The notes beneath the pieces are model-generated. The model saw only the letters and a program-made list of their open reading frames with translations, ran no database searches and had not been told where the DNA came from. Positions 1 to 64,000 of a stretch of DNA of 64,000 nt are shown here, piece after piece. This DNA comes from an uncultured Candidatus Saccharibacteria bacterium. GTDB taxonomy: Bacteria; Patescibacteriota; Minisyncoccia; Minisyncoccales; Staskawiczbacteraceae. The number at the start of each line of letters is the position of its first letter. The stretch's first letter is position 1. The stretch covers positions 9,955 to 73,954 of the forward strand of contig CAZREI010000002.1 of the NCBI GenBank assembly GCA_964599285.1. Reading direction: 5' to 3'. A program made the translations under genes and the position numbers.

Positions 1-84
1 AATAGCGAATGGTGTACGAATTTACGAATGTGCGACGACGTCGTTATTCGAAAATTCGCAAGTAATTCGTTATTCGCTGATAGG
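1..84. repeat. family A hairpin repeat (cgaataacgaatta / taattcgttattcg arms)
   Basis: Other copies at 640-722 and 3437-3522. Confidence 0.8.
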
Positions 85-624
85 CTATCTTGTTTTAAGT
101 TTCCGCAACGCTTCCATCGTCGCCCGCGCGTTGTTTAATTTATTTTTTGATCCGGACAAAATTTTTGATGAAACGTTTTTAATTCCAGCTAAATCGCAAA
201 TGGTTCGGACCGCGCCGCCGGCAACCAAGCCTCGACCCTTTTTCTGGGGTTTGAGCAAAATAACCGCCGGGCCGAACTTAGCTTCTACCTGATGCGGAAT
301 GGTTTCATTGACAATGACCACGTTAATCATATTTTTTTTGGCCCGAGCCGTTGCTTTTTCAACCGCTTGGGATACGTCGCGACCCTTGTCAATTCCAATG
401 CCAATCTTGCTTTTTTTGTCGCCGGCAATGACCACTGCCCGAAAACTCATCCGCTTGCCTCCGCCGGTTACGCGCGTTACGCGGGCCAAATCCAAAAGCT
501 TGGAGTCTATACCATCATTAGCTTCCTGCCTGCGCCCGCCAAAGCCCCGTCGCAAAGGCCGAAAACCATCGTTGGTTCTTGCCACATTTTTAGCTGGAAT
601 AGGTTGTTTTGTATCGTCTGCCAT
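85..624 (-). CDS. rpsE: 30S ribosomal protein S5
   Basis: GGGKRMSFRAVVIAGD...IGIGIDKGRDVSQAVEKA...KNMINV matches uS5. First ATG (MADDTK) chosen because the ORF-track start lies inside a repeat. Confidence 0.9.
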   Translation of the reverse strand: MADDTKQPIPAKNVARTNDGFRPLRRGFGGRRQEANDGIDSKLLDLARVTRVTGGGKRMSFRAVVIAGDKKSKIGIGIDKGRDVSQAVEKATARAKKNMINVVIVNETIPHQVEAKFGPAVILLKPQKKGRGLVAGGAVRTICDLAGIKNVSSKILSGSKNKLNNARATMEALRKLKTR

Positions 625-722
625 TAATAATATCAACGAATAACGAATTACGTACGAATTTACGAATGTGCAACGACGTCGTTATTCGAAAATTCGCAAG
701 TAATTCGTTATTCGATGATGAA

Positions 723-1067
723 TTAAAACTTTAACCCGCCTTCCCTCGCCCCATCGGCCACCGCTTTTATCCTTCCATGAAAAACGTTACCTCCGCGGTC
801 AAACACAGCCTTTTCAATTTTTTTCTCAAGAGCTAATTTTGCTATCAATTTTCCAATCTCCATAGCGTGACTGGTTTTGTTTCCCTTAGATTTTAATTTC
901 AAATCGCTAGCCTGGACCAAAACCTTGGCATTATCGTCATCAATTAATTGGGCGTAAATATGCTGACTGGATCTGAAAACACAAAGCCGCGGCTTGTCTT
1001 TGGTGCCGCTGATTCTGGTTCTTATCTTGGTGTGGATTCTTTGTCGTTTTAGTTGCTTTCTTAACAT
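723..1067 (-). CDS. rplR: 50S ribosomal protein L18
   Basis: RxRxRIxGTxxRPRLxVFRSxxHIYAQLID pattern, plus position in spc operon. Confidence 0.9.
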   Translation of the reverse strand: MLRKQLKRQRIHTKIRTRISGTKDKPRLCVFRSSQHIYAQLIDDDNAKVLVQASDLKLKSKGNKTSHAMEIGKLIAKLALEKKIEKAVFDRGGNVFHGRIKAVADGAREGGLKF

Positions 1068-1074
1068 ATGTTTG

Positions 1075-1180
1075 AATCTTGAATTTTGTATCTAGTATCT
1101 TGAATTGAATGTTGAATTTAGAATTTAACGTCCGTGTTTTTATTCCAGCTTCAAGATACAAAATTCCAGATTCTATTTTT
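1075..1180. repeat. family G repeat (cttgaatcttgaat ... ccagcttcaagatacaa)
   Basis: Copies at 6215-6340 and 22570-22690. Confidence 0.8.
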
Positions 1181-1721
1181 TTGTGGCCACCACTTTCTTT
1201 CCTTCCTTCCTTCTAATCCTCTCGCCCTGATATTTAATTCCTTTGCCTTTATAGGGTTCGGCTTTTTTGGTGGCTCTTATTTGCGCGGAAATTTCACCCA
1301 CTACTTCTTTATTATTTCCAGAAACCGTAATCACGTTTTTTTCTACCAAAAAGGTAATGCCCTCTGGTTTTTTTATTTTTACGGGATTTACAAATCCCAA
1401 ATTCATCACCAGTTCATCTCCTTGCACATTAGCCTTAAAACCAACTCCTTCAATTTCTAATTTTTTTTCAAAGCCCTTGCTGACGCCTTCCACCATATTA
1501 AAAATCAATGCTCGATACAATCCCCAAAGTCCGCGCGCGCTTTTTATTAAATTCCGTTTTGGCGTAACAAAAATCTTGCCATCCTTGTTTTCAACCTGAA
1601 TGTCTTGATGGACGGTCATGTTCAATTCCCCTTTTGGTCCGGTTACTTTTACATCCTGACCGGTAATTTCAACTTTAACAGCTGAAGGAATTTCAATTAA
1701 TTTTTTACCAATTCGGCTCAT
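1173..1721 (-). CDS. rplF: 50S ribosomal protein L6
   Basis: MSRIGKKLIEIPSAVKV...; two-domain L6 pattern; operon order. Confidence 0.9.
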   Translation of the reverse strand: MSRIGKKLIEIPSAVKVEITGQDVKVTGPKGELNMTVHQDIQVENKDGKIFVTPKRNLIKSARGLWGLYRALIFNMVEGVSKGFEKKLEIEGVGFKANVQGDELVMNLGFVNPVKIKKPEGITFLVEKNVITVSGNNKEVVGEISAQIRATKKAEPYKGKGIKYQGERIRRKEGKKVVATKK

Positions 1722-1833
1722 GTTTTTGATTTATGATTTAAGATTTACGATTTATGAATTTGACTTTACGAATTCGTTATTATAGTATATTTATAGCCCT
1801 TTGGCAAGCCACTACACCTATTTCGAGGAATCC

Positions 1834-2040
1834 ATGAAGTGCGAAATCCAAAATCTTGATGATGGACTTATTGTGCTATACCCAGAAGATGACAAGGATC
1901 AGATTTTTCTGCAGAAATTAGCATCAACGGACCAGCTCGTAGGAATCTGGTGTCCAAATCATCCGGAAATTGAAAGAGCTGTAGCTCGCCTGGAATCTGT
2001 AAACCAAACTGCAGTTCTTCGATTTCCTTTCGCCGGCTAA
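1834..2040 (+). CDS. small hypothetical protein (68 aa), opposite strand inside spc operon
   Basis: ATG preceded by GAGGA SD. Upstream TTGACT-17-TAGTAT promoter (1752-1781); downstream hairpin plus T-run. Confidence 0.4.
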   Translation: MKCEIQNLDDGLIVLYPEDDKDQIFLQKLASTDQLVGIWCPNHPEIERAVARLESVNQTAVLRFPFAG

Positions 2041-2046
2041 TAGTCA

Positions 2047-2091
2047 GGCGCTCCATCCCTTTAGCAAGGTAGGATAGAGCGCTCTTTTTTT
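2047..2091 (+). terminator. intrinsic terminator after 1834-2040 ORF
   Basis: gcgctccatcc...ggatagagcgc stem followed by T7. Confidence 0.5.
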
Positions 2092-2092
2092 A

Positions 2093-2482
2093 CTACCATA
2101 TCTCGAGCATTACTTCCCCTCCCAGTTTTGCTTTCCTTGCCTGATTGTTGGTCATCAAACCTTTGGGCGTGGAAATGATGGAAATGCCAAATCCTCCTCT
2201 TACTTTTTTTATTTCTGCGTTTTTTACGTAAATCCTTTGACCTGGTTTTGACACCCTTTTTGCGCCTTCAATAGCCGGAATTCCATTATCATATTTTAAA
2301 ACAATCTTCATTACCTTATTTTTATCTTTGGCAACTTTTTTTACATCGGCCACAAATCCTTCTTGCGCCAAAATCATTCCAATCTGGTTTTTCAATTTTG
2401 AAAAAGGAATCAAAACCTCCGGCTTTCCCAAAGCCTTGGCGTTTCTAATTTGATTTAACATGTCGGTGATTGGATCAGTCAT
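2093..2482 (-). CDS. rpsH: 30S ribosomal protein S8
   Basis: MTDPITDMLNQIRNA...GGEVMLEIW typical uS8. Confidence 0.9.
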   Translation of the reverse strand: MTDPITDMLNQIRNAKALGKPEVLIPFSKLKNQIGMILAQEGFVADVKKVAKDKNKVMKIVLKYDNGIPAIEGAKRVSKPGQRIYVKNAEIKKVRGGFGISIISTPKGLMTNNQARKAKLGGEVMLEIW

Positions 2483-2486
2483 AGTT

Positions 2487-2580
2487 TAACATTTGACAAT
2501 TGACATGTGACATTTGACTTGCGAATTTGTAGCAACGTTGTCAATTGTCAATGGTCAAATGTCAATTGTTGCTGTTACCA
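2487..2580. repeat. family E repeat (tgacaattgacatttgac words)
   Basis: Copies at 6758-6840 and 20745-20830. Confidence 0.8.
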
Positions 2581-2760
2581 GCTTGATTTTGTTACTCCTG
2601 GAATTTCTCCTTTGTTGGCCAGTTCCCTAAAACATATCCGGCAAAGTCCGAACTTTCTCATAAAACCATGCCTTCGACCGCACTTAAAACAGCGTCTTTG
2701 CAGGCGGCTAGAAAACTTGGGTTTCATTTTTGCTTTTGCTTCTTGTGAAACTTTTGCCAT
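2575..2760 (-). CDS. rpsZ: 30S ribosomal protein S14 type Z (zinc-binding)
   Basis: 61 aa; [20 protein letters not shown] motif. Confidence 0.9.
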
Positions 2761-2761
2761 G

Positions 2762-2870
2762 TTTTAAGTATCAGCGATTTTTCAGCGTATTGTTCGGCGT
2801 GATTTCAGCGGACTAACACTATCGCTGAACTTAACGCTGATATCAACGCTGAATCTACGCGGAACATCGA
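2762..2870. repeat. family F repeat (aacgctgatatcaacgctgaat words)
   Basis: Copy at 9425-9480. Confidence 0.7.
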
Positions 2871-3431
2871 TTATTTTTCTCTGATTGGGAAGCCCATTAA
2901 TTTAAATAACTCAAGGCCTTCTTCCCTGCTTTTTGCGTTGGTAGAAACCGTTACCTCCAAACCAAAAATGGTTTTTTCTTTTTCAACCAGAATTTCCGGG
3001 AAAGAAATGTGCTCGCGAAATCCGATATTCAAATTTCCCCGCTTGTCTATTCCATGAGCATCCAAACCTTTAAAGTCGCGCGATCGGGGCAGTGACAAAT
3101 AAATAAACCGTTCCAAAAAATCCCACATTTTGCCTTTTCGCAGCGTCACCATGGCCGCGATATGCAAGCCCTCCCGCAAACTAAACCCTGCAATAGATTT
3201 TTTTGAAGCAACCAGCCGTGGTGCCTGTCCTGCGATTAAAGCCAAATCATGGCTTATGGCATTGTTGATTTTTTCGCGCTCGCCAGAAGTTTTACTGACC
3301 ACCTGCTTGCCAAAAGAACTGTTGATGGTAACTTTGGTAATGCGCGGCACGGCCATGCTATTTTTGTAACCAAACTTAGCCATCATAGCTGGAATTACCT
3401 GTTTTTGATATTTTTGCTGTAACTTCTCCAT
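2871..3431 (-). CDS. rplE: 50S ribosomal protein L5
   Basis: uL5 pattern; start moved to internal MEKLQQKYQ (ATG at 3431) because the upstream ORF-track part is repeat-derived. Confidence 0.85.
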   Translation of the reverse strand: MEKLQQKYQKQVIPAMMAKFGYKNSMAVPRITKVTINSSFGKQVVSKTSGEREKINNAISHDLALIAGQAPRLVASKKSIAGFSLREGLHIAAMVTLRKGKMWDFLERFIYLSLPRSRDFKGLDAHGIDKRGNLNIGFREHISFPEILVEKEKTIFGLEVTVSTNAKSREEGLELFKLMGFPIREK

Positions 3432-3524
3432 AACATTATCATCGAATAACGAATTACTTTCGAATTTGCGAATCGTGTCGGACGTTATTCGTAAATTCGT
3501 ACACAATTCGTTATTCGTTGATAT

Positions 3525-3830
3525 CTAAACTTCTGATTTACACTTTTTGCAAATTCTAAATTTCCTGTCGCCATCAATCTTGTACCCTATTCTGGTTGCC
3601 TTGCCACATTTGGGACAAATCAGTTTCACATTAGAAGCATCCAAGGGAGCCTGTACCGGCACCACTTGTCCTTTTTCTCCCTCTTTTTTTGGCTTGATGT
3701 GTTTCTTTTTTAAATTCATTCCTTCAACCAACACTTTCCGCTCTTTTACCAAGGACTTTAAAATCTTGGCAGTCCTGCCTTTATCTTTTCCGGAAATGAC
3801 TAATACATTGTCGCCTTTCTTCAACTTCAT
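3525..3830 (-). CDS. rplX: 50S ribosomal protein L24 with C-terminal zinc-ribbon extension
   Basis: KOW motif MKLKKGDNVLVISGKDKG; C-terminal CPKCG...CKKC. Confidence 0.85.
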   Translation of the reverse strand: MKLKKGDNVLVISGKDKGRTAKILKSLVKERKVLVEGMNLKKKHIKPKKEGEKGQVVPVQAPLDASNVKLICPKCGKATRIGYKIDGDRKFRICKKCKSEV

Positions 3831-3833
3831 GAT

Positions 3834-3917
3834 TTCGCTACGAAATACGAATCAAGTACGAATATACCAATAAGATTTAATTCGTATATTCGTAAAAAAT
3901 TCGTATTTCGTAGCCCA
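3834..3917. repeat. family C hairpin repeat (gctacgaaatacgaat ... attcgtatttcgtagc)
   Basis: Copies at 4316-4400, 36007-36090, 36325-36410. Confidence 0.85.
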
Positions 3918-3942
3918 ATTTACTTTTACCTTTATGGCTGCA

Positions 3943-4311
3943 TTACAATAATTCTGTGGCCATCATGGCTATCTTATCAAACCCCTTGTCTTTTACTTCT
4001 TTGGCCGCGGGACCGAACACTCTTCCTCCTTTGGGCAATTTGCCTTCTCCTAAAATTACTACCGCGTTATCATCAAATCGTATGTAAGAACCATCTTGCC
4101 GTTTAAATTCCTTTTTCTGCCGGATGATGACTGCCTTGACCACATCGTGCTTTTTTACCAACTTGCGCGGATCGGCCTTTTTAACGGTTCCCACAATCAC
4201 TTCTCCCAGCTGGGCATAATGCTTTCGGGTTCCGCCCGGAAGGTTAATACACTGCAGGATTTTTGCTCCCGAGTTGTCTGCGACAATTAACATAGACCTT
4301 GGCTGAATCAT
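3943..4311 (-). CDS. rplN: 50S ribosomal protein L14
   Basis: MIQPRSMLIVADNSGAK... canonical uL14. Confidence 0.95.
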   Translation of the reverse strand: MIQPRSMLIVADNSGAKILQCINLPGGTRKHYAQLGEVIVGTVKKADPRKLVKKHDVVKAVIIRQKKEFKRQDGSYIRFDDNAVVILGEGKLPKGGRVFGPAAKEVKDKGFDKIAMMATELL

Positions 4312-4405
4312 AATATTGCTACGAAATACGAATCAATTACGAATATACGAACATAGGCGTCTGATTTGGTATATTCGTAAAAAATTCGTATTTCGTAGCC
4401 AGAAA

Positions 4406-4639
4406 TTAAATCTTACTTATTACGGTAAATTTCTTGTCCCTTGAGATTGGGTTGGTTTCTTCAATGACAACTTTATCGCCAACATGGTATTGCTGGCTTT
4501 CATCGTGGGCTTTGTATTTTTTGTGGACTTTGTATCTTCGTTTGTACTTGGGATGCTCTTTGACTCGTTCCACTTCAACCACCACGGTTTTTTGCATCTT
4601 GTCGGAAACCACAATTCCCGTTAATTTCTTTTTGCTCAT
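4406..4639 (-). CDS. rpsQ: 30S ribosomal protein S17
   Basis: GIVVSDKMQKTVVVEVER pattern. Confidence 0.9.
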   Translation of the reverse strand: MSKKKLTGIVVSDKMQKTVVVEVERVKEHPKYKRRYKVHKKYKAHDESQQYHVGDKVVIEETNPISRDKKFTVISKI

Positions 4640-4721
4640 AGTTTTCAGTTTAATATCCGCAATATCCGTAATATCCGATATCTGATATTATTGATATTTG
4701 CTTTGCGATATTGGTTGATAG

Positions 4722-4910
4722 TTATCGTGTTATTTCTTTTATGATCGTCAAAATGGTAGCGATTTCTTTTTTAGTATTATGAATCTCTTTGACGTTCTTT
4801 AACTGGTTGGCGGAAAATTTAAACCGTAAATCACTTAGCTTTTTGGTAAGCTCATGGGCATTTTTTTGCAATTCGCCAATATCTTTTTTTCTTAGTTCTT
4901 GCGTTTTCAT
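4722..4910 (-). CDS. rpmC: 50S ribosomal protein L29
   Basis: MKTQELRKKDIGELQK... uL29 helical pattern; operon position. Confidence 0.85.
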   Translation of the reverse strand: MKTQELRKKDIGELQKNAHELTKKLSDLRFKFSANQLKNVKEIHNTKKEIATILTIIKEITR

Positions 4911-4911
4911 A

Positions 4912-5015
4912 ATAATGGCAATGCAAATCTACAAATCTTATGCTAATCTACAAAATTGCTAATGTGATATTCGCATATTCGCGGCATTCGCATAAGATTC
5001 GCAGATTTGCATTAC
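4912..5015. repeat. family H repeat (gcaatgcaaatctacaaat ... atttgtagatttgcattgcc)
   Basis: Copy at 34862-34975. Confidence 0.8.
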
Positions 5016-5428
5016 CCTTCTCTCTTAATGAATTTGGTCTTGATAGGCAGTTTGATGCCGGCGCCTTTGAACGCTTCGCGCGCCACCTCTTCTTTCAATC
5101 CGTCAATTTCAAAAATAATCCTTCCTGGTTTTATGGGATACACATAGTGATGCACGCCTCCCTTGCCACCACCCAACGGCACTTCTTCTCCCTTTGAAGT
5201 AACTGGTTTGTCCGGAAAAATTCTCACCCATAGTTTTCCGCCCTTTTTCATGTATCGGATAATGTGCCTTCGCGCCGCTTCCAACTGGCGAGCGGTAATC
5301 CACTTGGTGCCCATGGCTTTTAACCCAAAACTGCCGAAATTCAATTCCGTAGCGCGCGTCTCCACTCCTCGGCTGACACCTCGGTGCCACTTGCGGTGCT
5401 TTACTTTTTTGGGCATTAATAAACTCAT
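5012..5428 (-). CDS. rplP: 50S ribosomal protein L16
   Basis: MPKKVKHRKWHRG...; uL16. Confidence 0.9.
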   Translation of the reverse strand: MSLLMPKKVKHRKWHRGVSRGVETRATELNFGSFGLKAMGTKWITARQLEAARRHIIRYMKKGGKLWVRIFPDKPVTSKGEEVPLGGGKGGVHHYVYPIKPGRIIFEIDGLKEEVAREAFKGAGIKLPIKTKFIKREG

Positions 5429-5429
5429 A

Positions 5430-5540
5430 TTCTTTGATATATATTCGCCTCTGGCGAATGATACTTAGAGATATTTGCGCGCCTTGCGCGCGATATTTTT
5501 CTAGTATCTATTAATATCCGTAATATCCATTAATATCTAT
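5430..5540. repeat. family D repeat (gatatttgcgcgccttgcgcgcgatattt...atatccgtaatatc)
   Basis: Near-identical copy at 17910-18020; partial at 4655-4700. Confidence 0.8.
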
Positions 5541-6214
5541 TTATCAAAACGCTCTCCCTTATAAATCCAAACCTTAATTCCAATGACACCGTACGTGCAG
5601 TGCGCTTCCACCTGGGCGTAATCAATATCAGCTCTGATGGTCTGGCGCGGAAGCCTCCCCTGTTTTAACCATTCTTTGCGGGCAATTTCCACGCCATTTA
5701 ACCTGCCCGACACTTCCATGCGCACGCCTTTGACTTCTTTATTTTGCATCACCCGTTCCAATCCCATTTTCAAAACCTGCCGAAAAGGAATCCTTTTTTC
5801 AATCTGCTGAGCCGCCCATTGTCCGACCAGTTCGGCCACAATCCAAGGGTTTTTCATTTCCTTAATGTCAATTTTGATTTCCCGTTTTTCATGTCCTGCC
5901 CCTGCTTTTCCGGTCGCGAATACCTTGTCATGCAGTTTTTTGACAATCATGTTTTTTAAGGTTTCCGTCCCCTGTCCGCCTCTGCCAATGATAATTCCCG
6001 GCCGCGCTGATTCAATAATAATGTTCAGCTTATTGGCCGAATGCTCTATTTCTATGTTGGCAACCGAAGCTTCTTTTAAGATGTCACGCAGAAAATCTTT
6101 GATCAAAAAATCTTCCTCTAAATACTGGGGCATTTGCTTGCCATAAAAACCGCGGACGTTCCAGTCTTCCAGCCCTTTGATTCTAAATGATTTTGGATGT
6201 ACTTTGTGACCCAC
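5537..6214 (-). CDS. rpsC: 30S ribosomal protein S3
   Basis: GHKVHPKSFRIKG (uS3 N-terminal KH motif). Start proposed at GTG 6214; ORF-track N-terminus MRGIPNSLFRSRYKIRDSRFKN is translation of a repeat. Confidence 0.85.
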   Translation of the reverse strand: MGHKVHPKSFRIKGLEDWNVRGFYGKQMPQYLEEDFLIKDFLRDILKEASVANIEIEHSANKLNIIIESARPGIIIGRGGQGTETLKNMIVKKLHDKVFATGKAGAGHEKREIKIDIKEMKNPWIVAELVGQWAAQQIEKRIPFRQVLKMGLERVMQNKEVKGVRMEVSGRLNGVEIARKEWLKQGRLPRQTIRADIDYAQVEAHCTYGVIGIKVWIYKGERFDK

Positions 6215-6327
6215 GTTTTTGAATCTTGAATCTCGTATCTTGTATCTTGAACGGAATAATGAATTTGGAATACCGCGCATTCACTATTCCGTATTCGATT
6301 CCAGCTTCTAGATACAAGATTCTAGAT

Positions 6328-6756
6328 TCACGTTATTTTTTGATACTCTTTTTTCCTTACTTTTACTTCCTTTTTAATTTCCGGTTTCATTGCTTTTTTA
6401 ACTTTCCCTGCTGGCTTTTCCGCTTTACCATCAGTTAATATTAGGGTAATATGGGAAGTTCTTTTCATAATCGGGTATGCTCTGCCCCGCGACATCGGGT
6501 GGGACCTCTTTAATTTTGGCCCTTCGTCAACAAACACTTGGGAAATTTTAAGGTTGCTTTCTTCCAAATGCAAATCATGCACCGCCGATGCCACCGCGCT
6601 GTTTAACAGCCTTAGTACGGGAAGTGCGCCTCGCTTTACGGTAAATTCCAAAAGGGCGCGGGCTTGAGCCACGTCTTTGTTGCGAATCAAATCAACCACT
6701 TCTTTTGACTTTCGTGGCGCTGTCCGTAAATTTCGTAATACTACTTTAACCTCCAT
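6328..6756 (-). CDS. rplV: 50S ribosomal protein L22
   Basis: MEVKVVLRNLRTAPRKSKEVVDLIRNKDV... uL22; internal ATG chosen, upstream part lies in repeat. Confidence 0.85.
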   Translation of the reverse strand: MEVKVVLRNLRTAPRKSKEVVDLIRNKDVAQARALLEFTVKRGALPVLRLLNSAVASAVHDLHLEESNLKISQVFVDEGPKLKRSHPMSRGRAYPIMKRTSHITLILTDGKAEKPAGKVKKAMKPEIKKEVKVRKKEYQKIT

Positions 6757-6836
6757 TGCTACATTTAACATGTGACAATTGACATTTGACCGCCGGTTCG
6801 TTTTTTGGTCAATTGTCAAATGTCAATGGTCAATTG

Positions 6837-7172
6837 TTACTTCTCTGGTTTTTTGACGTCCACTGCTACTTTTGCCGCCTGCGACGCTTCAGCCTGCTGT
6901 TCTATTCCTTTTTGCATCTTGCCGCCGTGTCTTGAAAATTTGGTTGACGCGGAAAATTCCCCTAGCTTGTGCCCTACCATATCTTCAGAAACATACACCG
7001 GCACAAACTCCTTGCCATTGTGGACTCCAAAAGTAACCCCAACCATTTCCGGTGAAATCGTGGAAGAACGCGCCCAGGTTTTTATGATAGTCTTTTCGTC
7101 TTTGCGCAGCCTCAACACTTTTTCCAGCAATCGCTGATCTACGAAAGGACCTTTTCTTAAGCTTCTCGACAT
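6837..7172 (-). CDS. rpsS: 30S ribosomal protein S19 with C-terminal extension
   Basis: [12 protein letters not shown]...GHKLGEF; extra about 25 aa tail. Confidence 0.9.
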
Positions 7173-7179
7173 AATTTTT

Positions 7180-7307
7180 GGAGTAATCACGAATATACAA
7201 ATACGTTCAAATATACAAATGTTACAAATATACGAATACGAGCGACGTGATTTGTATATTAGTAAAATTTGTATATTATTTTAGATTTGTATATTCGTGA
7301 TTACTCC
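7180..7307. repeat. family B hairpin element (ggagtaatcacgaatatacaaat ... atttgtatattcgtgattactcc)
   Basis: Perfect about 23-bp terminal inverted repeats. Other copies at 8150-8289, 10696-10809, 18432-18582, 25112-25314, 27386-27501, 49287-49461. Confidence 0.9.
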
Positions 7308-7312
7308 TTATC

Positions 7313-8143
7313 TTATTTTTTCTTACGCCTTTGTATGATGAATTTGTTGGTCCACTTTTTTCGGTTTCTGGTTTTCACTCCTAATGCCGGTAATCCCCAC
7401 GGAGTTTTTGGATGCTTCAATCCAATGGGTTGGCGACCTTCGCCTCCTCCATGCGGATGGTCAACCGGATTCATGGCTGATCCACGCACATGCGGCCGTC
7501 TTCCTTTCAATCGTGACTTACCGGCTTTTCCAACCGTGTAAAATCGATTTTCCGGATTAGACACCATGCCCACCGAAGCAAAACATTCTCCACTGACTTT
7601 GCGAACTTCGGTTGAAGGCATTTTCAAATTAGTGTAGCCGTGTTCTTGCGCCAATACCTGGGCCGCCGATCCTGCCGATCTTACCAAAATGCCGCCTTTA
7701 CCCGGTTCCAATTCAATGTTGTACACGTTCGTTCCCACCGGAATATTTTTTAACTTCATTCGATTACCCGGAGTTTGCGGCGCGTTTTCTGAAAATACTA
7801 TACTATCGCCCACTTTCAACCCTTGCGGCGCAATAATGTATTGCCTTACTTTATCCGAATATTCAATTAATGCAATAAAGCCGGTTCGGTTTGGGTCATA
7901 TTCCAAAGCAATCACATTTGCGGGCGCGTCCATTTTGGTTTGACTAAACTCAATAATCCGATACAGTTTTTTTACGCCGCCGCCTTTGTGTCGCACCGTA
8001 ATTCTGCCCGAAGCCTTTGATCTGCCAACCGAGCGCCTGACGTATTTTAAAAGCGATTTTTCCGCCCGTTTTTTTGTAAGCAAAGAAAAATCAATTCCGG
8101 TCATGCCCCGTCTGGATGGAGTTGTAGGTTTGTAAATCTTCAT
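7313..8143 (-). CDS. rplB: 50S ribosomal protein L2
   Basis: MKIYKPTTPSRRGMTG...GGEGRQPIG; start 8143 (upstream MRVFVYSCIRDYSKI is repeat-derived). Confidence 0.9.
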   Translation of the reverse strand: MKIYKPTTPSRRGMTGIDFSLLTKKRAEKSLLKYVRRSVGRSKASGRITVRHKGGGVKKLYRIIEFSQTKMDAPANVIALEYDPNRTGFIALIEYSDKVRQYIIAPQGLKVGDSIVFSENAPQTPGNRMKLKNIPVGTNVYNIELEPGKGGILVRSAGSAAQVLAQEHGYTNLKMPSTEVRKVSGECFASVGMVSNPENRFYTVGKAGKSRLKGRRPHVRGSAMNPVDHPHGGGEGRQPIGLKHPKTPWGLPALGVKTRNRKKWTNKFIIQRRKKK

Positions 8144-8288
8144 AATTTTGGAGTAATCACGAATACACGAATATACGAATACTCTCAAATATACAAATCT
8201 TACAAATATACGAATGTGCGCGAATGTCGTAATTTGTATATTGGTAAAATTTGTATATTATTTTAGATTTGTATATTCGTGATTACTC

Positions 8289-8723
8289 CTATATGATCTC
8301 TATTTTTTGCCCTTCCTTGACTGTAACTACGGCTTTGGTAAATCCCTTTCTAAACCCTTCAGTTTTTCCCAGCCTTCTTTTTTTGTGCGGAATTGTTATT
8401 ATGTTGACGCCCAGCACGTCTACTCCGTAAATTCCTTCCACTGATTTTTTTATTTCTAATTTATTGGAGTTGCGGTAAACCTTAAATGTATATTTATTCT
8501 TTTCTGCCAAATTGGTTGCCTTTTCAGAAATATGCGGTTCTTTAATTACACTATAAGAAAACCCCTTTGCTTTCTTTGGTCCTGTGGTCCGAACCACGGG
8601 ACTGGGTTTTTGCGGTTCGGGTTTTGCTGATTTTGTAGTCAAAACTTTTTCCGATTTTTTATCAGCTGGTTTTTTCGCCTTTTCTACTTCCTTTTTTCTT
8701 TTTAAAAAATCAAATAAACTCAT
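8289..8723 (-). CDS. rplW: 50S ribosomal protein L23 with Lys/Pro-rich N-terminal extension
   Basis: C-terminal ISEKATNLAEKNKYTFKV uL23 core; start uncertain. Confidence 0.75.
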   Translation of the reverse strand: MSLFDFLKRKKEVEKAKKPADKKSEKVLTTKSAKPEPQKPSPVVRTTGPKKAKGFSYSVIKEPHISEKATNLAEKNKYTFKVYRNSNKLEIKKSVEGIYGVDVLGVNIITIPHKKRRLGKTEGFRKGFTKAVVTVKEGQKIEII

Positions 8724-8787
8724 GGAACATGGAACATGGAACATGGAACAAAACTACGACGTCTTGTTATGTGTTCCATGTTATGTG

Positions 8788-9426
8788 TTATGTCTTTTTC
8801 GAAGAAAAAGTCGCCTCTATATCCTTAATTCCCTCTTTGCTTACTACCACATATTTGTAATTGAGCAAATCCACGACGTTCAAATTCCGAGCTTCCGACA
8901 CTCCGGTTCTTGCGATGTTTCGCGAAACCAAGAATGTTTTCTTATCTTCATTCGCCCAAACAACTAATCTGCTATGAGCCTTTACCGGCAAATGTTTTAT
9001 CATAGTTGCCATTTCCTTTGTTTTCGAGGTTTTTGTTGCCAACTCATCTACAACCACCAATAAATTCTTTTTTGCTTTTTCTGAAAGCACCATAAACAAA
9101 GCCTTTCTTCTCATTTTAGTAGGCACAGCTTTTGCGTAATTTTTATCGTTTCTTGGACCCCCGGAAACTCCGCCACCTTTCCAAATAGGAGATCGGGTAG
9201 ATCCGTGCCGCGCGCGCCCCGTTCCTTTCTGTCTCCAAGGTTTTCGTCCACCACCGCGCACTTCTCCCCGGGTTTGAGTATGGGCCGAAACTTGTCGCTT
9301 ATTGGCAGTCTGGGAAATTAAAACTTGGTGCACCAAATCCGCGTTCATGGGAACCTCGAAGATGTCTTTGGGTAAGGTTATGCTTCCGTCCTCTGCGCCC
9401 TTTTGATTGTAGACTGGGTATTTCAT
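8788..9426 (-). CDS. rplD: 50S ribosomal protein L4
   Basis: RGGGRKPWRQKGTGRAR motif. Confidence 0.9.
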   Translation of the reverse strand: MKYPVYNQKGAEDGSITLPKDIFEVPMNADLVHQVLISQTANKRQVSAHTQTRGEVRGGGRKPWRQKGTGRARHGSTRSPIWKGGGVSGGPRNDKNYAKAVPTKMRRKALFMVLSEKAKKNLLVVVDELATKTSKTKEMATMIKHLPVKAHSRLVVWANEDKKTFLVSRNIARTGVSEARNLNVVDLLNYKYVVVSKEGIKDIEATFSSKKT

Positions 9427-9608
9427 GGTACTACGCTGAAGTAACGCTGATATCAACGCTGAATTTACGCTGATACTTTGTCCTCCCTCGCGCGCAATTT
9501 CTTGCGAAATTCCGCGCGACGATTGACAAATAGAGTTTATTATTATATACTATCCTTGTTGTTCTTTCAAGTCGCTCAATCCTCTTTTTCTCCTGAAAGG
9601 AGATCGTC

Positions 9609-9830
9609 GTGATCGAAAATGCACTTTATGTTTGGGATCTCTTCCTTGATAGCGAAAAACATGAAGCATCAAGGCGGAGTATCATTGAAAAGCTTGATAG
9701 TCTGTCTATAGTTGGTTTCCGTGTTACTAGTTTCCAACACTTTCCAGACGAGAAGATCATCACCTTTCATCTCCAAAGAGAAAAAAAAGAAACTTCACCA
9801 CCTGCTCCACCGGCAACCATTGCCGACTGA
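9609..9830 (+). CDS. small hypothetical protein (73 aa), opposite strand between rplD and rplC
   Basis: GTG/ATG after AAGGAG SD. TTGACA-17-TATACT promoter at about 9522-9551; terminator 9840-9879. Confidence 0.4.
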   Translation: MIENALYVWDLFLDSEKHEASRRSIIEKLDSLSIVGFRVTSFQHFPDEKIITFHLQREKKETSPPAPPATIAD

Positions 9831-9839
9831 ATGTGTCAT

Positions 9840-9879
9840 GCGCCTCGTCGTTTTGAAAACGGCCTGGCGCTCTTTTTTT
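9840..9879 (+). terminator. intrinsic terminator
   Basis: gcgcctcgtcgttttgaaaacggcctggcgc hairpin plus T-run. Confidence 0.55.
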
Positions 9880-10056
9880 GCTTAAATTTTCAAATTACTC
9901 TGGATTGCCACGTCGCTTCGCTCCTCGCAATGACGACGTTTGGTTTCCGCGTTTTTCCGCGAGACGCTGGGCGTCCCTGCCCCGCTCAGCGTGGGCGTAA
10001 ATTTCCCCGGCCTCGACTCGCTGTCAAGGCGAGGCGGGCGCGTTATTCCGCGATTG

Positions 10057-10689
10057 CTAACCCCTAATCTCCAGCAACGTTCCCCGGTGTCCCGGGACGG
10101 CTCCTTTCAATGCTATCACATTATTTTCTGCATCCACTTTTGCGACTATCAAATTTTTTACCGTTACTCTTTCAAATCCCATTCTTCCTGGCATTTTTCT
10201 TCCTTTGATGGTGTGCTGGGGAAATCGCTGGCCAATGGATCCTACGGTTCTTGCTTCGTGCTTTGCTCCGTGCGTAGCATTTCTGCCATGAAACCCATGC
10301 CGCTTTACTGCTCCTTGAAATCCTTTTCCTTTTGAAGTTCCGATAACCGTCACCTTGTCGCCCTCGGCAAATACTGCCACATTAATTTGGTCGCCCACTT
10401 TCACATTCTCATCGTTCCCCCTAAATTCCTTAATGTATTTATATTCTTTCCCTTTCATTGATTTACCAATTTTGCTTTTCTTCAATATTTTTTCCAAACC
10501 AATTTGAATAGCATCATAACCATCTTTGCCGTCTTTTTCTTTCTTGTCCGCCGTAGCTTTAGCGAGGGAGGAGGTTTTTTTCTGCAAAACCACGCAAGGC
10601 CCCGCTTCAACCAAAGTCACCGGAGTGATATTTCCTTTCGCGTCGAATAACTGGGACATGCCGATTTTTTTGCCGAGGATAAACTTCAT
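10057..10689 (-). CDS. rplC: 50S ribosomal protein L3
   Basis: MKFILGKKIGMSQ...; uL3; ORF-track MYIRDYSKF is repeat-derived. Confidence 0.9.
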   Translation of the reverse strand: MKFILGKKIGMSQLFDAKGNITPVTLVEAGPCVVLQKKTSSLAKATADKKEKDGKDGYDAIQIGLEKILKKSKIGKSMKGKEYKYIKEFRGNDENVKVGDQINVAVFAEGDKVTVIGTSKGKGFQGAVKRHGFHGRNATHGAKHEARTVGSIGQRFPQHTIKGRKMPGRMGFERVTVKNLIVAKVDAENNVIALKGAVPGHRGTLLEIRG

Positions 10690-10952
10690 GAATTTGGAGT
10701 AATCACGAATATACAAATACGATCAAATATACAAATATACTAATACGAACGAGTGTTACGATTTGTATATTCGTATATTATTTTAGATTCGTATATTCGT
10801 GATTACTCCTTTTATAAACAAATACCGGGCACTTCGCCCGGCCAATTCAAAACTATTGAATTTTTTGCGGACTTATCTCTTGATAATCAAGAGTAGTATC
10901 TCGTCTTTTTCAACGATTAATCAGTGTACTATATCTTAATAGAAATATCAAC

Positions 10953-11046
10953 CCCGTCGTTGCTTCGCCTCCTTCAAAACCCTCGGTTTTGAATAATTTC
11001 CTACACGGATGGGACACCAAGTGTCCCCTCCTACCCACCCCTCGAG
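10953..11046 (-). ncRNA. conserved structured RNA motif, copy 1 (S10-L3 intercistronic)
   Basis: Blocks YGTGTAGGAA / TTCAAAACCGAGGGTTTTGAA / GGnnCGAAG are shared with 58557-58670. The intervening hairpin differs but remains a hairpin. Confidence 0.4.
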
Positions 11047-11049
11047 TAG

Positions 11050-11430
11050 CTATATCTTAATAGATATATCTACTCCCGATGGTAAATTCAAGTCTCTTAG
11101 CGCTTCAATGATCTGTTCGTTCGGGCTTAGAATATCAATGATTCTTTTGTGGATTCTCATTTCAAATTGCTCGCGGGCGTTCTTGTGAACAAAGGTTGAT
11201 CGGTTGACCGTATACTTTAAAATTTCCGTTGGCAGTGGCACCGGTCCCACCACTTCAACGCCATGCCGATTGGCAATGTCAATAATCTGGCGCACCGAAT
11301 TGTCTATGATTTTGTGGTCATAGGCTTTCAGCTTGATGCGCAGTTTAGGCAAAGAAGCCACCGTTTGAACTGGCGCTTCTTTGGTTTCAACTTTTTTCCT
11401 GGTAACAGTTTTTTTTGCGACTACCATTAT
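11050..11430 (-). CDS. rpsJ: 30S ribosomal protein S10 with N-terminal extension
   Basis: [29 protein letters not shown] uS10 core. Confidence 0.85.
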
Positions 11431-11494
11431 GTTGGATTTTCTGCGTGATTCCGCGTAAATTTCCGCGTTTTTCCGCGCCAAAAATCATCAAATA

Positions 11495-12688
11495 TTATTT
11501 GATGATTTTTGTGACCACTCCCGCTCCCACCGTCTTGCCTCCTTCGCGGATGGCAAACTTTGACTTTTCTTCCAAGGCAACCGGTACAATCAGTTTGACC
11601 GTCAAATTTACCGTATCTCCGGGCATAACCATTTCGGTTCCAGCTGGCAATACGACGTCTCCAGTAATATCGGAAGTTCTAATATACAGTTGTGGTTTGT
11701 ATCCGGTGAAAAATGGAGTGTGCCTTCCGCCTTCGTCTTTGCTTAATACATATACTTCGCCTTCAAATTCGGTGTGAGGAGTAATAGATCCTGGTTTTGC
11801 CAGCACCTGACCGCGTTCAATGTCTTCTTTTTTCAAACCGCGAAGCAAAATTCCCACATTGTCGCCAGCTTGTCCCTGGTCAAGGCTTTTTTGGAACATT
11901 TCAACCGAAACCACCACCGTTTTTTGCGTTGGCCGAATTCCTACCACTTCCACTTCATCGTTTTGTTTTATCACTCCCCTTTCAATTCTGCCGGTAGCAA
12001 CCGTTCCCCTGCCTTCAATAGAAAACACGTCTTCAATGGCCATGCAAAAAGGTTTATCCAGTTCGCGCACGGGTTCTGGAATGTAATTGTCGCAAGCATC
12101 AAGCAATTCTACAATTGGCTTGGCTGCTGGGTCATCCGCTGATGTGGCGCTTAAAGCTTTCAAAGCCGAGCCTCGGATAATCGGTGTTTGATCTCCTGGG
12201 TAGCCATATTTTTTCAATAATTCACGAACTTCTGATTCCACTAAATCCAAAATTTCCGGATCATCCACCATATCCACTTTATTCATAAACACTACAAGAC
12301 TTGGCAATCCAACCTGTCTTGCGAGCAAAATGTGTTCTTTGGTTTGAGGCATCGGTCCATCGGGTGCTGATACCAGCAAAATTCCACCGTCCATTTGGGC
12401 GGCTCCGGTAATCATGTTTTTAATATAGTCAGCGTGGCCCGGGCAATCAATTAACGCATAGTGCCTTTTGGGCGTTTCGCATTCCAAGTGAGTAATGGAA
12501 ATGGTCACCCCTCTTGCCTTTTCTTCAGGCGAGGCGTCAATTTTATCCACATCAGCTTCGGTTGCTTTAAAACCGCGCAATTTTGAAACTTTCATAATTG
12601 CGGCTGACAAAGTGGTTTTTCCATGGTCAACGTGACCGATGGTTCCGATGTTTACGTGAGGTTTTGTTCGCTCAAATTTATCTGCCAT
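11495..12688 (-). CDS. tuf: elongation factor Tu
   Basis: [22 protein letters not shown] motifs; 397 aa. Confidence 0.97.
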
Positions 12689-12861
12689 TTGTATTTAGGT
12701 TATAGCTTTTAGTTTATAGGTTATAGAATTTCTATAAGCTATAAGCTAGAACCTGTAAGCTAATTAGATTTTATTTATACTAATAATACTATTACACTAC
12801 ATTAAATAAGTCAATGATTTTAACATAAAAAGACGCGACAGGGCGCCTCTTATCAAAAACG

Positions 12862-13149
12862 CTACTGAATTTCCAGCGCTTCCTCAAGCTTTTTCACTCT
12901 CGGCCGAAGATCAGAAATACCTTCTAACTTCACTTCAACATTCTTAAGCCTTTCGTCTATTTTTTCAACCTTAACTTCAACGTTTTTCAATCTATCTTCT
13001 ACTTTTTCAAGCTGAACCTTTGTTGCTACGTTATCAAAACTATCTTTTACCATTTTAGCGGTAGGAAAAGTCTCTTCCATTACTTTGGTAGTAGGAAAAA
13101 TCTCTTTCATCGCCTCAATTATTTTTTTTACATCTTTCTCGTCTATCAT
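12862..13149 (-). CDS. hypothetical coiled-coil protein
   Basis: Repetitive VEDRLKNVEVKVEKIDERLKNVEVKLE heptads; no SD. Confidence 0.4.
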   Translation of the reverse strand: MIDEKDVKKIIEAMKEIFPTTKVMEETFPTAKMVKDSFDNVATKVQLEKVEDRLKNVEVKVEKIDERLKNVEVKLEGISDLRPRVKKLEEALEIQ

Positions 13150-13153
13150 ATTT

Positions 13154-13336
13154 TTATATTTCTTTTTTCTCTTCTTTAATAATGTTATGATTTTTTAGAA
13201 ATTCCACAAGTGGCACATTACAATCTTTGCAAAATTCGTAGTGATCGTAGGCAAACCGCACGGTAGTCCAACCACTTCTATACTTTTCTTCAATTTCTTT
13301 TTTACAAATATCACATTTTGTAACCATCATATGCAT
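13154..13336 (-). CDS. hypothetical zinc-ribbon protein
   Basis: CDIC...CKDC pairs. Confidence 0.35.
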   Translation of the reverse strand: MHMMVTKCDICKKEIEEKYRSGWTTVRFAYDHYEFCKDCNVPLVEFLKNHNIIKEEKKEI

Positions 13337-13450
13337 CCATTATAGTCGGCCAGAGAAGTCTGTCAAATTTGACGGAAAAACTTTTTGGTGCTAAATTATC
13401 AATAGCTGTTTGACATATCGACTTTTCCTCTTTTCACGGGAGAACAGTTC

Positions 13451-13810
13451 ATGACTCAGGAAAATCGTAGGGTTATTAGAGATACGGTTTTCGGCCTTCT
13501 GCGACAACGCCTAGAAAAGCGAGAAAAGATCATTGCGAAATCATGGGAATATTTGAAAGTGAAAGGTATTCCCAGAGAAGAGTTTGAAGAATGGTGGCGA
13601 GAAAGGTTTCCCTCTTGCCCAAAATGCGGATTCGGTTGCAGTTCAACTTTTATGCATTGTCCTGAATGCGGTACCCGATTGCCCCTTCCCAAAACCATTG
13701 AACAGCTCGACGACAGAGAAGAGGAAATGGTTGGATACAGCCACATTGCTCACCACCTCCAAAAAGCAGACGGTTTAAACTTCTGCGTAGATTGTGGCAA
13801 AAAACTTTGA
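13451..13810 (+). CDS. hypothetical zinc-ribbon protein (119 aa), opposite strand between tuf and fusA
   Basis: CPKCG...CPECG and CVDCG; GGGAGA SD; terminator 13822-13852. Confidence 0.45.
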   Translation: MTQENRRVIRDTVFGLLRQRLEKREKIIAKSWEYLKVKGIPREEFEEWWRERFPSCPKCGFGCSSTFMHCPECGTRLPLPKTIEQLDDREEEMVGYSHIAHHLQKADGLNFCVDCGKKL

Positions 13811-13821
13811 CCTTCGTACAT

Positions 13822-13852
13822 GCCCGGCTGGATTTCCGTCGGGCTTTTTTAT
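13822..13852 (+). terminator. intrinsic terminator
   Basis: gcccggctggatttccgtcgggc plus T-run. Confidence 0.55.
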
Positions 13853-13944
13853 TGTAAGACTCTGGATTGCCACGTCTCCGACTACGGTCGGGACTCGCAA
13901 TGACGACGTTATTCGTAATTCGATAAAATTCGTAATTCGTAGGA

Positions 13945-16020
13945 TTACTTTGTCTTCCCTTCGATTATTTGTTGCGCGACATTTGAAGGCACTTGTTCAT
14001 ATGAATTAAATTCCATGGTAAATGACGCTCGTCCTTCCGTTAGAGAGCGAAGGGCCGTCGCGTATCCAAACATTTCTGACAATGGCACCATGGCGTCCAG
14101 TACCTTCATGCCAACGCGCTCATGAGTTTGCTCAATTTTTCCACGCCTTGAATTTAAGTCAGATATAACCGGACCAAAAAATGCTTCGGGAGTGATGACT
14201 TCCGTTTTCATGATTGGCTCCAAAATGACTGGCTTGGCTTTTTTGGCGCCAGCTTGCACGGCCATACTTCCTGCAATTTTAAAAGCAAATTCTGAAGAGT
14301 CAACATCGTGGAAAGACCCGTCATACAGCGTAACTTGCACGTCCACCATGGGGTAACCGGCAATAATTCCCTTGTCTAGCGCTTCAATAATTCCCTTTTC
14401 GGTTGGCTTGATAAATTCTTTGGGAATGGCGCCTCCTTTAATTTCATCCACAAATTCAAAACCCTTGCCCCGTTCCAGCGGCTTTAATCTAATCAACACG
14501 TGGCCGTATTGGCCTTTGCCTCCGGACTGGCGCACATATTTTTCTTCAGCTTCTGATTCGCCGGTGATGGTTTCCTTGTAAGCCACCTGCGGCCGGCCAA
14601 AGTTTGCGTCCACGTTAAACTCGCGCCGCAGCCTATCCTGAATAATATCCAAATGCAATTCCCCCATGCCAGAAATAATGGTTTCGCCCGTTTCAATATC
14701 TTCTTTAATTCTAAAGGTTGGGTCTTCTTGTGTCAGTTTTCTGATAGAAGCAATTAACTTTTCCTGGTCGGCTTTGGTTTTTGGCTCCACGCGCATGCTG
14801 ATGACCGGTTCAGGGAAGGAAATTTTTTCCAAAACCACCGGCTTGTCTTTGTCGCACAATGTGTGGCCGGTTGAAGTATCTTTTAAACCAACTGTGGCGC
14901 CAATTTCGCCGGCATACAGCACATCTAATTCTTCGCGGCTGTTTGACTTCATGCGCAAAATTCGGGCGATTCTTTCCTGCTCGCCGGTTACGGAATTTAA
15001 TACATACGTGCCTTTATTTAAGGTGCCAGAATACACTCTAAAAAACGTCAGCTGGCCGACAAAAGGATCCGTGGCAACTTTAAATACCAGCGCGGCAAAG
15101 GGTTCTGAATCAGAAAATTTCCGTTCAATTTCTGCGCCGGTTTTAGGATCCGTGCCCTTGACCATGCCAATATCGGCTGGCGATGGCAGGTAATCTATGA
15201 CGGCGTCCAAAATAAATTGTGTGCCCTTATTTTTCAAAGCTGAACCGCAAAATACCGGCACCAGTTTGAAAGCCAAACAAGCTTTTCGCATCGCTACCAT
15301 TAATTCCTCGTTGGAAATTTCTTCGCCTCCCAGCAATTTGTTGGTTAAGGTATCGTCTTCGCCGGCAATTCGGTCCACCATTTTTTCGCGCCAAGCTTTG
15401 GCTTTTTCCATCATATCAGCGGGAATTTCGCGCTCTTCCACTTTTTCTCCTTTCTCACCTTCAAAATAAATAGCTTTCATTTTTAGCAAATCAATCACTG
15501 CCGATAAGTTTTCTTCTTCGCCGATGGGAATGGTCATAGCCACCGCGTTTTTGGTCAGTTTATCTAAAATACTTTGAAAAGATTTTTCAAAACTGCCACC
15601 CATTCTATCCAATTTATTGATAAAACAAACCCGAGGTGTGCCGTATTTATCAGCCTGGCGCCAGACGGTTTCCGATTGCGGTTCCACGCCAGCAACTCCG
15701 TCAAAAACCACCACCGCGCCGTCAAGTACGCGCAAAGATCGCTGCACTTCAGCCGTAAAATCAATGTGGCCAGGGGTGTCAATTAAGTTCATTTGGATTC
15801 CCTTCCAGTGCATGGTAATAGCGGCGGCGGTGATGGTAATTCCGCGCTCGCGTTCCTGTGGCATCCAATCCATCACGGTATCGCCCTCGTGCACTTCCCC
15901 AATTTTGTGCGAAACTCCGGTATAAAACAAAAGCCGCTCAGACACGGTAGTTTTACCAGCGTCTATGTGAGCGATAATTCCGAAGTTACGTAGTTTTTCT
16001 AATGGGTATTGACGAGACAT
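13945..16020 (-). CDS. fusA: elongation factor G
   Basis: [17 protein letters not shown], long EF-G body. Confidence 0.95.
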
Positions 16021-16047
16021 TGACAAATTATAGTTTATTGTTTATAT
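16019..16047 (+). promoter_or_regulatory. sigma70-like promoter TTGACA-17-TATATT for 16089 ORF
   Basis: Consensus spacing; overlaps fusA start. Confidence 0.35.
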
Positions 16048-16088
16048 TAAATATAGTTTCGAAACTATATTTTACTAGGAGGTGAGAC

Positions 16089-16307
16089 ATGTTTGAGTAT
16101 GCAGTTGTTCGTTTTGGTGCGTTCGAACCAGATGCAGCGGATGAGGTGGTGAAAACCGCGAACGCAAGGGCGCAAGATGGATGGCGCCTTGTATCTGTGT
16201 GCGCCGTCAAGCCCACCTCAACCTACTCATACGTCCTTCCGCAAGAGGGACAAGGTAGCACCGAAAAAGTACCCACAATCGCCGCTTTTTTCGAAAGGAA
16301 GAAGTAG
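16089..16307 (+). CDS. DUF4177-like small protein
   Basis: M.EY.VV....F......EELLNxxGxxGWxLVSV pattern; AGGAGG SD; higher GC than flanks. Confidence 0.5.
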   Translation: MFEYAVVRFGAFEPDAADEVVKTANARAQDGWRLVSVCAVKPTSTYSYVLPQEGQGSTEKVPTIAAFFERKK

Positions 16308-16323
16308 GAGGATTAACGAGCGA

Positions 16324-16356
16324 GGCGCCAACCCAAAAAGTTGGCGCATTTTTTTA
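16324..16356 (+). terminator. intrinsic terminator
   Basis: ggcgccaacccaaaaagttggcgc plus T7. Confidence 0.6.
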
Positions 16357-16614
16357 CCTGTAAATATCCTTCCGGTGACCAATTTCTACGAATACTGCTT
16401 CATCTTTACTTTCAAAACAATAAATAACTCTATACTCGCTTGTTAATCTTAAAGAATAAAATCCATTAAATTTTCCAGAAAGTTTTTTAACATGAAGGCG
16501 GGTGTCATGTTGGTCAGTTCTAAAAATATCTGTTTGCCGCAGGAGTAATTCTTTTATTTTCAGGGGCAAATTACTTGCATCTTTTAAAAAAGATTTTCTT
16601 AAAACAACTTTCAT
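16354..16614 (-). CDS. type II toxin, RelE/ParE family
   Basis: C-terminal YRVIYCFESKDEAVFVEIGHRKDIY matches RelE/ParE; 86 aa. Confidence 0.8.
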   Translation of the reverse strand: MKVVLRKSFLKDASNLPLKIKELLLRQTDIFRTDQHDTRLHVKKLSGKFNGFYSLRLTSEYRVIYCFESKDEAVFVEIGHRKDIYR

Positions 16615-16958
16615 TTTGAAATAAGCTTTAGGAAATCTCTTTTATTGGTATAAACAACCGACCCACGCCTATCTTTTGCATTCTTTAAAACCCTTTTTAC
16701 AAAATTGGGATTATACTCACCCTCACGGTCAACACCACCACTTAAACGATACTTTTTCTTAACCTGTCCCATTGAATAAGTCCGTCCTGTTTTAACATCT
16801 TCTTGGCCCAACCTGATTTGCTTTATGGCCCAATTACTTAAAGCTTCTTTTTTACCTACTTTTTTGGTTTTTCTAGCGCCAGCTAAAACCAACCTTTTAA
16901 CAAAAGCTAAATCTTTTTCCAGTCTATTAATTTTTTTCTCTAAAAGTCTGTTGGTCAT
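16611..16958 (-). CDS. putative cognate antitoxin (unassigned family)
   Basis: Immediately upstream of toxin with 4-bp ATGA overlap; inferred from genomic position. Confidence 0.45.
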   Translation of the reverse strand: MTNRLLEKKINRLEKDLAFVKRLVLAGARKTKKVGKKEALSNWAIKQIRLGQEDVKTGRTYSMGQVKKKYRLSGGVDREGEYNPNFVKRVLKNAKDRRGSVVYTNKRDFLKLISK

Positions 16959-17030
16959 GGACTTATTTTAGTGTATTCTTTGTGAAAGTCAATTTTGAGC
17001 AATAATTCCAAAGTTACGCATTTTTTCTAT

Positions 17031-17060
17031 TGGACATTGTCTTGACATAAATATATTAAA
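17031..17060 (+). promoter_or_regulatory. sigma70-like promoter TTGACA-17-TATGAT
   Basis: Upstream of 17123 ORF. Confidence 0.35.
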
Positions 17061-17122
17061 AATATATGATTGGGACGTGTAATACTTCTCTCGCCTTTTG
17101 CTCTTACAAGAAGAGAAATCTT

Positions 17123-17380
17123 ATGGCGGAACGAATCTTTCCGAAAGGCGTGCGGACAAGGGGTAACGTAATCAAATTTCGAACGGAGGATGGAAAGGAA
17201 ATTTCCGAGTACGTCGAATTCCGAAAGAAGGAAGATGACGAAACGCTCATTGTCTTTTTAAGGGACACAAATCGTTATCTCACCCACAATCCCTTGAAGG
17301 ACGGAGACAAGTGGACATATCATTACGCACATCACGAGGTTCACAGAGAACTAGGTAGGGTGACAATCGTCACCGATTAG
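17123..17380 (+). CDS. small hypothetical protein (85 aa) opposite strand between fusA and rpsG
   Basis: MAERIFPKG...; own terminator 17402-17432. Confidence 0.4.
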   Translation: MAERIFPKGVRTRGNVIKFRTEDGKEISEYVEFRKKEDDETLIVFLRDTNRYLTHNPLKDGDKWTYHYAHHEVHRELGRVTIVTD

Positions 17381-17401
17381 CCTCAAAAGGGCTGGATACA
17401 A

Positions 17402-17432
17402 ACACGCGAAACGAATTTCGCGTGTCTTTTTT
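17402..17432 (+). terminator. intrinsic terminator
   Basis: acacgcgaaacgaatttcgcgtgt plus T-run. Confidence 0.6.
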
Positions 17433-17441
17433 ATCTCAAAA

Positions 17442-17906
17442 TTATCTTGCAAAGTGAGCAAATGCCTTGTTTGCCTCCGCCATCCTATGCGTATCGTTCT
17501 TTTTCTTCATCGCGTTGCCTTCGTTGTTTGAACAGGCAATCAATTCTTCGCTCAATTTAATGGCCATGCCTTTGCCTTTTTTATTTCTTGCGGCGTCTAA
17601 AATCCATTTAATCGCCAAGTCTAATTTCCGTTCTTGCCGAACTTCCATAGGAACTTGGTAGGTCGCTCCCCCAACTCGCTTTGGTTTTACTTCCAATAAC
17701 GGAGAAACGTTTTCAATAGCTTTGCCAAAAACCTCCAGTGGTTCTTTCTGGGTTTTTTCTTTTATAATATTAAAAGAATCGTACACAATTCTTTGTGCTA
17801 CGGTTTTTTTGCCGTCTTTCATTACCTTGTTAATCAGTTGGGCAACGACCAGGTCATTGTAGACCGAGTCGGGTGAAATTTTTCGTTTCTTAAATGCTCG
17901 TCGCAT
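17442..17906 (-). CDS. rpsG: 30S ribosomal protein S7
   Basis: uS7 body, 154 aa, str operon position. Confidence 0.9.
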
Positions 17907-18014
17907 AATCCTTTGATATTTATTCGCCTTGGCGAATGATACTTAGAGATATTTGCGCGCCTCGCGCGCGATATTTTTCTAGTATCTATTAATATCCGTA
18001 ATATCTATTAATAT

Positions 18015-18425
18015 CTACTTTTTCAGTTTCGTTCCATACCTCGATCTTCCCTGCTTTCGGTTTTCTACTCCTGTCGTATCCAAAATGCCACGGACAATGT
18101 GGTATCTGACTCCGGGCAAGTCCTTTACCCTGCCGCCTCTGATTAATACCACGCTGTGTTCTTGCAAGTTGTGGCCTTCGCCAGGAATGTAGGCTGTCAC
18201 CTCCATACCGTTGGACAGTTTTACCCTGGCAACTTTACGCAAAGCCGAGTTTGGTTTTCTTGGCGTTTGGGTAAATACCTTAATGCACACGCCGCGCTTA
18301 AAGGGCGATGGGTAGTGTGATGGCCGGTTTTGCAAAGCATTAAAACCAAACTGCAAAGCCACGCCCTTCTTTTTGGCTTTAATGGATCTTCTGGGTTTTT
18401 TAATGAGTTGATGAATCGTAGGCAT
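18015..18425 (-). CDS. rpsL: 30S ribosomal protein S12
   Basis: [13 protein letters not shown]...[11 protein letters not shown]...; start 18425 (MYIRDYSKK is repeat-derived). Confidence 0.92.
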
Positions 18426-18479
18426 TTTCTTGGAGTAGTCACGAATATACAAATACGATCAAATATACAAATATACAAA

Positions 18480-18520
18480 TGTGAAGATTGCTTCGGCGCT
18501 CCTCGCAATGACGGACGGAA
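18480..18520. repeat. family I motif (ctggattgccacg...ctcgcaatgacg) nested inside family B copy
   Basis: Also at 9895-9960, 13858-13912, 25170-25262, 31860-31945, 49356-49405; related ctggattcccgattgcgcgggaatgaca at 29060-29090. Confidence 0.8.
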
Positions 18521-18659
18521 CGGATTTGTATATTGGTAAAATTTGTATATTATTTTAGATTTGTATATTAGTGATTACTCCTTCTAAAAAAGAATAAGCG
18601 CACTGCGCTCAATACCTGCAAGTCTATCAAAAAAAATAATGAGAGTCAATACTCGCGGG

Positions 18660-19283
18660 CTACATTCCCGTAATTACGTGGAACAACGAGTCGGTAACGG
18701 TCCCCAATCCTTGCAGGCCGCCAAAGAAAATGACAAAAATTAAAATGAAAATTCCGTATTGCTGCAAAAACATTTTTGCTTTTTGAAACTGGGTGGGAAT
18801 AAAGGTAAACAAAATCCATGATCCGTCCAGCGGAGGAATGGGCACCAGGTTAAAAAGAGCCAAGATAATATTAATGTGAACAATAAAAGAAAAAATAATC
18901 AGCAATCCGGAAAACGTCGCAAAAAAAGCTGGTGAAAACAGACGCATGGGCAGGCCAAACACCAGCGCCAGGGCAATGTTTGACAGGGGCCCGGCGATGG
19001 CGACTTTCAGCGACCCCCAAGCTTGGTCGCGAAAATTATAGGGATTAATGGGAACCGGCTTGGCCCAGCCTACCAAAATGGGGCTGCCGCTGATAAAAAG
19101 CAACAAAGGCAAGGCGATGGACCCGAAAAGATCCAAGTGCTTGATGGGGTTTAAGGTTAGCCGCCCTTGGTACTTTGCCGTCGGGTCGCCCAATGAATAA
19201 GCCACGTAGCCATGCGCCAGTTCGTGGATAATAACGGAAAATAACAGGACAACTAAGGAAAAGATGGTAATGATAATGTCCAT
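18660..19283 (-). CDS. site-2 protease family zinc metalloprotease (peptidase M50)
   Basis: HELAHG motif, polytopic membrane. Confidence 0.7.
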   Translation of the reverse strand: MDIIITIFSLVVLLFSVIIHELAHGYVAYSLGDPTAKYQGRLTLNPIKHLDLFGSIALPLLLFISGSPILVGWAKPVPINPYNFRDQAWGSLKVAIAGPLSNIALALVFGLPMRLFSPAFFATFSGLLIIFSFIVHINIILALFNLVPIPPLDGSWILFTFIPTQFQKAKMFLQQYGIFILIFVIFFGGLQGLGTVTDSLFHVITGM

Positions 19284-19329
19284 GGTTTATTTGTACTACA
19301 TATTGCAAAAAATAGAAAGATAAGATACT

Positions 19330-19470
19330 ATGTAATTATTCTAATTGCTCTAATTGACCTAATTATTCTAAGGAATGTCTAATTTCTAAAACGAACGGTT
19401 TGCATATTTTGAAGTTGGGATTTATTTAGGTTAATTAGAATAATTAGGTTAATTAGAATAATTTCAAAAC
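19330..19470. repeat. family M repeat (ttagaataattag words)
   Basis: Copy at 29950-30120. Confidence 0.7.
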
Positions 19471-19659
19471 ATGGCTTCTAAAATTTGTTCAATCTGCGCC
19501 AAAAAATCTTCCATGGGATGGACGCTGGTCAAACTGCGCGGAAAATATAATCCCACCCAAAAAGTACGCAAGTACCCGAATTTGCAATGGACGCGCAATG
19601 CTTCAGGCGAGCGCGTACTCGCTTGCGCCAAATGCATTAAAGCTTTAGCAAAAGTTTAA
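19471..19659 (+). CDS. rpmB: 50S ribosomal protein L28
   Basis: MASKICSICAKK...PNLQ...CAKC resembles bL28 (PNLQ motif, 4 Cys). Confidence 0.7.
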   Translation: MASKICSICAKKSSMGWTLVKLRGKYNPTQKVRKYPNLQWTRNASGERVLACAKCIKALAKV

Positions 19660-19906
19660 TGCATTTGCACAAAGGGGGTCGGGGAAATTGGGTATTTCCC
19701 CGTGAAGGAAAACAGCTTGCCGAAGGCAAGAGTTAGAAACCGTGGGTTTCTAAGGAGCTCGCCCCGCAGAGGGCGAGTGACAAATGGATTAAGGCAATGG
19801 CCAAGTAACAACATTTGACAATTGCCTGTCCGCCAAAGCTTTAGCGGCGGCGGAACCACTGACATTTAACTGCAACAAAAAATCGCCTTTCGGCGGTTTT
19901 TTGTTG
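19660..19906 (+). ncRNA. multi-hairpin structured region downstream of rpmB, ending in terminator
   Basis: Hairpins ggggaaattgggtatttcccc, cagcttgccgaaggcaag, agaaaccgtgggtttct, ctcgccccgcagagggcgag, ccgccaaagctttagcggcgg. Terminator aaaaaatcgcctttcggcggtttttt. Confidence 0.3.
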
Positions 19907-20019
19907 CTCTGGGATCCTTTAAAATTTCTATGAAATTTTAAGTGGGTATCCTCATGTCCACGACCACAGTCGGAACGAATATTGGATTCCCTAATAAATG
20001 ATAATATAGAATATTATTG

Positions 20020-20190
20020 GGCTTACCAACTAAGTATTTTTCTACTGCAAATTAAATCTTTTGGTTGAAAATTTCCAAAAGCTTCGCGGCTTATCGACGT
20101 TGCTGATAAGCCTTGTCACTTTTGATAATTTTCAACTTCAAAATCTTTAATTTTCGTAACGAACAATACTTAGTTGGTAAGCCCCAGGAA
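20020..20190. repeat. MITE-like element with 20-bp terminal inverted repeats gggcttaccaactaagtatt
   Basis: Internal perfect hairpin ggcttatcgacgttgctgataagcc. Confidence 0.55.
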
Positions 20191-20239
20191 ATCTCAGAGC
20201 TACTTTCATTGTACTCCCCCTAAAAACCGTGTCAAGCTC

Positions 20240-20746
20240 TTATTCGCCCAGCGTGTATTTGGTATAGCTTGGCTTGTGGCTTACCAGCTCTTCGGGTTTA
20301 AACCAAACCGCTATTTCGGCCTCTGCTTCTTCGGGCGTCGCGGAAGCATGGATTAAATTCATAATCGGCATTTCTTTAGCGTCGGCATATCCAAAAGAAA
20401 CATGGGCAAAGTCTCCGCGGATGGTTCCGGGCAAGGATGCCTTGGGTTCGGTAGCACCAACCAACTTTCTGACAATTTCCACGATTTCAACTCCCTCATA
20501 GACAATCGCAACAATGGGGCCGGAAGTTATCATTTCTATCATCATGTTCCTTACTTTTTCACCTCGCCGCTTTGCAAGGTCTTCGGTGTAATGTTTTTGG
20601 GCCGCATCTTTTTCGGAAACCAACATTTTTAAACCCACCATTTTGGCGCCAACCCTTTCAAACCGGTGCATGATCTCGCCCACAATCCCCCGCTGCAAGG
20701 CATCGGGTTTTAAGAGGACCAGAGTTCTTTGTAAGGTATCTGACAT
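20240..20746 (-). CDS. ndk: nucleoside diphosphate kinase
   Basis: LVLLKPDALQRGIVGEI...NLIHASA; start 20746 (upstream part in repeat). Confidence 0.85.
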   Translation of the reverse strand: MSDTLQRTLVLLKPDALQRGIVGEIMHRFERVGAKMVGLKMLVSEKDAAQKHYTEDLAKRRGEKVRNMMIEMITSGPIVAIVYEGVEIVEIVRKLVGATEPKASLPGTIRGDFAHVSFGYADAKEMPIMNLIHASATPEEAEAEIAVWFKPEELVSHKPSYTKYTLGE

Positions 20747-20962
20747 AATGTAACATTTAACAATTGACCATTGACATTTGACCAGCGAAACCAGGTCAAC
20801 GGTCAAATGTTAATTGTCAACTGTTATTTGATTATTTTTGCAAAAGTATTTACTAAAAGCGCCGAGCCCCGCGGGGCTCGGCGCTTTATATTCGCATGGG
20901 CATATTCGCATACCCGAAAATTTCTCGCATAGGCAGAAATTTTTGGTTATGCTGTTAGCATG

Positions 20963-21124
20963 CTATTTCTTCATCCCCATAATCTTAAACATTTTCGTTC
21001 CGCATTTTTCACAAGTTCCCGTCATTGCGGCCCGTTTGGTGCCTCCCTTTCCATTCATTTCAACCTGCTTTTCATCTTTCATCATCCGTTTTGCTTTGCA
21101 CTTTACACAATAAGCTTCAGTCAT
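20963..21124 (-). CDS. small zinc-ribbon protein, DUF5679-like (53 aa; absent from ORF track)
   Basis: Own translation MTEAYCVKCKAKRMMKDEKQVEMNGKGGTKRAAMTGTCEKCGTKMFKIMGMKK. Confidence 0.6.
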   Translation of the reverse strand: MTEAYCVKCKAKRMMKDEKQVEMNGKGGTKRAAMTGTCEKCGTKMFKIMGMKK

Positions 21125-21220
21125 TTCCTTCGCAGAATAACGCGGAATCTTACGCGGAATTCTGCGGAAACACTTCCGCGTTTTTCTGCGTTAATTTCCG
21201 CGTGGTTCCGCGGTATTTAT
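21115..21220. repeat. family J repeat (ttccgcg / cgcggaa words)
   Basis: Related 11440-11482, 31905-31945, 52655-52725. Confidence 0.65.
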
Positions 21221-21478
21221 TTACGATAAATGCTTTGAAACCAATTTGGTCATCTCAAACATATTGACCATCGACTTGCCACCAAATACCATTTTTAGCT
21301 TGGCATCGGCGTTGATATTCCTTTTATTTTTGGTGTCTTGCAAATTATTTTTCTTGATGTACATCCAAAGCTTTTTTACCACTTCAGACCGTGGCATCGG
21401 GCCTTTGCCCACCACTGCTTCTAAATCGGCAGTAAGTTGCATAGGCTTCATAAACGCTGAATTTGATTTTCCTGGCAT
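21221..21478 (-). CDS. SWIB/MDM2 domain protein
   Basis: LTADLEAVVGKGPMPRSEVVKKLWMYIKKNNLQD. Confidence 0.65.
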   Translation of the reverse strand: MPGKSNSAFMKPMQLTADLEAVVGKGPMPRSEVVKKLWMYIKKNNLQDTKNKRNINADAKLKMVFGGKSMVNMFEMTKLVSKHLS

Positions 21479-21479
21479 A

Positions 21480-21550
21480 TAATATGCGATACTAATATAC
21501 GAATTGCATACCAATGATACTAATTACGTTTCCGTATTCGTTTCATTGGC
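21480..21550. repeat. family N repeat (tactaatatacgaatt / ataccaat words)
   Basis: Copy at 28810-28925. Confidence 0.65.
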
Positions 21551-21692
21551 ATGACCGCCCGAAGGCGGATTAGTAGATTGGTATCGCGTTTAAGTTTTAA
21601 ATCGACCTTGTTGTTGCCTTGCCCCGCAAGGCAATTTGATTACGAACTGTTTAAGCCATTTTACCCGATAATAGTCGGGGGGTCAACCGCTG

Positions 21693-22121
21693 TCAAGGAT
21701 TTTTGCTCTTTTTTTGAGAAAAAAACCTGATAACATCCGTTTCCCCGATAATACAGTGAGCGCCGTCCCACACCAGCGGCACTCCTAGCGTTTGTGGATT
21801 AAGGCCGCACGTTTGAGCCTTGTCCGCCAAAATATCGGCATTGGTGGCATTATGAAAAACTTCCAGGCGGGTGAATGTTACGTTTTTTTCAATGGCATTT
21901 TGCTTGATAAATGTCTCTACGACAGCACAGTGCGAACACGGGCTCCCTTCAAATAAAATAATTCCTGGAGGAGAGGCCGGAGTTTTGTGAAAGTAACGCA
22001 AAAGGGCAAAACCGTTATTCCCCTGCCACAAAAAAAGCCATGCCTCTATGATGGCCAAAACGCCAATGACAACAAAAAACAGTAAATTTTTTTTGAAAAA
22101 CGTAGTAATTGTTTTATTCAA
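21693..22121 (-). CDS. membrane-anchored thioredoxin-like protein
   Basis: N-terminal TM; CSHC motif. Confidence 0.5.
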   Translation of the reverse strand: MNKTITTFFKKNLLFFVVIGVLAIIEAWLFLWQGNNGFALLRYFHKTPASPPGIILFEGSPCSHCAVVETFIKQNAIEKNVTFTRLEVFHNATNADILADKAQTCGLNPQTLGVPLVWDGAHCIIGETDVIRFFSQKKSKNP

Positions 22122-22570
22122 AGGAAACGGATGTGATAGCCGGCGACGCCAAATGCTACCGACACGTTTAACGATTCTTTTTGGCCGGCCATGGGCAAGT
22201 AAATGATGCTGTCGGCTTGCGCCAATATTTTTTTAGAGATGCCTTTTACCTCGTTGCCAATAATCAAAGCCAGGGGAAACTTTGGCTTAAACTTAGTGTA
22301 CGGGATACTTTTTGGCGCTTGTTCTAACGCAACAATGTGTACCTTTTCTTGGCGCAGTTTTTTGACCAGCCGCCAGGTTTGCTTGTGGTGCTCAAAGGGA
22401 ATAGATTTTTCCGCACCCAAAGCCGTCTTGGAAATTTTATGGTTTGGCGGAGTTCCGGAAATCCCACACAAATATATTTTTGTTACCGCCAAAGCGTCCG
22501 CAGTTCTAAAAATGGATCCGATATTCTCCAAGCTTCGAATGTTGTCGCAAATCACGTAGAACTCTTCCAT
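22118..22570 (-). CDS. SpoU/TrmH-family RNA 2'-O-methyltransferase
   Basis: NIGSIFRTADA, GNEVKGIS, ESLNVSVA motifs. Confidence 0.8.
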   Translation of the reverse strand: MEEFYVICDNIRSLENIGSIFRTADALAVTKIYLCGISGTPPNHKISKTALGAEKSIPFEHHKQTWRLVKKLRQEKVHIVALEQAPKSIPYTKFKPKFPLALIIGNEVKGISKKILAQADSIIYLPMAGQKESLNVSVAFGVAGYHIRFL

Positions 22571-22691
22571 AACTTGAATCTTGAATCTCGTATCTTGTAG
22601 CTTGAATAGAATAGATGAATTTGGAATTTGCCGCGCATTCAGTATTCTTTTATTCTATTCCAGCTTCCAGATACAAGATTCCAGATTCACA

Positions 22692-23378
22692 CTATAATAG
22701 CCTAAATTTATTGATCACCAACCCAAAATCATATCCCAAAAACTGGGCGGCTTTGCGACAAAAGACCATTCTGTCAGTGAAAATTTCAAAGTACTCCATC
22801 ACCGGACAAAAGTTGGTATCAATTTTCAATGTCAAGGTAATCCGCTTTTTTTTCGCTTGCCCTGAGCCCGTCGAAGGGTTTTCTATTTTTATTTTGCTTT
22901 CCGTAGCTGCGTAATTAACCCTGTCGTGAATATCGGTTTTAAAATGATCTGGATCTTTTTGGGTCACGCGCGACCGGTCAACATCTGATTTATCAGCCAG
23001 CACCAAAATGGCGGAAATGTTGTGAGTAAAATTCATTTCTTCTTTGTCATGGTTTGAAATGGCCTGCATAATCATGGCCAGTTCCCTGGGGTCAAACTGA
23101 TTATTGAAGACCTGGCCAAAGAGCATCGCCCCAAAAAAGTGGTGATACGTGCGAGTCATAAAGTTTCCCATGTCGTGGCAAAACCCGGCAATGGCCGCTA
23201 ATTCCGCTTCGCGCTGATCCAAGCCGATATTCTTGGCAATTTGCATTGCGCGATCCGAAACCACATTGGAATGGCGAAGCCCATGGTTGGTGTAAGCCAA
23301 AGCTTCCATGGCAACTTCTGTTTGGTTGATAAACTCCAGGATTTGAGGGTTTTTCTTTACGTCTTCAAGAGTAATCAT
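22692..23378 (-). CDS. HD-domain phosphohydrolase
   Basis: HGLRHS...CHDMG. Confidence 0.6.
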   Translation of the reverse strand: MITLEDVKKNPQILEFINQTEVAMEALAYTNHGLRHSNVVSDRAMQIAKNIGLDQREAELAAIAGFCHDMGNFMTRTYHHFFGAMLFGQVFNNQFDPRELAMIMQAISNHDKEEMNFTHNISAILVLADKSDVDRSRVTQKDPDHFKTDIHDRVNYAATESKIKIENPSTGSGQAKKKRITLTLKIDTNFCPVMEYFEIFTDRMVFCRKAAQFLGYDFGLVINKFRLL

Positions 23379-23470
23379 GAATTGATTTATGATTTAAAAC
23401 TTCTATTGGTTGATCTGTTGATTATAATTCTGGATCAGCGTTTTCAAATGGATTTTCTACTGACATGATT

Positions 23471-24448
23471 TTATTTTGAATCTAACTCTATTGGTTTATA
23501 TTTACCCAATTTCTTCTTCATTTTTTCAATTGCAGCATGAAGGTCTTTATTTTTTACCACATACTCTGTTGGGTCATTCTCAGCGAATTCAACCGAGGCT
23601 GTGGCGTAAGTAAGAATATCGTTATACAATTGAGCAGATTTTTTGCCCACTTTTGCATTATCAAGTGCATCAAATACTCCTTCCCACCTTTCAATATATC
23701 TTTCGGGAGAAGAGTCCCGCTGCCAGGTACTCCAATTGAAGCCCTCACCAATGGGTTCGGCGAATCCTCGATTACGAGCATGGATATATTCAGGAAGTGA
23801 TTTCTGTTTATTGTAGTGGATGCATCGATCTAATTCGTTTGCTTGCTCCTCTAACCCTAATCTTCTTGCTTCAGCTACCATATCTTTAATACCAGAAAAT
23901 AGTTCAAGCAGTCTATCGTCTGCTGACTCAAAACTATATTCCTGCTTTACCCGGTTGAGCACTTTTTGAAAAACCATTTTTACTAACTTCAACTCTCCTT
24001 TAGAAAGTGATTTTTCGTCGAGGGATTTTAGGTAATTTACAAAATTTTCTTGATTTGTGAAATCTATCTTCATATCACCTACTGCGTAGGTTTCGTGTTC
24101 GTCGTAATCACCTTGCGGATTTGGAGATTCCAAGTCAATACCAAGTTTCTCAAGAGTTTTTTGGTGTCTACTAAGTAAATCCTGCAGTTTTAAATTTTTT
24201 TGTATTTCTTCATGTAGGTGCTCCAACCCCGACGGGCTTTTTTCAGATTCTTCCTCTTCATGTTCCTCGTCTTCTTGCTTTTCAAACAAGCCCATCATTA
24301 AACCAGCCAGGCCCCTTCCAAGCCACGCACCATGACTATGTTGTTCGTCGTAGCTTTCAAGGTCGGCAAGAAGTGCCTCAACCTCTTCTCTTGTTGCTTT
24401 TTCTACTCCCCCTTCTTGATTCTCAAGATTAATTCCTGTTTCTGACAT
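23471..24448 (-). CDS. acidic hypothetical protein
   Basis: Long ORF; Glu-rich N-terminus. Confidence 0.5.
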   Translation of the reverse strand: MSETGINLENQEGGVEKATREEVEALLADLESYDEQHSHGAWLGRGLAGLMMGLFEKQEDEEHEEEESEKSPSGLEHLHEEIQKNLKLQDLLSRHQKTLEKLGIDLESPNPQGDYDEHETYAVGDMKIDFTNQENFVNYLKSLDEKSLSKGELKLVKMVFQKVLNRVKQEYSFESADDRLLELFSGIKDMVAEARRLGLEEQANELDRCIHYNKQKSLPEYIHARNRGFAEPIGEGFNWSTWQRDSSPERYIERWEGVFDALDNAKVGKKSAQLYNDILTYATASVEFAENDPTEYVVKNKDLHAAIEKMKKKLGKYKPIELDSK

Positions 24449-24464
24449 AATTTTTACTCCAATA

Positions 24465-25103
24465 TTAAATATTGCTAAACCTTTTTTCGGCCTCTGCCCA
24501 GTTGACCACGTTCCACCAGGCTTTTAGGTAATCCGGGCGGACGTTTTTGTATTGCAAATAGTAGGCGTGCTCCCAGACGTCGTTGCCCATAATCGGCGTA
24601 TGACCATCGGACATTGGGTTGTCCTGGTTAGCCGTAGACATAACTTCCAGCTTGCCATCTTTATTTTTTACCAACCACACCCAGCCGCTTCCAAAACGCT
24701 TGGCTCCGGCGTCTTCAAATTTAGTTTTAAAATCTTCAAAACTGCCAAAAGTTTTTTTAATTTCTTCGGCTAACTTGCCGGTTGGTTCAGGGAGCCACCC
24801 CGCTGAGCGGGGTTCGGGTCCGCTAAGCGGACCCATAATCTCCCAAAACATGGAATGATTCACATGTCCGCCACCGTTGTTCTTAACAGCGGTGCGAATG
24901 TCTTCCGGAACAGCATTTAAGTCCATCAACAGTTCTTCTGCGCTTTTTTCAAAAAGTTCCGGATGTTTTTCCAAAGCATCATTTACATTTTTAACATAAG
25001 CCGCGTGATGCTTGTCATGGTGGAGCATCATAATTTCTTGTGAAATATAAGGCTCCAAAGCATTGTAGGTATAGGGCAAGTCCGGCAAAGCATGTTTTTT
25101 CAT
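24465..25103 (-). CDS. sodA: Fe/Mn superoxide dismutase
   Basis: [16 protein letters not shown]...HHDKHH...[13 protein letters not shown]. Confidence 0.95.
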
Positions 25104-25318
25104 AGTTTTAAGGAGTAATCACGAATATACAAATTTAGAACAATATACAAATGTTACAAATATACGAATGTGCTGGATTGCCACGCTGGCAAGATGCGTG
25201 GCGTAATTGGCCGCAGCCGATTCGCCCCATCTCCGGCTCGCAATGACGACGACGGGATTTGTATATTTGTAAGATTTGTATATTTGATCGTATTGGTATA
25301 TTCGTGATTACTCCAGCA

Positions 25319-25594
25319 TTATTTTTCTTCTTTTTGCGTCAACCGCAATAAATATACGGTGAAAATTACAATAATAATCGTGATGATAATAGCATACAAA
25401 AATTTTATCAACACTCCCCCGCCAAGATTGGGGAAAAATTGATCAATGGCGGATTTTATCGCTTCGTTCCAAGCCAAACCCGCCACCAATCCCAGCGCCG
25501 CCAAAATATATCCAATGGTTTTTTCCTTGATTTCTTTTCTTAATATCGCCTGCTCCTCTTTGATTTTGCTAATTCCTCCTTTTAATCGTTCCAT
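25319..25594 (-). CDS. small membrane protein
   Basis: Two TM helices. Confidence 0.4.
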   Translation of the reverse strand: MERLKGGISKIKEEQAILRKEIKEKTIGYILAALGLVAGLAWNEAIKSAIDQFFPNLGGGVLIKFLYAIIITIIIVIFTVYLLRLTQKEEK

Positions 25595-25665
25595 GGATTT
25601 ATTGTACCCAAATTAGGTAAAAATAAAAAGCCCCGGGCACGTTGGCACGCGGGGCATGAGGCATG

Positions 25666-26079
25666 TTACTGCTTTTGCTCGTATTGGACGAGGAGGCCAA
25701 TGATTGTCGGACTTGGCTTAGTAGTATTCGATTTATCGGCGTATACCAGAGAAATTGACACTACTTTCTTTGTTGGGTTTTCGCTTTCCCACTGGCGTTT
25801 CGTTTCCCGAAGCCAATGCAGTGTTTCTTCCTCATATCCGCAGCGAGGATTATCGGCGCGGATATAAATGGTACTCTTGCCGTCGTCGTCGACGGCGTTG
25901 GTCATCACGGACTTGGTGTTTTCGGGCGGAGTATCAGTACTAACTCTACTGAGACCGATACAATAAGACCCAACAGGGACCCCAATTGCCACCATTACAC
26001 CGAAGATTATAAGAGCGACTCTCCAGCCCCAACAATCCATCTTTTCAAGAAACGGGTGCCGATTTTTCATTGCTTTCAC
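25666..26079 (-). CDS. membrane-anchored hypothetical protein (GAGGTG SD, raised GC)
   Basis: SD present, unlike neighbours; terminator hairpin gccccgcgtgccaacgtgcccggggc downstream. Confidence 0.45.
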   Translation of the reverse strand: MKAMKNRHPFLEKMDCWGWRVALIIFGVMVAIGVPVGSYCIGLSRVSTDTPPENTKSVMTNAVDDDGKSTIYIRADNPRCGYEEETLHWLRETKRQWESENPTKKVVSISLVYADKSNTTKPSPTIIGLLVQYEQKQ

Positions 26080-26167
26080 CTCTCAAAGAGCTAAGCCACA
26101 ATAAATTGCGGCAACATAGTAAACAACACTACTTTCTTTTACGCCTATTTTTGATAAAAGTCAACGC

Positions 26168-26200
26168 CGCCGCGCCCGCGGGCGCGGCGGCGTACCTTAA
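26168..26200. terminator. GC-rich perfect palindrome (bidirectional terminator-like)
   Basis: cgccgccgcgcccgcgggcgcggcggcg. Confidence 0.5.
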
Positions 26201-26227
26201 TTTTGCATTTTGATTTTTGAATTAGTT

Positions 26228-27385
26228 TTATATTTCTCCCCGCTTAATTTTCCCCCGGATTTCTTCCACGAAATTGTTAAAATAGTACAGATTATGAAAC
26301 GTGAGCAGTTTTAGAGCCGTCAGCTCCCCTGCTTTCAATAAGTGGCATAGGTAATCTTTTTTGTAATTTAAGCAAGTGGCGCAAATGCAATTTTCATCCA
26401 GTGGTTCGCGTTTTTTTAAAAATTTAGTTTGTTTGAGATTTAATTTTCCCTCGCTGGTAAAGGCAACTCCGCGGCGGGCGTATTGGGTTGGGATAGTGCA
26501 GTCAAAGGTATCAACGCCGGTTTTTATGATGTTTTCAATGTCTTCCAGTTTTCCGATGCCAAGCAAGTGGCGTGGTTTTCTTTCAGGCAATTCGGCCATA
26601 ACCCAGCCCAGCATTTCTGACATTATTTTTTTGTCGCTGCCAAATTCTCCGCCAATGCCAAACCCATCAAAGGGCAGTGAGCCGATAAATTTTGCCGATT
26701 CCTGGCGCAAATCTTTATACCTTCCGCCCTGGACAATGCCATATAATGCTTGCTTGGACTTTTTATCCTTTAAACAAACTTGCGCCCACTGATGGGTTTT
26801 GATCAGCGAATTTCTGGTATATTCATGGTTAGCCAACGGAGCGGTGCACTCGTCAAAAGCAAAAATAATATCGGCGCCCAGCTTTTCCTGGATTTTCATG
26901 GACTCTTTGGGCCCCAAAAATAATTCCCTGCCGTCAACCGGAGACCTAAAATACACCCCATCTTGCATGATTTTCAGTTTTTTGGGCTGGTGGCCTATTT
27001 TTATTTCCTGGCGCAAATCGGCGTCCGACCCCATGCGCGTCTTAGGGTTTATCATTTTACCAACCTGCAAATCTTGCCCAAATCCCAATGAAAAAACCTG
27101 GAAGCCTCCCGAATCGGTCATCAGCGGCTTTTTCCAGTTCATAAAATCATGCAGGCCGCCGGCTTTTTCTACTATTTTTTCTCCAGGCTTTAAATGCAAA
27201 TGAAACGTATTGGCAATGAGCACCTGCGAATTGGTTTGGGCCACTTCTTCGCTAGTCAGCGTTTTTACCACCGCTTGCGTAGCCACCGGAACTAAACACG
27301 GAGTTTGGATAACTCCGTGCGATGTTTCGATAAATCCCAGGCGAGCATTGGAAATTTTTGATTTTTTGGAGATATGGAAATTCAT
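26228..27385 (-). CDS. tgt: queuine tRNA-ribosyltransferase
   Basis: TGT fold motifs; Zn site CICATCLNYKKDYLCH. Confidence 0.9.
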   Translation of the reverse strand: MNFHISKKSKISNARLGFIETSHGVIQTPCLVPVATQAVVKTLTSEEVAQTNSQVLIANTFHLHLKPGEKIVEKAGGLHDFMNWKKPLMTDSGGFQVFSLGFGQDLQVGKMINPKTRMGSDADLRQEIKIGHQPKKLKIMQDGVYFRSPVDGRELFLGPKESMKIQEKLGADIIFAFDECTAPLANHEYTRNSLIKTHQWAQVCLKDKKSKQALYGIVQGGRYKDLRQESAKFIGSLPFDGFGIGGEFGSDKKIMSEMLGWVMAELPERKPRHLLGIGKLEDIENIIKTGVDTFDCTIPTQYARRGVAFTSEGKLNLKQTKFLKKREPLDENCICATCLNYKKDYLCHLLKAGELTALKLLTFHNLYYFNNFVEEIRGKIKRGEI

Positions 27386-27503
27386 AAGGAGTGGTCACGA
27401 ATATACAAATACGATCAAATATACAAATATACGAATGCGGACGTTTGTCGTGATTTGTATATTAGTATATTAACGCAGATTCGTATATTCGTGATTACTC
27501 CAA

Positions 27504-27968
27504 TTATTTAAACGTGACCGGCAGAGTAAAAGTTTTGTCGCGCACCGGGTCGCCGCTGGCGTTTTCATTTTTGAAAACTAAAGATCCCAGACTCCCTGAA
27601 GTTGCTGTAAAGGTAATGGTTGTCTCAAATTGGGTTGGCAATTGGGTCCACTCGGTCGTTGCTTTCAAAACGCCTTTGGCCAACTCATTGCCACCGTTGT
27701 CCAGCAAACGCACGGTTCCCACTTGCCCTTCAAATCCAGACCAGCCGTTGCCATTTACAACTCCCGTGATTTTTAAGGGAGATAAAATTGTTTCGTTGAC
27801 TTTTGGAGAAAAAATTTCTATGCCAGAACTTACTGTTATGCTGGGGCTGGGGCTTGGCTCTGTAACAGGGGCTGCGGCTTTTTCTTTTGGCAACAACAGA
27901 AAAATCGCCCCGATTAAAATAAGAACTCCGACAATGGCTTCCACGATGAGAATTGTTTTTTTATTCAT
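27504..27968 (-). CDS. secreted/anchored Ig-like (Gmad2-like) protein
   Basis: Signal/TM then beta-rich domain. Confidence 0.4.
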   Translation of the reverse strand: MNKKTILIVEAIVGVLILIGAIFLLLPKEKAAAPVTEPSPSPSITVSSGIEIFSPKVNETILSPLKITGVVNGNGWSGFEGQVGTVRLLDNGGNELAKGVLKATTEWTQLPTQFETTITFTATSGSLGSLVFKNENASGDPVRDKTFTLPVTFK

Positions 27969-28158
27969 GGTTTTATAGCTGTGAATTGCGAAACCCCATT
28001 TGAAAAAGAGTTTCGGGCTCTTTTTCCCAAATTTGGGCTGAAAATTCGCTATAATTTTTTCCCGTAGCCTCAGGCTACGATAAAAAATTCTATCAAATTT
28101 TCATCTTCCAAATTTGGAAAAAATAGCTCCGAGGGGTTTCGTAATTCACAGCTTTATA
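27968..28158. repeat. MITE-like element with about 25-bp terminal inverted repeats
   Basis: tatagctgtgaattgcgaaacccc ... ggggtttcgtaattcacagctttatag. Confidence 0.6.
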
Positions 28159-28346
28159 GTAGTCGCTATACTGCCAAAAAGCAAACCTTGACATCCCATT
28201 CATTAAAAGTATAATGGATTTAGACAATAAGTAGTCGCTATAAACGACCTTAGCGTCTAAAGGTCGTTTATTTAATTGATCGTTAATTTCGCAAAAAAGT
28301 AAGCACAAGGCTTACCGTAAAATAAGTATAAATTAACGATAAAAGA

Positions 28347-28532
28347 ATGTTCAATAAATTTGACAACAATGGTGGAGGAAACTACCAAAAGCCTCCGATG
28401 ATTCAGGGGAATTGGAAGTGTTCAGAATGCGGCGCGGAAATCACCCAGCTGCCATTTGAGCCAGCTCCTGATCGGCCAATCTATTGCCGAGAATGCTGGT
28501 CCAAAAAGAAACCACCACGATTTAACCGCTAA
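28347..28532 (+). CDS. small zinc-ribbon protein
   Basis: CSECG...CRECW; followed by bidirectional terminator 28551-28576. Confidence 0.45.
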   Translation: MFNKFDNNGGGNYQKPPMIQGNWKCSECGAEITQLPFEPAPDRPIYCRECWSKKKPPRFNR

Positions 28533-28550
28533 AAGTTTAGTGGTTACAGC

Positions 28551-28576
28551 AAAAAACGGCCTTCGGGCCGTTTTTT
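28551..28576. terminator. bidirectional intrinsic terminator
   Basis: aaaaaacggccttcgggccgtttttt. Confidence 0.65.
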
Positions 28577-28603
28577 GCTGTAAAAAATCTACATTTTGCA
28601 ATA

Positions 28604-28810
28604 CTACTTTCTTTCCAGTTTCATGGCGTTAACCGCCAAGTAAATAGCCGACAATCCTACCAGAATGTAAATCAACCTGGCCAAAAAAGACCCTGCGCCA
28701 AAAACGATATCAACCAAGTTAAAGTTGGCCAGTCCCACCAATCCCCAATTCAATCCTCCGACAATCACCAGCACCAAGGCGATCATATCTACGGTAGTTA
28801 ATTTTTGCAT
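28604..28810 (-). CDS. DUF378 membrane protein
   Basis: GGLNWGLVG...FNLV. Confidence 0.6.
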   Translation of the reverse strand: MQKLTTVDMIALVLVIVGGLNWGLVGLANFNLVDIVFGAGSFLARLIYILVGLSAIYLAVNAMKLERK

Positions 28811-29102
28811 AGTATCTGATACCAATATACTAATCCGCCGATGACGGTCATACCAATTATACTAATGGTGAACGTTTTATTAGTATCATTGGAATGTAAA
28901 TTCGTATATTAGTATCACATTATTTCAAATAAAAACGACCTTTCATTTATTGTATCACGCGATACAAAAACAAAGGTCAAAAAGTTATCCACTGAAAAAA
29001 ATTGAGCGTTTTGTCATCCCAGGCCGCGACCCGGGATCCAGAGTATCGGTGCAGTTTCTGGATTCCCGATTGCGCGGGAATGACAGTTTCAAGGAGTTAC
29101 TT

Positions 29103-29675
29103 TTACGGATTTGCCAGTTTATTCTGGCCGCCCAAAATGTTAATCTGTTCCACCTGTGCTTTTTTCAAAACAATATCCTGGATTTGCAAGGCAATTTCTT
29201 TTGATAGCGCGGGCAAAATGATGGTGTCTTGGGTTTTTGCCGCCTGAGGCGATTCGCCGCTCTCGCCAACATCCAGGGTGGTAATAATAATATCACTGAC
29301 GCCAAACAATTGATCTACTAAACTTCTTTCAATTTTTGCATCTTGGATATGCCGATACGGAATGCCGATCTGCTCGGTGGCAATCAAACCCCGCGCGATT
29401 TTTAAATCTTTGTCATCCACAAAAATCCAATAACGGTAATATTGCAGCCAACCAATGCCAAAGGTTGCAAGGCCCAACAAAAGCACCAACGCCAACATCA
29501 TCAATAAAAGATTAATGGCGGTTTCTACATATTGGCTGGGCAAAAAATTTAACAGAACTACCCCGATAATCAAGAGCAGTAAAAAAGCAAAAAAAGTGCC
29601 GCTTTTTTCAAAGATGAGCATAAAAAGCGTCCGGTTGCCCAAAGGATGATAGCGCTGGATATTTTCCTGAACCAT
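29103..29675 (-). CDS. membrane protein with bacterial PH domain (YdbS/YdbT-like)
   Basis: Two TM plus PH-like C-terminus. Confidence 0.5.
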   Translation of the reverse strand: MVQENIQRYHPLGNRTLFMLIFEKSGTFFAFLLLLIIGVVLLNFLPSQYVETAINLLLMMLALVLLLGLATFGIGWLQYYRYWIFVDDKDLKIARGLIATEQIGIPYRHIQDAKIERSLVDQLFGVSDIIITTLDVGESGESPQAAKTQDTIILPALSKEIALQIQDIVLKKAQVEQINILGGQNKLANP

Positions 29676-29722
29676 GGTTGTATGATAGCACAATTTCAAT
29701 GAAAAATCCCACTTGCGGGATT

Positions 29723-29962
29723 TTATTCTACAATACAGCGGACTTCGTTGCCCTGTTTTACCTCCAAAAATCCTGATGCGACTTCAAAAAAGTGTTCTTT
29801 GTTCTGGGAATCGGCCACCCGCATCACGCCCGCCGTCAACACGCCGATATATGGTTCGTGATTATCCAGCACCGTAATCTCTCCCACCATAGTTTTGCAG
29901 TTTAACAAGCTGGCATCGCCGGCAAAGAGAATTTTCTTCAGTGAGTAAATAGAAAGCTTCAC
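29723..29962 (-). CDS. atpC: ATP synthase epsilon chain, N-terminal beta-sandwich only
   Basis: KILFAGDASLLNCKTMVGEITVLDNHEPYIGVL; GTG start proposed; lacks C-terminal helices. Confidence 0.7.
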   Translation of the reverse strand: MKLSIYSLKKILFAGDASLLNCKTMVGEITVLDNHEPYIGVLTAGVMRVADSQNKEHFFEVASGFLEVKQGNEVRCIVE

Positions 29963-30115
29963 TAAAATTATTCTAATTATTCTAATTAACCTAATTGACC
30001 TAATCAAATCCCAATGACAAAATGTCGAATGCCTAAAACTGTACTTAGACATTCATGTATTTCGTCGTTATTTAGAATAATTAGAACAATTAGAATAATT
30101 AGAATAATTTAGAAA

Positions 30116-31841
<1,726 letters not shown>

Positions 31842-31946
31842 AATTTTAAAAATTAATTTCTGGATTGCCACATCGCTTCGCTCCTCGCAATGACGACGTT
31901 TGGTTTCCGCGTTTTTCCGCGTAAATTTCCGCGTGGTTCCGCGATA

Positions 31947-32981
31947 CTACGACAGTGACTCCGCTCCCGCGATGATTTCAATAATTTGGTTTGTAATGGC
32001 TGACTGGCGGCTCTTATTGTATTGCAAATTCAGGGCTTGGCCCAAATCGCCGGCGTTGTCTGACGCTGTTTTCATGGCCATTCTGCGAACGGCGTGTTCG
32101 GACGCGTTGGCTTCCAAAATAATATGATACATTTGCATAAAAAACAAATGCTTTGTTAGGCGTTCCAATACTTTTTCCGGTGAAGGCTCAATTAAATATT
32201 CCCTTGCCCTGTTAAATTGTCCCGTTTTTATCGGGACACCGCTTTGAGCGGATTTAACAGGGTGAACTCTATTTTCTCCTGGTGCAAAACTTAAACCTTG
32301 CTCTTTTATTAATTCAGCAAATTTTCCGGTTTGGGGTATCAATTCTTGCACTGTTTCTTTAATATGATCAAAGTCAATGGGTAAAATTCTTCTGACATGC
32401 GGTTCTTGCTTTAGGGCTGACCTAAAATGGGTGGAAATTACCACAACCCGATCCCACGATTTATCCAAATAACCTTGTACAATAAAATCGGTTAAGGGCT
32501 GGACTTGCTCAAGTGTGGTAAAATCCCCCACTTGGGTAAACTTTTTCAGTCCTGTGGTTTTGACTACAGGACTAAGTTTTTTTGATAAATACTGGAAAGC
32601 TTTTTCCCCTACCGCTACATAAGACTTTTCCTCGTTTTTATATTTTTCTTTGTCGCGTTCCATGTGCTGTTCAAACTTTTTAAACACCGAACTATTAAAC
32701 GCACCTGCCAACCCCTTGTCCGAAGCCACCAAAACAAACAATACTTTTTTGACGCGCCGCTGTTTTAGTAATTCCGGCAATTCCAATTTGGCCGATTTTT
32801 CCATCAGCGTCAAACTGGCGAGCAAATCCAAAGCCACAAAAGCGTAAGGGCGCGAAGCCAGCGCGATTTCCTGCGATCGGCGCATCTTGGTGGCAGCCAC
32901 CAGTTCCATGGCCTTGGTAATTTTATTAATATTACCAATGCTTTTGATTCTCTTTTTTAAGTTTTGTACCGAATCTGGCAT
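31947..32981 (-). CDS. atpG: ATP synthase gamma subunit
   Basis: KITKAMELVAATKMRR; C-terminal IIEIIAGAESL. Confidence 0.9.
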   Translation of the reverse strand: MPDSVQNLKKRIKSIGNINKITKAMELVAATKMRRSQEIALASRPYAFVALDLLASLTLMEKSAKLELPELLKQRRVKKVLFVLVASDKGLAGAFNSSVFKKFEQHMERDKEKYKNEEKSYVAVGEKAFQYLSKKLSPVVKTTGLKKFTQVGDFTTLEQVQPLTDFIVQGYLDKSWDRVVVISTHFRSALKQEPHVRRILPIDFDHIKETVQELIPQTGKFAELIKEQGLSFAPGENRVHPVKSAQSGVPIKTGQFNRAREYLIEPSPEKVLERLTKHLFFMQMYHIILEANASEHAVRRMAMKTASDNAGDLGQALNLQYNKSRQSAITNQIIEIIAGAESLS

Positions 32982-32982
32982 A

Positions 32983-33012
32983 CTTGACAATAATTTACTA
33001 TGGGTATATACT
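32983..33012 (+). promoter_or_regulatory. sigma70-like promoter TTGACA-17-TATACT
   Basis: Upstream of 33054 ORF. Confidence 0.4.
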
Positions 33013-33053
33013 TAAGCTGTGGTAGTTCGAAATACTGCTTGTTCAAGGAGAGT

Positions 33054-33254
33054 GTTATGCCGCAGGTTCTTCTCACGAGCACTCGATCAAATATCGCTGA
33101 GTATGTAACGAGAGGCGAGGGAGACGTCGGGGTGATGTTGTTCAACATCATCCTGAATACCGAACGGTCTGAGGACGGGTTACGATACGTCACCCACATC
33201 GTCCACGATGGAATCCTGGACGTTATCTTCCGAAAAGAAGAAAGACCTCAATAA
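33054..33254 (+). CDS. small hypothetical protein (66 aa) opposite strand between atpG and atpA
   Basis: AAGGAG SD; terminator ggcgccggaatgcaaacggcgcc+T8 at 33268-33298. Confidence 0.4.
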   Translation, partial: VMPQVLLTSTRSNIAEYVTRGEGDVGVMLFNIILNTERSEDGLRYVTHIVHDGILDVIFRKEERPQ

Positions 33255-33305
33255 CAATGTGCTTTAGGGCGCCGGAATGCAAACGGCGCCGTTTTTTTAC
33301 AAATT

Positions 33306-34862
33306 TTACTTCACGCTTTCCACAAATTTTTCAATTACTTCCTTTAATTTTCCTTCAATTTCATCGGTAATTGCCCGTTCTTTTTTCAATGAATCCAATA
33401 AATCTCCATGCAAATCTTTTACGTATTCCAAAAACTTGGCTTCTATTTTTTGGATTTCTTCCGGTTGGAATTTATTAAAATAGCCATTCAGCGCGGCATA
33501 CAACACTAACACCTGTTCTTCAAACGGCATTGGCGCCAAGTCCGATTGCTTCAGCACTTCGGTAATGATTCTGCCTTTTTGGATTCTTGCTTTGGTGGCT
33601 TCGTCAACATCGCTGGCAAACTGCACAAAGGTTTGAAGTTCGCGAAACTGCGCCAATTCTAATCTTAATTTTCCGGCCACTTTTTTCATGGCTTTGGTTT
33701 GGGCTGATGAACCAACGCGCGAAACCGACAACCCCACGTTTACCGCCGGCCGCGTGCCTTGGTAAAATAAATCAGATTCCAAATAAATTTGCCCGTCAGT
33801 GATAGAAATTACGTTGGTGGGAATGTAAGCGGTAACGTCGCCAAGTTGGGTTTCAATAATGGGAATGGCGGTTAGCGAGCCTCCCCCATTTTCCTTTGAT
33901 AATTTGGCGGCTCTTTCTAATAATCGCGAATGTAAATAAAACACATCGCCCGGATAGGCTTCTCTTCCTGGCGGACGACGCAATAAAAGCGAAATTTGCC
34001 GATAGGCCCAGGCGTGTTTTGACAAATCGTCGTAAATAATCAGCGCGTCTTGTCCTTTGTCGCGGAAGTATTCGCCAATGGCCGCTCCCGCAAACGGCGC
34101 CAAGTACCAACTGGATGCCGGACTTGAAGCCGGCGCTGAAACCACCACTGTATTTTCAAAAGCATTATTTTTTTTGAGCGTTTCTACAATTTTGGCAATC
34201 TTACTTTCCTTCTGTCCAACCGCAACATAGATGCTGATGACTGGCTTGTCGCTGGACTTTGACTGGTTGATGATCATGTCCAAAGCAATGGCGGTTTTTC
34301 CGGTTTGGCGGTCGCCGATGACAAGTTCGCGCTGGCCGCGGCCAATGGGAATCATAGAATCAATGGCTTTAATCCCTGTGTGCAACGGATAATTTACCGA
34401 TTCGCGTGCCAATACATTGGGCGCATCATTTTCCAAAAAATTATATTGAGGTTTTTGCGCGGCTGAAAAAAGCGGCCCTTTACCGTCCAACGGATTTCCC
34501 AGAGGGTCCACCACTCGTCCCAATAATTCTTTGCCCACCGGAATTGATAGTAATTGTTTGGTTCTTTTTACGGTTTGACCCGATGTAATTCCAGTTGATT
34601 CGCCCAAAACCAAAGCTCCCACCGAATCTTCTTCCAAGTTTAAAACCACCGCTTTTACTTTGCTTTGGCTCGCCGAAGCCTTGGCGGAGGAGGCTGTCCC
34701 AATCTCAATGGTTAAAACCTCTTGCGACTGCACATTAGTCAGTCCTGAAATTTTTACAATGCCGTCACCCACTTCGGTGACAATACCAATTTCCTCCCAT
34801 TTGGGGTCGTCTTTATAGCCTTCAATGGCCTGCTTTAATTTATCTAAAATTTCTTGAGACAT
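33306..34862 (-). CDS. atpA: ATP synthase alpha subunit
   Basis: [11 protein letters not shown]. Confidence 0.95.
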
Positions 34863-34967
34863 AATGGTAATGCAAATCTACGAATTTAATGCGAATGCCG
34901 CGAATATGCAAATTCGCGGATTAGCAATTTTGTAGATTAGCATGAGATTTGTAGATTTGCATTGCCC

Positions 34968-35330
34968 TTAAAAAATACTGTCCAGTTTATTTTTTAACGA
35001 AAAGTCCAATTGCCTATTCCCATCAACCACGATTTTCACCCCAGCTATCAATGCGGGATTTATTTTTTCTTCAACCATATCACCCTTTTTAATAAAAGAC
35101 TTGGCCGCGTCCTTGGCGTTTATTTTTCGCGCGGTTTCCAGGGCAATCTTTTTATTTCCTGTTTTTTGTAAAAGCAGTTTTTGGGCCAAAGCTATTATTT
35201 CCCGAAACTTTTTCATATCACCATTTCGTTCCAAAAGCTTTAAAAAGTTATTTACCACTTTTTTGTCTTCAGTGCTTGTATCCAAATCTACCAGGGCTTT
35301 GGCGTATGCTTTCGCTTTGTACTTACTCAT
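34968..35330 (-). CDS. atpH: ATP synthase delta subunit (short)
   Basis: OSCP-like; operon position. Confidence 0.7.
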   Translation of the reverse strand: MSKYKAKAYAKALVDLDTSTEDKKVVNNFLKLLERNGDMKKFREIIALAQKLLLQKTGNKKIALETARKINAKDAAKSFIKKGDMVEEKINPALIAGVKIVVDGNRQLDFSLKNKLDSIF

Positions 35331-35473
35331 AGTCTTTTATTTGTGCTGTTAGACCTGTTGCGAAATAAGGATTTACTGCAAATTGTATATGTCGGCCGCA
35401 AATGTGCCATAATTTTTTACCGCACCGCAGAGGGTGCGCTAAAAAATTCTATCACATTTCCAGCTCAACATCT

Positions 35474-35989
35474 TCAATTTTCGTACGAATCCTTATTTCG
35501 CAACAGGTCTACCGCTTTTTTTATGAGCGCCTCGTCTACGGCTTCCGGTTTTAATTCCACGGTTTTTATCAATGTTTTTTTGACTAGCTCCAAAGCCTGG
35601 CTAAACACCAATTGCTTGGTTTCTTCCTGCTGTTTTTTGTAACCGTCTTCAATCTGCGCCATCAATTCTTTTTGATGGTCTTCTGCCTTTTTTTGCAAGG
35701 ATTGTTTTAGGGCTTCGGCTTTTTGCTCGGTGGTTTTGATGATGTGCATAGCCCCCGCATCGGCTTCTTGCAGTTTATGCTTGGCAATCTGGTCAACTTC
35801 TCGCAGGCGAATATCAGCTTGCTCGGCTTTTTGCAGGCCTTCTTGTATGGTATCCCTGCGCTTTTTTATCATTGCTAAAAGCGGCTTATAAACAAACAGC
35901 CGCAAGATGATCAAAAGGATAAAAAAATTAACGGCCTGGCTCAAAAAAAGCTGCCAATTTACACCGAGATTATCTAATAAGGAATTCAT
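35474..35989 (-). CDS. atpF: ATP synthase subunit b
   Basis: N-terminal TM plus long helix. Confidence 0.8.
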   Translation of the reverse strand: MNSLLDNLGVNWQLFLSQAVNFFILLIILRLFVYKPLLAMIKKRRDTIQEGLQKAEQADIRLREVDQIAKHKLQEADAGAMHIIKTTEQKAEALKQSLQKKAEDHQKELMAQIEDGYKKQQEETKQLVFSQALELVKKTLIKTVELKPEAVDEALIKKAVDLLRNKDSYEN

Positions 35990-36086
35990 TTGCTACTCTT
36001 TAAGGCTACGAAATACGAATTTTTTACGAATATACGAAATTAAAACGCTCGCATTCGTATATTCGTATGCAATTCGTATTTCGTAG

Positions 36087-36332
<246 letters not shown>

Positions 36333-36423
36333 TTACGAATGTAGTACGAATATACGAAAGTCAGACGCCCACATTCGTATATTCGTAAAAAATTCGTATT
36401 TCGTAGCCTAATTAATATTAAAC

Positions 36424-37155
36424 TTAATGACTTTCAATGGCGGTATGTAGGGAAATTGAAACCAGGGTGAGCATGGCAAAGACAAACGACTGGATTAATC
36501 CTACAAAAATTTCCAGAAATAAAAATGGCAGCGGGACTACATACGGAACCAAGAAAAACACAATGGTCAGCAATACTTCACCGGCAAACACATTGCCAAA
36601 CAACCGAAACGACAGCGAAATAATTTTAGCAAATTCTGAAACCAGTTCCAAAATTCCAATGAAAAATTTTATGGGATTTTGGAAATTGATAAATTTGCTA
36701 ATGTGCGGCAAAACGCCCACCGCCATCATCCCCAACAAGTTAGTGACAATCACGGAAATGACCGCAAAGGCCAGGGTGAAATTTAAATCAGCGGCCGGAG
36801 ACCTAAACAGTGAAACTTCCCTGCCTCCGTTTTGGATGTACAGCGACCCGACGCCGGGCAAAATTCCCGACAGATTGCAAATCATGATGAAAATAAAAAT
36901 GGTGGCGATGAGCGGAAAATATTGCTCGGCTTTTTTTATGGATCCCAACATCCCTTCCATTAGGCCCAAGAGCCACTCAAAGCCCATTTCCACCACCGAC
37001 TGGACCGCGCCCGGAACGATTTGGATTTTGCGATAGAAAAGAGCCGCGCCGGCCATCAGGATCAGTGAAACTACGAACGTGGAAAACAAGCTATTAGTGA
37101 AAGCAAAATGGCCAATTGAAAATATTTCCTGCGCTTTTAGAGAAATTTCCTCCAT
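36424..37155 (-). CDS. atpB: ATP synthase subunit a
   Basis: Polytopic; conserved Arg region LSFRLFGN. Confidence 0.9.
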   Translation of the reverse strand: MEEISLKAQEIFSIGHFAFTNSLFSTFVVSLILMAGAALFYRKIQIVPGAVQSVVEMGFEWLLGLMEGMLGSIKKAEQYFPLIATIFIFIMICNLSGILPGVGSLYIQNGGREVSLFRSPAADLNFTLAFAVISVIVTNLLGMMAVGVLPHISKFINFQNPIKFFIGILELVSEFAKIISLSFRLFGNVFAGEVLLTIVFFLVPYVVPLPFLFLEIFVGLIQSFVFAMLTLVSISLHTAIESH

Positions 37156-37234
37156 ATCAAAACATCATAGTATACTATTTTGTTTTTTACAATACGCGCG
37201 GCGGCCTTTTGGCCGCCGCGCGTATATTACAAAA

Positions 37235-37720
37235 TCAAAGTTCTGGCGCCGAAGAAACCCTTCTATATTCCAACCAAGTTAATACCACCATCACCATATC
37301 CAAGAGCGTAAAAACCAGCAACAGTCCCGAATGGCGGACGAAAAAACGGTAAACCTGATAGACAATAAAAAAACTGTGAAAGATAATGGCCGCCGGATAC
37401 GCCCATCGCTTGCCTTTGAGCAAGGCAACGACCAAAAAAATGTTAACCAGGCCGTAAAACAAAAAGTAAAAAGCAATAAAATTTTTGGTGCTGGCTGAAA
37501 AGTTATCGGCTTGCCAGGTCAGGTATCCGGTCAGGTATTCCGAATGGTTGATGATGCGACGCTCGGTAATCCAAATGATGGCGTTGTAAATAGTTTCGGT
37601 CTTAAATAAAAAAAACAAGGCGCCAATCACGATTTCCCAGACGCCGTTGATTCCTTTGACCAAAATGACCGCTTCGAAAAGTTCATGGAGAATAGTGTTT
37701 TGCCAAAATTTTTTTATCAT
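37235..37720 (-). CDS. DUF2127-like membrane protein
   Basis: 4 TM; last gene of the two-component-system operon. Confidence 0.45.
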   Translation of the reverse strand: MIKKFWQNTILHELFEAVILVKGINGVWEIVIGALFFLFKTETIYNAIIWITERRIINHSEYLTGYLTWQADNFSASTKNFIAFYFLFYGLVNIFLVVALLKGKRWAYPAAIIFHSFFIVYQVYRFFVRHSGLLLVFTLLDMVMVVLTWLEYRRVSSAPEL

Positions 37721-37731
37721 GTAACATTGGG

Positions 37732-38112
37732 TTATCGTGCTGCCAATTTTTCTTTTGCCCGGGCGACAATATTACTGATGCGCATGTCGGACTTTACAAT
37801 GTAATCAGCTCCCAACGATATATCAATAGCTTCGCTGACGTGCCCCTGGTCGCTTAAATTAGTCAGAAAAATCATCTTAGTTTCAATCCCCGCTTCTTTT
37901 ATTTTTTTAGCCATGGTGATGCCGTCCATGATGGGCAAGTTGATGTCTATCATCATCAGGTCCGGATGCTCTTTTTGAGCCATGTCAAAACCTTCTTGGC
38001 CGTCTTTGGCAAATGCCATGGAAAATCCGGTACCGGCGAAAGCCTGCTCCAAAAGCCAGGAAAAATCCTTGTCGTCTTCCACAATGAGAATTTTTTTAAG
38101 CTGTTTATTCAT
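37732..38112 (-). CDS. response regulator, receiver domain only
   Basis: ILIVEDD...D (phospho-acceptor) ...K. Confidence 0.8.
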   Translation of the reverse strand: MNKQLKKILIVEDDKDFSWLLEQAFAGTGFSMAFAKDGQEGFDMAQKEHPDLMMIDINLPIMDGITMAKKIKEAGIETKMIFLTNLSDQGHVSEAIDISLGADYIVKSDMRISNIVARAKEKLAAR

Positions 38113-38120
38113 GGAGATTA

Positions 38121-38522
38121 TTAATCTTTTTTATCAAGCTCTTTTGTCACCATGTCCGCCAGTTCCGTGGGAGTAATGCTGGATTTAAGCAAACATTTGT
38201 CGGGCTTGATGTACTGCATATTCTGCAGGGAATCGCTGGTGTAGTTGCTTAAAATAAAAACGATGAGATTTTTGGTTTGGTCGTTTTCGCGGATAGCCCG
38301 CAACACTTCCAGCCCGTTAATATCGGGCAGAGCCAGGTCAAGCAATACCAGCGAAGGATTTTCTTCCTTTTTTTCCTGCACCTTTTTTAACTTTTCCATG
38401 GTTTCCTTGCCCGTACTCATTCCTTCCACCAAAAAACCGGCGTGGGCCAATGCCGTTTTGTTGATGTACATGATGTCTAGTTCGTCTTCAATGAGCCAAA
38501 TTTTTTGTTTTGATTTTATCAT
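38121..38522 (-). CDS. response regulator, receiver domain only
   Basis: IWLIEDE...LLDLALPDINGLEVL. Confidence 0.8.
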   Translation of the reverse strand: MIKSKQKIWLIEDELDIMYINKTALAHAGFLVEGMSTGKETMEKLKKVQEKKEENPSLVLLDLALPDINGLEVLRAIRENDQTKNLIVFILSNYTSDSLQNMQYIKPDKCLLKSSITPTELADMVTKELDKKD

Positions 38523-38660
38523 GAGTAGTTTTTGGTTTTAGGTTCCGGCCGCGCCGCCCGTTGGGCGGCGCGGCCTATTAGTTAAAGTTCTTTAGTTTTT
38601 AGTTTTAAAACTGGAAACTTTTTCAAACTTCAACTTTAAACTATCAACTAATAACTGCGT
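38520..38660. repeat. family O repeat (GC palindrome ggccgcgccgcccgttgggcggcgcggcc plus agtttt/aaactt words)
   Basis: Copies at 51050-51180 and 53815-53925. Confidence 0.8.
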
Positions 38661-38670
38661 TACTATAATC

Positions 38671-40404
38671 TTACCCTATCGGCAGCTCAATGTAAAAAGT
38701 GGATCCCTGGTTTTCGCCCTTGGACTCTGCCCAAATCTTGCCGTTATGAGCTTTGATAATTTGCGTTGCCAGATACAAACCGATGCCGCTGCCAGAAGCA
38801 ACATCCTTGGCCTTTTGATCCCGCTCAAACACGCGGTCAAACAAAGTTTTTAGGCTTTCGGGTGTCATGCCAATACCCGTATCGGCAATGGTAATTAAAA
38901 TGGCGTTTTTGGAATTTTCGTTTTTTGGATTTTCATTGGAAATTGGTAATTGGGAATTGGAATTTATTTTCACCGTCACGCTTCCCTTCGGCGTGTACTT
39001 TATAGAATTATCAATGACATTGAAAATGGCTGCTTTTAATTTTTCTCGGTCGGCGGTGATGCTTACGTCCTTGGCCATTTTTTCCAGCTTCAACACAACC
39101 CCTTTTGATTCGGCCTTAAACGAAAGTTCGTTTACAATTTCATCCAACATTGGTGAAATCGCAATGCCAGGCTTTAATGTTACCGGATTTTTGCCCAACT
39201 GAAACTGCGTCACATCCAAAAAATTGTTGACTTTACGAATCATGTTTTGCGCCACGGCTTGCATTTTTTTGATGACCTCCAGCGTTTTTTTGTTCTGCTT
39301 GCCAAAGGTACCATTAAGCAACAGGTCGGAGTAGCCCATGATGGAAGTCAGCGGCGTTCGCAAATCGTGCTGGGTATTTTGCACAAACTGGTTTTTGATT
39401 TTATCCAACTTTTCCAGTTCTTCATTGGCCTTTTTTTCAACCAGGTAGGCCCGGTCAATATTTTCCTTGGCCCGCTTTTCCGTAACATAAGCGCGCCGAA
39501 CATCCTCAGCCATAGCGGCAATCTTCTCCCGCTGCTGCACCTCCCTCAAAACCCCGCGAATCAATAAAATGCCAAAGATAAGTACTGACAAAAAAACCGA
39601 AGACCGGTAGAAGATGACAACCAAAGAATCCGCCTGAGTGATTTCTAAAAAAGTAACCACCGAAAGTGCGAAGACCAAAGCCGCAGTTCCAATAACTCTG
39701 ATATTGAATAATTTATGCCTAATGATTGCGTAGGAAGTAAATAAAATAAATGGAAAAACAAATAAAGAACCGAATGGTGCAAATCTGGGATTACCAAACA
39801 CTGTTGGTAATATTAAATTAAATAAAATGTGCAAAACAAAAGTAATAGTTACACCTGTAAGCAATAATCTTAACTCACTTTTTTCCGTCGTATTAGTTGC
39901 TTTGATTAATTTTCTACACAATAAATAAATTGCATAGACTATTAAAAAGATAACCGTAATACCAAAAATAATAACACCAAAACCATTGCTAACTTTTTCT
40001 ATTCCTCCACTTTCTGAAAACTGGGTAACGCGCTCAAAAACAAATGGCGTCAAAGTTAGTAAGGTACTTAAAACTACCGCAGGAAGAACAAGTAAATAAT
40101 AAACTTTTGGAAATGAGATTTTTTCTTGAGGGAAAATATAAAAAAGCCTATAAAGAAAAAAGCAATACAAAATTGCAAAAAAAACATGGGCTCTTAAAAC
40201 CCAAATGGCTATATTTGATGGTAATGGTTGAAATATAAGATAATTTAAAATACCCCAAGGGATAGTTGAAATAACGAATGTGAAAAACGCACGATTTACC
40301 GCGCTCTTACTATTACTCAAAATAACAGTAAAACCCAAAACTCCATTTGCTGCTAATGCAATGCCAACAAATAATAGATCAAAATTTTGAAAATAATCAG
40401 TCAT
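38671..40404 (-). CDS. membrane sensor histidine kinase carrying a repeat-derived in-frame insert
   Basis: HisKA H-box QHDLRTPLTSI; HATPase G-boxes. Low-complexity SNENPKNENSKN encoded by an intergenic-type repeat at 38920-38962. Confidence 0.85.
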   Translation of the reverse strand: MTDYFQNFDLLFVGIALAANGVLGFTVILSNSKSAVNRAFFTFVISTIPWGILNYLIFQPLPSNIAIWVLRAHVFFAILYCFFLYRLFYIFPQEKISFPKVYYLLVLPAVVLSTLLTLTPFVFERVTQFSESGGIEKVSNGFGVIIFGITVIFLIVYAIYLLCRKLIKATNTTEKSELRLLLTGVTITFVLHILFNLILPTVFGNPRFAPFGSLFVFPFILFTSYAIIRHKLFNIRVIGTAALVFALSVVTFLEITQADSLVVIFYRSSVFLSVLIFGILLIRGVLREVQQREKIAAMAEDVRRAYVTEKRAKENIDRAYLVEKKANEELEKLDKIKNQFVQNTQHDLRTPLTSIMGYSDLLLNGTFGKQNKKTLEVIKKMQAVAQNMIRKVNNFLDVTQFQLGKNPVTLKPGIAISPMLDEIVNELSFKAESKGVVLKLEKMAKDVSITADREKLKAAIFNVIDNSIKYTPKGSVTVKINSNSQLPISNENPKNENSKNAILITIADTGIGMTPESLKTLFDRVFERDQKAKDVASGSGIGLYLATQIIKAHNGKIWAESKGENQGSTFYIELPIG

Positions 40405-40407
40405 AGA

Positions 40408-41484
40408 CTAAAGCCACTGAATTTCTGGTTTCTTTTTCAAGGATTGGGCAGTCGGCGGAGCGGCGTACCCTATCCTAAAACTAAAAGTTGGAATTCTTCC
40501 TGAAGTACTAAAAATTTTCACAATATTTTGATAAGCTTTTTTTATAAACACTACCTGATTTGGTGTAAATTCTTCTGGAGTTTCCTCCTGCATCCTCTGT
40601 CCTATATATAAAAGGCCTGCTGACACTGGTTGGAAACTTAGTCCTAAAGAAGTCACGGTAAGCCAAAATAATTGAAGAATTCTTCCAGTTTCAATAAAGT
40701 CTTTAGGTAAATCACTTTTAGCAACAATTAAACCTATCGCAGAGCAGTTACAATAGAGCTCTTCTCTCTTTTTTGCAGCTTTTACTGATATCTTAAATTT
40801 ATTTAGTATCTTTAAAATATTCCAATTACTAAACAGGTATTTAAATATAATTCGCATTAAAAATGGGAGCTCCTTAGTCCCGACATACAAACCTTCTCGT
40901 TTCTTTTTCTCTTCTTCTACGGTCCAGCTTACTTTTGCAAAAAAAGCTTTATGAATATCAAAGTTTTCAAAAATTAATCTATCCGCCATACTAAACGAAC
41001 CTGAAAGATTGCTTATATCTTCAACATTCTGTTTTAATAAAATCTCTAATCCTGAATTTTTTATTGATTCACAAAATGCTTTTATTGACTTTTCGTCCTC
41101 CTGTTTGAGGGGGATCTTTTTGTAAGGTTTTCTATTTGTAGCACGCTTCAAAATAAAAGGAAAAAGATAATTATAAGGATATTTGATATCACTTTTTTCA
41201 AAACTTATTTCTGCAACTAAATCAACTTCATTTTCTTTTGGAAACAAAGTTAAGTTCCCTCTATACCCTTTTTCTGATGCAGTAATTAAAATATTCTCAA
41301 TTAAGGCTCCGTGAGCAATAAACGATCCTCTTTGTTGATAATTAAATAAGAATTTATCCTTATTAGGAAGATTCCATAGAAAAATTTTATTATCGCTGAC
41401 AACAAATCTCCATGGCTGGGAATTATTTCCAGATGGAGCGTTTACGGCAATATTCAAAATTTCATTAATTATTCCTTTCATCAA
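40408..41484 (-). CDS. tandem nitroreductase-family protein (SagB-like or Acg-like)
   Basis: N-terminal VNAPSGNNSQPWRFVV nitroreductase signature; second nitroreductase-like half. Confidence 0.65.
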   Translation of the reverse strand: MMKGIINEILNIAVNAPSGNNSQPWRFVVSDNKIFLWNLPNKDKFLFNYQQRGSFIAHGALIENILITASEKGYRGNLTLFPKENEVDLVAEISFEKSDIKYPYNYLFPFILKRATNRKPYKKIPLKQEDEKSIKAFCESIKNSGLEILLKQNVEDISNLSGSFSMADRLIFENFDIHKAFFAKVSWTVEEEKKKREGLYVGTKELPFLMRIIFKYLFSNWNILKILNKFKISVKAAKKREELYCNCSAIGLIVAKSDLPKDFIETGRILQLFWLTVTSLGLSFQPVSAGLLYIGQRMQEETPEEFTPNQVVFIKKAYQNIVKIFSTSGRIPTFSFRIGYAAPPTAQSLKKKPEIQWL

Positions 41485-42564
41485 CTATCGTGAAATAAAA
41501 TCATCGAATGTCACCCGACTCCTTCCGCTTTTCACAGGCTCTCCAAGAGCAATCTTTCTGGCAATAAAACACGCAATACCAGAAGCTATGGTTACCGTGC
41601 TCATCAGCTGAGGCCTTCCCACTAAAGTTTTGCCGATCTCTTTTACCGAATCCATCACTTTTGGTGGAATATTCTGGGGCCCTACAATCTGCACTACATA
41701 TTTATTGACTTCTGCTTTAGGAACTTTGCCTTGCAACAAATCATCTAAGATTTTTTCCTCAACCATTCCATTAAATATTTTGGTATCTAGGTCATTGTCA
41801 TAGCGCTCCACATCAATGAGTACAGAGTCTCCAATACTGGTAAGCATGACCACGGGAATTTTTTGTTTTTTAGCTTCTTTCCTAAGTAAAATTTTCAATT
41901 CCAGATCATCAATAATTTCAAATACTAAATTTGTTTTTTGCTTGCCACCTAAAAAATCACCCATAGTTTCTTTGGTAAGACCTTTTTCAAACGGTATTAC
42001 ATTTACATAGGGATCTAACTCATATAACTGCTTGCTGATAATATCTATTTTTGGAGATCCCACGTCAGAAAGCTTTCCCCTCACCCTATTTAAATTGGTT
42101 GTTTCCAGAGTATCAAAATCAGCAATTTTTATATGTTTTGGAAACCCATTATATAAAAGTGTTGTGGCAATATTTCCTCCCACGGAAAGACCGGCAATGG
42201 CAATGGTAAAATTCCGTAACTTTTGTTGCTCTTCCGCAGTAATAATATTTCTATTGCGATTTGTTCGCAATGCGTCATTTTCTTGTTCTGAAAGTGTATG
42301 TAAAAGGACATTGCTCCAGGGATAATAGATCCAATCGCCAAGTAAATCTTGATCTTCTTGAGTTTTTATTTTTTTGAATACTAAGAATTCTTTATTAAAT
42401 TCTTCTTTCCCTGCAATGTGCGCATTTCTTATCTCAAAAAACTCTTTTAGTTGTTGTAAATAAACATCAACTACTTTGGGTTTATATTTATCTTCAAGAT
42501 TAGTAATTTCTTTTTCAGTGTATGCGCCCTCTTTTAAAATAGTGGGGTTTTTTAAATTATCCAT
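41485..42564 (-). CDS. E1-like ThiF/MoeB-family adenylyltransferase
   Basis: IAIAGLSVGGNIAT...IKIADFDTLETTNLNR. Confidence 0.75.
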   Translation of the reverse strand: MDNLKNPTILKEGAYTEKEITNLEDKYKPKVVDVYLQQLKEFFEIRNAHIAGKEEFNKEFLVFKKIKTQEDQDLLGDWIYYPWSNVLLHTLSEQENDALRTNRNRNIITAEEQQKLRNFTIAIAGLSVGGNIATTLLYNGFPKHIKIADFDTLETTNLNRVRGKLSDVGSPKIDIISKQLYELDPYVNVIPFEKGLTKETMGDFLGGKQKTNLVFEIIDDLELKILLRKEAKKQKIPVVMLTSIGDSVLIDVERYDNDLDTKIFNGMVEEKILDDLLQGKVPKAEVNKYVVQIVGPQNIPPKVMDSVKEIGKTLVGRPQLMSTVTIASGIACFIARKIALGEPVKSGRSRVTFDDFISR

Positions 42565-42593
42565 TCTATTATGTCGAGTTATATTTTAAAACT

Positions 42594-43367
42594 TTATTTT
42601 TTACTAACTTTTCTAGCTAATATTTTTGCAGATATATTAAATATGGGACTTCCATCTAATTTTTTGCCAAATGCCTTTCTCTTAACTTCATTGTATTCTA
42701 AAATTTCCCAACCCATATACATCTCTTTCAATTCGCCCTCATCTGGATAAAAATTATCTGTTTTGGGATCCTCCCTAAAAAAATCACCATTTTTCGTAAA
42801 AACCGTTATCGCATTTAATCCTTTAAGATTAGTGTGCTCCTGAATTTCCCGTATTAGTTTTATTGCTTCCTCATAAGACAAATGATGCAGCATAAAAGTA
42901 GAGACTAACACATCAAAATTACTATCAAGATTTAAATGGCGGCTATCTACAATTTCTGTTTTTATACCTAAATCTTTTTCCTGAGATACTTTTTTTATTT
43001 TTTCTATTCCAACTTTGGAAATATCTTCTGCCGTAACTTCAAATCCATTTTCAGCCAAAAATATAGAATTTCTCCCTTCACCAGCTCCTAATTCTAAAAC
43101 GGAACCTGAATTGCGATATTTTAGTATATCTTCAACAATTTTTTCTGGTTTTCCTTGGCCAAAAGTAACCCCATTTTCAGAATACATTTTGTCATAATGT
43201 TCTGCTATCTTATCTGCTGCTCCATCTTCACTTTCATTATTTTTTAACTGCTCTGCCATAAATTTACTACTAGGAATATTTTGATTTCGTTGCTGTATTT
43301 TACCATAAATCGGTTCAATCAGGCAACTGAAAGCTGTACATTTGTATATTTTCTTTACCTTGTTCAT
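42594..43367 (-). CDS. class I SAM-dependent methyltransferase (TehB-like)
   Basis: VLELGAGEGRNSIFLAENGFEVTAEDIS. Confidence 0.7.
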   Translation of the reverse strand: MNKVKKIYKCTAFSCLIEPIYGKIQQRNQNIPSSKFMAEQLKNNESEDGAADKIAEHYDKMYSENGVTFGQGKPEKIVEDILKYRNSGSVLELGAGEGRNSIFLAENGFEVTAEDISKVGIEKIKKVSQEKDLGIKTEIVDSRHLNLDSNFDVLVSTFMLHHLSYEEAIKLIREIQEHTNLKGLNAITVFTKNGDFFREDPKTDNFYPDEGELKEMYMGWEILEYNEVKRKAFGKKLDGSPIFNISAKILARKVSKK

Positions 43368-43482
43368 TGAGAAATAGATTCTGTCTCATTACCCAACACC
43401 ATTGACAATGGAGGGCATATGATATAATGTAAAAATAGTTTTTGGTACTTTGAAAATCCGAACTTCAATTTGGAGGATTGTT

Positions 43483-43977
43483 ATGTCTCATGCTATATCT
43501 AAGCAAAAAGTCTACGAAATGCTGATTGAGGAGATTAACCAAGTTATTGATAGGCTCACGAAGGTATATGAGACCACAAGTGATGCTGCGGTCAAGGCGC
43601 AGGGACGTATGGAATCACGCTACGACACGACCAAGGAAGAGCAAAGTAAGCTCGCAGATGCTATTGGTATGCAAGTTTATGAGCATAGGAAGCGTCTTAA
43701 GTCGCTTCAGTATTTCTGGTCTATAACAACGAAAAACGTAGGGACAGTTATTGGTCCCGGGTCGTTAGTTATAGTTGAAGCTGATAATCAAGAAGAAGTA
43801 TACTTTATTATTGAATCAGGGAGCGGTTACGTTTTTGAACTAGAAGGTTGCGAAATTGTTTGTATCTCTGTTCAGACGCCGCTCGCTCAATCACTAACTG
43901 GGCACAAACAAGGTGAAGTAGTGGAAGTGATAGTTGGGGGGGAAAAACGCTTACTAACTATCAAGTCCCTGCAGTAA
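43483..43977 (+). CDS. GreA/GreB-family-like protein
   Basis: C-terminal FKBP-like domain ISVQTPLAQSLTGHKQGEVVEVIVGGEKRLLTIKSL resembles GreA C-terminus; GGAGG SD. Confidence 0.55.
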   Translation: MSHAISKQKVYEMLIEEINQVIDRLTKVYETTSDAAVKAQGRMESRYDTTKEEQSKLADAIGMQVYEHRKRLKSLQYFWSITTKNVGTVIGPGSLVIVEADNQEEVYFIIESGSGYVFELEGCEIVCISVQTPLAQSLTGHKQGEVVEVIVGGEKRLLTIKSLQ

Positions 43978-43997
43978 TCCAACTGAAAGGATTTGAG

Positions 43998-44564
43998 ATG
44001 AAACTGGAACATGTCTTTGTTAGTATTGATGGAGTAGATGGTGTTGGCAAGACCACGGTAGCAAAGCTTCTTGCTGCTGATGGATCTTTCCAATATCACA
44101 AGTCTCCAACCAGCCCTTTTGCGCAACTGCGAAAAGAAGTTGACGCTCACGCAAATCCGATTGAACGCTACTGCTTCTACCGTATAGCAACGCAGTTTGA
44201 TTCAGCGCAGATAAGCAAGTTGCTGGAAACAAACTCAGTTGTCTGTGATCGCTACATTGCGTCAACGGCGGCATATCACATCGCAATGGACGCTCGTATT
44301 CGAGTTATCCATAGTGATGCGGAACTCCTTAAGCCACATTTTGCGTTTCTTCTAGGTGCTCGTTCGGAGATTCGTGATAAGCGAATACTTGAACGCGCAA
44401 AAGTGTTAAGCGATGTAAAACTTGAGAGAGATAGTATGCTCCTCGATCGCGTCGCTGAAATTTTTATGTCGTTCGGTCTTACCTACATTGACACCAGCGA
44501 CATCCCAGCTGAAGAAGTCGTACAAGTAATAAAGCGCATCGTTGCGCAAGGAGGAATACCATGA
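43998..44564 (+). CDS. thymidylate-kinase-like P-loop nucleotide kinase
   Basis: SIDGVDGVGKTT P-loop; DRYIAS; AAGGA SD. Confidence 0.65.
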   Translation: MKLEHVFVSIDGVDGVGKTTVAKLLAADGSFQYHKSPTSPFAQLRKEVDAHANPIERYCFYRIATQFDSAQISKLLETNSVVCDRYIASTAAYHIAMDARIRVIHSDAELLKPHFAFLLGARSEIRDKRILERAKVLSDVKLERDSMLLDRVAEIFMSFGLTYIDTSDIPAEEVVQVIKRIVAQGGIP

Positions 44565-45574
44565 GCTTGAAGCCGCTTTCGTACGCTCACATCATGGCCA
44601 TTGCAGATGCGTGGCGTGATATGGGTGGTGTTCCTGAAGTAGAAATCGGTGCCCTTGAACCGCTTTTGTGGCGTGACGAGCAATATCGCATTCACGATGT
44701 TGTGAGTGCGCTGACTGAACGCGGATTCAATGTTTCGATGACCACCAATGGACAATTACTGGATATCTTCGCCAAGAATTTGAGTCGTGCAGGTCTCTCA
44801 CTCATACGAACTAGCTGGCACTCGACTGACCCACTTATGTTTCGGGAAATATCTGGAGGTTATGGTGATTACAATCGGTTCATGCGTGGGATAATACTTG
44901 CGCTTGAATCGGGTATAAAAATTGCCTTCAATCGCGTACTCCACAAAGGGTACACTGATGATATTCCCGAACAATTGTCGTTCATTGAGCGGTACAAAAG
45001 CCGACTCAAACTCTACACACTTCTATGGACGCCGCAGGGTGCATCTACTCACGAGTTGTTCTATCAAGATTGGCATCCTGTTGTGCGAGAATCAGTTTTG
45101 CCACGCACACTCAAGATAGTCAGAGTCAGAAAACAACTTGGTCGTGGACGTCTTCGGTTTCATCTTGTTGGAGGTGGATCGGTTGAAGTAAAGTTAGGTG
45201 ATAAATTGGACCGTAGTATGCACCCCTGTACATCATGCTCGTTTAAAAACGAGTGTGAAGAGGGGTTTGGCGACTATGTTCGAATTGACCCGCGTCTGCA
45301 CCTTTACTTCTGCTATATGCGCAGGGATATCGGATTCCAAATACCGGAATACTTTGGGAGACCAGAGGTATTGAAGCAGAAGTTACAAGAAGCAATTGGG
45401 ACAATAGATGTTGAGAATCTTCTTGTAACGGCTCCGCTACGCCTGACCGTAACGCCATTCTGCAATTTTAATTGCAGAGCGCCTGGCGCAAAACAGGGAT
45501 GGTGCATGGAGGAGCCAGGTGAGTACACATATCCAAAAATTCGTTTGTCTCTCCTGGGAGAAAACAAACCTTAA
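44561..45574 (+). CDS. MoaA-like radical-SAM-fold protein with cluster-loop-like motif at C-terminus
   Basis: EPLL...SMTTNGQLL...SWHSTDPLMF...IKIAFNRVLHKGYTDD...CTSC..C follows MoaA. No N-terminal CX3CX2C. C-terminal LRLTVTPFCNFNCRAPGAKQGWC resembles the MoaA N-terminal loop. Confidence 0.55.
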   Translation: MSLKPLSYAHIMAIADAWRDMGGVPEVEIGALEPLLWRDEQYRIHDVVSALTERGFNVSMTTNGQLLDIFAKNLSRAGLSLIRTSWHSTDPLMFREISGGYGDYNRFMRGIILALESGIKIAFNRVLHKGYTDDIPEQLSFIERYKSRLKLYTLLWTPQGASTHELFYQDWHPVVRESVLPRTLKIVRVRKQLGRGRLRFHLVGGGSVEVKLGDKLDRSMHPCTSCSFKNECEEGFGDYVRIDPRLHLYFCYMRRDIGFQIPEYFGRPEVLKQKLQEAIGTIDVENLLVTAPLRLTVTPFCNFNCRAPGAKQGWCMEEPGEYTYPKIRLSLLGENKP

Positions 45575-45595
45575 TGCCGCGATGAGCTTACAAGT

Positions 45596-46174
45596 TCATG
45601 CGGCTTTTTTCTTTGGTGGATTTGAGAATGTGATTTTCGACAAACGAATTATTGTTTCGGCAGGAATACCTATTTCTTTTTCGTATATAAGATCAATACT
45701 ACCAAAGACAGCTTTTCTGAATTCAAAACCTAATTCACTGGATATTTCTTGCACTATTTTCTCGTTTGACCCCTCAATCTCTACAAATGGATTTAGTCCA
45801 GGCCATGTATCAATCATTACTTCCACTCCGTCACGCACCCATACCTCGCGCATATTTTCCTGAAATGCTTTTACGGGGGCACCACATGCTTCTAAAAACG
45901 ATGCGGCAGTATCAAAATCATTGACAATAAGCTCAACTTCATAAGTGTCGTTGATGCCCAATCCACGAACTTCTTTAATAGTCATTGTTACCTTATCGGA
46001 TTCTTGCCGAACACGACCCCATTTATTTCGTCCAGGCGCAATACGAGAAAAATCAAAAGTTTTTCTCCGCATCATATAATCCGGGGTTTTTAAATCAAAT
46101 CCCTTACTTTTTAATTTGACTCGTAGTAAATCTTTATTGACCGATAGGAATTTTGCCTCTACTTCTTTTTTCAT
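45596..46174 (-). CDS. CYTH-domain protein
   Basis: N-terminal EVEAKF. Confidence 0.65.
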   Translation of the reverse strand: MKKEVEAKFLSVNKDLLRVKLKSKGFDLKTPDYMMRRKTFDFSRIAPGRNKWGRVRQESDKVTMTIKEVRGLGINDTYEVELIVNDFDTAASFLEACGAPVKAFQENMREVWVRDGVEVMIDTWPGLNPFVEIEGSNEKIVQEISSELGFEFRKAVFGSIDLIYEKEIGIPAETIIRLSKITFSNPPKKKAA

Positions 46175-46238
46175 AACTGTAGTTTATCACGAATTTTATC
46201 ATCTGCATAATTTAAAGAAATACAATTTTATAGGCTCT

Positions 46239-46817
46239 CTATAATACTTCCGCAGAAAATAATTTTAGTTTATCCGCTAACTTACTAATAGGAAGCCCTT
46301 CAGCACCAAAAAAGTCACCTTCTATTTTTTCAATCAATACCGCGCCAATGCCTTGAATGGCATATGAACCAGCTTTATCTAAAGGTTCCCCGGTTTCTAT
46401 ATATTTTTTGATTGTACTGGAAGTAAACTTTTTCATATAAACCACTGTTTTATCGTGAAAAGATAGTGATTTGCCGTTCTTGGTATCGATAATAGTAACT
46501 CCAGATATAATATCGTGTTTTGTCCCGCTTAACATTGTAAGCATTTTCTCGGCATCTTTTTTATTTTTTGGTTTACCCAATTTCTTATTCTTATATACTA
46601 CAATCGTGTCAGCAGCGATGATAATGGTATTAGGATTTTTAAGAGCAACACTTTCTGCTTTTCCTTGCGACAAATATTCAACCAGTTTTTCGGGTGACAT
46701 TTTCAGATTCATATCTTCCCGATAATCACTTGCCTGAATTTGAAAAACTAACCCTGTTCTTGCAAGGATTTCTTTTCTTCGCGGAGAAGTTGAGGCTAAT
46801 ACTATTTTTCTATTCAT
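46239..46817 (-). CDS. maf: Maf-like nucleoside triphosphate pyrophosphatase
   Basis: IVLASTSPRRKEIL. Confidence 0.85.
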   Translation of the reverse strand: MNRKIVLASTSPRRKEILARTGLVFQIQASDYREDMNLKMSPEKLVEYLSQGKAESVALKNPNTIIIAADTIVVYKNKKLGKPKNKKDAEKMLTMLSGTKHDIISGVTIIDTKNGKSLSFHDKTVVYMKKFTSSTIKKYIETGEPLDKAGSYAIQGIGAVLIEKIEGDFFGAEGLPISKLADKLKLFSAEVL

Positions 46818-46830
46818 GATAAAAAATCTA

Positions 46831-47370
46831 TTATGTTTTTTTATAAAAACTTTCAGGTGGCGCGATTATCTGAATGAAGGCATTTCTTAAAGATTCTTCC
46901 AAACTTATTTCCCGTATCAGCACCCCTCCAGAATATGTTCCCCATGTATCATTCGGCAAGTTGCCAAATTCCTTTTCAATCATTGCCATAACGCCATAAT
47001 GTTCCATGTTTAGATCATCCATTTTTTGCAAGATATAATCTGGAACTTTTAATCCACTAGAATATCCGTAGTATTCTTTGCTGTCACCAGTTATAATAAC
47101 AGCCCAACACTCTTCATACATATGTCCGTATCTTTCTACTAAACCGCTTTCCAATCCTATATAATAATCGCAATTTATAACATGATGTTTAGAGTCCATC
47201 GCCCTATTCCTTGCTCCATCAAAAGTTTGCTGATCGTAAGGAGTATAAGGAACTTTGGATTCTGCATCATAACTTTCAGTAACTATATTTTTCTCATTAA
47301 AAAGTTGGCCAACAACCTTTTCAGTGACAGCAATTTTTCTCTGACTTTTGGAACCAACAACAAATTTCAT
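46831..47370 (-). CDS. YjjX-like non-canonical purine NTP phosphatase
   Basis: MKFVVGSKSQRKIAVTEK...YIGLESGLV. Confidence 0.6.
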   Translation of the reverse strand: MKFVVGSKSQRKIAVTEKVVGQLFNEKNIVTESYDAESKVPYTPYDQQTFDGARNRAMDSKHHVINCDYYIGLESGLVERYGHMYEECWAVIITGDSKEYYGYSSGLKVPDYILQKMDDLNMEHYGVMAMIEKEFGNLPNDTWGTYSGGVLIREISLEESLRNAFIQIIAPPESFYKKT

Positions 47371-47438
47371 AATTTCTATTTTTAATTTTTGTATCCCCCA
47401 TTTATCTATATGTGAAAAGCAAAAAATAGGAAAATAGA

Positions 47439-48986
47439 TTACTTCTTCACCCACTTCTGTTTGATGCCCAGTTTAAAATGCTTTGGATCTTCGGCTGGCC
47501 AAAATTGTAATCTAGGCAATGCACGGTTACCGATAAATTTATGCAACTCCCGATATTCGGAGTTTTTTAATTCTAACTGTTCAGTGATAGCGTTAACCAT
47601 GGCACGTTTAATGACCTTGGGGATACCATTCTCTCCATAAGGTTTTTTCATCTCCAAATGAATTAAAAGATACTGGTTTTGCTTGCGGTCAAATTGGGTC
47701 TCCAAAGTGAATTTTCCTGTCACATACATGGCCAGCGGTTTTTTGAGCAAGGCCGCCCTGATCGGTTCTGGATAAATTTGCAAGCCATATAACGTAACTG
47801 ACAAGTCGCTGCGTTCAAAAACAAACACAAACGGAAGTTCGTTGGCAACTGTATCTATGCCGGCTTTTTTTTCTTCACGGACAATATCTACGCCATGCTT
47901 TTTGAGCAGGGCAACCATTTGCGAATAAGAATACACTCCCCCATGATCTCCAACATTATAGCGGATTAAGGGAATTTCGTTATTACCCGTTAAAATAATA
48001 TTCCCGTCTACTGACTCAAAATTAATAAATAACGGATTAAATTGAGTTAAGGTGGGTGTCTTATTGATTGATCCGAAGATATCTTTAAATAAGTCTGGCT
48101 TACTGGTGGCTATTCTCCGAATTAAAATACTCAGCGGAGTTTCATAAGCCATAGCACCAATATCCGCAGTTCCGTAAATATTCAACGTATCCAAGTAAAT
48201 ATTTTTAATACGGACACTATCGGCTAAGTAACTTCTGAACTCTTCGGTAAAAGCTTCTGCCGCAAAGAGTAACTTCACATTCATCTTTTTAAAGTCTACG
48301 CTTTGGGAAGCTGACTCATCAACAATATCTTTGATAAACGGCGGGTATCCGACTAAAACGACGGTATGAAAATGAGGCGCCAACTTTTTTAAGGTGTTGA
48401 AAATTTCTTTTTTATTAATGCCCGGGGTAATAATGGATATTGGAGTACCAATACGCTGGGCAGCCATTTCAAATGCTTTATAGGTAATCAAGCCCCCTAT
48501 CCACACTCCCATCCCAAAACAAATAACCACCAAGGTAGGGCCTTGTTTTTTTTGCAAACTATTCTTAAGAAATTCTTCAATCAACAAAGAATACTGCCAA
48601 TCCAGTTCGTTTCCCCTAGGAAAATAAAATGGCTCTCCCGTAGAACCAGATGTTGAAGTAAATACTAATGGTTTTTCCAGATTTCCGTTCCAGCAAACTT
48701 TTTCAAGTGAATATTTACGCAGATAGTCTTTTTTGCTAATAGGCGGAACTTGCACAAAATCGTCCCATGTTTTTATTTCTCCAGGATTAACTCTATTTTT
48801 TTTAAGAAAATCCTGATAAGCGGGAACAAATTCAGCTGCTTTACGGAAAAGTGCCAATGAACGTTTTTTTTGTTCCAATGACCAATCATTTGAATTTCTT
48901 TTTTTTACATCCAAAAGATCCGGGCTATTCTGTTTGATAACTTTAAAAAGAGTAGATGTGGTAAAACTTTTTTGAGATTTCATCAA
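47439..48986 (-). CDS. adenylate-forming enzyme, PaaK-like (F390 synthetase-like)
   Basis: TSTSGSTGEPF. Confidence 0.7.
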   Translation of the reverse strand: MMKSQKSFTTSTLFKVIKQNSPDLLDVKKRNSNDWSLEQKKRSLALFRKAAEFVPAYQDFLKKNRVNPGEIKTWDDFVQVPPISKKDYLRKYSLEKVCWNGNLEKPLVFTSTSGSTGEPFYFPRGNELDWQYSLLIEEFLKNSLQKKQGPTLVVICFGMGVWIGGLITYKAFEMAAQRIGTPISIITPGINKKEIFNTLKKLAPHFHTVVLVGYPPFIKDIVDESASQSVDFKKMNVKLLFAAEAFTEEFRSYLADSVRIKNIYLDTLNIYGTADIGAMAYETPLSILIRRIATSKPDLFKDIFGSINKTPTLTQFNPLFINFESVDGNIILTGNNEIPLIRYNVGDHGGVYSYSQMVALLKKHGVDIVREEKKAGIDTVANELPFVFVFERSDLSVTLYGLQIYPEPIRAALLKKPLAMYVTGKFTLETQFDRKQNQYLLIHLEMKKPYGENGIPKVIKRAMVNAITEQLELKNSEYRELHKFIGNRALPRLQFWPAEDPKHFKLGIKQKWVKK

Positions 48987-48989
48987 ATC

Positions 48990-49289
48990 TTATCTTACAA
49001 GCAGCAGCAATGCCGCTCCGCCGCTTTCTATGTGGTCTCCTACGACTTTTCCTATGCAACGGTTTTCATAGTCAAAAACCTGGCCGTCGCCGTGGACCGT
49101 GCCGATGTGGCTTCCGGCTTTGTACACGTACCCGTTGGCTCCAAAATTTCCGACCACGCTTCCCGAAGCATTGTGCACTTCACTATCGCTTGAAACATAT
49201 CCAATAATAACGTTTGCCGTGTTGCGGACCCTCCCATCTTCTCCAATGGTCGCCATTTTTTGCCCGGATATATCTAAGATGTCTGACAT
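48990..49289 (-). CDS. beta-rich hypothetical (bactofilin-like repeats)
   Basis: Start at MSDILD; G-x-V repeats. Confidence 0.35.
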   Translation of the reverse strand: MSDILDISGQKMATIGEDGRVRNTANVIIGYVSSDSEVHNASGSVVGNFGANGYVYKAGSHIGTVHGDGQVFDYENRCIGKVVGDHIESGGAALLLLVR

Positions 49290-49454
49290 AGTTTTTGGAG
49301 TAATCACGAATATACCAATACGATCAAATATACAAATGTTACAAATATACGAATGTGCTGGATTGCCACGTCGCTTCGCTCCTCGCAATGACGGACAGAA
49401 CGGATTTGTATATTGGTAAAATTTGTATATTGTTCTAAATTTGTATATTCGTGA

Positions 49455-50117
49455 TTACTCCCTAATTAGTTGGTATTCTTTGTTAAAAATCTTTTTGGAA
49501 ATAATAAAAATACTATAGGTGATAAAGGGCGCGGCAAAGACATCTATGGAATAATGCATGTGGGCCAAAATCATGGTGACGCCAAAAATGCCGGCGGCGA
49601 CAAAAAAGAAGTTTCTCCAAAGGGCTTCTTTCCAAAAAATCAGGCCAAATAAAAATGGCGCGCCCACGTGTCCCGAAAAGAAAAAATCATTTTTGGCATT
49701 GTATAAAAAATCGTAAATACTGAAACCAACGCCCTGGGCGTTTAAGGTGATTTGATGAAGGCTGACTCCCAAGTGCGTCAAGCTGATAAAAAAGGACCTG
49801 ACAATAATAAAAAATGCCAAAGATTTAATAGAAAAAAGCAGGTAGCGGGGCTGGATGGCGCAGAGCATCATAACGACAAAAGACAGTATCAGCGCGCCTT
49901 GCACAATGAAAAAATCTAAATTAATGGTGGGCAGGTTGTCCAATAATAAATCCCCCACGTAGGTTACCTGCGCGTGATGGTCAACATAATTGTAGGCAAA
50001 ATGCTGCACGAGCAAAGCGGCCGCCAATAGCGCCACGGCACCCAAGAACAACAAAAACGTATCCTTTTTCCAAAAATGCGTATGGCGCAAATATATTTTT
50101 TCTATGTAGCTATTCAT
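49455..50117 (-). CDS. PAP2-family membrane phosphatase
   Basis: SGH and HMHYSIDV motifs. Confidence 0.7.
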   Translation of the reverse strand: MNSYIEKIYLRHTHFWKKDTFLLFLGAVALLAAALLVQHFAYNYVDHHAQVTYVGDLLLDNLPTINLDFFIVQGALILSFVVMMLCAIQPRYLLFSIKSLAFFIIVRSFFISLTHLGVSLHQITLNAQGVGFSIYDFLYNAKNDFFFSGHVGAPFLFGLIFWKEALWRNFFFVAAGIFGVTMILAHMHYSIDVFAAPFITYSIFIISKKIFNKEYQLIRE

Positions 50118-50658
50118 ACCTTTCCCTGCGGAATTTATAAAACACTAAAAAAATAATCACTAAGGCAAAAGCGGTCAGCGCCATCATAGGAATGGTCACG
50201 TAGCCAAACTCAAATACGTAGCGCTTAATACAGGAAACTTGCACACCCCCGCGCAGGCAAAACACGTTCAATCCCCCATTATAGTAATAAATATAATTGT
50301 GATACAGTGACACCAAAAATCCCAAGCCCGCGAGCGCCAATCCATAGTCAGCCATGTGTCGGTCTTTTTTTACTAGCGCCATGCCCAACACTACCACCAA
50401 AGGATACATGAAAATCCGTTGAAACCAACACAGTTCGCAGGGAGGAAAACCGATTACGTTTGAATAAAAAAGGCTACCGGCTACTGAAATCAAACTGACC
50501 AAAAATGCTAATATCAATCCGCGACGCTCCACAAATTCCACCAAGGAAAACTGCTTTTTTTTAAAAAACAAAAGATAGATAATCGCCAAAACAATGCCAA
50601 CCTGGCTTAAAATTATCCCCAAAGAAAAAATGGTATTGGTAGCTGAAAGCAATGTCAT
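50110..50658 (-). CDS. DsbB/BdbC-family disulfide oxidoreductase
   Basis: PPCELCWFQRIFMYP. Confidence 0.7.
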   Translation of the reverse strand: MTLLSATNTIFSLGIILSQVGIVLAIIYLLFFKKKQFSLVEFVERRGLILAFLVSLISVAGSLFYSNVIGFPPCELCWFQRIFMYPLVVVLGMALVKKDRHMADYGLALAGLGFLVSLYHNYIYYYNGGLNVFCLRGGVQVSCIKRYVFEFGYVTIPMMALTAFALVIIFLVFYKFRRERYE

Positions 50659-50659
50659 G

Positions 50660-51046
50660 TTATTTGGGCAAGGCGCAGCCGGATTTTTGCGCCAGTTCCT
50701 GCAAACTTAATTCGCCCTCTTGTTTTGAATCGTCGGGTAGTTTCCAGGTTGGGTAACCTTCAATTTTTTGATCAGTGCATACCGCGAGCTCTCCGTTGCT
50801 ATCGGGCGTTGAGCACTCAACATAGGGAAGGTACTTTGCTGATTTTCCAAACAGTGACTTTTGGTCCTGGCAGTGCGGACACCAAAAAGCTCCGTACATT
50901 TTCAGTCCCTTGCTGTCAAGGCATTTGGCAAAATCATCCAGCTTGCCCGGCCCCTGGTCTTTTGCCCACAGAAAATAAAATAATCCGGCAACAACCAGCA
51001 AGGCTCCAATGATAATTAACAGGGTATTTTTCACTTTTGAATCCAT
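50660..51046 (-). CDS. membrane-anchored thioredoxin-fold thiol:disulfide oxidoreductase
   Basis: WCPHC. Confidence 0.7.
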   Translation of the reverse strand: MDSKVKNTLLIIIGALLVVAGLFYFLWAKDQGPGKLDDFAKCLDSKGLKMYGAFWCPHCQDQKSLFGKSAKYLPYVECSTPDSNGELAVCTDQKIEGYPTWKLPDDSKQEGELSLQELAQKSGCALPK

Positions 51047-51179
51047 GTAGTTTTTAGTTTTAGGTTCCGGCCGCGTCGCCCGCGGGCGACACGGCCTGTT
51101 AGTTTAGGTTTTTTTGGTTGTTAGTTTTAAACTGGAAACTTTCTAAACTTAAACTTTAAACTTAAAACTGATAACTATT

Positions 51180-51947
51180 TTAGATGAGACTCATCTGATT
51201 TTTCAATGACTCATTACTGATCAGTCTCCGATAAGCGCAATGCTGGCAATCCGGATTTGACGGTGGAATATTGTCCGAATCCAAACACTTTTTAATATTC
51301 ATAATGGCTTGGTCAACCCACGCGCTGTTTCCCTGATACGGAATAATAGACGTTTCAAATTCCAATTTGCCGCCAAACCCGGGCCGATTGCGCGACGCGT
51401 TGGCAAACAAGAAATAACCGACATCAGAAACAGAAAATCCAAGCCTTGCAAAAATCCACTGATACACTTCCATTTGCCTTTTATACCCTATTTTGTACTG
51501 GCTGTCCAACGATATGGGATAATCCGTGCTGGTGGATTTGTAATCCACAATGTGTAGCGCCCCAGTTTTTTGATCCGCCCAAATATCGTCCACAATGCCG
51601 CAGATGTTCAAATTGGTTTCTTTGTGCAACACGCAGGCTCCTAATTTTTTATTGTTGTCATCGCGCCAGATAGCAAAATCGGGATGGTAAAACGGAATAG
51701 CATCAATGCCATATTTTTGCATCAGCGGGTGCGACTTTTTTTGCTCGCGCAGCAGGTCAAACTCATTTTTCAAAAGCGCGTCAACGGCGCTGTTGAGCGA
51801 CCAGCCGGGCATATCGGGCCGCACAATCCCCAACCGCCGGTCCAACCAAAAGCACTGCGGGCATTCCAAAAAAAAGTCAATTTTTGAGCGGCTGACGTTG
51901 AATGGCTCTTTGGATGTCGGATTATAAAGATTGGTTCTGCGCTTTTG
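51180..51947 (-). CDS. PD-(D/E)xK nuclease, Cas4/RecB-like, with Cys cluster
   Basis: DYKST motif; CPQC...CQHC. Confidence 0.55.
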   Translation of the reverse strand, partial: QKRRTNLYNPTSKEPFNVSRSKIDFFLECPQCFWLDRRLGIVRPDMPGWSLNSAVDALLKNEFDLLREQKKSHPLMQKYGIDAIPFYHPDFAIWRDDNNKKLGACVLHKETNLNICGIVDDIWADQKTGALHIVDYKSTSTDYPISLDSQYKIGYKRQMEVYQWIFARLGFSVSDVGYFLFANASRNRPGFGGKLEFETSIIPYQGNSAWVDQAIMNIKKCLDSDNIPPSNPDCQHCAYRRLISNESLKNQMSLI

Positions 51948-51959
51948 CATAAATATGGC

Positions 51960-52095
51960 GACGCTAATTCCCAAGTCCCCAATTACCAATTCCCAATGAA
52001 ATGCTAAAAATCTTAATGCCCAAACCTGTTTTGGAATTTAGGATTTAGGATTTTCATTGGGAATTGGATATTGGGAATTGGAAATTAAGACCAGC
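51960..52095. repeat. family P repeat (gggaattgg/ccaattccc words)
   Basis: Related 53465-53530 and intragenic 38920-38962. Confidence 0.7.
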
Positions 52096-52098
52096 AGG

Positions 52099-52575
52099 TT
52101 ACGCGCTTCCGATGAGCATTCCCGCGATGGCGACCAGCACTCCTCCCACCACTACCTGAGCGACCGACCACAAAAAATTCATTTTAAAGTAGCGGGTGCG
52201 GATGTAGGCGATGACCAGAAGTTCGACTCCCACCACTAAGTATGCCACAGAAAGAGCTCGCCACACGTTGGGCAAAAAAAAGGGAACGGTGTGTAAAAAT
52301 CCGCCAATGAAAGTGGCTAGGCCCGTCACTAATCCCCGACGCACGGGGTGTCCCCTACCAGTGTGGACTCCCGTATCGGAAAGCGCTTCGGCAAACCCCA
52401 TACTGATGGCTGCTCCGATGGCCGCTGATAATCCAATCAGCAAGGTAACGTGGGAAGATTTGGTTGCAAAAGCGGCGGCAAACAGCGGGGCCAAGGTTGA
52501 TACCGATCCGTCCATCAGTCCCAGCAAAGCCGGCTGGATATATTGGAGCACAAAAGCTTTTTCTTTTTGATCCAT
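52099..52575 (-). CDS. VIT1/CCC1-family metal transporter
   Basis: LMDGSVSTLAP...GFAEALSDTG. Confidence 0.6.
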   Translation of the reverse strand: MDQKEKAFVLQYIQPALLGLMDGSVSTLAPLFAAAFATKSSHVTLLIGLSAAIGAAISMGFAEALSDTGVHTGRGHPVRRGLVTGLATFIGGFLHTVPFFLPNVWRALSVAYLVVGVELLVIAYIRTRYFKMNFLWSVAQVVVGGVLVAIAGMLIGSA

Positions 52576-52741
52576 TTTACTATTGTAGCATATTCTTTTT
52601 CAATGAAAAAGAAAGCAAAACAAAAATAGCAAAGTGGCGGCGCCCGAAGGCGCCGCCACTTTTTTCACATCCGCGTTAATCCGCGTTTCGCCAGCTGGCG
52701 AATATCCGCGTAAATCCGCGAATTTTACGAAGTAAAATTGA

Positions 52742-52993
52742 TTAGCAGCACTTGCACATCCCTGCCTTATTGGCCCACTTCATAAAACCTCCAATGATAA
52801 CCAAAATTGGCCAAACAATTGCCGAAAATCCGGCGGTCACAACGCCCAAAGCTTGCAACAAAAAGGTCAAACCAAACAAAATGATCAGCACCGGTACTAC
52901 TTTATGATGAGGGCACTTGCACATATTTTTCATTCCCCCACCCATATTTTGCATATTTTCCATATTTTTTAAATGATAAATGATAATTAACAA
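52742..52993 (-). CDS. small Cys-rich membrane protein
   Basis: CKCPHH...CKCC flanking two TM. Confidence 0.35.
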   Translation of the reverse strand: MLIIIYHLKNMENMQNMGGGMKNMCKCPHHKVVPVLIILFGLTFLLQALGVVTAGFSAIVWPILVIIGGFMKWANKAGMCKCC

Positions 52994-53031
52994 TCTATTA
53001 ATTATCGACCTTTACCTGATCATACCATAGA

Positions 53032-53463
53032 TTAAGACCAAAGTGCCAGCACTGATCCCATAATCAGCAAGGCAAGCAAGTAATACGCGTTCATCAAAAA
53101 CCAAAGTTTCCACGATTTTCCTTCCCAAAGCACCGACCCCAGCGTCACCGGAGCAATAAATCCCAGCCAACTCCAAAACCCCACCATCAGGCCTGCGCCA
53201 ATGCCCGCCGCCTGCAAATAAGCACTGGCAAACACCAAGCTGTGCGCCAACACATATCCCATGACCAGCGACCCGATAAAGGCCAGCAAATATCCTTTCC
53301 ACATGCCGCCCTTGGCTTTGGCAGCGTCCATGTGTTCTTTGGTCATGCCCATCAGCGACATCCAAAGTTTGCCAAATAAGGGCCCGTACCAAACAAAACC
53401 CAGCACCATATTGGCCAGAGCCGCCACCAAAATGGCCCAGTAATTTACGACAACTTGCACCAT
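53032..53463 (-). CDS. DUF1761 membrane protein
   Basis: YGPLFGKLW pattern. Confidence 0.55.
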   Translation of the reverse strand: MVQVVVNYWAILVAALANMVLGFVWYGPLFGKLWMSLMGMTKEHMDAAKAKGGMWKGYLLAFIGSLVMGYVLAHSLVFASAYLQAAGIGAGLMVGFWSWLGFIAPVTLGSVLWEGKSWKLWFLMNAYYLLALLIMGSVLALWS

Positions 53464-53583
53464 ATTTTTAAAAATTCCAAATTACAAGCACCAAATTACA
53501 ATAGCGAATTGGAATTGGGATGCTGCAGTTTGAAAGATTTATATTTTTTCATTATACCACGCTAATCTTGACATGCCTATTGC

Positions 53584-53612
53584 AAGCATTGAAAAAATGG
53601 CTTACTATAAAA
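53584..53612 (+). promoter_or_regulatory. promoter TTGCAA-17-TACTAT upstream of tRNA
   Basis: Spacing consensus. Confidence 0.3.
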
Positions 53613-53646
53613 CTGCGAATAAGGGAAATGGTTCATTAAAAATACA

Positions 53647-54010
53647 TTCCGGTGTAGCTCAGCGGTAGAGCGATTCCCTGTCAACAAGGCAGCGCTCAGA
53701 AGAAACTCTGAGATGAACTTTTCGGGATATCGGTGAACCCTTCGACATTAATTGTCATGGCGATACCGAGGGAACCTAAATAATTTATTTGGGGCTCCGT
53801 AGAGACTAGATACCGAAATGCCTAATGTAGTTATTAGTTAGAAGTTTAAAGTTATAGTTATTAGTTCTTGGTTTAAAACTGAAAACTAAAAAACTTAAAC
53901 TTGGAACTTAAAACCAAAAACTGCCACGGCAAAGATATAGTCCACGCCTTGTGGAAACACAAGAATAAAGTGTAAGGAATGGGTCGTAGGTTCGAATCCT
54001 ACCACCGGAG
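53647..54010 (+). tRNA. tRNA (probably Asn-GUU) split by an about 292-nt group I intron in the anticodon loop
   Basis: 5' half tccggtg-ta-gctcagcggtagagc-g-attcc-ctgt. 3' half taa-ggaat-gggtc-gtagg-ttcgaat-cctac-caccgga-g. Intron has R-like gtagagactaga and exact S element aagatatagtcc, ends in G after exon U, and GCAG can pair CUGU for P1. Confidence 0.65.
53815..53925. repeat. family O repeat copy lodged inside the tRNA intron
   Basis: agttattagtt...aaactgaaaactaaaaaacttaaactt, similar to 38520-38660 and 51050-51180. Confidence 0.6.
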
Positions 54011-54011
54011 C
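53997..54011 (+). repeat. 15-bp direct repeat (tRNA 3' end), left copy
   Basis: tcctaccaccggagc; identical at 58681-58695. Confidence 0.7.
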
Positions 54012-54055
54012 AAGACAGGATTTGCTTCGTACAAATCCTCAATTTTAATTTCATT

Positions 54056-54484
54056 TTGTGCTGTTTTGAGATGAACTTTATGTCGTTGTTGAACTCAAAA
54101 AATATCGTTGCTTTAGGAATCATTGCTTTTTTAGTAGTGAGCATTTGGAGTTTATCTACCATGTGCATAATGGACATGAGCGGCCATATGGTAAATTGCC
54201 CATTCATGAACGGCTCATCAGGTTTTTGCCAGATGACCCTAACCGAGCATATCAGCCTTTGGCAGCAAACCTTTTCTTTGATAAAAATAAAAGATTTGTT
54301 TTTATTGTCTTTGCTGGTTTTTCTTTTTTCTGTTTTAGGTGCTGCGATCAGAAAAACCTACTACCAGTTAGAATCTCAGCCGTTTCGTCACTATTTTTAT
54401 AGGTATCGACCGGAAATAAAATTATTTAACCATCTGGAGCTGGCTTTTTCAGACGGCCTCATCCACTCAAAAATCTACGCTTAA
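54056..54484 (+). CDS. Cys/Met/His-rich membrane protein
   Basis: MSGHMVNCPFMNGSSGFCQM; start uncertain. Confidence 0.4.
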   Translation: MCCFEMNFMSLLNSKNIVALGIIAFLVVSIWSLSTMCIMDMSGHMVNCPFMNGSSGFCQMTLTEHISLWQQTFSLIKIKDLFLLSLLVFLFSVLGAAIRKTYYQLESQPFRHYFYRYRPEIKLFNHLELAFSDGLIHSKIYA

Positions 54485-54612
54485 TATTCGAAGCTGCCTT
54501 TTGTTTTTGTCAGCTCTCTTTACATACTAACTTTCATTGCGAAAGATTATTGTAAAAGAGAGCTGTAAGGCAGTTTTTTGTTAAACGTTTTCAGGGTAAA
54601 GTTAATCAAAAC

Positions 54613-55656
54613 ATGAATAAGGAACAGACCTATTTTATCAAAGGCATGCATTGCTCGGCCTGCGAAATACTCATCGAAAAAAAGCTCCTGGCAATTCCCG
54701 GGGTGAAATCCGTTGATGCTTCCCTATCCAAGGGAGAAGCGATAATTGAATACGATGGAGAAAAGCCGACAACTGAAACGCTCAACGACATGTTCAGGAA
54801 AGACAATTACACTTTTTCTGAAGATCGGCAGTTAGTAAGTAGCCAAGTTCAAGAGAAAAGCAAAGAATCAATAAATCCAACGCTGCTTGGATTGGCAATA
54901 GCCATGGTCATTGTGACAGGATTTTTGGTGCTGGATCGTCTGGGAATATCGGGGTTGCTCAATATCAGCTCAAAATCTTCGGCCATCACTTTTTTTGGTT
55001 TTGGAATCATAGCCGGCTTGTCCTCCTGTGCCGCGTTGGTAGGAGGTATCGTGCTATCTATGTCAAAGCAATGGCTCCAAATGTATAACTCCCAGCAAAG
55101 CAAAATAAAAAAACTCGAGCCGCACTTACTGTTTAATGTTGGCAGGGTTCTATCTTACGCCGTACTGGGCGGAGCGCTGGGATTGATTGGGGGCAGGCTG
55201 CAAATATCGGTAGGGCTTACTACTACATTGGTCATTGTCATTTCTGTCCTCATGATAGGGTTGGGATTGCAAATGCTCGAAGTAAAAGGGTTTCGGAGAT
55301 TTCAATTTTCAATGCCAAGATTCATTACCCGAGGCATTGCCAACGAAAATAATTTTAAGGGAAAGTATATGCCGTTTGTTATGGGGGCCGCCACCTTTTT
55401 TCTGCCTTGCGGTTTTACCATCACCGCTCAAACGATAGCATTGTTATCGGGAAACGCGTTGCAGGGAGGTTTGATTATGGGGTTTTTTGCCTTGGGAACT
55501 TTGCCCATGCTTTTGCTTATTGGATTATCAAGCGTTGCCTTTTCTTCAAAGCCTCGCTTAGCATTAATCTTCTCAAAAGTTGCCGGGTTCTTGGTGTTGT
55601 TCTTTGCCTTGTATAATATTTACCATCAATTAATACTATTAGGATTAATCAAATAA
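54613..55656 (+). CDS. HMA domain fused to CcdA/DsbD-like membrane domain
   Basis: GMHCSACE metal-binding motif; Cys in TM helices. Confidence 0.6.
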   Translation: MNKEQTYFIKGMHCSACEILIEKKLLAIPGVKSVDASLSKGEAIIEYDGEKPTTETLNDMFRKDNYTFSEDRQLVSSQVQEKSKESINPTLLGLAIAMVIVTGFLVLDRLGISGLLNISSKSSAITFFGFGIIAGLSSCAALVGGIVLSMSKQWLQMYNSQQSKIKKLEPHLLFNVGRVLSYAVLGGALGLIGGRLQISVGLTTTLVIVISVLMIGLGLQMLEVKGFRRFQFSMPRFITRGIANENNFKGKYMPFVMGAATFFLPCGFTITAQTIALLSGNALQGGLIMGFFALGTLPMLLLIGLSSVAFSSKPRLALIFSKVAGFLVLFFALYNIYHQLILLGLIK

Positions 55657-55661
55657 AAATT

Positions 55662-56078
55662 ATGCAAAAAAATAACCTCATTCAGCCGATATTAATTTCA
55701 GTGATCCTGATTTGCGTACTCATTTCAGGATATATTCTTGTAACTTCAAACAAGCAAACTGCAAGCCAGGGCGCGAGCGCCTTGGCACCCATGGTCAATG
55801 GCAAGCAGCTAATCCAAATGACGGTAAATGCGGTAAAATATAATCCCAATTCATTTACCGTAAAAGCCGGCATTCCGGTAAGCTGGCAAATTACTTCATC
55901 GGGCGAACCGGGATGCGATAGCGGAGAGGTAATCGCGCGCGGTTTAACTGATCCGATTTTTTTAAATCCCAATCAGGGGCAAGTTACTATCAAAGAATTC
56001 ACTGCGCAAACTCCAGGCACTTATCAGTTCGGTTGCCCGATGGGTATGGTACTTGGCACCATTGAAGTAGTAAATTAA
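55662..56078 (+). CDS. cupredoxin-like protein
   Basis: GTYQFGCPMGMVLG C-terminal ligand loop. Confidence 0.5.
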   Translation: MQKNNLIQPILISVILICVLISGYILVTSNKQTASQGASALAPMVNGKQLIQMTVNAVKYNPNSFTVKAGIPVSWQITSSGEPGCDSGEVIARGLTDPIFLNPNQGQVTIKEFTAQTPGTYQFGCPMGMVLGTIEVVN

Positions 56079-56090
56079 CATCAAAAATCC

Positions 56091-58394
56091 ATGACTCATA
56101 AAACATATCAAATTAAGGGAATGCATTGCGCTTCTTGCGCGAGCATCATTGAGATGGCTTTTAAGGAAACGGAAGGAGTCGCCTCCGCGCAAGTCAACTA
56201 CGGCACGGAAACCGCCAAAGTTTCTTTTGATCAATCAAAAACAAGTGTGGAAGCGCTTTCAAAGAAAATAGAACCTTATGGCTATTCCATTATCATGCCA
56301 ACGGCGGAAGAAATGGGCATGTCTACTGATGAACACGCCGCTCACACCGGCATCGGGCAATCAAAAAAAGAAAAACTAAAGGAAATTGCGGAGCAAAAAA
56401 CCATGGTCATGTCGGCCATTCCGCTGGCCATTGTCAGTATTTTTGCTATGACTTGGGAAACGCTGGCTCAATTCAATTTAGTGGCGCAGCAGCCGTTTGC
56501 CGTGGCAGAATTTTTTAGTCACCTACTACCGATTATGGCTACCTACGTTTTGTTTGTGGTGGGAAAGCCGTATTTACTCGGCATGTATCGGTTCCTGCGC
56601 TATGGCAAAGCCAATATGGATACATTGATTGGGCTCGGTACTTCAGTCGCTTTCCTGTACAGCTTTATTGTTACTGCGTTCACCAATTCAATGGCTCATA
56701 CTTATTACGATGTCACCATTGTGGTTATTACGTTCATTGCTCTGGGCAAATATCTTGAAGCCCGGGCTAAACTAAAAACAGGAGATGCTATTGAAAAGCT
56801 GCTGAACCTTCAAGCAAAAACGGCCTTAGTGATCCGGGACAGTAAAGAGCAAAAAGTTTCTATTAATGATGTGGTGCATGGGGATTTATTAATAGTAAAA
56901 CCGGGAGGAAGAATTCCCGTTGACGGAACTATTACCCAGGGAACTTCTTTTGTTGACCAAGCCATGATCACCGGCGAGCCCATGCTCGTTGAGAAAAAAT
57001 TGGGAGACCAAGTGGTTGCCGGCACCATCAATACCACTGGCAGCTTCACATTCAAAGCCACAAAAGTTGGGTCTGAAACGTTGCTATCTCATATTGTGAA
57101 AATGGTTCAGGAGGCACAGGGAAGCAAAGCTCCCATCCAGGCCTTGGCCGATAAAATCTCGGGCGTATTTGTGCCGGTAGTACTGGTGATTTCTTTTATT
57201 ACGCTTGGAATATGGCTTACGATTGGAACTCATTACCTAGGTTTTGCTGAAGCATTATCCTTCGGCCTAACTTCGTTTGTGGGAATCTTAGTCATCGCCT
57301 GTCCATGTGCTTTGGGATTGGCAACACCGACGGCAATTATTGTCGGCGTAGGCAAAGGAGCCAAAGAAGGCATTCTCATTAAAGATGCGGCAACGCTGGA
57401 AAAACTTCACAAGGTAAATACCGTGGTTATGGATAAAACCGGGACGATCACCAAAGGAAAAACAGAGCTTACGGACATTAAGAATTATTCCTTCCTTCGC
57501 CAAGGCTTCGGCGGGCAGGCAAAACTGGATGATAAAAAAGTAATATCCATCCTGGCTTCGCTCGAAAAAAATTCAGAGCATCCGATCGCCTCCGCAATCA
57601 CTAACTACGCAAAAGAAAAATCCATTGAAACAATAACGGTAGAAAAATTCGAAATCATCAAAGGCAAGGGGCTCAAAGGAATTGTTGATGGCAAGGAATA
57701 CTTCGCCGGAAATGCAAAACTTATCTTTGATCTAAAAATTCCTTTTGATGCCAAAAGCATTGAAACGGAAACCCGACAAGGGAAAACGCCGGTGATTCTT
57801 GCAACCCAAAAAGAGATCATCGGCGTCGTAATGATTGCTGACGCCATAAAACCAGAAGCAATCGATGCTGTAAAAAATCTGCACAAGATGGGCATTAAAA
57901 TCGTGATGCTTACCGGCGATGATAAAAATACCGCACAGGCAATTGCTAAAGAAGTTGGCATCGATAAAGTGATCTCGGAGGTGTTACCTGAAGATAAACT
58001 CAAAACTATCAAGGAGCTGCAGCAGAAAGGCGCGGTGATTGCCATGGCAGGTGACGGAGTAAATGATGCTCCGGCGCTAGCACAAGCTGACGTCGGCATT
58101 GCCATGGGGACAGGCACAGATGTTGCTATTGAAACCGCTGGCATTACACTTTTGCACGGCGATATTTCAAAGCTGGTCAAAGCGGTGCGCCTTTCAAAAA
58201 TGACGATGCTTGGCATCAAGCAAAATCTCTTCTGGGCGTTTATTTATAACATAGCAGGAATCCCGATCGCCGCCGGCATCTTATATCCATTCTTTGGAAT
58301 ATTGCTTTCACCGGTGTTTGCGGGATTGGCCATGGCATTTTCAAGCGTAAGCGTGGTTGGAAATAGTTTGAGGATTAGAGGGAAGAAATTGTAG
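56091..58394 (+). CDS. copA: Cu+-exporting P1B-type ATPase
   Basis: GMHCASCA, CPC, DKTGT, GDGVNDAP. Confidence 0.95.
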   Translation: MTHKTYQIKGMHCASCASIIEMAFKETEGVASAQVNYGTETAKVSFDQSKTSVEALSKKIEPYGYSIIMPTAEEMGMSTDEHAAHTGIGQSKKEKLKEIAEQKTMVMSAIPLAIVSIFAMTWETLAQFNLVAQQPFAVAEFFSHLLPIMATYVLFVVGKPYLLGMYRFLRYGKANMDTLIGLGTSVAFLYSFIVTAFTNSMAHTYYDVTIVVITFIALGKYLEARAKLKTGDAIEKLLNLQAKTALVIRDSKEQKVSINDVVHGDLLIVKPGGRIPVDGTITQGTSFVDQAMITGEPMLVEKKLGDQVVAGTINTTGSFTFKATKVGSETLLSHIVKMVQEAQGSKAPIQALADKISGVFVPVVLVISFITLGIWLTIGTHYLGFAEALSFGLTSFVGILVIACPCALGLATPTAIIVGVGKGAKEGILIKDAATLEKLHKVNTVVMDKTGTITKGKTELTDIKNYSFLRQGFGGQAKLDDKKVISILASLEKNSEHPIASAITNYAKEKSIETITVEKFEIIKGKGLKGIVDGKEYFAGNAKLIFDLKIPFDAKSIETETRQGKTPVILATQKEIIGVVMIADAIKPEAIDAVKNLHKMGIKIVMLTGDDKNTAQAIAKEVGIDKVISEVLPEDKLKTIKELQQKGAVIAMAGDGVNDAPALAQADVGIAMGTGTDVAIETAGITLLHGDISKLVKAVRLSKMTMLGIKQNLFWAFIYNIAGIPIAAGILYPFFGILLSPVFAGLAMAFSSVSVVGNSLRIRGKKL

Positions 58395-58556
58395 CGGATA
58401 ATTTTTACTCCTCCCTGACCAAAGGCTTCTCCATTTGCATAATATCGGCGTCGGGGAAGCGCAGTAGGTCTTCCCATTTGGTGTTTATGAACTCGTTCCA
58501 CTTCGGGAGCAGTGAAATCAGAACGCCCCTTGCGGGTGTTTTTGATTTCACTTGAT

Positions 58557-58670
58557 TCGTTGAGGTAGGAGTCGAACCTAGGATGGGGTCGGGAAGGAGA
58601 AGTCCTTCCCGTGTAGGAAGCCTTCAAAACCGAGGGTTTTGAAAAAGGATCGAAGTGACGCTGGTTCAAG
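58557..58670 (+). ncRNA. conserved structured RNA motif, copy 2
   Basis: Same blocks as 10953-11046 (reverse complement); preceded by T-loop-like ggagtcgaacc. Confidence 0.4.
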
Positions 58671-58680
58671 TAAAACGGAG

Positions 58681-58695
58681 TCCTACCACCGGAGC
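58681..58695 (+). repeat. 15-bp direct repeat (tRNA 3' end), right copy
   Basis: tcctaccaccggagc. Confidence 0.7.
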
Positions 58696-59060
58696 CATCG
58701 TATACGAATAGAGGCGAGAGCCTCTGTTTTGTTCGTAAAATCGCCTGTTTTTGCCAGTTCTAACCTTAAATACTCTGCTTGTAGGGCAGGATAGCCTTCG
58801 CCGATAGGTTGTAGCCACTCTTTTGGCTCAATAGTTAGATTTTTGTTCTTAATTATGGGCTTTTCTCCCAAGCTCATTAAGATTTCTTTCTTCAATTCTA
58901 ACCCTCTTTCTAAAAACTTGATTCTGGCGTAGGCGGCAAAGTGAAAAGTTTTTTCATTTATCTCAAACCAATGCTCGACTCGGGCTTCGGTTTCTTTTAC
59001 CAGATTTTTTAGCTTGTTTATTTTTGCCGCTAGTAAACCTATATTAAAAGTAAAATAAAG
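58683..59060 (-). pseudogene. C-terminal gene remnant without start codon
   Basis: About 120-codon frame opening directly after a stop; first Met only 70 codons from end. Confidence 0.3.
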
Positions 59061-59107
59061 CCCCCAATCAGTTTCCGTAGAAACCGACTAGGGGCATGTT
59101 GAAAGAA

Positions 59108-59518
59108 CTACCTGATGCTTGAGTTGCTCACGCTACTCAAACTGCTCTCCTCACGAACGTTGTTGATAGCACCGTTGCTATGAACATCGTGAGGCGTGTC
59201 GTTGACTGATCGAAACGGTGTCAGTTTGATGACCACGCCGCTTACGATTGCGGCGATGGCCACGATCACGAACACCGAGACGAAAAGGTCAATGACAACC
59301 CACTGCGAAACAACCACGGGCTGGTAAATCACGACGAGCGTGATCGCCACCCAGTGGCTGGTGCAGTAAGAGCATGACACAAGCTCACCGAGCCAGGTGT
59401 TTTTCTTGGCACTCCATTCCCTTGCGGAAGCGAAGAGCCGAGATTTGGAGGTGGTCACCGAAATCGCCGCTGTCGCCAGAGCGAGAACGATAACCTGATA
59501 CAAGCCGTTCAGATCCAT
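59108..59518 (-). CDS. DUF1360-like membrane protein
   Basis: SCSYCTSHWVA; AAAGGAGG SD; high GC. Confidence 0.5.
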   Translation of the reverse strand: MDLNGLYQVIVLALATAAISVTTSKSRLFASAREWSAKKNTWLGELVSCSYCTSHWVAITLVVIYQPVVVSQWVVIDLFVSVFVIVAIAAIVSGVVIKLTPFRSVNDTPHDVHSNGAINNVREESSLSSVSNSSIR

Positions 59519-59533
59519 TGCGCTACCTCCTTT

Positions 59534-59737
59534 CTAGCAGGTACATCCGCCCTGGGACTTGGACTGTTCGCGACGCATTTGTTCGTTGATGCTGTCGGCC
59601 AGCTTCAGGGCTTTGTCCACCCCGGCCAACACATCGTCAACCTCCGGAACCTGGTCGGAAATGTCAGTCGTCTCAAGAGACGAACTGCCACCTGGACCCG
59701 GCCCTTTGGTTTTCTTGCGGAACCGATCTTGGAGCAT
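59534..59737 (-). CDS. Pup-like small protein ending ...QGGCTC
   Basis: Gly-rich N-terminus; EVDDVLAGVD...KSQGG resembles Pup DEIDDVLEEN...QKGGQ; AAGGAGA SD; directly after ARC stop. Confidence 0.5.
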   Translation of the reverse strand: MLQDRFRKKTKGPGPGGSSSLETTDISDQVPEVDDVLAGVDKALKLADSINEQMRREQSKSQGGCTC

Positions 59738-59749
59738 GGATGTTTCTCC

Positions 59750-61487
59750 TTACGCCTTGGCCTGGCGAAGCTTCTGAATGCCCACGACTTCCTCGCGGAA
59801 ATCATGGACGAAATCAGAGAGTTCGTCGGTGTGGTTGAGGTCACGGTTTTGTTGTTCCACCAGATCCACTGCCACCACCAGATCGTCCTTGCGCATCCCT
59901 TCCGGCTTTTTCTTGGAAAGGTCGCGTTGCAGAGCAATCGAAGTGGCTTGGTCGATGATACTCACGATCATCCCACCGTTCACGATGTGACCGAGGGTGA
60001 AATCGCAGACACCATCTTTCTTCTTGACTTGGTAGAGCACCCGACGAGACGAGAACACCTCGTCACTGCCGAGCTTTGCCAGCTCCTCGCGCGTGTAACC
60101 GTTGTTAAGCGGCACTCGCTTGAGGTTGAGCTGGAAAATGTCCACCGCGCCTTGCGGAGTCGGACGCCCAATCTTGATCTTGCGATCAATGCGCCCGTCA
60201 CGAACCACAGCCGGGTCGAGGATGTCGGAGCGGTTCGTGGCCAGAATGACCAGAGCGCCCGAATCTTCGAGACCGTCCATTTCCGTCAGGAACATGGGAA
60301 CGATCGTGCGTTCCACATCCGAGCTGATGCCCGAACCGCGCTTGGACAAGATCGCGTCGGCTTCGTCGATGAACACCACCGCCGGATAGCCATGCGTTTC
60401 CTTGTGCTTGCGCGCCCGCTGGAAGATTTGACGAACCGTTGCTTCGGCCATACCCACGAAACGATCGAGAATCTCGGGACCCTTGATGTAGATGAATCCC
60501 GCAGACTTCGAGCCGCCGTTGTAGATCTTGGCCAGAGCTGTCGCCGTCGCCTTTCCCAGCATGGTCTTGCCGCATCCCGGAGGGCCATAGAGGAGAATTC
60601 CCTTTACTGGCTTCTTGCCGTAGAACCGGAAAATATCCGGGTTCCTGTGTGGAAGCTCCACGGCTTCGATCATCTGTTTCTTGGCTTCCGCCAAACCACC
60701 GACATCGTTCCAAGTGACGTTCGTTTCAGCCGAAAAGCTGAAGCGTTCGTCGTCTTTCCCGAGGTTGCGGATGATGACGCTGGCCGTTCCGTCAAGCACG
60801 ACGCGGTCGCCCTTTTCGAGCGCCTTGCCGAGCTTGCCGTTGAAAACGACCCGAACCGAAGACTGGTAGTCCACTTCCGAGAACATTTCGTCGATCACGC
60901 GTCGCAGGTAGCCGATGTCACCGCCCAGTTGCGTTGCCGCAACGTCGACGATTTGCATCGTCTCCATAACGATCGTGACCGTGTCGCCAGGGTTGACCTG
61001 TTTGTCCTTCGGCAGAAGGACTTCGAGGAACTTCCCTTCGACGGCGATGAGGGCAGTGTTGCCATAACTAGCAGATGCCTTCTTAGTGTACCATCGTTCG
61101 ACATCTGCACAAAAATCGAGAAACACCTTTCCGTCGTGATCAGTGAAAATCTTGGAGCCCTGAAAACCCGCCACCACATGCTTCTTGGCCTTCATGACAT
61201 GGGAGGTAAGACCCACATCGGGTTTAATCTCAAGCTCATCACCCACAGCGTAACCCCGCAACGTCCTGACGATATTATCCACTTTTTCAGTGCTGCCGTT
61301 CACCATAACAATGGACGAAGGGATTTTTACCTCCCTCTTCACTTCCACCGCCACCACCGTCGCATACGCGAAGGGGGGGGGTAGTGAGCTGTTCGAGCAT
61401 CTCCTTCTGTTCGAGGAGCTTGGCTTTCGCCTGCTCGAGAGCGTCACGGAGCTTCTGGACCTGTTCTTGGACTTCACGTTCGTTCAT
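59750..61487 (-). CDS. proteasome-associated AAA ATPase (ARC/Mpa-like), frameshifted in a C9 run
   Basis: GILLYGPPGCGKT...FIDEADA...ILATNR...RxGRID; N-terminal coiled coil MNEREVQEQVQKLRDALEQAK encoded in the other frame upstream of G9/C9 at 61373-61381. Confidence 0.85.
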
Positions 61488-61774
61488 GACTGACCTCCTG
61501 ACCTGACGTTCGCGGTTTGATCTTCAACGGGATTTTGCAGGCATACGTCAACTGCTCGCAAAACTTTCGCCCCCGCTGGATCGTCAATCGTTCCGATGGC
61601 AAAGTGAACATTCAGTCCCCTTGCCAACTCCAGTCCTCCCCGGACCGAAGCTACGATTAGTTTTTGTCCGTCATGGGAACTGGTCGGATCCTTCACGCGC
61701 ACCTTCCAGACTGTTCGTCCTTTCGATGGCGTGTCGAACCCGACGACGAACCCATTGGTTCTTTTCGGGTTCAT
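61484..61774 (-). CDS. hypothetical protein (96 aa)
   Basis: ATGA overlap with ARC start; no family recognised. Confidence 0.4.
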   Translation of the reverse strand: MNPKRTNGFVVGFDTPSKGRTVWKVRVKDPTSSHDGQKLIVASVRGGLELARGLNVHFAIGTIDDPAGAKVLRAVDVCLQNPVEDQTANVRSGGQS

Positions 61775-61894
61775 GACTGGTTCCTTTCTGAACTAGTGAC
61801 CGATTTACCAAAAGACCGTCAGACCGTTTGACACCTCCTTTTAGTTTTCAAAGACCATTCCTAATGATCTCCAAGGCACATACCTTGAGATACC

Positions 61895-61925
61895 CCATCT
61901 TATCACATTGACAGTTTTATGTCAA
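61895..61925 (-). promoter_or_regulatory. promoter TTGACA-17-TAAGAT with palindromic operator ttgacaNNNNNNNtgtcaa
   Basis: On the reverse complement upstream of 61774; palindrome cattgacagttttatgtcaatag. Confidence 0.4.
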
Positions 61926-61930
61926 TAGTT

Positions 61931-61966
61931 TGTAGTAAAATAAAATCCCCTAGCGCTTTGTTTGCA
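61931..61966 (-). terminator. intrinsic terminator after 62003-62437 gene
   Basis: cccctag...ctagggg stem plus T-run on minus strand. Confidence 0.5.
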
Positions 61967-62002
61967 CTAGGGGATACTGTTGCCGACGGCGGTGCCGATG
62001 GC

Positions 62003-62437
62003 CTACGAAAAGATGTGCTCGACCAGTTCGGAGAGCGCCTTCTTGGCCTTGACCCACGGGTCGATGAGGACGACCTGCCAGTCCTTGCGGAGACCGACGT
62101 CGTCGCTGCCGACTTTGGGGAACTCGAGGCGGACGCAGGTCCAGAATGCCTTGTGAATGAGGTCTTCCTCGAGATGAACGGTCGCGTGCTCGCGGATGAT
62201 CTCCTTCTTTTTCTCCTCGGTGATCTTGTCGCCGAGTTCGGGAATCTCCTTCTGTAGCCGGGTGTGCAAAGCCTTCGTTTTCTCCTCGGCGCCCACCATC
62301 ACGACGTAGAGCTTCTTGAGATCGTCGGAAAGAATGCCCACGACTTCTTCGCCTTCCTCTACTCCGTAATCCGGAGACTTCATTCCCTTGAGAGAGACCT
62401 CGGATACCATTCCCATGACCTTCTTGAGAAACAACAT
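62003..62437 (-). CDS. hypothetical protein (144 aa), high GC
   Basis: GGAGG SD; consensus TTGACA-17-TATAAT promoter upstream on minus strand (about 62515-62545). Confidence 0.5.
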   Translation of the reverse strand: MLFLKKVMGMVSEVSLKGMKSPDYGVEEGEEVVGILSDDLKKLYVVMVGAEEKTKALHTRLQKEIPELGDKITEEKKKEIIREHATVHLEEDLIHKAFWTCVRLEFPKVGSDDVGLRKDWQVVLIDPWVKAKKALSELVEHIFS

Positions 62438-62603
62438 GGCAAACCTCCAATGTGTTACTCGAAAACCCTACACCGTGCAGGATTTCAGGGGTAACGAATT
62501 GACGAAATGTTCTGAAAATCATTATATTACAATAGGGTTCTATTGTCAATGGTTTTGGTTTTCTTTGATTAAATTTTAGATTTCCTTGGCTGGTCTGGTA
62601 GGT

Positions 62604-62633
62604 TGACACAGATTTTTATTTTGCTATAATTCC
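62604..62633 (+). promoter_or_regulatory. promoter TTGACA-16-TATAAT facing an ORF-less 400-nt region
   Basis: ttgacacagatttttattttgctataat. Confidence 0.4.
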
Positions 62634-63180
62634 ACTATAAAGCTCTTTGTAATTAACTCCGCTCCGCCTGCAGATGTAACAGCAAATTAGCCTCGGTACC
62701 TGCAGTTCTATGCAAAGATTCTAATATGAGAAATGTAAAAATGCTTATGACCTCCTTAGAATTCAATCTTCTAAAAGACAGTTGTTATTTTCGGAATCAT
62801 TAAATTAGAGGAACGAATGAAGTGCTAAATAGGCGATTTCAAGGATTATTAGAGATGAGTGGAGTTAATTACAGAGAGTTTTTTTAAGTTTTAAACTGGC
62901 GATAAACTTATTGGCCCTACATTAGGAAACTGCTGCAAATACCAAATTTTGATATCATTCCAGTGAGTTCTAATATTGTTTTCTTGCCAGAGCAAATGAA
63001 AATCTCCTTTACGGAGGTTTTTATTTTGCTTTAATGTTATTATTTGTAGAAATAAATTTGACATATTTATATATAAATATTATATATAATACATACAATT
63101 ACATAATATTGCAGGACAAAACTTGACAACAGTACATGATAGAATATATGATTGATTCAAATACATAAAAGCATATCATT

Positions 63181-63921
63181 ATGGAAATCATACCACTATT
63201 AAAAAAGTTCGGGCTTAGTGAAAAAGAAATCAAGGTATATTTGGCTTTGTTGGAATACGGCCCCGCTTCCGTAAGAAAATCAGCACAAATAAGCGGCGTT
63301 AATCGAGGGACCGCCTACGATATTTTAAAATCTTTAAAAACAATGGGGCTTATCAGTTATTACCACAAGGGTGCAAAACAAATGTTTGCTGCTGAAGATC
63401 CTAGGAAATTTTTAGACGCTATTAATGAAAAAGAACAAAACCTCATTACCGTAAGACAAGATATGCAAAACGCCATACCGCTACTTCAATCCTTGTATAG
63501 CAAGGCAGGCAGCAAGCCGACGGTGAAATTTTATGAAGGCATTAAAGCAATGAAAACTATTTTGCAAGATGTGCTTGAGGTTACTGAACATTCGAAAGAA
63601 AAAACGTACTATATCTTTTCTTCTTCCACGATTCGCCCTTACCTGCACCAGGCGTGGCCGCTTTTTACAACAGAAAGAGTTAAAAGAGGTATTTACGTTA
63701 AGTCGATTGGGCTGGGCCACACTGGCACCAAAGCTCCCCTGGCAGAGAGAAAAGGAATTACCGAAAAGCAGGGCCCTCCTACGTACTTTTTAATTTATCC
63801 GGGCAAGGTAGCCATGATTTCAGTTAATGAACACAAAGAATTGATGGGATTAATCGTACAAGATCAGGCAATGTTTGAATCGCAATTACAGATTTTCAAT
63901 TACATTTGGCAGACCCTGTAA
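63181..63921 (+). CDS. TrmB-family transcriptional regulator
   Basis: N-terminal wHTH FGLSEKEIKVYLALLEYGPASVRKSAQISGVNRGTAYDILKSL. Confidence 0.7.
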   Translation: MEIIPLLKKFGLSEKEIKVYLALLEYGPASVRKSAQISGVNRGTAYDILKSLKTMGLISYYHKGAKQMFAAEDPRKFLDAINEKEQNLITVRQDMQNAIPLLQSLYSKAGSKPTVKFYEGIKAMKTILQDVLEVTEHSKEKTYYIFSSSTIRPYLHQAWPLFTTERVKRGIYVKSIGLGHTGTKAPLAERKGITEKQGPPTYFLIYPGKVAMISVNEHKELMGLIVQDQAMFESQLQIFNYIWQTL

Positions 63922-64000
63922 AACCGTGAGTTACGAAATAGTTTGAAGGGGCTGTCACATCGCTCTTTTACAATTCCATAAAACAAAGAAAGGACCATGG

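What the first reader, a model, noticed from the sequence alone, without database searches (positions are those of the whole stretch)
15965..17040. Toxin-antitoxin cassette inserted at the 5' end of fusA, with a diverged duplicate of the fusA start
- Cassette contents: a DUF4177-like gene, a RelE/ParE toxin (16354-16614) and its upstream partner (16611-16958) lie between rpsG and fusA, inside the otherwise invariant str operon.
- Duplication: the cassette is bounded by two about 50-bp imperfect direct repeats. The fusA start region at 15965-16020 (encoding [17 protein letters not shown]) reappears at 16990-17040 (reverse strand encodes MSRQCPIEKMRNFGIIA).
- A target-site or gene-start duplication of this kind indicates an insertion event that preserved the fusA 5' end.
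Basis: seen in the sequence. Interest (0 to 1): 0.6.

Follow-up and report, generated by a model that had tools for sequence, protein, structure and literature searches.

The report
Toxin-antitoxin islet with fusA-start relic
Between two essential translation genes (rpsG and fusA) of an ultra-small groundwater bacterium sits a RelE-type toxin-antitoxin pair next to a dead 5' fragment of a second, foreign-looking fusA allele; relatives show that this spot is a small, horizontally exchanged islet of swappable toxin-antitoxin genes, not a fresh transposon-style insertion.

Summary
Window 15968-16030 (the working fusA start) and 16996-17058 are direct repeats, 49/63 identical, against at most 35/63 in shuffles.

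The genes are as described:
- a RelE/StbE-family toxin,
- an overlapping upstream partner with no known family,
- a DUF4177 gene,
all lying between rpsG and fusA of a Staskawiczbacteria-like (Patescibacteria) str operon.

The interpretation needs revision.
- The second copy is not a target-site duplication. It is a relic of a different fusA allele (MSRQ-C/Y-PIEKM type). It differs from the resident start mostly at synonymous sites and is closest (47/51) to the working fusA starts of other lineages.
- The same relic, joined at the same point to the same sigma70-like promoter, recurs in three other lineages. There it sits in front of related or unrelated toxin-antitoxin pairs.
- Two of those lineages carry a relic of the rpsG 3' end just after the toxin gene, and a third (L109) carries one just after its real rpsG.
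- The PIEKM-type copy occurs in all seven islet-bearing loci examined and in none of seven islet-free relatives. In the islet-free relatives rpsG and fusA lie 2-506 nt apart.

Best reading: a variable TA islet exchanged between lineages by recombination, with partial copies of the flanking essential genes left as scars or homology arms. No integrase, transposase or phage copy was found.

The parts
17442..17906 (-). rpsG (ribosomal protein S7), upstream flank of the islet
   Evidence: Pfam Ribosomal_S7, E=7e-63.
17066..17380 (+). Small ORF (104 aa as listed; more likely 85 aa from the ATG at 17123), transcribed divergently from the relic. No homologue in any locus fetched.
   Evidence: ORF list. 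Promoter-like site 17042-17070 with 11/12 matches and terminator-like hairpin 17402-17425. tblastn finds it only in the same organism's contigs.
16996..17058 (-). Relic of a fusA 5' end: 10 nt upstream plus codons 1-18. The ATG is at 17048 and the frame stops at 16991-16989. It is the PIEKM-type allele.
   Evidence: 63-nt direct repeat with 15968-16030, 49/63 identical. 47/51 identical to the working fusA starts of L084 and L114.
16965..16992 (-). Promoter-like site of the TA operon: TTGACT, 16 nt, TAAAAT. The antitoxin ATG lies 6 nt after the -10 box, a leaderless-type layout. The site starts immediately after the relic.
   Evidence: Promoter scan, 10/12 matches. Conserved in L092, L114 and L108.
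16611..16958 (-). Putative antitoxin, 115 aa. It has an N-terminal coiled coil, a conserved C-terminal EGEY..FVKRV region, and a roughly 45-aa internal insertion (16734-16877) that no homologue has.
   Evidence: 4-nt overlap with the toxin start. Synteny is conserved with 57-78 aa partners in five other loci. No Pfam, NCBIfam or PDB family. 17 representatives in 1.84e9 proteins.
16354..16614 (-). RelE/StbE-family toxin, 86 aa
   Evidence: TIGR02385 28.9 bits, above the cut-off of 27.9. A profile of six homologues hits M. jannaschii RelE3 (3bpq_B) over its full length, E=1.9e-9. The C-terminal HRKDIY motif is invariant.
16325..16347 (+). Terminator-like hairpin between the convergent toxin and DUF4177 genes
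   Evidence: Terminator scan.
16089..16307 (+). DUF4177 gene, 72 aa, divergent from fusA. About 50% GC with a strong AGGAGG ribosome-binding site, unlike its neighbours. Not part of the conserved cassette.
   Evidence: Pfam PF13783 29.3 bits, cut-off 25. Composition. Upstream sequence. Promoter-like site 16020-16048 with 11/12 matches. No counterpart in relatives.
15968..16030 (-). Working fusA start, the second copy of the direct repeat. It is the PLEKL-type allele, also found in islet-free relatives L113 and L115.
13945..16020 (-). fusA (EF-G), intact, 691 aa
   Evidence: All EF-G Pfam domains present. 96% identical to the closest relative.

Best explanation
The rpsG-fusA spacer of one clade of Candidatus Staskawiczbacteria (Patescibacteria) holds a small variable islet.

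Core of the islet. A type II toxin-antitoxin operon is driven by its own sigma70-like, leaderless-type promoter. In the window this operon is a RelE/StbE-family, presumably ribosome-dependent, mRNA endonuclease with a small uncharacterised antitoxin.

Borders. The left border of the cassette is a dead 5' fragment of a fusA gene. In sister lineages a dead 3' fragment of rpsG follows the toxin gene. The segment 'rpsG end - spacer - fusA start' is thus represented twice around the cassette, while both essential genes stay whole.

Origin (inferred). That is the layout expected from either of two events:
- an insertion-duplication, meaning Campbell-type single-crossover integration of a circular piece carrying the cassette plus that segment; or
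- a tandem duplication with the cassette at the new joint.

Spread (inferred). Once such an islet exists, its partial gene copies and the conserved flanking genes can act as homology arms. Ordinary RecA-type recombination of DNA taken up from relatives can then move the islet between lineages and swap its cargo. The toxin-antitoxin pair favours retention.

In the window. The relic is the islet-borne, foreign fusA allele. The working fusA start appears to be the native allele. The rpsG relic has been lost, and unrelated small genes (ORF104, DUF4177) fill the two spacers.

What is shown and what is inferred.
- Shown: the repeat, the gene identities, the shared junction, the rpsG relics, the allele association, the empty sites, and the cargo diversity.
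- Inferred: the recombination route, the role of the relics as arms, and the activity of the toxin and antitoxin.
For: 1. Repeat. 49/63 identical, about 14 sd above shuffles.

2. Two alleles, not decay of a local copy.
- The 11 differences in the first 18 codons fall 3/1/7 by codon position and include a synonymous CGT/AGA switch.
- The window relic and the L114 relic differ by 6 synonymous and 3 non-synonymous codons.
- Four-fold degenerate sites in fusA are saturated between all these lineages (34-49% identity). Yet the relic is 47/51 identical to the working starts of L084 and L114, against 41/51 to its own.

3. Shared junction.
- GCYYA|AAATTGACTTT, followed by the -35/-10 boxes and then ATG, is found in the window, L092/L094 and L114.
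- L108 keeps the promoter with about 9 nt of relic.
- L109 keeps the relic plus AAAATT.

4. Cargo differs under that framework.
- T86-type RelE pairs in the window, L084 and L092. The toxins are 80-83% identical; the antitoxins 43-48%.
- A 40%-identical T85 pair in L114.
- A different RelE/YoeB-like pair in L109, with a deleted remnant of its antitoxin in L084.
- A HicB-like gene plus a broken HicA in L108.

5. rpsG 3' relics.
- L092 6274-6360: 29 codons, starting 12 nt after the toxin stop, 72-76/90 nt identical to real rpsG ends with only 2 amino-acid changes.
- L114, directly after its toxin stop.
- L109.

6. In L092 a diverged double-zinc-ribbon ORF precedes both the relic and the real fusA start (33% aa identity between the two).

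7. Allele association. MSRQYPIEKM-type starts occur only in islet-bearing loci. Among the 120 closest EF-G proteins these are P0008, P0010, P0011, P0014, P0017, P0025 and P0029. The two islet genomes whose working start is of another type (window, L109) carry the PIEKM type as the relic. Seven islet-free relatives have none.

8. Empty sites. The rpsG-fusA gap is 2 nt (L142), 28 nt (L112) and 112 nt (L110), and 343-506 nt with one small ORF or none in L113, L115, L111 and L001. It is 1262-1702 nt in islet loci.

9. Horizontal exchange.
- Toxin third-position identity between the window and L084 is 76%, against 51-62% for rpsL, rpsG, fusA and tuf.
- L084, L085, L086 and L087 are identical from rpsG to fusA +105..+185 and then about 20% divergent.
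- The relic and TA stretch is 30-35% GC, against about 44-47% in flanking genes.
Against: - No rpsG relic is detectable in the window itself. The full two-sided duplication is seen only in relatives.
- All allele inferences rest on about 50-nt segments and on seven islet-bearing loci that are phylogenetically related. The 7-versus-7 association is therefore not seven independent events.
- Which copy in the window is native and which imported cannot be proven. An alternative reading is that the relic is the displaced host start and the working start was imported.
- No circular form, no donor with a matching DUF4177 or ORF104 spacer, and no very close islet-free strain of the same species were found.
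- Some mosaics (L084-L087) could be assembly chimeras between co-occurring strains.
- Toxin and antitoxin activity is untested, and the antitoxin belongs to no known family.
Confidence: 0.55

Rival explanations
1. Site-specific integrative element. The roughly 1-kb segment between the repeats is, or is the remnant of, an element that a tyrosine or serine recombinase inserts into an attachment site at the 5' end of fusA. The element would supply a replacement promoter and first codons, as SXT/R391 elements do at the 5' end of prfC. The two repeats would be attL and attR.
For: - Imperfect direct repeats bracket the insert.
- The junction is identical in lineages with different flanks and cargo.
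- Relic and working allele types are mirrored between the window and L114.
- Empty sites exist.
Against: - There is no recombinase gene between the repeats, and none among 20 of the larger ORFs of the window scanned with Pfam.
- The TA family's close relatives occur only at this locus, and none occur in viral contigs.
- rpsG 3' relics are not explained by an att site that lies in fusA.
- A shared junction is equally explained by a single origin followed by homologous spread.
Confidence: 0.15
2. One-off local event. A tandem duplication or homology-facilitated illegitimate recombination in the ancestor of this clade created the relic once. Everything since is vertical descent with local decay and cargo replacement. 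The relic is a passive scar with no role in spread.
For: - By rpsG the islet-bearing W, L084, L092, L108 and L109 fall in one clade (88-97% aa identity).
- The junction is shared as a derived character.
- The relic reading frame is not conserved: a stop codon in L109 and a 66-nt palindromic insert in L092.
Against: - Neutral sites between these lineages are saturated. A passive relic of that age should be unrecognisable, yet the relics are 83-92% identical to working starts and differ from each other largely synonymously.
- L114 carries the islet but sits outside the rpsG clade (72-81% aa identity). L113 and L115 sit inside the clade without an islet.
- Toxin synonymous divergence is smaller than that of core genes.
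Confidence: 0.2
3. Transposon or insertion-sequence insertion with a target-site duplication.
For: Direct repeats flank an insert.
Against: - The repeat is 63 nt long and only 78% identical.
- No transposase ORF and no terminal inverted repeats at the repeat boundaries were reported.
- The copies are distinct alleles.
Confidence: 0.02
4. The fusA-like fragment is a functional cis element, for example a leader peptide, a regulatory mimic of the fusA 5' region, or an UP element for the TA promoter. On this reading it is kept by selection and is not a relic.
For: - It is an island of conservation in otherwise unalignable spacers.
- It abuts the -35 box.
- All copies keep the ATG and the first 9 codons.
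Against: - The frame is broken differently in L092 and L109, and the fragment is lost or nearly lost in L084 and L108, whose TA operons look intact apart from the broken hicA of L108.
- No Rfam family matches.
- The sequence changes are mostly synonymous, which points to past coding constraint rather than DNA- or RNA-level constraint.
Confidence: 0.08

Closest known systems
RelBE-type type II toxin-antitoxin systems (RelE/StbE family; M. jannaschii RelBE3, PDB 3bpq)
   Same: An 86-aa toxin matching TIGR02385 and RelE3 over its full length. A small upstream gene overlaps it by 4 nt. The operon has its own promoter.
   Different: The partner has no detectable relation to RelB or any other antitoxin family. 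It has only a GCN4-like coiled-coil signal and a tiny family of 17 representatives. The window copy carries a unique 45-aa insertion. Activity is untested.
SXT/R391 integrative conjugative elements at the 5' end of prfC
   Same: Foreign DNA lies at the 5' end of a translational GTPase gene. The gene stays functional, and a duplicate of the gene start is left at the other junction (PMC2791158).
   Different: Those elements are about 100 kb and encode the integrase Int, with nearly identical attP and attB. Here the insert is about 1 kb, has no recombinase, has repeats only 78% identical, and in relatives includes relics of the other flanking gene (rpsG).
Insertion-duplication (Campbell-type) integration and homology-facilitated recombination during natural transformation
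   Same: A chromosomal segment is present twice in direct orientation around inserted DNA, with both flanking genes intact. Donor and recipient alleles are mixed. Breakpoints lie in conserved coding sequence.
   Different: These are known mainly from laboratory constructs and transformation experiments. I found no description of a natural, recurrent TA islet in the str operon built this way in 36 papers mentioning both toxin-antitoxin and Patescibacteria (only the 10 top-ranked titles and abstracts were examined). The process itself was not observed here.
Recombinase-less TA-carrying modules and TA-rich variable hotspots between conserved genes (for example pdif modules of Acinetobacter plasmids; recalled from memory, not tested)
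   Same: Small modules without their own recombinase, often carrying TA pairs, are exchanged between replicons at a fixed kind of site.
   Different: pdif modules are bounded by 28-bp XerC/XerD sites on plasmids. Here the bounds are fragments of essential chromosomal genes. No Xer-type site was sought or found.

Membership tests
Type II toxin-antitoxin, RelE/StbE (RelBE-like) | Toxin belongs to the RelE/ParE superfamily by sequence | tested here: met
   TIGR02385 28.9 bits, above the cut-off of 27.9. The profile hits RelE3 3bpq_B at E=1.9e-9 over positions 2-86. Pfam HigB, Gp49 and ParE hits all fall below their cut-offs.
Type II toxin-antitoxin, RelE/StbE (RelBE-like) | Small partner gene immediately upstream, translationally coupled, with conserved synteny | tested here: met
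   4-nt ATGA overlap. The same two-gene order is found in L084, L092, L105, L107 and L114.
Type II toxin-antitoxin, RelE/StbE (RelBE-like) | Partner belongs to a recognised antitoxin family (RelB, Phd/YefM, HigA ...) | tested here: not met
   No NCBIfam hit. Only a sub-threshold DUF2683 hit in Pfam. Only coiled-coil noise in the PDB.
Type II toxin-antitoxin, RelE/StbE (RelBE-like) | Catalytic residues of RelE-type mRNA interferases are present | tested here: inconclusive
   R56, R62, R81, K82 and Y85 and the C-terminal HRKDIY are invariant in six homologues. Residue-by-residue equivalence to characterised RelE active sites was not established.
Type II toxin-antitoxin, RelE/StbE (RelBE-like) | Toxicity, and neutralisation by the partner | not testable with these tools
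   Needs expression experiments.
Site-specific integrative element (att-flanked island, SXT/prfC-like) | Direct repeats (attL and attR) at both ends | tested here: met
   63-nt repeats, 78% identical.
Site-specific integrative element (att-flanked island, SXT/prfC-like) | Integrase or recombinase encoded by the element | tested here: not met
   Only four small ORFs lie between rpsG and fusA, and none is recombinase-like. 20 other large ORFs of the window have no recombinase domain.
Site-specific integrative element (att-flanked island, SXT/prfC-like) | Unoccupied attachment site in relatives | tested here: met
   In L142, L112 and L110, rpsG and fusA are 2-112 nt apart.
Site-specific integrative element (att-flanked island, SXT/prfC-like) | Excision to a circular form | not testable with these tools
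   Needs read-level or PCR evidence.
Transposon or IS with target-site duplication | Short exact duplication, terminal inverted repeats, transposase | tested here: not met
   63 nt and imperfect. No transposase ORF and no matching terminal inverted repeats.
Insertion-duplication (Campbell-type integration or tandem duplication around an insert) | A contiguous chromosomal segment is duplicated in direct orientation on both sides of the insert | tested here: inconclusive
   In the window, only the fusA 5' part is duplicated. In L092 and L114, the fusA 5' relic lies left of the TA pair and the rpsG 3' relic lies right of it. In L092 a second zinc-ribbon ORF is also present.
Insertion-duplication (Campbell-type integration or tandem duplication around an insert) | Both flanking genes remain intact | tested here: met
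   Full-length rpsG and fusA with all their domains.

The most novel reading that the evidence does not exclude
The islet is a minimal selfish element without any recombinase. It would consist of a toxin-antitoxin operon welded to fragments of the two universally conserved genes that flank its site (rpsG 3' end and fusA 5' end). Those fragments would serve as built-in homology arms. DNA released from one Staskawiczbacteria lineage could then integrate into the str operon of another by the host's own recombination. It could insert in different registers (relic on the left, or working start on the right) without ever inactivating an essential gene. The TA pair would penalise loss.
Probability: 0.15. 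Interest if true: 0.7.

Novelty: new variant of a known kind. Interest (0 to 1): 0.4.

Why it matters
The str operon is among the most conserved gene arrangements in bacteria. Candidate Phyla Radiation genomes are small and thought to be streamlined.

This case shows a hotspot inside the str operon that accumulates and swaps addiction modules, with relics of the neighbouring essential genes at its borders. That gives a concrete, testable example of how accessory DNA can enter and spread between such genomes using only homologous recombination.

It is also a practical warning for annotation. Short fusA and rpsG fragments here are scars, not genes. The 5' end of fusA in these lineages can be of different ancestry from the rest of the locus.

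The antitoxin family is essentially undescribed.

Tried and rejected
1. A regular-expression search for fusA-start fragments in 80 species-level genome loci around fusA found none outside this organism. The feature is therefore not general in Patescibacteria.
2. Looked for a remnant of the relic in the L084-type spacer. None was found. The 44/48-aa ORF there is a deleted remnant of the L109-type antitoxin.
3. Sliding-window comparison of the window's fusA with six relatives showed no clear mosaic breakpoint inside the window's own fusA.
4. Two viral-contig scans, one with a toxin profile and one with the junction pattern, returned only distant RelE-like genes. There was no junction match and no fusA fragment nearby.
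5. The metagenome scan with the toxin profile added only three distant TA pairs in unrelated contexts.
6. Rfam and tRNA scans of the region found nothing.
7. Pfam scans of 20 larger ORFs in the window found no integrase, recombinase or transposase.
8. I first thought small ORFs upstream of PLEKL-type starts in L109 and L111 were DUF4177-like. Pfam does not support this, so the idea was dropped.
9. I first read the PIEKM-type relic as the host's displaced start. The rpsG matrix and the N-terminus survey showed islet-free members of the same clade with PLEKL-type starts, which favours the opposite assignment for the window.
10. The antitoxin profile gave no usable hit against PDB sequences.
Full report
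**What is in the window**

On the minus strand the order is as follows:

| Feature | Coordinates | Note |
|---|---|---|
| rpsL | 18452-18015 | |
| rpsG | 17906-17442 | |
| small ORF | 17066-17380 | opposite strand |
| fusA-like fragment | 17058-16996 | 63 nt |
| 115-aa gene | 16958-16611 | |
| 86-aa gene | 16614-16354 | |
| DUF4177 gene | 16089-16307 | opposite strand |
| fusA | 16020-13945 | |
| three small genes | | between fusA and tuf |
| tuf | 12688-11495 | |

The closest database proteins are named Candidatus Staskawiczbacteria (Patescibacteria/CPR).

- The repeat finder reports 15968-16030 and 16996-17058 as a 63-nt direct repeat, 78% identical.
- The next best match of that 63-mer anywhere in the 64 kb, on either strand, is 33/63.
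- Shuffles of the intervening sequence give 28.9 ± 1.4, maximum 35, against 49 observed.
- Similarity runs from 10 nt upstream of the ATG into codon 18.
- The second copy reads MSRQCPIEKMRNFGIIAQN-stop.
- Three independent Logan assemblies contain the identical arrangement.

**Gene identities**

- *Toxin.* The 86-aa protein passes the NCBIfam RelE/StbE cut-off (28.9 against 27.9 bits). A profile of six homologues aligns end to end with M. jannaschii RelE3 (E=1.9e-9). Its C-terminal HRKDIY and several basic residues are invariant.
- *Partner.* The 115-aa protein overlaps the toxin start by 4 nt. Conserved synteny is the only evidence that it is an antitoxin. It has no Pfam, NCBIfam or PDB family. 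Homologues are 57-78 aa, and the window copy has a unique internal insertion of about 45 aa. An exhaustive profile search finds only 17 representatives among 1.84 billion proteins.
- *DUF4177.* The call is supported (29.3 bits, cut-off 25).
- *Promoter.* A promoter-like site, TTGACT-16-TAAAAT, begins right after the fusA-like fragment and ends 6 nt before the antitoxin ATG.

**The two fusA starts are different alleles**

- Of the 11 differences in the first 18 codons, 7 are at third positions, and one codon pair is a synonymous CGT/AGA switch.
- Between the lineages compared here, four-fold degenerate sites of fusA are saturated (34-49% identity). An old neutral copy should therefore be unrecognisable.
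- Instead the relic is 47/51 identical to the working fusA starts of two other lineages (L084, L114), and 41/51 to the resident start.
- The relic and TA stretch is 30-35% GC, against about 44-47% in flanking genes.

**Relatives**

*Islet-free relatives.* Staskawiczbacteria have rpsG and fusA 2 nt (L142), 28 nt (L112) or 112 nt (L110) apart. In L113, L111 and L001 a single small opposite-strand ORF separates them, and in L115 a 373-nt gap does.

*Islet-bearing loci* have gaps of 1262-1702 nt:

- **L092/L094 (an NCBI Staskawiczbacteria MAG and many metagenome contigs).** The order is rpsG, a zinc-ribbon ORF, a fusA-start relic (interrupted by a 66-nt palindromic insert), the same promoter, a 70-aa antitoxin, an 83%-identical toxin, a 29-codon relic of the rpsG 3' end starting 12 nt after the toxin stop, a second diverged zinc-ribbon ORF, and fusA.
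- **L114.** It has a relic of the other allele type ([17 protein letters not shown]-stop), the same junction and promoter, and a toxin only 40% identical. rpsG relics follow directly after that toxin. A C-terminal remnant of yet another toxin is present. The working fusA start is 92% identical to the window's relic.
- **L109 (fusA 95% identical to the window).** It has a 12-codon rpsG relic, a zinc-ribbon ORF, a relic (MTRQYPIEKMRNF-stop) and then a different RelE/YoeB-like pair.
- **L108 (fusA 96%).** It keeps the promoter and about 9 nt of relic in front of a HicB-like gene and a broken HicA.
- **L084-L087.** They carry the 80%-identical toxin. They have no relic, but they do have a deleted remnant of the L109-type antitoxin.

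The relic and promoter therefore belong to the locus framework, and the cargo turns over.

**Allele association**

- Among the 120 closest EF-G proteins, the MSRQYPIEKM N-terminus occurs in seven. All seven come from islet-bearing loci.
- The two islet genomes whose working start is of another type (window, L109) carry the PIEKM type as their relic.
- None of seven islet-free relatives has it. That includes L113 and L115, which fall in the same rpsG clade as the window (88-94% aa identity) and share its PLEKL-type start.
- For the window, this favours the reading that the working start is native and the relic arrived with the cassette. It is short-sequence evidence from related lineages, so I hold it with moderate confidence.

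**Evidence for exchange**

- Toxin third-position identity between the window and L084 is 76%, against 51-62% for rpsL, rpsG, fusA and tuf.
- The L092 rpsG relic differs from every real rpsG end at 14-25 of 90 nt among same-register (154-aa rpsG) lineages but has only two amino-acid changes. It was therefore a working allele elsewhere until recently.
- L084, L085, L086 and L087 are identical from rpsG through fusA +105..+185 and then about 20% divergent. This is either a real recombination breakpoint or an assembly chimera that itself needs a long shared stretch.

**Mechanism**

The layout is 'rpsG - spacer - fusA(1-18) - [promoter, antitoxin, toxin] - rpsG(about 120-154) - spacer' - fusA'. 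It is what a single-crossover integration of a circle carrying the cassette plus the rpsG-end/fusA-start segment would give. A tandem duplication with the cassette at the new joint would give the same layout. Both leave the essential genes whole.

After that, a fragment reaching from the relic to the fusA body has homology to a naive fusA 5' region at both ends. It can therefore insert by ordinary double crossover. This reproduces the same junction every time and mixes host and donor alleles, which fits the mirrored allele types of the window and L114.

These steps are inferred. Nothing here shows the process happening.

**Rivals**

- *Integrase-driven element using the fusA 5' end as its att site.* The analogy is SXT/R391 at prfC (PMC2791158). 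It explains the constant junction. However, no recombinase was found, no mobile or viral copies were found, and it does not explain the rpsG relics.
- *Purely vertical scar.* This is hard to reconcile with saturated neutral sites and with L114 lying outside the clade.
- *Transposon target-site duplication.* Excluded by the length, the imperfection and the lack of a transposase.
- *Functional leader or regulatory role for the fragment.* Unlikely, because the frame is broken in two lineages and the fragment is missing in two others. A contribution to the promoter is not excluded.

**Verdict**

The feature is real, and the TA call is correct. The 'insertion that preserved fusA' idea is right in spirit. 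But this is not a recent cassette hop with a target duplication. It is a lineage-shared, horizontally exchanged TA islet in the str operon, bordered by relics of the neighbouring essential genes.

It is a new variant of known processes (insertion-duplication, TA-stabilised islets) in an unusual place and phylum. Interest is moderate.

Noticed in passing
window 5452-5542 and 17930-18020: A 91-nt element, 97% identical between its two copies and containing a GC-rich palindrome (GCGCGCCTCGCGCGC). One copy lies in the rpsC-rplP spacer and the other in the rpsL-rpsG spacer.
   Followed up: partly
window 7168-7307, 8138-8289, 10684-10809, 18420-18581, 25100-25314, 49285-49461; also 3440-3939, 4308-4424, 35995-36432: Several families of intergenic repeats built from short motifs (ACGAATATACAAAT..., ATTCGTATATTCGTAAAAAATTCGTATTTCGTAG), often as inverted pairs flanking gene starts. 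They are numerous across the window.
   Followed up: no
window 12862-13810: The fusA-tuf spacer also holds three small genes: a 119-aa double zinc ribbon on the opposite strand, a 60-aa zinc ribbon and a 95-aa coiled coil. Homologues of the last two sit at the same place in relatives, and the zinc-ribbon family recurs next to fusA starts.
   Followed up: partly
window 16734-16877: The antitoxin gene carries an in-frame insertion of about 45-48 codons (…ALSNWAIKQIRLGQEDVKTGRTYSMGQVKKKY…) that is absent from every homologue found.
   Followed up: partly
window 16020-16048 and 17042-17070 (+ strand): Two 11/12 sigma70-like sites read away from the working fusA start and from the relic into the DUF4177 gene and ORF104. 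In both, the -35 hexamer TTGACA overlaps the (pseudo)start codon region of fusA.
   Followed up: no
window 16077-16088: The DUF4177 gene has a strong AGGAGG ribosome-binding site and about 50% GC. Most genes inspected in the window have no recognisable Shine-Dalgarno sequence. fusA and the antitoxin gene have a TANNNT box 6 nt before the ATG.
   Followed up: partly
L092 5669-5735; L109 1594-1654: Short palindrome-bearing inserts. A 66-nt one splits the fusA relic of L092. A roughly 60-nt one follows rpsG in L109 and is itself followed by a duplicate of the last 12 rpsG codons.
   Followed up: no
L084, L085, L086, L087 (fusA +105 to +185): Four contigs from different samples are identical from rpsG through the TA pair into the first 105-185 nt of fusA. 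After that they differ by about 20%. This is either a recombination breakpoint or an assembly chimera.
   Followed up: partly
L115 816-1880: A reverse-transcriptase (RVT_1) gene lies just upstream of rpsL in one islet-free relative.
   Followed up: no

What the first reader, a model, noticed from the sequence alone, without database searches (positions are those of the whole stretch)
37235..43367. Tight operon: methyltransferase - E1-like ThiF - tandem nitroreductase - histidine kinase - two REC-only regulators - membrane protein
- Spacing: seven minus-strand genes with 1-30-bp gaps.
- TOMM-like pairing: an E1-like adenylyltransferase next to a two-domain nitroreductase-family protein recalls the C-protein/dehydrogenase pair of thiazole/oxazole peptide pathways, with a methyltransferase as in plantazolicin.
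- Missing parts: no YcaO or precursor peptide gene is visible.
- Regulation: the pathway is physically coupled to a multi-TM sensor kinase and two receiver-only proteins.
- This could be a peptide or small-molecule modification/signalling module.
Basis: partly seen in the sequence, partly recalled or inferred. Interest (0 to 1): 0.65.

Follow-up and report, generated by a model that had tools for sequence, protein, structure and literature searches.

The report
Oxazolone-synthetase-like enzymes wired to sensor kinase
The E1-like and nitroreductase-like genes are a split relative of the recently discovered oxazolone synthetases and, together with an aryl-acid ligase and a seven-helix membrane sensor kinase, form a four-gene module conserved across ultrasmall Patescibacteria, which may be a small-molecule signalling system.

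Summary
The seven ORFs exist as described, but they are not one tight operon. Five gaps are 0-29 bp; the kinase-to-REC gap is 148 bp and holds a 13-bp all-GC hairpin.

The ThiF-like and tandem-nitroreductase proteins match the N- and C-terminal halves of NCBI's Rv1355c family. Rv1355c is TrzS, an oxazolone synthetase made of an ATP-dependent cyclase fused to a flavin oxidase. They are not TOMM parts: there is no YcaO, no SagB or Ocin_ThiF signal, and no precursor ORF.

In 80 related genomes, almost all Patescibacteria, four genes stay together:
- ThiF (the query), 80/80
- a PaaK-like ligase, 74/80
- the oxidase, 73/80
- a 7TM histidine kinase, 71/80, always the 3'-most gene

The methyltransferase, both REC proteins and DUF2127 are not conserved partners.

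The usual N-acyltransferase is absent, and the ligase appears to replace it. Natural fusions tie the enzymes into one pathway built on aromatic amino acids.

Best reading: an oxazolone-type small-molecule pathway coupled to a membrane sensor. The chemistry and the sensor's ligand are inferred. New variant of a known kind.

The parts
47439..48986 (-). PaaK-like adenylate-forming ligase (515 aa; public aa). [quoted passage not shown]
   Evidence: It has no Pfam hit. It is 39% identical (4e-110) to the ~500-aa protein directly upstream of ThiF in other clusters. TIGR02155 PaaK scores 4e-13 and PDB 2y4o scores 1e-7. The AF2 model has pLDDT 85; Foldseek tops are PaaK1/2 at 7e-22 and ClxA at 1e-15. 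It sits next to ThiF in 74/80 loci, always on the same strand. It is fused to ThiF in P0259 and P0257.
42594..43367 (-). TehB-like class I SAM methyltransferase (longest ORF 257 aa; public aa from 43259). Lineage-specific accessory, possibly a tailoring enzyme; not a conserved member.
   Evidence: Pfam TehB scores 1.5e-27. It is 29 bp upstream of ThiF and shares the same low GC3 (0.20). There is no E<=1e-5 match in the 80 related loci by tblastn. By phmmer the only match is a weak one (2.7e-6) to a TehB-like MT inside L005/L019.
41485..42564 (-). ThiF-like, ATP-dependent cyclase homologue: the split N-terminal half of an Rv1355c/TrzS-type oxazolone synthetase.
   Evidence: NF005901 (Rv1355c family) gives 1.8e-84 and 284 bits over model positions 12-340 of 722; the next-best ThiF model gives 71 bits. 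It is 39% identical (5e-61) to a fused Rv1355c-family protein and 41% identical to a triple-fusion protein. Its only plasmid-database relatives are 'Rv1355c family protein' entries and Streptomyces/Kitasatospora ThiF proteins. The Arg finger R103, the G125-S-x-G129 loop, D151, the N157-L-N-R160 motif, K172 and the adenylation Asp D219 are invariant in 30 homologues.
40408..41481 (-). Flavin-dependent oxidase (FDO) with an Acg-like two-lobed nitroreductase fold: the split C-terminal half of the Rv1355c/TrzS type.
   Evidence: NF011424 gives 7e-52; NF005901 positions 375-713 give 7.6e-47; the Acg family NF047509 gives 2.8e-36; there is no SagB hit. The best PDB match is Acg, 2ymv. It is 21% identical across the whole FDO domain of a fused Rv1355c-family protein. 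The APS..N.QPW motif, G58, N63, R113, G197 and G266 are (near-)invariant in 50 CPR homologues and shared with the fused protein. It starts 3 bp after the ThiF stop.
38671..40404 (-). Sensor histidine kinase: an N-terminal polytopic (HisKA_7TM-type) domain plus a HisKA/HATPase core. Conserved fourth member of the module and always its 3'-most gene.
   Evidence: Pfam finds HisKA and HATPase_c, and there are 9 hydrophobic segments. Homologues carry PF16927 HisKA_7TM. The 7TM region is found downstream of ThiF on the same strand in 71/80 loci. The gene starts 3 bp after the FDO stop. GC3 jumps from about 0.2 to about 0.6 at residues ~230-260, the end of the 7TM domain.
38547..38575 (.). Perfect 13-bp all-GC hairpin in the 148-bp spacer between the kinase and the first REC gene. 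It splits the 'operon' into a 4-gene block and a 3-gene block.
   Evidence: The spacer folds at -51.4 kcal/mol, z = -6.75. There is no U-tract on the coding strand and no Rfam match.
38121..38522 (-). REC-only response regulator 1: a plausible local phospho-acceptor, not a conserved member.
   Evidence: Pfam Response_reg scores 1.8e-13. A REC-only gene directly follows the kinase in only about 7 of 59 loci with a complete kinase, and 38 loci have no REC within 10 kb. It is only 25-35% identical to any of them.
37732..38112 (-). REC-only response regulator 2: a plausible local phospho-acceptor, not a conserved member.
   Evidence: Pfam Response_reg scores 1.5e-20. The conservation evidence is the same as for REC1.
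37235..37720 (-). DUF2127 membrane protein: adjacent but not part of the conserved module.
   Evidence: Pfam DUF2127 scores 1.5e-24. A homologue occurs in only 1 of 80 loci, about 10 kb from ThiF.

Best explanation
The ThiF-like gene (41485-42564) and the two-lobed nitroreductase-fold gene (40408-41481) are a split version of the ThiF-cyclase/flavin-oxidase enzyme that makes oxazolones (OxzB, TyzB+TyzC, TrzS = Rv1355c). With a PaaK-like adenylate-forming ligase (47439-48986) they form a three-enzyme small-molecule pathway conserved across Patescibacteria.

Proposed steps:
1. The ligase adenylates an aromatic-amino-acid-derived carboxylic acid and joins it to an amino acid. This gives an N-acyl amino acid and does the job of the missing OxzA/TyzA/TrzA acyltransferase.
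2. ThiF adenylates that product's carboxylate, and the amide oxygen closes the 5(4H)-oxazolone ring.
3. The FDO removes two hydrogens to give the unsaturated oxazolone.
4. In this genome a TehB-like methyltransferase may tailor the product.
5. The 7TM histidine kinase encoded immediately downstream is a conserved fourth member. It most likely senses the product or its precursor in the membrane and here passes phosphate to the two REC-only proteins.

Shown by the data:
- The homologies.
- The conserved linkage despite shuffled gene order.
- The natural fusions.
- The absence of the acyltransferase.
- The intact catalytic motifs.

Inferred:
- The substrate.
- Amide formation by the ligase.
- The oxazolone product.
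- The kinase's ligand.
- The REC partners.
For: Profile and sequence matches:
- ThiF matches Rv1355c-family model positions 12-340 (284 bits) and the FDO matches positions 375-713 (160 bits). All other ThiF models score 71 bits or less.
- ThiF is 39-41% identical to ThiF domains that are fused to an FDO.
- The only plasmid-database relatives are Rv1355c-family proteins and Streptomyces/Kitasatospora ThiF proteins.

Published biochemistry:
- Rv1355c = TrzS, an ATP-dependent cyclase plus an O2-dependent desaturase that makes N-acyl tryptazolones (PMC12856293).
- TyzB/TyzC and OxzB do the same chemistry (PMC10404671; bioRxiv 10.1101/2020.06.11.147165).

Motifs:
- The adenylation Asp D219 and the other E1-type motifs are invariant.
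- The FMN-type motifs of the FDO are invariant.

Linkage in 80 species:
- PaaK-like ligase 74/80, FDO 73/80, 7TM kinase 71/80. The ligase and kinase are always, and the FDO in 70 of 73 loci, on the ThiF strand. All four are present in 64 loci.
- The enzyme genes appear in many different orders, but the kinase is always last.
- The same result is obtained starting from the ligase and from the kinase.

Fusions among the nearest representatives:
- ELFV dehydrogenase-ligase-ThiF
- ligase-ThiF
- ThiF-FDO (30 or more)
- ThiF-hydrolase
- ThiF-FDO-hydrolase
- ThiF-FDO-acyltransferase
- ThiF-aromatic amino acid lyase

Ligase in place of acyltransferase:
- A TrzA-like acyltransferase query hits only the one proteobacterial locus that lacks the ligase, and nothing in the window or the CPR loci.
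- The ligase has the PaaK fold. ClxA, annotated in the PDB as complexed with 3-amino-4-hydroxybenzoate and its adenylate, is among the top matches, and the amide-bond synthetase McbA appears lower in the list.

Compositional link to the sensor domain:
- MT, ThiF, FDO and kinase residues 1-~230 share GC3 of 0.15-0.30. The kinase core, the REC genes and the ATP synthase genes have 0.45-0.68.
Against: - No product or activity is known for any CPR member.
- The two proteins together (284 + 160 bits) fall short of NCBI's 476-bit equivalog cutoff.
- The FDO is only 21% identical to the characterised type. The residue that probably corresponds to TrzS R540 is not conserved; it is a gap or Ser.
- PaaK-family enzymes are usually CoA ligases. 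Amide formation here is an inference, and if the enzyme only makes a CoA thioester, an acyltransferase is still missing.
- The characterised FDO step uses O2, whereas (from general knowledge, not tested here) many Patescibacteria are thought to be anaerobes.
- Sensing of the product by the kinase rests on gene linkage only. A mirror-tree test of co-evolution was weak: r = 0.31 for 7TM against FDO, and 0.30 for 7TM against its own kinase core.
- More distant HisKA_7TM kinases occur without the enzymes.
- In this window the ligase is 4 kb away, in another transcription unit.
Confidence: 0.55

Rival explanations
1. The three enzymes convert or salvage host-derived aromatic amino acids or aryl acids (activation, cyclisation, oxidation). 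The end product is a metabolite, antimicrobial or envelope component, not a signal. The kinase senses the substrate or another membrane cue.
For: An ELFV (ScyB-like) dehydrogenase occurs in 38/80 clusters and an aminotransferase in L089. An alpha/beta hydrolase occurs in 26/80, and one relative is a ThiF-aromatic lyase fusion. The physiological role of oxazolones is unknown even in mycobacteria. More distant HisKA_7TM kinases work without these enzymes.
Against: The closest characterised relatives are biosynthetic. The kinase is retained as the last gene of the cluster in 71/80 species despite extensive reshuffling of the enzyme genes. In this window the sensor domain shares the enzymes' atypical composition.
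Confidence: 0.2
2. One reading: a TOMM-like or other RiPP pathway, in which an E1-like docking/activating protein and a SagB-type dehydrogenase modify a ribosomal peptide, with a methyltransferase as in plantazolicin.
For: Many ThiF-like enzymes act on peptide C-termini (review PMC12596934). Modifying enzymes next to a polytopic kinase recall Agr/ComQXPA. A methyltransferase is adjacent.
Against: - There is no SagB (TIGR03605) or Ocin_ThiF_like hit at E<=0.01; the best hits are the Rv1355c and Acg families.
- There is no YcaO among the window ORFs scanned or in the eight annotated homologous neighbourhoods that carry the enzyme genes.
- The gaps are too small for a gene, and there is no Cys/Ser/Thr-rich ORF.
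- No conserved short-ORF family exists in 80 clusters; the top 'families' look like shadow frames of neighbouring genes.
- The methyltransferase is not conserved.
Confidence: 0.04
3. ThiF activates the C-terminus of a protein (a ubiquitin-like or sulfur-carrier protein, or the kinase or another cluster protein), and the ligase acts as an acyl-protein synthetase. This would be a protein-modification system.
For: The E1 superfamily ancestry fits. There are weak PADLOC hits to CBASS-type E1-E2 proteins (1e-8). LuxE-type acyl-protein synthetases are, from memory, related to PaaK-type ligases.
Against: No ThiS/MoaD/ubiquitin-like gene, E2 or JAB protein appears in the window or the neighbourhood tables. 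The profile affinity is specifically to the small-molecule-acting Rv1355c family. The fusions are to amino-acid-metabolising enzymes.
Confidence: 0.05
4. Ordinary cofactor or tRNA chemistry (ThiF/MoeB/TcdA) plus an unrelated nitroreductase, adjacent by chance.
For: Public annotations call homologues 'molybdopterin/thiamine biosynthesis adenylyltransferase' or 'tRNA threonylcarbamoyladenosine dehydratase'.
Against: Scores are far below every family cutoff, for example ThiF at 71 against 159 bits and TcdA at 27 against 304. The conserved linkage and fusions with the FDO argue against chance.
Confidence: 0.02

Closest known systems
TrzAS (Rv1356c/Rv1355c) of Mycobacterium tuberculosis, M. smegmatis and Rhodococcus: N-acyl tryptazolone synthesis (PMC12856293)
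   Same: It has a ThiF-like ATP-dependent cyclase plus an Acg-like flavin oxidase. The window proteins match the two halves of the Rv1355c family model end to end, including the N-terminal extension, and ThiF is 39% identical to a fused Rv1355c-family protein. The adenylation Asp is conserved. That paper notes that trzAS lies next to predicted c-di-GMP turnover genes and proposes a possible signalling role.
   Different: Here the enzyme is split into two genes. The FDO is only 21% identical. There is no TrzA-type acyltransferase; a PaaK-like ligase is the conserved partner instead. A 7TM histidine kinase is a conserved cluster member. The host is a Patescibacterium rather than a mycolic-acid actinobacterium.
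TyzACB (Rv2336-Rv2338c): N-acyl tyrazolone synthesis (PMC10404671)
   Same: It is a split architecture, with separate, adjacent ThiF (TyzB) and FDO (TyzC) genes as in this window. The FDO is described as monomeric, with a single flavin and an Acg-like lid.
   Different: TyzA, an acyltransferase with an AHL-synthase-like fold, supplies the N-acyl amino acid there and is absent here.
OxzAB of Pseudoalteromonas rubra: the first oxazolone synthetase (de Rond et al., bioRxiv 10.1101/2020.06.11.147165)
   Same: The ThiF-nitroreductase pairing acts on a small molecule (an N-acyl aromatic amino acid) rather than on a protein. That paper suggests a stress- or signal-like role and reports that the products are hydrolytically labile.
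   Different: OxzB is a fusion and is partnered with the N-acyltransferase OxzA. It is proteobacterial, and no sensor kinase linkage is reported.
Synthase-receptor quorum-sensing gene pairs with membrane-embedded kinases (LuxM/LuxN, CqsA/CqsS); a comparison drawn from general knowledge
   Same: The logic is the same: genes for making a small hydrophobic molecule lie next to a polytopic-membrane histidine kinase that has no large extracellular domain.
   Different: There is no homology in the sensor domain. NCBIfam similarity to LuxQ and other kinases is confined to the catalytic core. No DNA-binding regulator is present, only REC-only proteins. Ligand sensing is untested.
PaaK phenylacetate-CoA ligase and ClxA (for the 515-aa protein)
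   Same: It has the same two-domain adenylate-forming fold (Foldseek 7e-22 to PaaK1; 1e-15 to ClxA), with a P-loop-like TSTSGSTGEPF motif.
   Different: It scores 48.6 bits against the 646-bit PaaK cutoff. It is about 80 residues longer than PaaK. There is no paa operon; the family context is ThiF/FDO/kinase in every neighbourhood examined.

Membership tests
Oxazolone synthetase systems (OxzAB / TyzACB / TrzAS) | ThiF-like ATP-dependent cyclase of the Rv1355c/OxzB type with an intact adenylation motif | tested here: met
   NF005901 N-terminal half scores 284 bits, 1.8e-84. ThiF is 39-41% identical to fused proteins. D219, R103, the G-loop and the NLNR motif are invariant.
Oxazolone synthetase systems (OxzAB / TyzACB / TrzAS) | Flavin-dependent oxidase of the nitroreductase superfamily (FDO, Acg-like) fused to or adjacent to the ThiF | tested here: met
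   The gap is 3 bp. NF005901 C-terminal half gives 7.6e-47, NF011424 gives 7e-52 and the Acg family gives 2.8e-36. Acg (2ymv) is the best PDB match. The gene is adjacent in 73/80 loci.
Oxazolone synthetase systems (OxzAB / TyzACB / TrzAS) | Reaches NCBI's curated cutoff for the Rv1355c family (476 bits) | tested here: not met
   The two separate proteins score 284 and 160 bits. A bona fide fused member scores 846 bits.
Oxazolone synthetase systems (OxzAB / TyzACB / TrzAS) | Adjacent N-acyl-amino-acid-forming acyltransferase (OxzA/TyzA/TrzA) | tested here: not met
   A TrzA-like query (L096, next to an 846-bit Rv1355c-family gene) finds nothing in the window (best E = 1) or in the CPR loci. It finds only the triple fusion in L072. 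No acyltransferase Pfam family appears in the eight annotated homologous neighbourhoods that carry the enzyme genes.
Oxazolone synthetase systems (OxzAB / TyzACB / TrzAS) | FDO residues shown by mutagenesis in TrzS (R540, Q651) | tested here: inconclusive
The probable equivalent in a plasmid-borne family member (R542) aligns to a gap or Ser in the CPR FDOs.
Oxazolone synthetase systems (OxzAB / TyzACB / TrzAS) | Product is a 4-alkylidene/arylidene oxazol-5-one | not testable with these tools
   This needs expression and LC-MS.
TOMM / azole-containing RiPP pathways | YcaO cyclodehydratase | tested here: not met
   No YcaO was found among the window ORFs scanned or in the neighbourhood tables of homologues. 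Not every small window ORF was scanned.
TOMM / azole-containing RiPP pathways | SagB-type FMN dehydrogenase | tested here: not met
   No SagB model appears at E<=0.01; the best matches are the Rv1355c-, PRK14851- and Acg-type families.
TOMM / azole-containing RiPP pathways | Ocin_ThiF_like / E1-like docking protein | tested here: not met
   No such NCBIfam model appears among the 17 hits at E<=0.01. The Rv1355c family dominates by more than 200 bits.
TOMM / azole-containing RiPP pathways | Precursor peptide gene | tested here: not met
   Searches examined the window spacers. One search found no conserved short-ORF family in 80 clusters.
ThiF/MoeB/TcdA housekeeping adenylyltransferases | Family-level score and a sulfur-carrier (ThiS/MoaD) partner | tested here: not met
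   Scores are 16-71 bits against cutoffs of 152-647. No ThiS/MoaD family appears among the annotated neighbours.
PaaK phenylacetate-CoA ligase (the 515-aa protein) | PaaK fold | tested here: met
   The AF2 model has pLDDT 85. Foldseek gives 7e-22 to 2y27 with TM 0.54-0.68.
PaaK phenylacetate-CoA ligase (the 515-aa protein) | Equivalog-level similarity and paa operon context | tested here: not met
   It scores 48.6 against 646 bits. The neighbours are ThiF/FDO/kinase, not paa genes.
Classical two-component system | Kinase with an H-box and ATP-binding domain | tested here: met
   HisKA scores 1e-12 and HATPase_c scores 2e-22. The HDLRTPL, DNSIKYT, DTGIGM and GSGIGL motifs were read directly in the translation.
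Classical two-component system | Conserved cognate response regulator with an output domain | tested here: not met
   Only REC-only proteins are present. A REC gene directly follows the kinase in about 7 of 59 loci with a complete kinase. No orthology signal was found.
Synthase-receptor quorum-sensing pairs (LuxM/LuxN, CqsA/CqsS) | Homology of the sensor domain or the synthase | tested here: not met
   Kinase hits are confined to the catalytic core (residues ~300-576), and no LuxN/CqsS model appears among the 25 hits shown (of 70). The resemblance is in gene logic only.

The most novel reading that the evidence does not exclude
Patescibacteria carry a phylum-wide chemical signalling module. 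An oxazolone-type (azlactone) molecule, built from aromatic amino acids by a PaaK-like ligase, a ThiF cyclase and a flavin oxidase, is sensed by a dedicated 7TM histidine kinase. In this genome the sensor domain appears to have been inherited together with the enzymes.

This would be, as far as I could find, the first autoinducer-like system proposed for these episymbionts. It would also give oxazolones the physiological role that is still missing in mycobacteria and proteobacteria.
Probability: 0.3. Interest if true: 0.85.

Novelty: new variant of a known kind. Interest (0 to 1): 0.62.

Why it matters
Oxazolone synthetases were discovered only in 2020-2021 and extended to M. tuberculosis in 2023 and 2025. 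Both groups state that the biological role of oxazolones is unknown, and both raise signalling as a possibility.

This window leads to a variant that is widespread in Patescibacteria, a huge and poorly understood group with very small genomes and (from general knowledge) few known specialised-metabolite pathways. In this variant:
- A PaaK-like ligase replaces the acyltransferase.
- A polytopic sensor kinase is retained in the cluster in about 90% of species.

If the kinase senses the product, the question 'what are oxazolones for?' becomes directly testable. It would also point to chemical communication in organisms that live attached to other cells.

Practically, hundreds of genes now annotated 'ThiF family adenylyltransferase', 'tRNA threonylcarbamoyladenosine dehydratase', 'phenylacetate-CoA ligase' or 'hypothetical' could be re-annotated as one pathway.

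I found no paper describing this module in the searchable library.

Tried and rejected
1. **TOMM/RiPP reading.** Rejected: no YcaO, no SagB or Ocin_ThiF signal, and no conserved short ORF.
2. **Anti-phage defence.** PADLOC gives only generic hits (E1-E2 at 1e-8 for ThiF, mad2 at 5.5e-11 for the methyltransferase) and nothing for the FDO or the ligase.
3. **Reverse co-occurrence test from the kinase side.**
   - The word-indexed protein search with the 7TM profile returned only 14 proteins.
   - Three neighbourhoods were checked by hand. A close homologue has the enzymes; two distant ones do not.
4. **Mirror-tree co-evolution of the 7TM domain with each enzyme, in 41 loci.** The correlations are weak (0.05-0.31) and not decisive.
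5. **Orthology of the window's REC proteins with kinase-adjacent RECs elsewhere.** Only generic 25-35% identity was found.
6. **Checking the TrzS R540/Q651 equivalents.** Inconclusive without the M. smegmatis sequence.
7. **Foldseek of the ThiF model against AFDB50.** The library was unavailable, so the ThiF model (pLDDT 90) was not searched further.
8. **Rfam scan of 36-50 kb.** Nothing was found beyond a sub-threshold L20-leader match.
9. **The protein next to the Rv1355c-family gene in L094.** It is not TrzA; its only hit is a weak, sub-threshold match to a type IV coupling-protein domain. The divergent neighbour in L096 was used instead.
10. **Promoter-like sites.** They are no more frequent than in shuffles.

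Full report
**1. Observation**

| Gene | Coordinates | Family |
|---|---|---|
| Methyltransferase | 42594-43367 | TehB-like |
| ThiF | 41485-42564 | ThiF |
| Nitroreductase-fold protein | 40408-41484 | Nitroreductase |
| Kinase | 38671-40404 | HisKA + HATPase_c |
| REC1 | 38121-38522 | Response_reg only |
| REC2 | 37732-38112 | Response_reg only |
| Membrane protein | 37235-37720 | DUF2127 |

Public gene calls for the same DNA start the nitroreductase at the ATG at 41481 (357 aa) and the methyltransferase at M37 (221 aa).

The gaps are 29, 0-3, 3, 148, 8 and 11 bp. The 148-bp kinase-to-REC spacer contains a perfect 13-bp all-GC hairpin at 38547-38575 and folds far better than shuffles (z = -6.75). 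So there are two tight blocks, of four and three genes, not one seven-gene block.

Tight same-strand packing is the rule in this window: nearly all genes from 1 to 43 kb are on the minus strand. Spacing alone therefore says little.

The best homologues are from Patescibacteria/CPR metagenome-assembled genomes (MAGs). The ThiF protein is 74% identical to one from a Staskawiczbacteria MAG.

**2. What the two enzymes are**

- The ThiF protein matches positions 12-340 of the 722-position 'Rv1355c family' model (284 bits, 1.8e-84). Every other ThiF/MoeB/TcdA model scores 71 bits or less.
- The nitroreductase matches positions 375-713 of the same model (160 bits). It also matches PRK14851 (176 bits) and the Acg family (126 bits).
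- No SagB or Ocin_ThiF_like model appears.

The pair is therefore a split version of a known fusion protein. Rv1355c was characterised in 2025 as TrzS. [quoted passage not shown] TyzB/TyzC in M. tuberculosis and OxzB in Pseudoalteromonas rubra do the same with Tyr/Phe (PMC10404671; bioRxiv 10.1101/2020.06.11.147165).

Direct comparisons agree.
- Against all PLSDB plasmids, the only relatives of the window's ThiF are 'Rv1355c family protein' entries from Mycobacteriales and ThiF proteins from Streptomyces/Kitasatospora.
- ThiF is 39% identical (5e-61) to a fused family member. The FDO aligns over that protein's whole FDO domain at 21% identity.
- The E1-type motifs, including the adenylation Asp (D219), are invariant in 30 homologues. 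D219 aligns with the Asp of the conserved 'ECD' stretch of a fused Rv1355c-family protein, which is the probable counterpart of TrzS D217.
- The FDO keeps the APS..N.QPW motif and R113, both shared with the fused protein.
- The likely equivalent of TrzS R540 is not conserved. The substrate pocket may therefore differ.

**3. What belongs together**

I fetched 80 loci from 80 species that encode a relative of this ThiF. Almost all are Patescibacteria. I then searched each locus for every candidate partner.

| Partner | Loci with it (of 80) |
|---|---|
| ~500-aa protein with no Pfam hit | 74 |
| FDO | 73 |
| N-terminal 7TM region of the kinase | 71 |
| ELFV-type amino acid dehydrogenase | 38 |
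| Alpha/beta hydrolase | 26 |
| Window-type methyltransferase | 0 |
| DUF2127 | 1 |

- All four core genes are present in 64 loci. Many of the remaining loci are cut off by contig ends.
- The ~500-aa protein and the kinase are always on the ThiF strand, and the FDO is in 70 of 73 loci.
- The enzyme genes occur in many different orders, but the kinase is always the 3'-most gene.
- A weak phmmer match to the window's methyltransferase exists in one cluster only.
- A REC-only gene directly follows the kinase in about 7 of 59 loci with a complete kinase gene. There is none within 10 kb in 38 loci. The window's REC proteins show only generic similarity to any of them.

The ~500-aa protein does exist in the window, at 47439-48986 on the minus strand. 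It is 39% identical (4e-110) to its counterparts. Six genes separate it from the rest of the cluster.

Starting from that protein's homologues, three of three neighbourhoods again show ThiF, FDO and a HisKA_7TM kinase. Starting from the kinase, a close homologue has the enzymes, while two distant HisKA_7TM kinases do not. Actinobacterial loci have the three enzymes without the kinase.

**4. The ligase replaces the acyltransferase**

The 515-aa protein is a divergent PaaK-type adenylate-forming ligase.
- TIGR02155 scores 4e-13 and PDB 2y4o scores 1e-7.
- The AF2 model has pLDDT 85. Foldseek gives 7e-22 to PaaK1.
- ClxA is also among the top matches; the PDB entry describes it in complex with 3-amino-4-hydroxybenzoate and its adenylate. 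The amide-bond synthetase McbA appears lower in the list.

I took a TrzA-like acyltransferase as a query: the divergent neighbour of an 846-bit Rv1355c-family gene in Rhodococcus. It finds nothing in the window or in the CPR loci. Its only hit is a 960-aa acyltransferase-ThiF-FDO triple fusion in the single Thiotrichaceae locus, which lacks both the ligase and the kinase. In this sample, ligase and acyltransferase are mutually exclusive.

An exhaustive profile search found 1,144 representative clusters at E<=1e-30. Architectures among the best 148 include:
- ELFV dehydrogenase-ligase-ThiF
- ligase-ThiF
- 30 or more ThiF-FDO
- ThiF-hydrolase
- ThiF-FDO-hydrolase
- ThiF-FDO-acyltransferase
- ThiF-aromatic amino acid lyase

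These fusions tie the dehydrogenase, ligase, cyclase, oxidase and hydrolase into one pathway and point to aromatic amino acid substrates. The ELFV enzyme's best named match is the tryptophan dehydrogenase ScyB.

**5. How it most likely works**

Inferred chemistry:
1. The ligase adenylates an aromatic-amino-acid-derived acid and couples it to an amino acid.
2. ThiF adenylates the resulting N-acyl amino acid, and the ring closes to an oxazolone.
3. The FDO desaturates it.
4. Where present, the hydrolase may open or transfer the reactive azlactone. In this genome the TehB-like methyltransferase may tailor the product.

The kinase has an intact H-box and ATP-binding motifs and a polytopic N-terminus. 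The simplest reading of its retention is that it senses the product or precursor, as LuxN and CqsS sense the products of neighbouring synthase genes. That comparison comes from general knowledge and concerns gene logic only; there is no homology.

In this window the two REC-only proteins are the only candidate phospho-acceptors nearby.

**6. A compositional clue**

Third-position GC (GC3) has a median of 0.45 across the window's genes. Individual values:

| Gene or region | GC3 |
|---|---|
| Methyltransferase | 0.20 |
| FDO | 0.25 |
| ThiF | 0.30 |
| Kinase residues 1-~230 | 0.15-0.25 |
| Kinase from residue ~260 onward | mostly 0.45-0.68 |
| REC genes, DUF2127, atpB | 0.51-0.55 |
| CYTH/Maf/NTPase | 0.27-0.29 |
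| Ligase | 0.37 |

The breakpoint lies at the end of the HisKA_7TM domain; Pfam places that domain at residues 12-230 in a homologue.

Sequence affinities are mosaic too.
- The 7TM region and the FDO are closest to L008 (62% and 67% identity).
- ThiF and the kinase core are closest to L007 (74% and 61% identity).

This suggests that the enzymes and the sensor domain arrived together and were joined to a kinase core of resident composition. It is a single-genome observation. A mirror-tree test across 41 loci was weak.

**7. Rivals**

- The TOMM/RiPP reading fails each defining feature that I tested.
- Housekeeping ThiF/MoeB/TcdA function is excluded by the scores and by the conserved partners.
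- A protein-modification role lacks any ubiquitin-like, E2 or JAB partner.
- The serious rival is that the pathway makes a non-signal metabolite and the kinase senses something else. I cannot exclude this.

Caveats:
- No CPR member has been characterised.
- The characterised FDO step needs O2.
- PaaK enzymes are usually CoA ligases.
- The combined Rv1355c-model score (444 bits) is under NCBI's 476-bit cutoff.

**8. Novelty**

The enzyme pair is a new, split member of a known kind. Three features appear to be undescribed in the searchable literature:
- the ligase standing in for the acyltransferase,
- the near-universal coupling to a 7TM kinase,
- the spread across Patescibacteria.

I rate the finding a new variant of a known kind, interest 0.62.

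Noticed in passing
window 43450-45574 (+ strand): A three-gene plus-strand block with higher overall GC (0.44-0.47) interrupts the cluster. It holds a GreA-like protein, a dTMP-kinase-like protein that hits PADLOC PDC-M51B (1.2e-24) and the viperin-associated kinase VakA (7e-18), and a MoaA-like radical-SAM protein. The radical-SAM match starts at profile position 28-40, and stop codons lie in frame upstream, so the CxxxCxxC segment seems to be missing. This may be an inserted, and possibly decayed, defence-like island.
   Followed up: partly
window ~39620-39750 (inside the kinase gene) and 39.7-48.9 kb: There is a sharp GC3 breakpoint inside the histidine kinase gene, at the end of its 7TM domain (about 0.2 upstream, about 0.6 downstream). 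It forms the left edge of a low-GC3 island that also holds the FDO, ThiF, the methyltransferase, CYTH/Maf/NTPase and, less markedly, the ligase. This suggests a recombination that swapped the sensor domain together with the enzymes.
   Followed up: partly
window 38547-38575, 37195-37222, 51069-51096: Three very GC-rich hairpins (stems almost entirely G-C) sit in intergenic spacers of an otherwise ~42% GC sequence. None has a clear U-tract on the coding strand. They may be terminator or REP-like elements of this lineage.
   Followed up: partly
window 45596-47454 (- strand): Directly downstream of the ligase gene, overlapping it by 16 bp, lie a DUF84 inosine/xanthosine triphosphatase-like NTPase, a Maf nucleotide pyrophosphatase and a CYTH-domain protein. 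This is a run of three nucleotide-phosphate-hydrolysing enzymes that share the low GC3.
   Followed up: no
P0257, P0259, P0258, P0261, P0262, P0376, P0380 (representatives): Natural fusion proteins in the ThiF family: ELFV dehydrogenase-ligase-ThiF (1242 aa), ligase-ThiF (863 aa), ThiF-alpha/beta hydrolase, ThiF-FDO-hydrolase, ThiF-FDO-acyltransferase, and ThiF-aromatic amino acid ammonia-lyase (PF00221, 569 bits).
   Followed up: yes
L091 8001-9494 compared with L090 4332-9575: Two genomes share the same DnaK-DnaJ ... kinase ... AspRS-ScpA-ScpB context. One has ligase-ThiF-FDO in front of the kinase. The other has unrelated small genes (including a GIY-YIG gene) and a more divergent kinase. 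This looks like gain or loss of the enzyme block next to a retained kinase.
   Followed up: partly
L072 9041-11923: A 960-aa ORF in a Thiotrichaceae MAG fuses a TrzA-like acyltransferase, ThiF and FDO in one protein. It resembles NCBI's PRK14852-type architecture, which has an N-terminal extension of about 300 residues before its ThiF and nitroreductase regions.
   Followed up: yes
P0003: A ThiF protein 69% identical to the window's is deposited under a 'Nanoarchaeota archaeon' MAG. This reflects either CPR-DPANN gene transfer or a binning error.
   Followed up: no
L025-L061 (Saccharimonadales-type loci): In these lineages the cluster kinase is about 715-750 aa, compared with about 535-565 aa elsewhere. 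One or two REC-only genes often sit about 5 kb upstream on the opposite strand.
   Followed up: partly
window 63181-63921 (+): A TrmB-family regulator is 34% identical to the TrmB gene that sits inside or next to the cluster in L005 and four other loci. Here it lies 20 kb away.
   Followed up: no
window 59579-61477: Two long ORFs overlap on opposite strands (601 aa on plus with no Pfam hit; 575 aa on minus, an AAA ATPase) in the most GC-rich part of the window (0.54-0.56). The plus-strand ORF is probably a shadow frame.
   Followed up: no

Follow-up and report, generated by a model that had tools for sequence, protein, structure and literature searches.

The third gene of a small operon in an uncultured Candidatus Saccharibacteria bacterium encodes a MoaA-like radical SAM (rSAM) protein, g3, which comparison with its relatives shows to be naturally circularly permuted: a segment relocated to its C-terminus is homologous to the N-terminal element of sister proteins. 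The gene lies in a 64,000-nucleotide stretch of DNA (the window) beside those of a Gre-like factor (g1), a nucleoside-monophosphate (NMP) kinase (g2) and a CYTH protein (g4), and the four form a conserved, self-contained module. Taken as a whole, the data are best explained by a functional permuted rSAM enzyme within a nucleotide/RNA-polymerase module. We consider this reading likely, with a probability of roughly 0.7; cluster binding, SAM cleavage and function are inferred.

Table 1. Features of the module, in positions of the window
Feature	Coordinates	Strand	Description
g1	43483..43977	+	164-aa Gre-like factor: N-terminal antiparallel coiled coil and GreA/B C-terminal domain
Tip motif of g1	43603..43641	+	GRMESRYDTTKEE, residues 41-53, coiled-coil tip
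Alignable block	43982..46214	.	aligns as DNA, at 67-84% identity, with the closest nine of the module-bearing loci compared
g2	43998..44564	+	188-aa P-loop NMP kinase, dTMP-kinase fold
P-loop of g2	44031-44054		GVDGVGKT
g3	44561..45574	+	337-aa MoaA-like (twitch-type) rSAM, circularly permuted
GALEP of g3	44648..44662	+	residues 30-34; variant of the GGEP SAM-binding motif, end of barrel strand β2
Auxiliary-cluster region of g3	45227..45313	+	CX2CX5CX18C: C223, C226, C232, C251
Relocated β1 strand and cluster loop of g3	45437..45505	+	LRLTVTPFCNFNCRAPGAKQGWC, residues 293-315, CX3CX9C
g4	45596..46174	-	192-aa CYTH / triphosphate-tunnel-metalloenzyme-like, convergent with g3
ExExK motif of g4	46151-46165		EVEAK

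Tested against the features of the rSAM superfamily, g3 met those of a partial (β/α)6 TIM barrel with GGE-type and ribose (TTNG) motifs. The N-terminal CX3CX2C was absent, the homologous loop being displaced to residues 301-315 and expanded. The Pfam Radical_SAM profile (PF04055) matched g3 at E 1.4e-15 (58.3 bits; gathering score 29.5) and covered profile positions 28-160 of 166 only, without the N-terminal cluster-loop part. All seven Cys of the protein fall at or after residue 223: four (C223, C226, C232 and C251) at the auxiliary site and three (C301, C305 and C315) near the C-terminus. In an alignment of 22 sequences at 50-93% identity, G30, A31, L32, E33 and P34, which align to GGEPL of MoaA, were invariant, as were C223, C232 and C251 of the auxiliary site (C226 nearly so) and C301, N302, F303, P308, G309, W314 and C315 of the tail (C305 nearly so). 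Among 112 full-length close homologues, the C-terminal CX3CX9C was kept in 111, the exception ending inside the loop, and none had an N-terminal cluster loop; the residue before the last Cys was aromatic in 109 and Leu in two. This conservation is far beyond chance. The canonical-order relatives of g3 share its auxiliary Cys pattern, and that region lies within the part of the structure model that overlays the C-terminal domain of MoaA (252 residues aligned).

Alignment to canonical-order relatives exposes the permutation directly. BLAST of g3 against 12 of them returned two matches in swapped order every time (12/12), and once residues 287-337 were moved to the front, each of the 12 gave a single collinear match with a higher score; against P0162 the score rose from 111 to 124 bits. 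Residues 293-318 matched the N-termini of these 12 relatives, with a separate tail match in each comparison, five of them at E between 2e-4 and 6e-4. A g3 profile searched against MoaA with HMMER also gave swapped order, profile positions 4-159 aligning to MoaA 48-201 and positions 292-306 to MoaA 15-29 (DLRLSVTDRCNFRCD), an alignment that takes in the LRL.VT strand. The un-permutation test works only with the closer canonical relatives: against PDB MoaA the un-permuted single sequence scored 32.1 vs 31.9 bits, no real gain, because the long linker blocks joining.

Natural relatives separate loop position from loop length. The loop can be N- or C-terminal and either CX3CX2C or CX3CX7-14C, and the top 150 representatives include each of the four resulting combinations. 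The canonical CX3CX2C is C-terminal in P0163, P0164, P0169, P0171 and P0184, and a long loop (CNFxCxFPxxxxWC) is N-terminal in P0158, P0159, P0162 and others; the remaining combinations are the C-terminal long loop and the ordinary MoaA-like arrangement. A neighbour-joining tree placed all permuted proteins together with weak bootstrap support (18/60), and a clade of all long-loop proteins had a bootstrap of 1/60. The tree does not resolve one permutation event from several.

These relatives bear on the possibility that g3 is a pseudo-rSAM without a cluster loop, in which case its C-terminal Cys would form either a metal-binding knuckle unrelated to that loop or one more auxiliary Fe-S site. 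In favor of this view, the CX3CX9C spacing is non-canonical, the loop geometry was not measured, and curated motif-less 'pseudo-SAM' families exist, TIGR04347 being among the weak hits of g3. However, the tail is not merely Cys-rich: it is homologous to the β1 strand and cluster loop that canonical relatives have. An exact CX3CX2C stands at this same C-terminal place in sister proteins, and in canonical-order relatives the N-terminal loop is expanded in the same way. The SAM-site motifs are also retained, as is the aromatic residue ahead of the third Cys. We regard this alternative as very unlikely. That an exon-like N-terminal segment was displaced through an error of assembly or a frameshift is all but excluded; only the unusual order speaks for it. 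At least 155 protein clusters, drawn from independent sources and assemblies, show the order and length of g3 (~335 aa), which rules out misassembly; the order also recurs in 25 species genomes and in about 35 more distant representative clusters of a wider permuted family, and the g3 start overlaps the kinase stop. The permuted family is mostly found in Patescibacteria, and also in Acidobacteria, Verrucomicrobia and Myxococcota.

The AF2 model of g3 is a compact monomer (pLDDT 89.5, pTM 0.89) whose secondary-structure order is that of the rSAM (β/α)6 fold with β1 appended. Residues 293-295 form a high-confidence strand, and pLDDT was 94 over residues 291-300 and 87 over residues 301-310. The chain runs from helix α1 through β2-β6, the auxiliary-cluster domain and two linker helices to β1, so that β1, the first strand of the barrel, and the [4Fe-4S]/SAM loop, both found at the start of ordinary rSAM proteins, make up its C-terminal part (residues 293-315). 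Covariation analysis (MI with APC correction; 145 sequences, Neff 89) gave weak hints only, the best partners of R294 and V297 being E28 and I29 in β2. That the tail folds back onto the barrel is a model prediction resting on confidence values, homology and weak covariation; Cys-Cys and Cys-to-SAM-site distances were not measured.

The C-terminal strand and loop could instead complete the barrel of a partner subunit in trans, in a domain-swapped dimer. ThiC is reported to draw its cluster domain from a neighbouring monomer. The loop of g3 lies at the chain end after a two-helix linker of ~35 residues, a geometry that permits swapping, and none of these tests excludes it. Against this, AF2 gives a confident compact monomer with strand 293-295 confidently predicted, and we consider swapping unlikely. 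The covarying pairs R294-E28 and V297-I29 are compatible with either a cis or a domain-swapped arrangement.

An earlier note, made without database searches, had described a MoaA-like core lacking the N-terminal CX3CX2C, and this held, both in the absence of Cys before residue 223 and in the profile match beginning at position 28. Its central claim, that the cluster loop was relocated to the C-terminus by circular permutation, is supported by the swapped matches, un-permutation, the natural relatives and the AF2 model, and the homologues with the same permutation that it proposed to look for were found (111/112 close homologues and more distant representatives). The note had named two outcomes that would refute it. 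The first, a normal N-terminal motif in homologues together with misassembly of this contig, failed, since the order recurs in independent clusters. The second was a tail far from the SAM site; the tail is predicted confidently and is no floppy appendage, its distance from that site being unmeasured.

MoaA is the nearest structure to the g3 model, and the two (MoaA as PDB 1TV7/1TV8/2FB3) share the (β/α)6 core, TTNG and GGEP-type motifs and a C-terminal auxiliary-cluster domain. The β1 strands are near-identical, Arg included (LRLSVTDRCNF in MoaA, LRLTVTPFCNF in g3). Unlike MoaA, g3 carries β1 and the loop at its C-terminus, its loop is CX3CX9C rather than CX3CX2C, and four conserved Cys (CX2CX5C...C) make up its auxiliary site, against three in MoaA, whose auxiliary cluster leaves an iron open for GTP. 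MoaA also binds the triphosphate through basic residues. Its R71 is the basic residue of β2 that contacts the NTP; the invariant E28 of g3 aligns with it, so an NTP bound in the MoaA manner is not necessarily the substrate of g3. That g3 is an ordinary MoaA (GTP 3',8-cyclase) of molybdenum cofactor synthesis is suggested by its best sequence and structure match and by homologues named 'cyclic pyranopterin phosphate synthase' or 'MoaA' in several sources. This is all but excluded by the permuted topology, the four auxiliary Cys, E28 in place of the basic residue and scores far under the MoaA family cut-offs (80.7 vs 325.25 for TIGR02666, 63.5 vs 231 for TIGR02668 and 59.2 vs 284.05 for NF001199). 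The neighbours also differ: in more than 20 loci the constant partners are the Gre-like, kinase and CYTH genes, with no Moco genes adjacent (only the locus was inspected, and not the rest of the genome).

Other near structures, BlsE, AbmM, viperin and DesII, act on nucleotides or nucleotide sugars, as MoaA does; the peptide-modifying twitch/SPASM rSAMs SuiB, PqqE and SkfB were close as well. The permuted relative P0163, with its C-terminal CX3CX2C, sits between DegT aminotransferase and NTP-transferase genes, a context similar to that of DesI/DesII-type nucleotide-sugar chemistry. It differs from the module of the window in having no Gre-like factor, kinase or CYTH gene.

Non-canonical cluster motifs are known from other rSAM enzymes: ThiC has a C-terminal CX2CX4C, QueE a CX14CX2C and HmdB a CX5CX2C. 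Altered Cys spacing is thus tolerated, and the ThiC cluster site lies C-terminal to the barrel, but in none of the three is the homologous β1 and loop segment relocated as in g3. Full-text literature searches found no paper on a circularly permuted radical SAM core.

The kinase, g2, matched Pfam Thymidylate_kin (PF02223; E 1.6e-12, 47.9 bits vs 27) and, below its cut-off, the dTMP-kinase model TIGR00041 (49.7 vs 83.25), with both the P-loop and CDRY present. It also matched the PADLOC models PDC-M51B, from a candidate defence system (E 1.2e-24), and VakA (E 7.3e-18, full profile), which we take to be the viperin-associated kinase model. From these profile matches we infer a kinase of dTMP-kinase fold, its substrate being unknown. 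The CYTH protein, g4, fell just under the Pfam CYTH gathering score (E 1.3e-4, 22.3 bits vs 23.2) and matched cyaB (TIGR00318) at E 2.9e-5. Like the CYTH enzymes CyaB (class IV adenylate cyclase) and thiamine triphosphatase, it has an N-terminal ExExK and charged tunnel residues; E4, E6, K8 and many other charged residues are invariant in three orthologues. Unlike known CYTH proteins it is dedicated to this module, and its homologues are kept beside the rSAM gene in CPR (Patescibacteria) loci at 51-82% identity.

The first protein, g1, has the two-domain Gre fold. Its C-terminal domain matched Pfam GreA_GreB (PF01272) at E 6.8e-9 (36 bits; cut-off 26.9), and the greA model TIGR01462 aligned over residues 8-162 without meeting its cut-off (35 bits vs 139). 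The AF2 model (pLDDT 89; helices 7-38 and 47-81) gave full-length Foldseek matches to GreA, Gfh1 and GreB (TM 0.5-0.58, ~160 columns), and a g1 profile matched Gfh1 at E 1.6e-8 and GreA at E 1.9e-6. As in the Gre family (GreA, GreB, Gfh1, Rnk), a GreA-length coiled coil is joined to a C-terminal globular domain. The tip of the coiled coil differs. GreA carries an acidic DxxE tip (D41/E44 in E. coli GreA), whereas no alignment was obtained between the g1 tip, G-x-M-x-S-R-Y-D-T-x-K-E-E (G..SRYDT.KEE), and the acidic tip of either GreA or Gfh1. In 44 family members G41, S45, R46, Y47, D48, T49, K51 and E53 of this tip are invariant, and outside it the proteins are ~20-30% identical. Comparison between loci shows that g1 is no ordinary GreA but a hypervariable or swapped cassette of the module with an invariant tip: where the rSAM of another locus matches g3 at 80-90% identity, the corresponding g1 proteins agree at only 25-35%. 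Unlike other Gre factors it evolves or is swapped much faster than its partners and is almost always encoded with the rSAM module. In one case a family member with this tip is encoded on its own, no rSAM gene being close by.

The module is sporadic, occurring at 25 loci among 185,579 species genomes with differing flanks, those of the CPR loci being different each time. Nearly all CPR loci hold all four genes together and non-CPR loci hold kinase, rSAM and Gre-like genes; what varies least is the pairing of rSAM with the Gre-like gene. A Myxococcota locus (L034) has that pair with neither kinase nor CYTH detected, and on a mobile-element-like segment a Gre-like gene with the same tip is paired with a canonical-order rSAM and a CYTH gene, the kinase missing. 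An apparent rSAM-Gre-like fusion in Verrucomicrobia (L031/L032) was rejected, the long stop-free frame there being an artefact that high GC produces outside the coding frame. When the window was compared by blastn with the nine closest loci (L012-L020), similarity began at 43982-44028 and ended at 46033-46214, covering g2, g3 and g4, with none over g1 or the flanks; identity across the g2-g4 block was ~84% with the three closest loci.

The earlier note had reported three plus-strand genes, each with a Shine-Dalgarno motif and coupled through an ATGA overlap. This held: the ORFs are as described, GGAGG/AAGGA/AGGAGG motifs precede the g1, g2 and g3 starts, and ATGA at 44561-44564 joins the g2 stop to the g3 start. 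The description was incomplete in missing the fourth conserved partner, convergent g4. A GC content above the flanks held in part, the immediate flanks alone being low (29-35%) and the module (43.9%) near the window mean (42.1%), so that there is no GC island. Module GC follows host GC across loci, leaving no compositional sign of recent transfer. The GreA-like partner held for the fold, the tip and the hypervariability being unlike ordinary GreA. A viperin-like defence module, also proposed, remains plausible and unproven, with a kinase that matches PDC-M51B and VakA and an rSAM far under the viperin cut-off.

The likeness to prokaryotic viperin systems (pVip/VakA) lies in an rSAM translationally coupled to an operonic, viperin-associated type of nucleotide kinase with the dTMP-kinase fold, and a nucleotide-modifying logic is plausible. 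The rSAM itself scored 16.9 bits against viperin NF038283 (cut-off 180) and matched PADLOC pVip at E 5.5e-5 over 98 residues. Viperins have no auxiliary cluster domain, unlike g3, and unlike pVip systems the module has a permuted rSAM and extra Gre-like and CYTH partners. No whole-system PADLOC match was found, only the kinase and weak pVip hits; among the PDC-M51 models only the B component was matched, by the kinase, with no hit from any other module protein. The Ophion system (rSAM, PHP and PRTase) is different. Searches of the literature found no published account of this module and no paper on PDC-M51 or on a Gre factor with a radical SAM protein.

We infer, with moderate confidence, that the module most likely serves conflict or defence. 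The alternative is regulation, in which a nucleotide signal and the Gre-like factor would act on host RNA polymerase as ppGpp does with DksA. For regulation speak the flanks in CPR loci, mostly housekeeping genes with no classical defence island, the GC content that tracks the host, the ATP-synthase genes loosely near the module in two lineages, and CYTH relatives that include class IV adenylate cyclases. Against it, the distribution is rare and patchy, g1 is swapped or hypervariable, and related modules occur in mobile-element and defence-like contexts, canonical-order sister proteins adjoining NACHT, restriction-modification, toxin-antitoxin, HD and PLD genes. Regulation seems unlikely to us. 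A viral origin is unsupported, as 2.9 million viral contigs held no relatives.

In the mechanism that we propose, C301, C305 and C315 would hold the cluster beside the GALEP/TTNG SAM site, within an expanded CX3CX9C loop that retains the usual aromatic residue before its last Cys, and g3 would cleave SAM to a 5'-deoxyadenosyl radical; both steps are inferred without biochemical evidence. C223, C226, C232 and C251 are inferred to hold a second cluster, probably fully Cys-ligated. The kinase and CYTH protein may set the phosphorylation state of the nucleotide modified by the rSAM, an inference held with moderate confidence. The Gre-like factor, whose coiled coil is as long as that of GreA and ends in an invariant but non-GreA tip, would connect these reactions to RNA polymerase by way of its secondary channel, as inferred from the fold of the factor only. 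The module would thus probably make or process a modified nucleotide acting at the secondary channel, possibly in defence.

The Gre-like factor might instead be the substrate, with the rSAM and kinase modifying S45, R46, Y47, D48 and T49 of its tip post-translationally. This would suit the constancy of the rSAM and Gre-like pair, including L034 and the canonical-order rSAM locus without a kinase, the invariance of the tip in an otherwise divergent protein, and the structural closeness of SuiB, PqqE and SkfB. Against it, g2 is a kinase for nucleotides, with PDC-M51B and VakA as its closest PADLOC models; triphosphates are the substrates of CYTH enzymes; a peptide-recognition (RRE) domain was not seen; and one Gre-like member with the same tip has no rSAM next to it. 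We hold it unlikely. An analogy is offered by EF-P and EF-2, in which modified residues sit at a tip extending into a catalytic centre. A bolder reading, which we offer only as possible, is a new type of RNA-polymerase-directed system in which the permuted rSAM either modifies the SRYDT tip or makes a nucleotide analogue that the Gre-like factor delivers to, or senses at, the polymerase active site via the secondary channel. If true, immunity or control would be achieved by a route distinct from both viperin chain terminators and ppGpp-DksA.

Radical SAM enzymes are largely recognised and classified through their N-terminal CX3CX2C, and the permuted family shows that the core tolerates circular permutation. 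Its members are now mis-annotated as MoaA and could readily be mistaken for cluster-less pseudo-enzymes. The four combinations of segment order and loop length constitute a natural experiment on cluster-loop positioning that is useful for protein engineering. The pairing with a Gre-like factor, by inference, links radical SAM chemistry to the secondary channel of RNA polymerase; if confirmed, this link would mean that immunity or regulation is directed at transcription in a new way.

The radical SAM enzyme of the operon (g3) has no cluster loop at its N-terminus and carries one in its C-terminal tail. The Pfam Radical_SAM match in g3 spans only profile positions 28-160 of 166, and the region that normally holds CX3CX2C is therefore absent from the match; the first of the seven cysteines is residue 223. 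C223, C226, C232 and C251 are followed by C301, C305 and C315, the last three in the tail LRLTVTPFCNFNCRAPGAKQGWC. In an alignment of 22 family sequences, C301, N302, F303, P308, G309, W314 and C315 were invariant and C305 nearly so. The C-terminal motif CX3CX9[aromatic]C was present in 109 of 112 full-length close homologues (the aromatic residue was replaced by Leu in two, and one sequence ended inside the loop), and an N-terminal cluster loop in none.

Comparisons with proteins of canonical order, in which the loop is N-terminal, gave matches in swapped order. The g3-family profile aligned to MoaA (1TV7) in two segments, profile positions 4-159 to MoaA 48-201 and positions 292-306 to MoaA 15-29, DLRLSVTDRCNFRCD. 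BLASTP of native g3 against canonical-order relatives produced two swapped matches in 12 of 12 cases, residues 293-318 aligning to the subject N-terminus and residues 7-253 to subject positions ~50-294. When residues 287-337 were put first, all 12 relatives gave a single collinear, higher-scoring match (from 111 to 124 bits for P0162 and from 105 to 118 for P0159). The permutation opens the chain in the linker that connects the cluster loop to helix alpha1, and two helices (268-279 and 284-290) join the former termini.

Both orders occur naturally among the relatives of g3. HMMER, run exhaustively over 1.84 billion representatives (E up to 1e-3), returned 4,560 of them, and the best 150 include all four combinations of loop position and length. 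A C-terminal expanded loop (longer than CX3CX2C), the type of g3, is exemplified by P0121-P0154 and P0196. The C-terminal canonical CX3CX2C is found in P0163 (...IRAVINNYCNFQCSWCHENG), P0164, P0169, P0171 and P0184, and N-terminal expanded loops, from CX3CX7 to CX3CX14, in P0158 (ELRLYVTEKCNFKCSFPCGTLWCH), P0159, P0162, P0165, P0166, P0170, P0172 and others; the fourth combination is the N-terminal CX3CX2C of ordinary MoaA-like proteins. The earlier note had claimed from sequence alone that the N-terminal CX3CX2C was missing and that the loop appeared to have moved to the C-terminus, and had proposed searching for homologues with the same permutation. Both claims held, the second through the swapped matches, the collinearity of the un-permuted protein and the natural order variants, and the search found many such homologues, with loops both expanded and canonical. 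We conclude from these comparisons that g3 is a true circular permutation of the radical SAM core, and put the main reading as a whole at about 0.7; cluster binding and SAM cleavage are inferred.

An assembly artefact, which the same note had asked to be checked, was rejected as the source of this order. A search of 5.8 billion proteins yielded 155 clusters of g3 homologues, mostly from Patescibacteria and nearly all ~335 aa long with full-length coverage and 50-93% identity. These clusters stem from many independent assemblies and share the arrangement.

The AlphaFold2 model of g3, built from the family alignment, had a pLDDT of 89.5 and a pTM of 0.89. It runs from alpha1 and beta2 (26-29) through four more alpha/beta units to beta6 (148-153), followed by a beta-rich auxiliary-cluster domain, the two linker helices and a last strand (293-295). 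The tail was modelled confidently (pLDDT 94 at 291-300 and 87 at 301-310). A weak mutual-information signal (145 permuted sequences, Neff 89) paired R294 and V297, residues of the relocated beta1, best with E28 and I29 of beta2. Homology and model confidence thus support well a tail seated on the barrel. This placement is predicted by the model; cysteine distances were not measured, and the fold-back onto the SAM site, for which structure prediction had been suggested as a check, was not shown geometrically.

By family models, g3 is neither MoaA nor viperin: it scored 80.7 against archaeal MoaA (cut-off 325), 59.2 against MoaA (cut-off 284) and 16.9 against viperin (cut-off 180). MoaA R17 is matched by R294; at the position of MoaA R71 the family has an invariant Glu (E28). 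Four cysteines (CX2CX5C...C) are conserved at the auxiliary site, a pattern common to the canonical-order sister proteins, which suggests a fully ligated, twitch/SPASM-like auxiliary cluster, unlike the substrate-binding open iron of MoaA; this is inferred from the cysteine pattern.

The three plus-strand ORFs first described are all present, and their translational coupling held: g2 and g3 overlap at ATGA, and Shine-Dalgarno-like motifs lie upstream of the starts. The three-gene operon was incomplete, as the convergent CYTH-like gene g4, whose ExExK motif is invariant, is also part of the module. GC content above that of the flanks held locally (43-48% versus 29-35% in the immediate flanks). 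The module (43.9%) is at about the window average (42.1%) and is therefore not compositionally foreign; across loci, its GC follows that of the host.

Coordinates of the module genes, their neighbours and the compared loci
Feature	Sequence	Position	Strand	Description
g1, Gre-like	window	43483-43977	+	164 aa; Pfam GreA/GreB C-terminal domain, E 6.8e-9
g2, kinase	window	43998-44564	+	188 aa; Pfam thymidylate kinase, E 1.6e-12
g3, radical SAM	window	44561-45574	+	337 aa; Pfam Radical_SAM, E 1.4e-15
g4, CYTH-like	window	45596-46174	-	192 aa; Pfam CYTH, E 1.3e-4, just under cut-off
Histidine kinase	window	38671-40404		
Three genes	window	40408-43367	-	GC 29-33%; nitroreductase-like (358 aa), ThiF/E1-like (359 aa), TehB-like methyltransferase
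Maf	window	46239-46817	-	
NTPase_I-T	window	46831-47454	-	ITP/XTPase family
ORF	window	47439-48986	-	515 aa; no Pfam match; overlaps start of NTPase_I-T gene
DNA like the 515-aa ORF	L016	10273-10632		
Canonical-order group	L039	2489-4498		
CYTH and Gre-like genes	L040	3466-4498		
Second GreA-like ORF	L023	6719-7159	-	
Lone Gre-like gene	L041	4001-4456		
P0163 cluster	L007	3709-7566		
Canonical-order relative	L008	1-7562		
Canonical-order relative	L010	441-9434		

We surveyed 25 loci of species-representative genomes and further metagenome contigs. Nearly all Patescibacteria copies keep the Gre-like, kinase, radical SAM and CYTH genes together. In Acidobacteria and Verrucomicrobia the kinase gene comes first, followed by radical SAM and Gre-like genes, without CYTH; in the Myxococcota copy (L034) we detected no kinase and no CYTH gene. 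P0148, a permuted relative ~30% identical, retains the Gre-like factor and the kinase, and one further copy comes after dynamin-like GTPases. A canonical-order radical SAM gene with a CYTH gene is also paired with a Gre-like protein (tip GAMESRYDTFKEEAQ) that has the same coiled-coil tip motif as g1, beside Prim-Pol/DUF5906 mobile-element genes (L039); in the sister contig L040 no radical SAM gene was called, and the CYTH and Gre-like genes remain. No relative was found in the viral contigs searched.

The g4 counterpart in L019 and L025 is replaced by a co-directional CYTH paralogue only 37-38% identical. In L023 a second, different GreA-like ORF lies directly beyond the module's CYTH gene. 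A Gre-like member with the SRYDT tip stands alone in L041, between ArsR-like HTH and Trp-repressor-like genes, with no radical SAM gene within 4 kb.

The AF2 model of g1 (pLDDT 89) comprises a 32+35-residue antiparallel coiled coil and a beta-rich domain; GreA, Gfh1 and GreB matched it structurally over the full length, and Gfh1 and GreA matched its profile in sequence. Among 44 family members, ~20-30% identical elsewhere, the tip is invariant at G41, S45, R46, Y47, D48, T49, K51 and E53. It is not the acidic tip of GreA, and the region fails to align with Gre factors. That the radical SAM enzyme modifies this tip is one main alternative to the account we favour, and an unlikely one. g1 is only 25-56% identical among loci whose radical SAM, kinase and CYTH proteins are 78-91% identical, with values of 25-35% where the enzymes beside it share 78-90%, and its relationships are incongruent with those of the module enzymes. 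The nearest loci are alignable as DNA (84%) only from 43982-43997, precisely in the gap separating g1 from g2, up to 46214; g1 is thus a cassette either swapped or very rapidly diverging.

P0163, permuted with a CX3CX2C loop, is flanked in L007 by genes for a DegT-family aminotransferase and an NTP-transferase; inositol-phosphatase and AIRS-family genes lie upstream. This is a DesI/DesII-like nucleotide-sugar arrangement, and the permuted topology therefore occurs in a second functional context.

Among the PADLOC kinase models, g2 resembles PDC-M51B (E 1e-24) and VakA (E 7e-18), and the structures nearest to the g3 model have nucleotides or nucleotide sugars as substrates. CYTH enzymes use triphosphates. 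Together with the DesI/DesII-like cluster, this suggests chemistry on nucleotides or nucleotide sugars, an inference made without an assay. We lean, by inference only, towards a role in conflict, given the NACHT, restriction-modification, toxin-antitoxin, HD and PLD genes around canonical-order sister proteins, the rarity of the module and its different place in every genome, and one hypervariable component. This role is weakened by the housekeeping genes flanking the module in CPR genomes, by GC that tracks the host and by the lack of any known PADLOC defence system matching the module as a whole. The second main alternative, a regulatory signal unrelated to defence, also appears unlikely. 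Of the viperin-like defence module proposed in the earlier note, the kinase part is supported by the similarity to VakA; g3 is not viperin, and defence is inferred.

Two canonical-order relatives with the same expanded loop (L008 and L010) have defence-island-like surroundings, one after NACHT and 960-aa proteins beside an IS605-type TnpB, the other among MmeI-like restriction-modification, toxin-antitoxin, HD and PLD genes. In the window, two house-cleaning nucleotide pyrophosphatases, Maf and NTPase_I-T, adjoin the module directly upstream of g4 on the same strand; this proximity may be chance, since it is not conserved at other loci. In L016, a few kb separate the DNA resembling the 515-aa ORF from the module.

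The full-text literature searched contained no circularly permuted radical SAM core, no Gre factor linked to radical SAM and no account of this module; many subscription papers were outside its scope. NCBIfam and PADLOC hold no specific model for the g3 family or the module. With prior description not excluded, we regard g3 as a topological variant of a known superfamily, new as far as this literature shows, and the Gre-like, kinase, radical SAM and CYTH association as undescribed. The best account of the module, inferred without binding or product data and held with moderate confidence, is that the radical SAM enzyme, kinase and CYTH protein would form a pathway modifying a nucleotide, which g1, as a secondary-channel factor, would couple to RNA polymerase.
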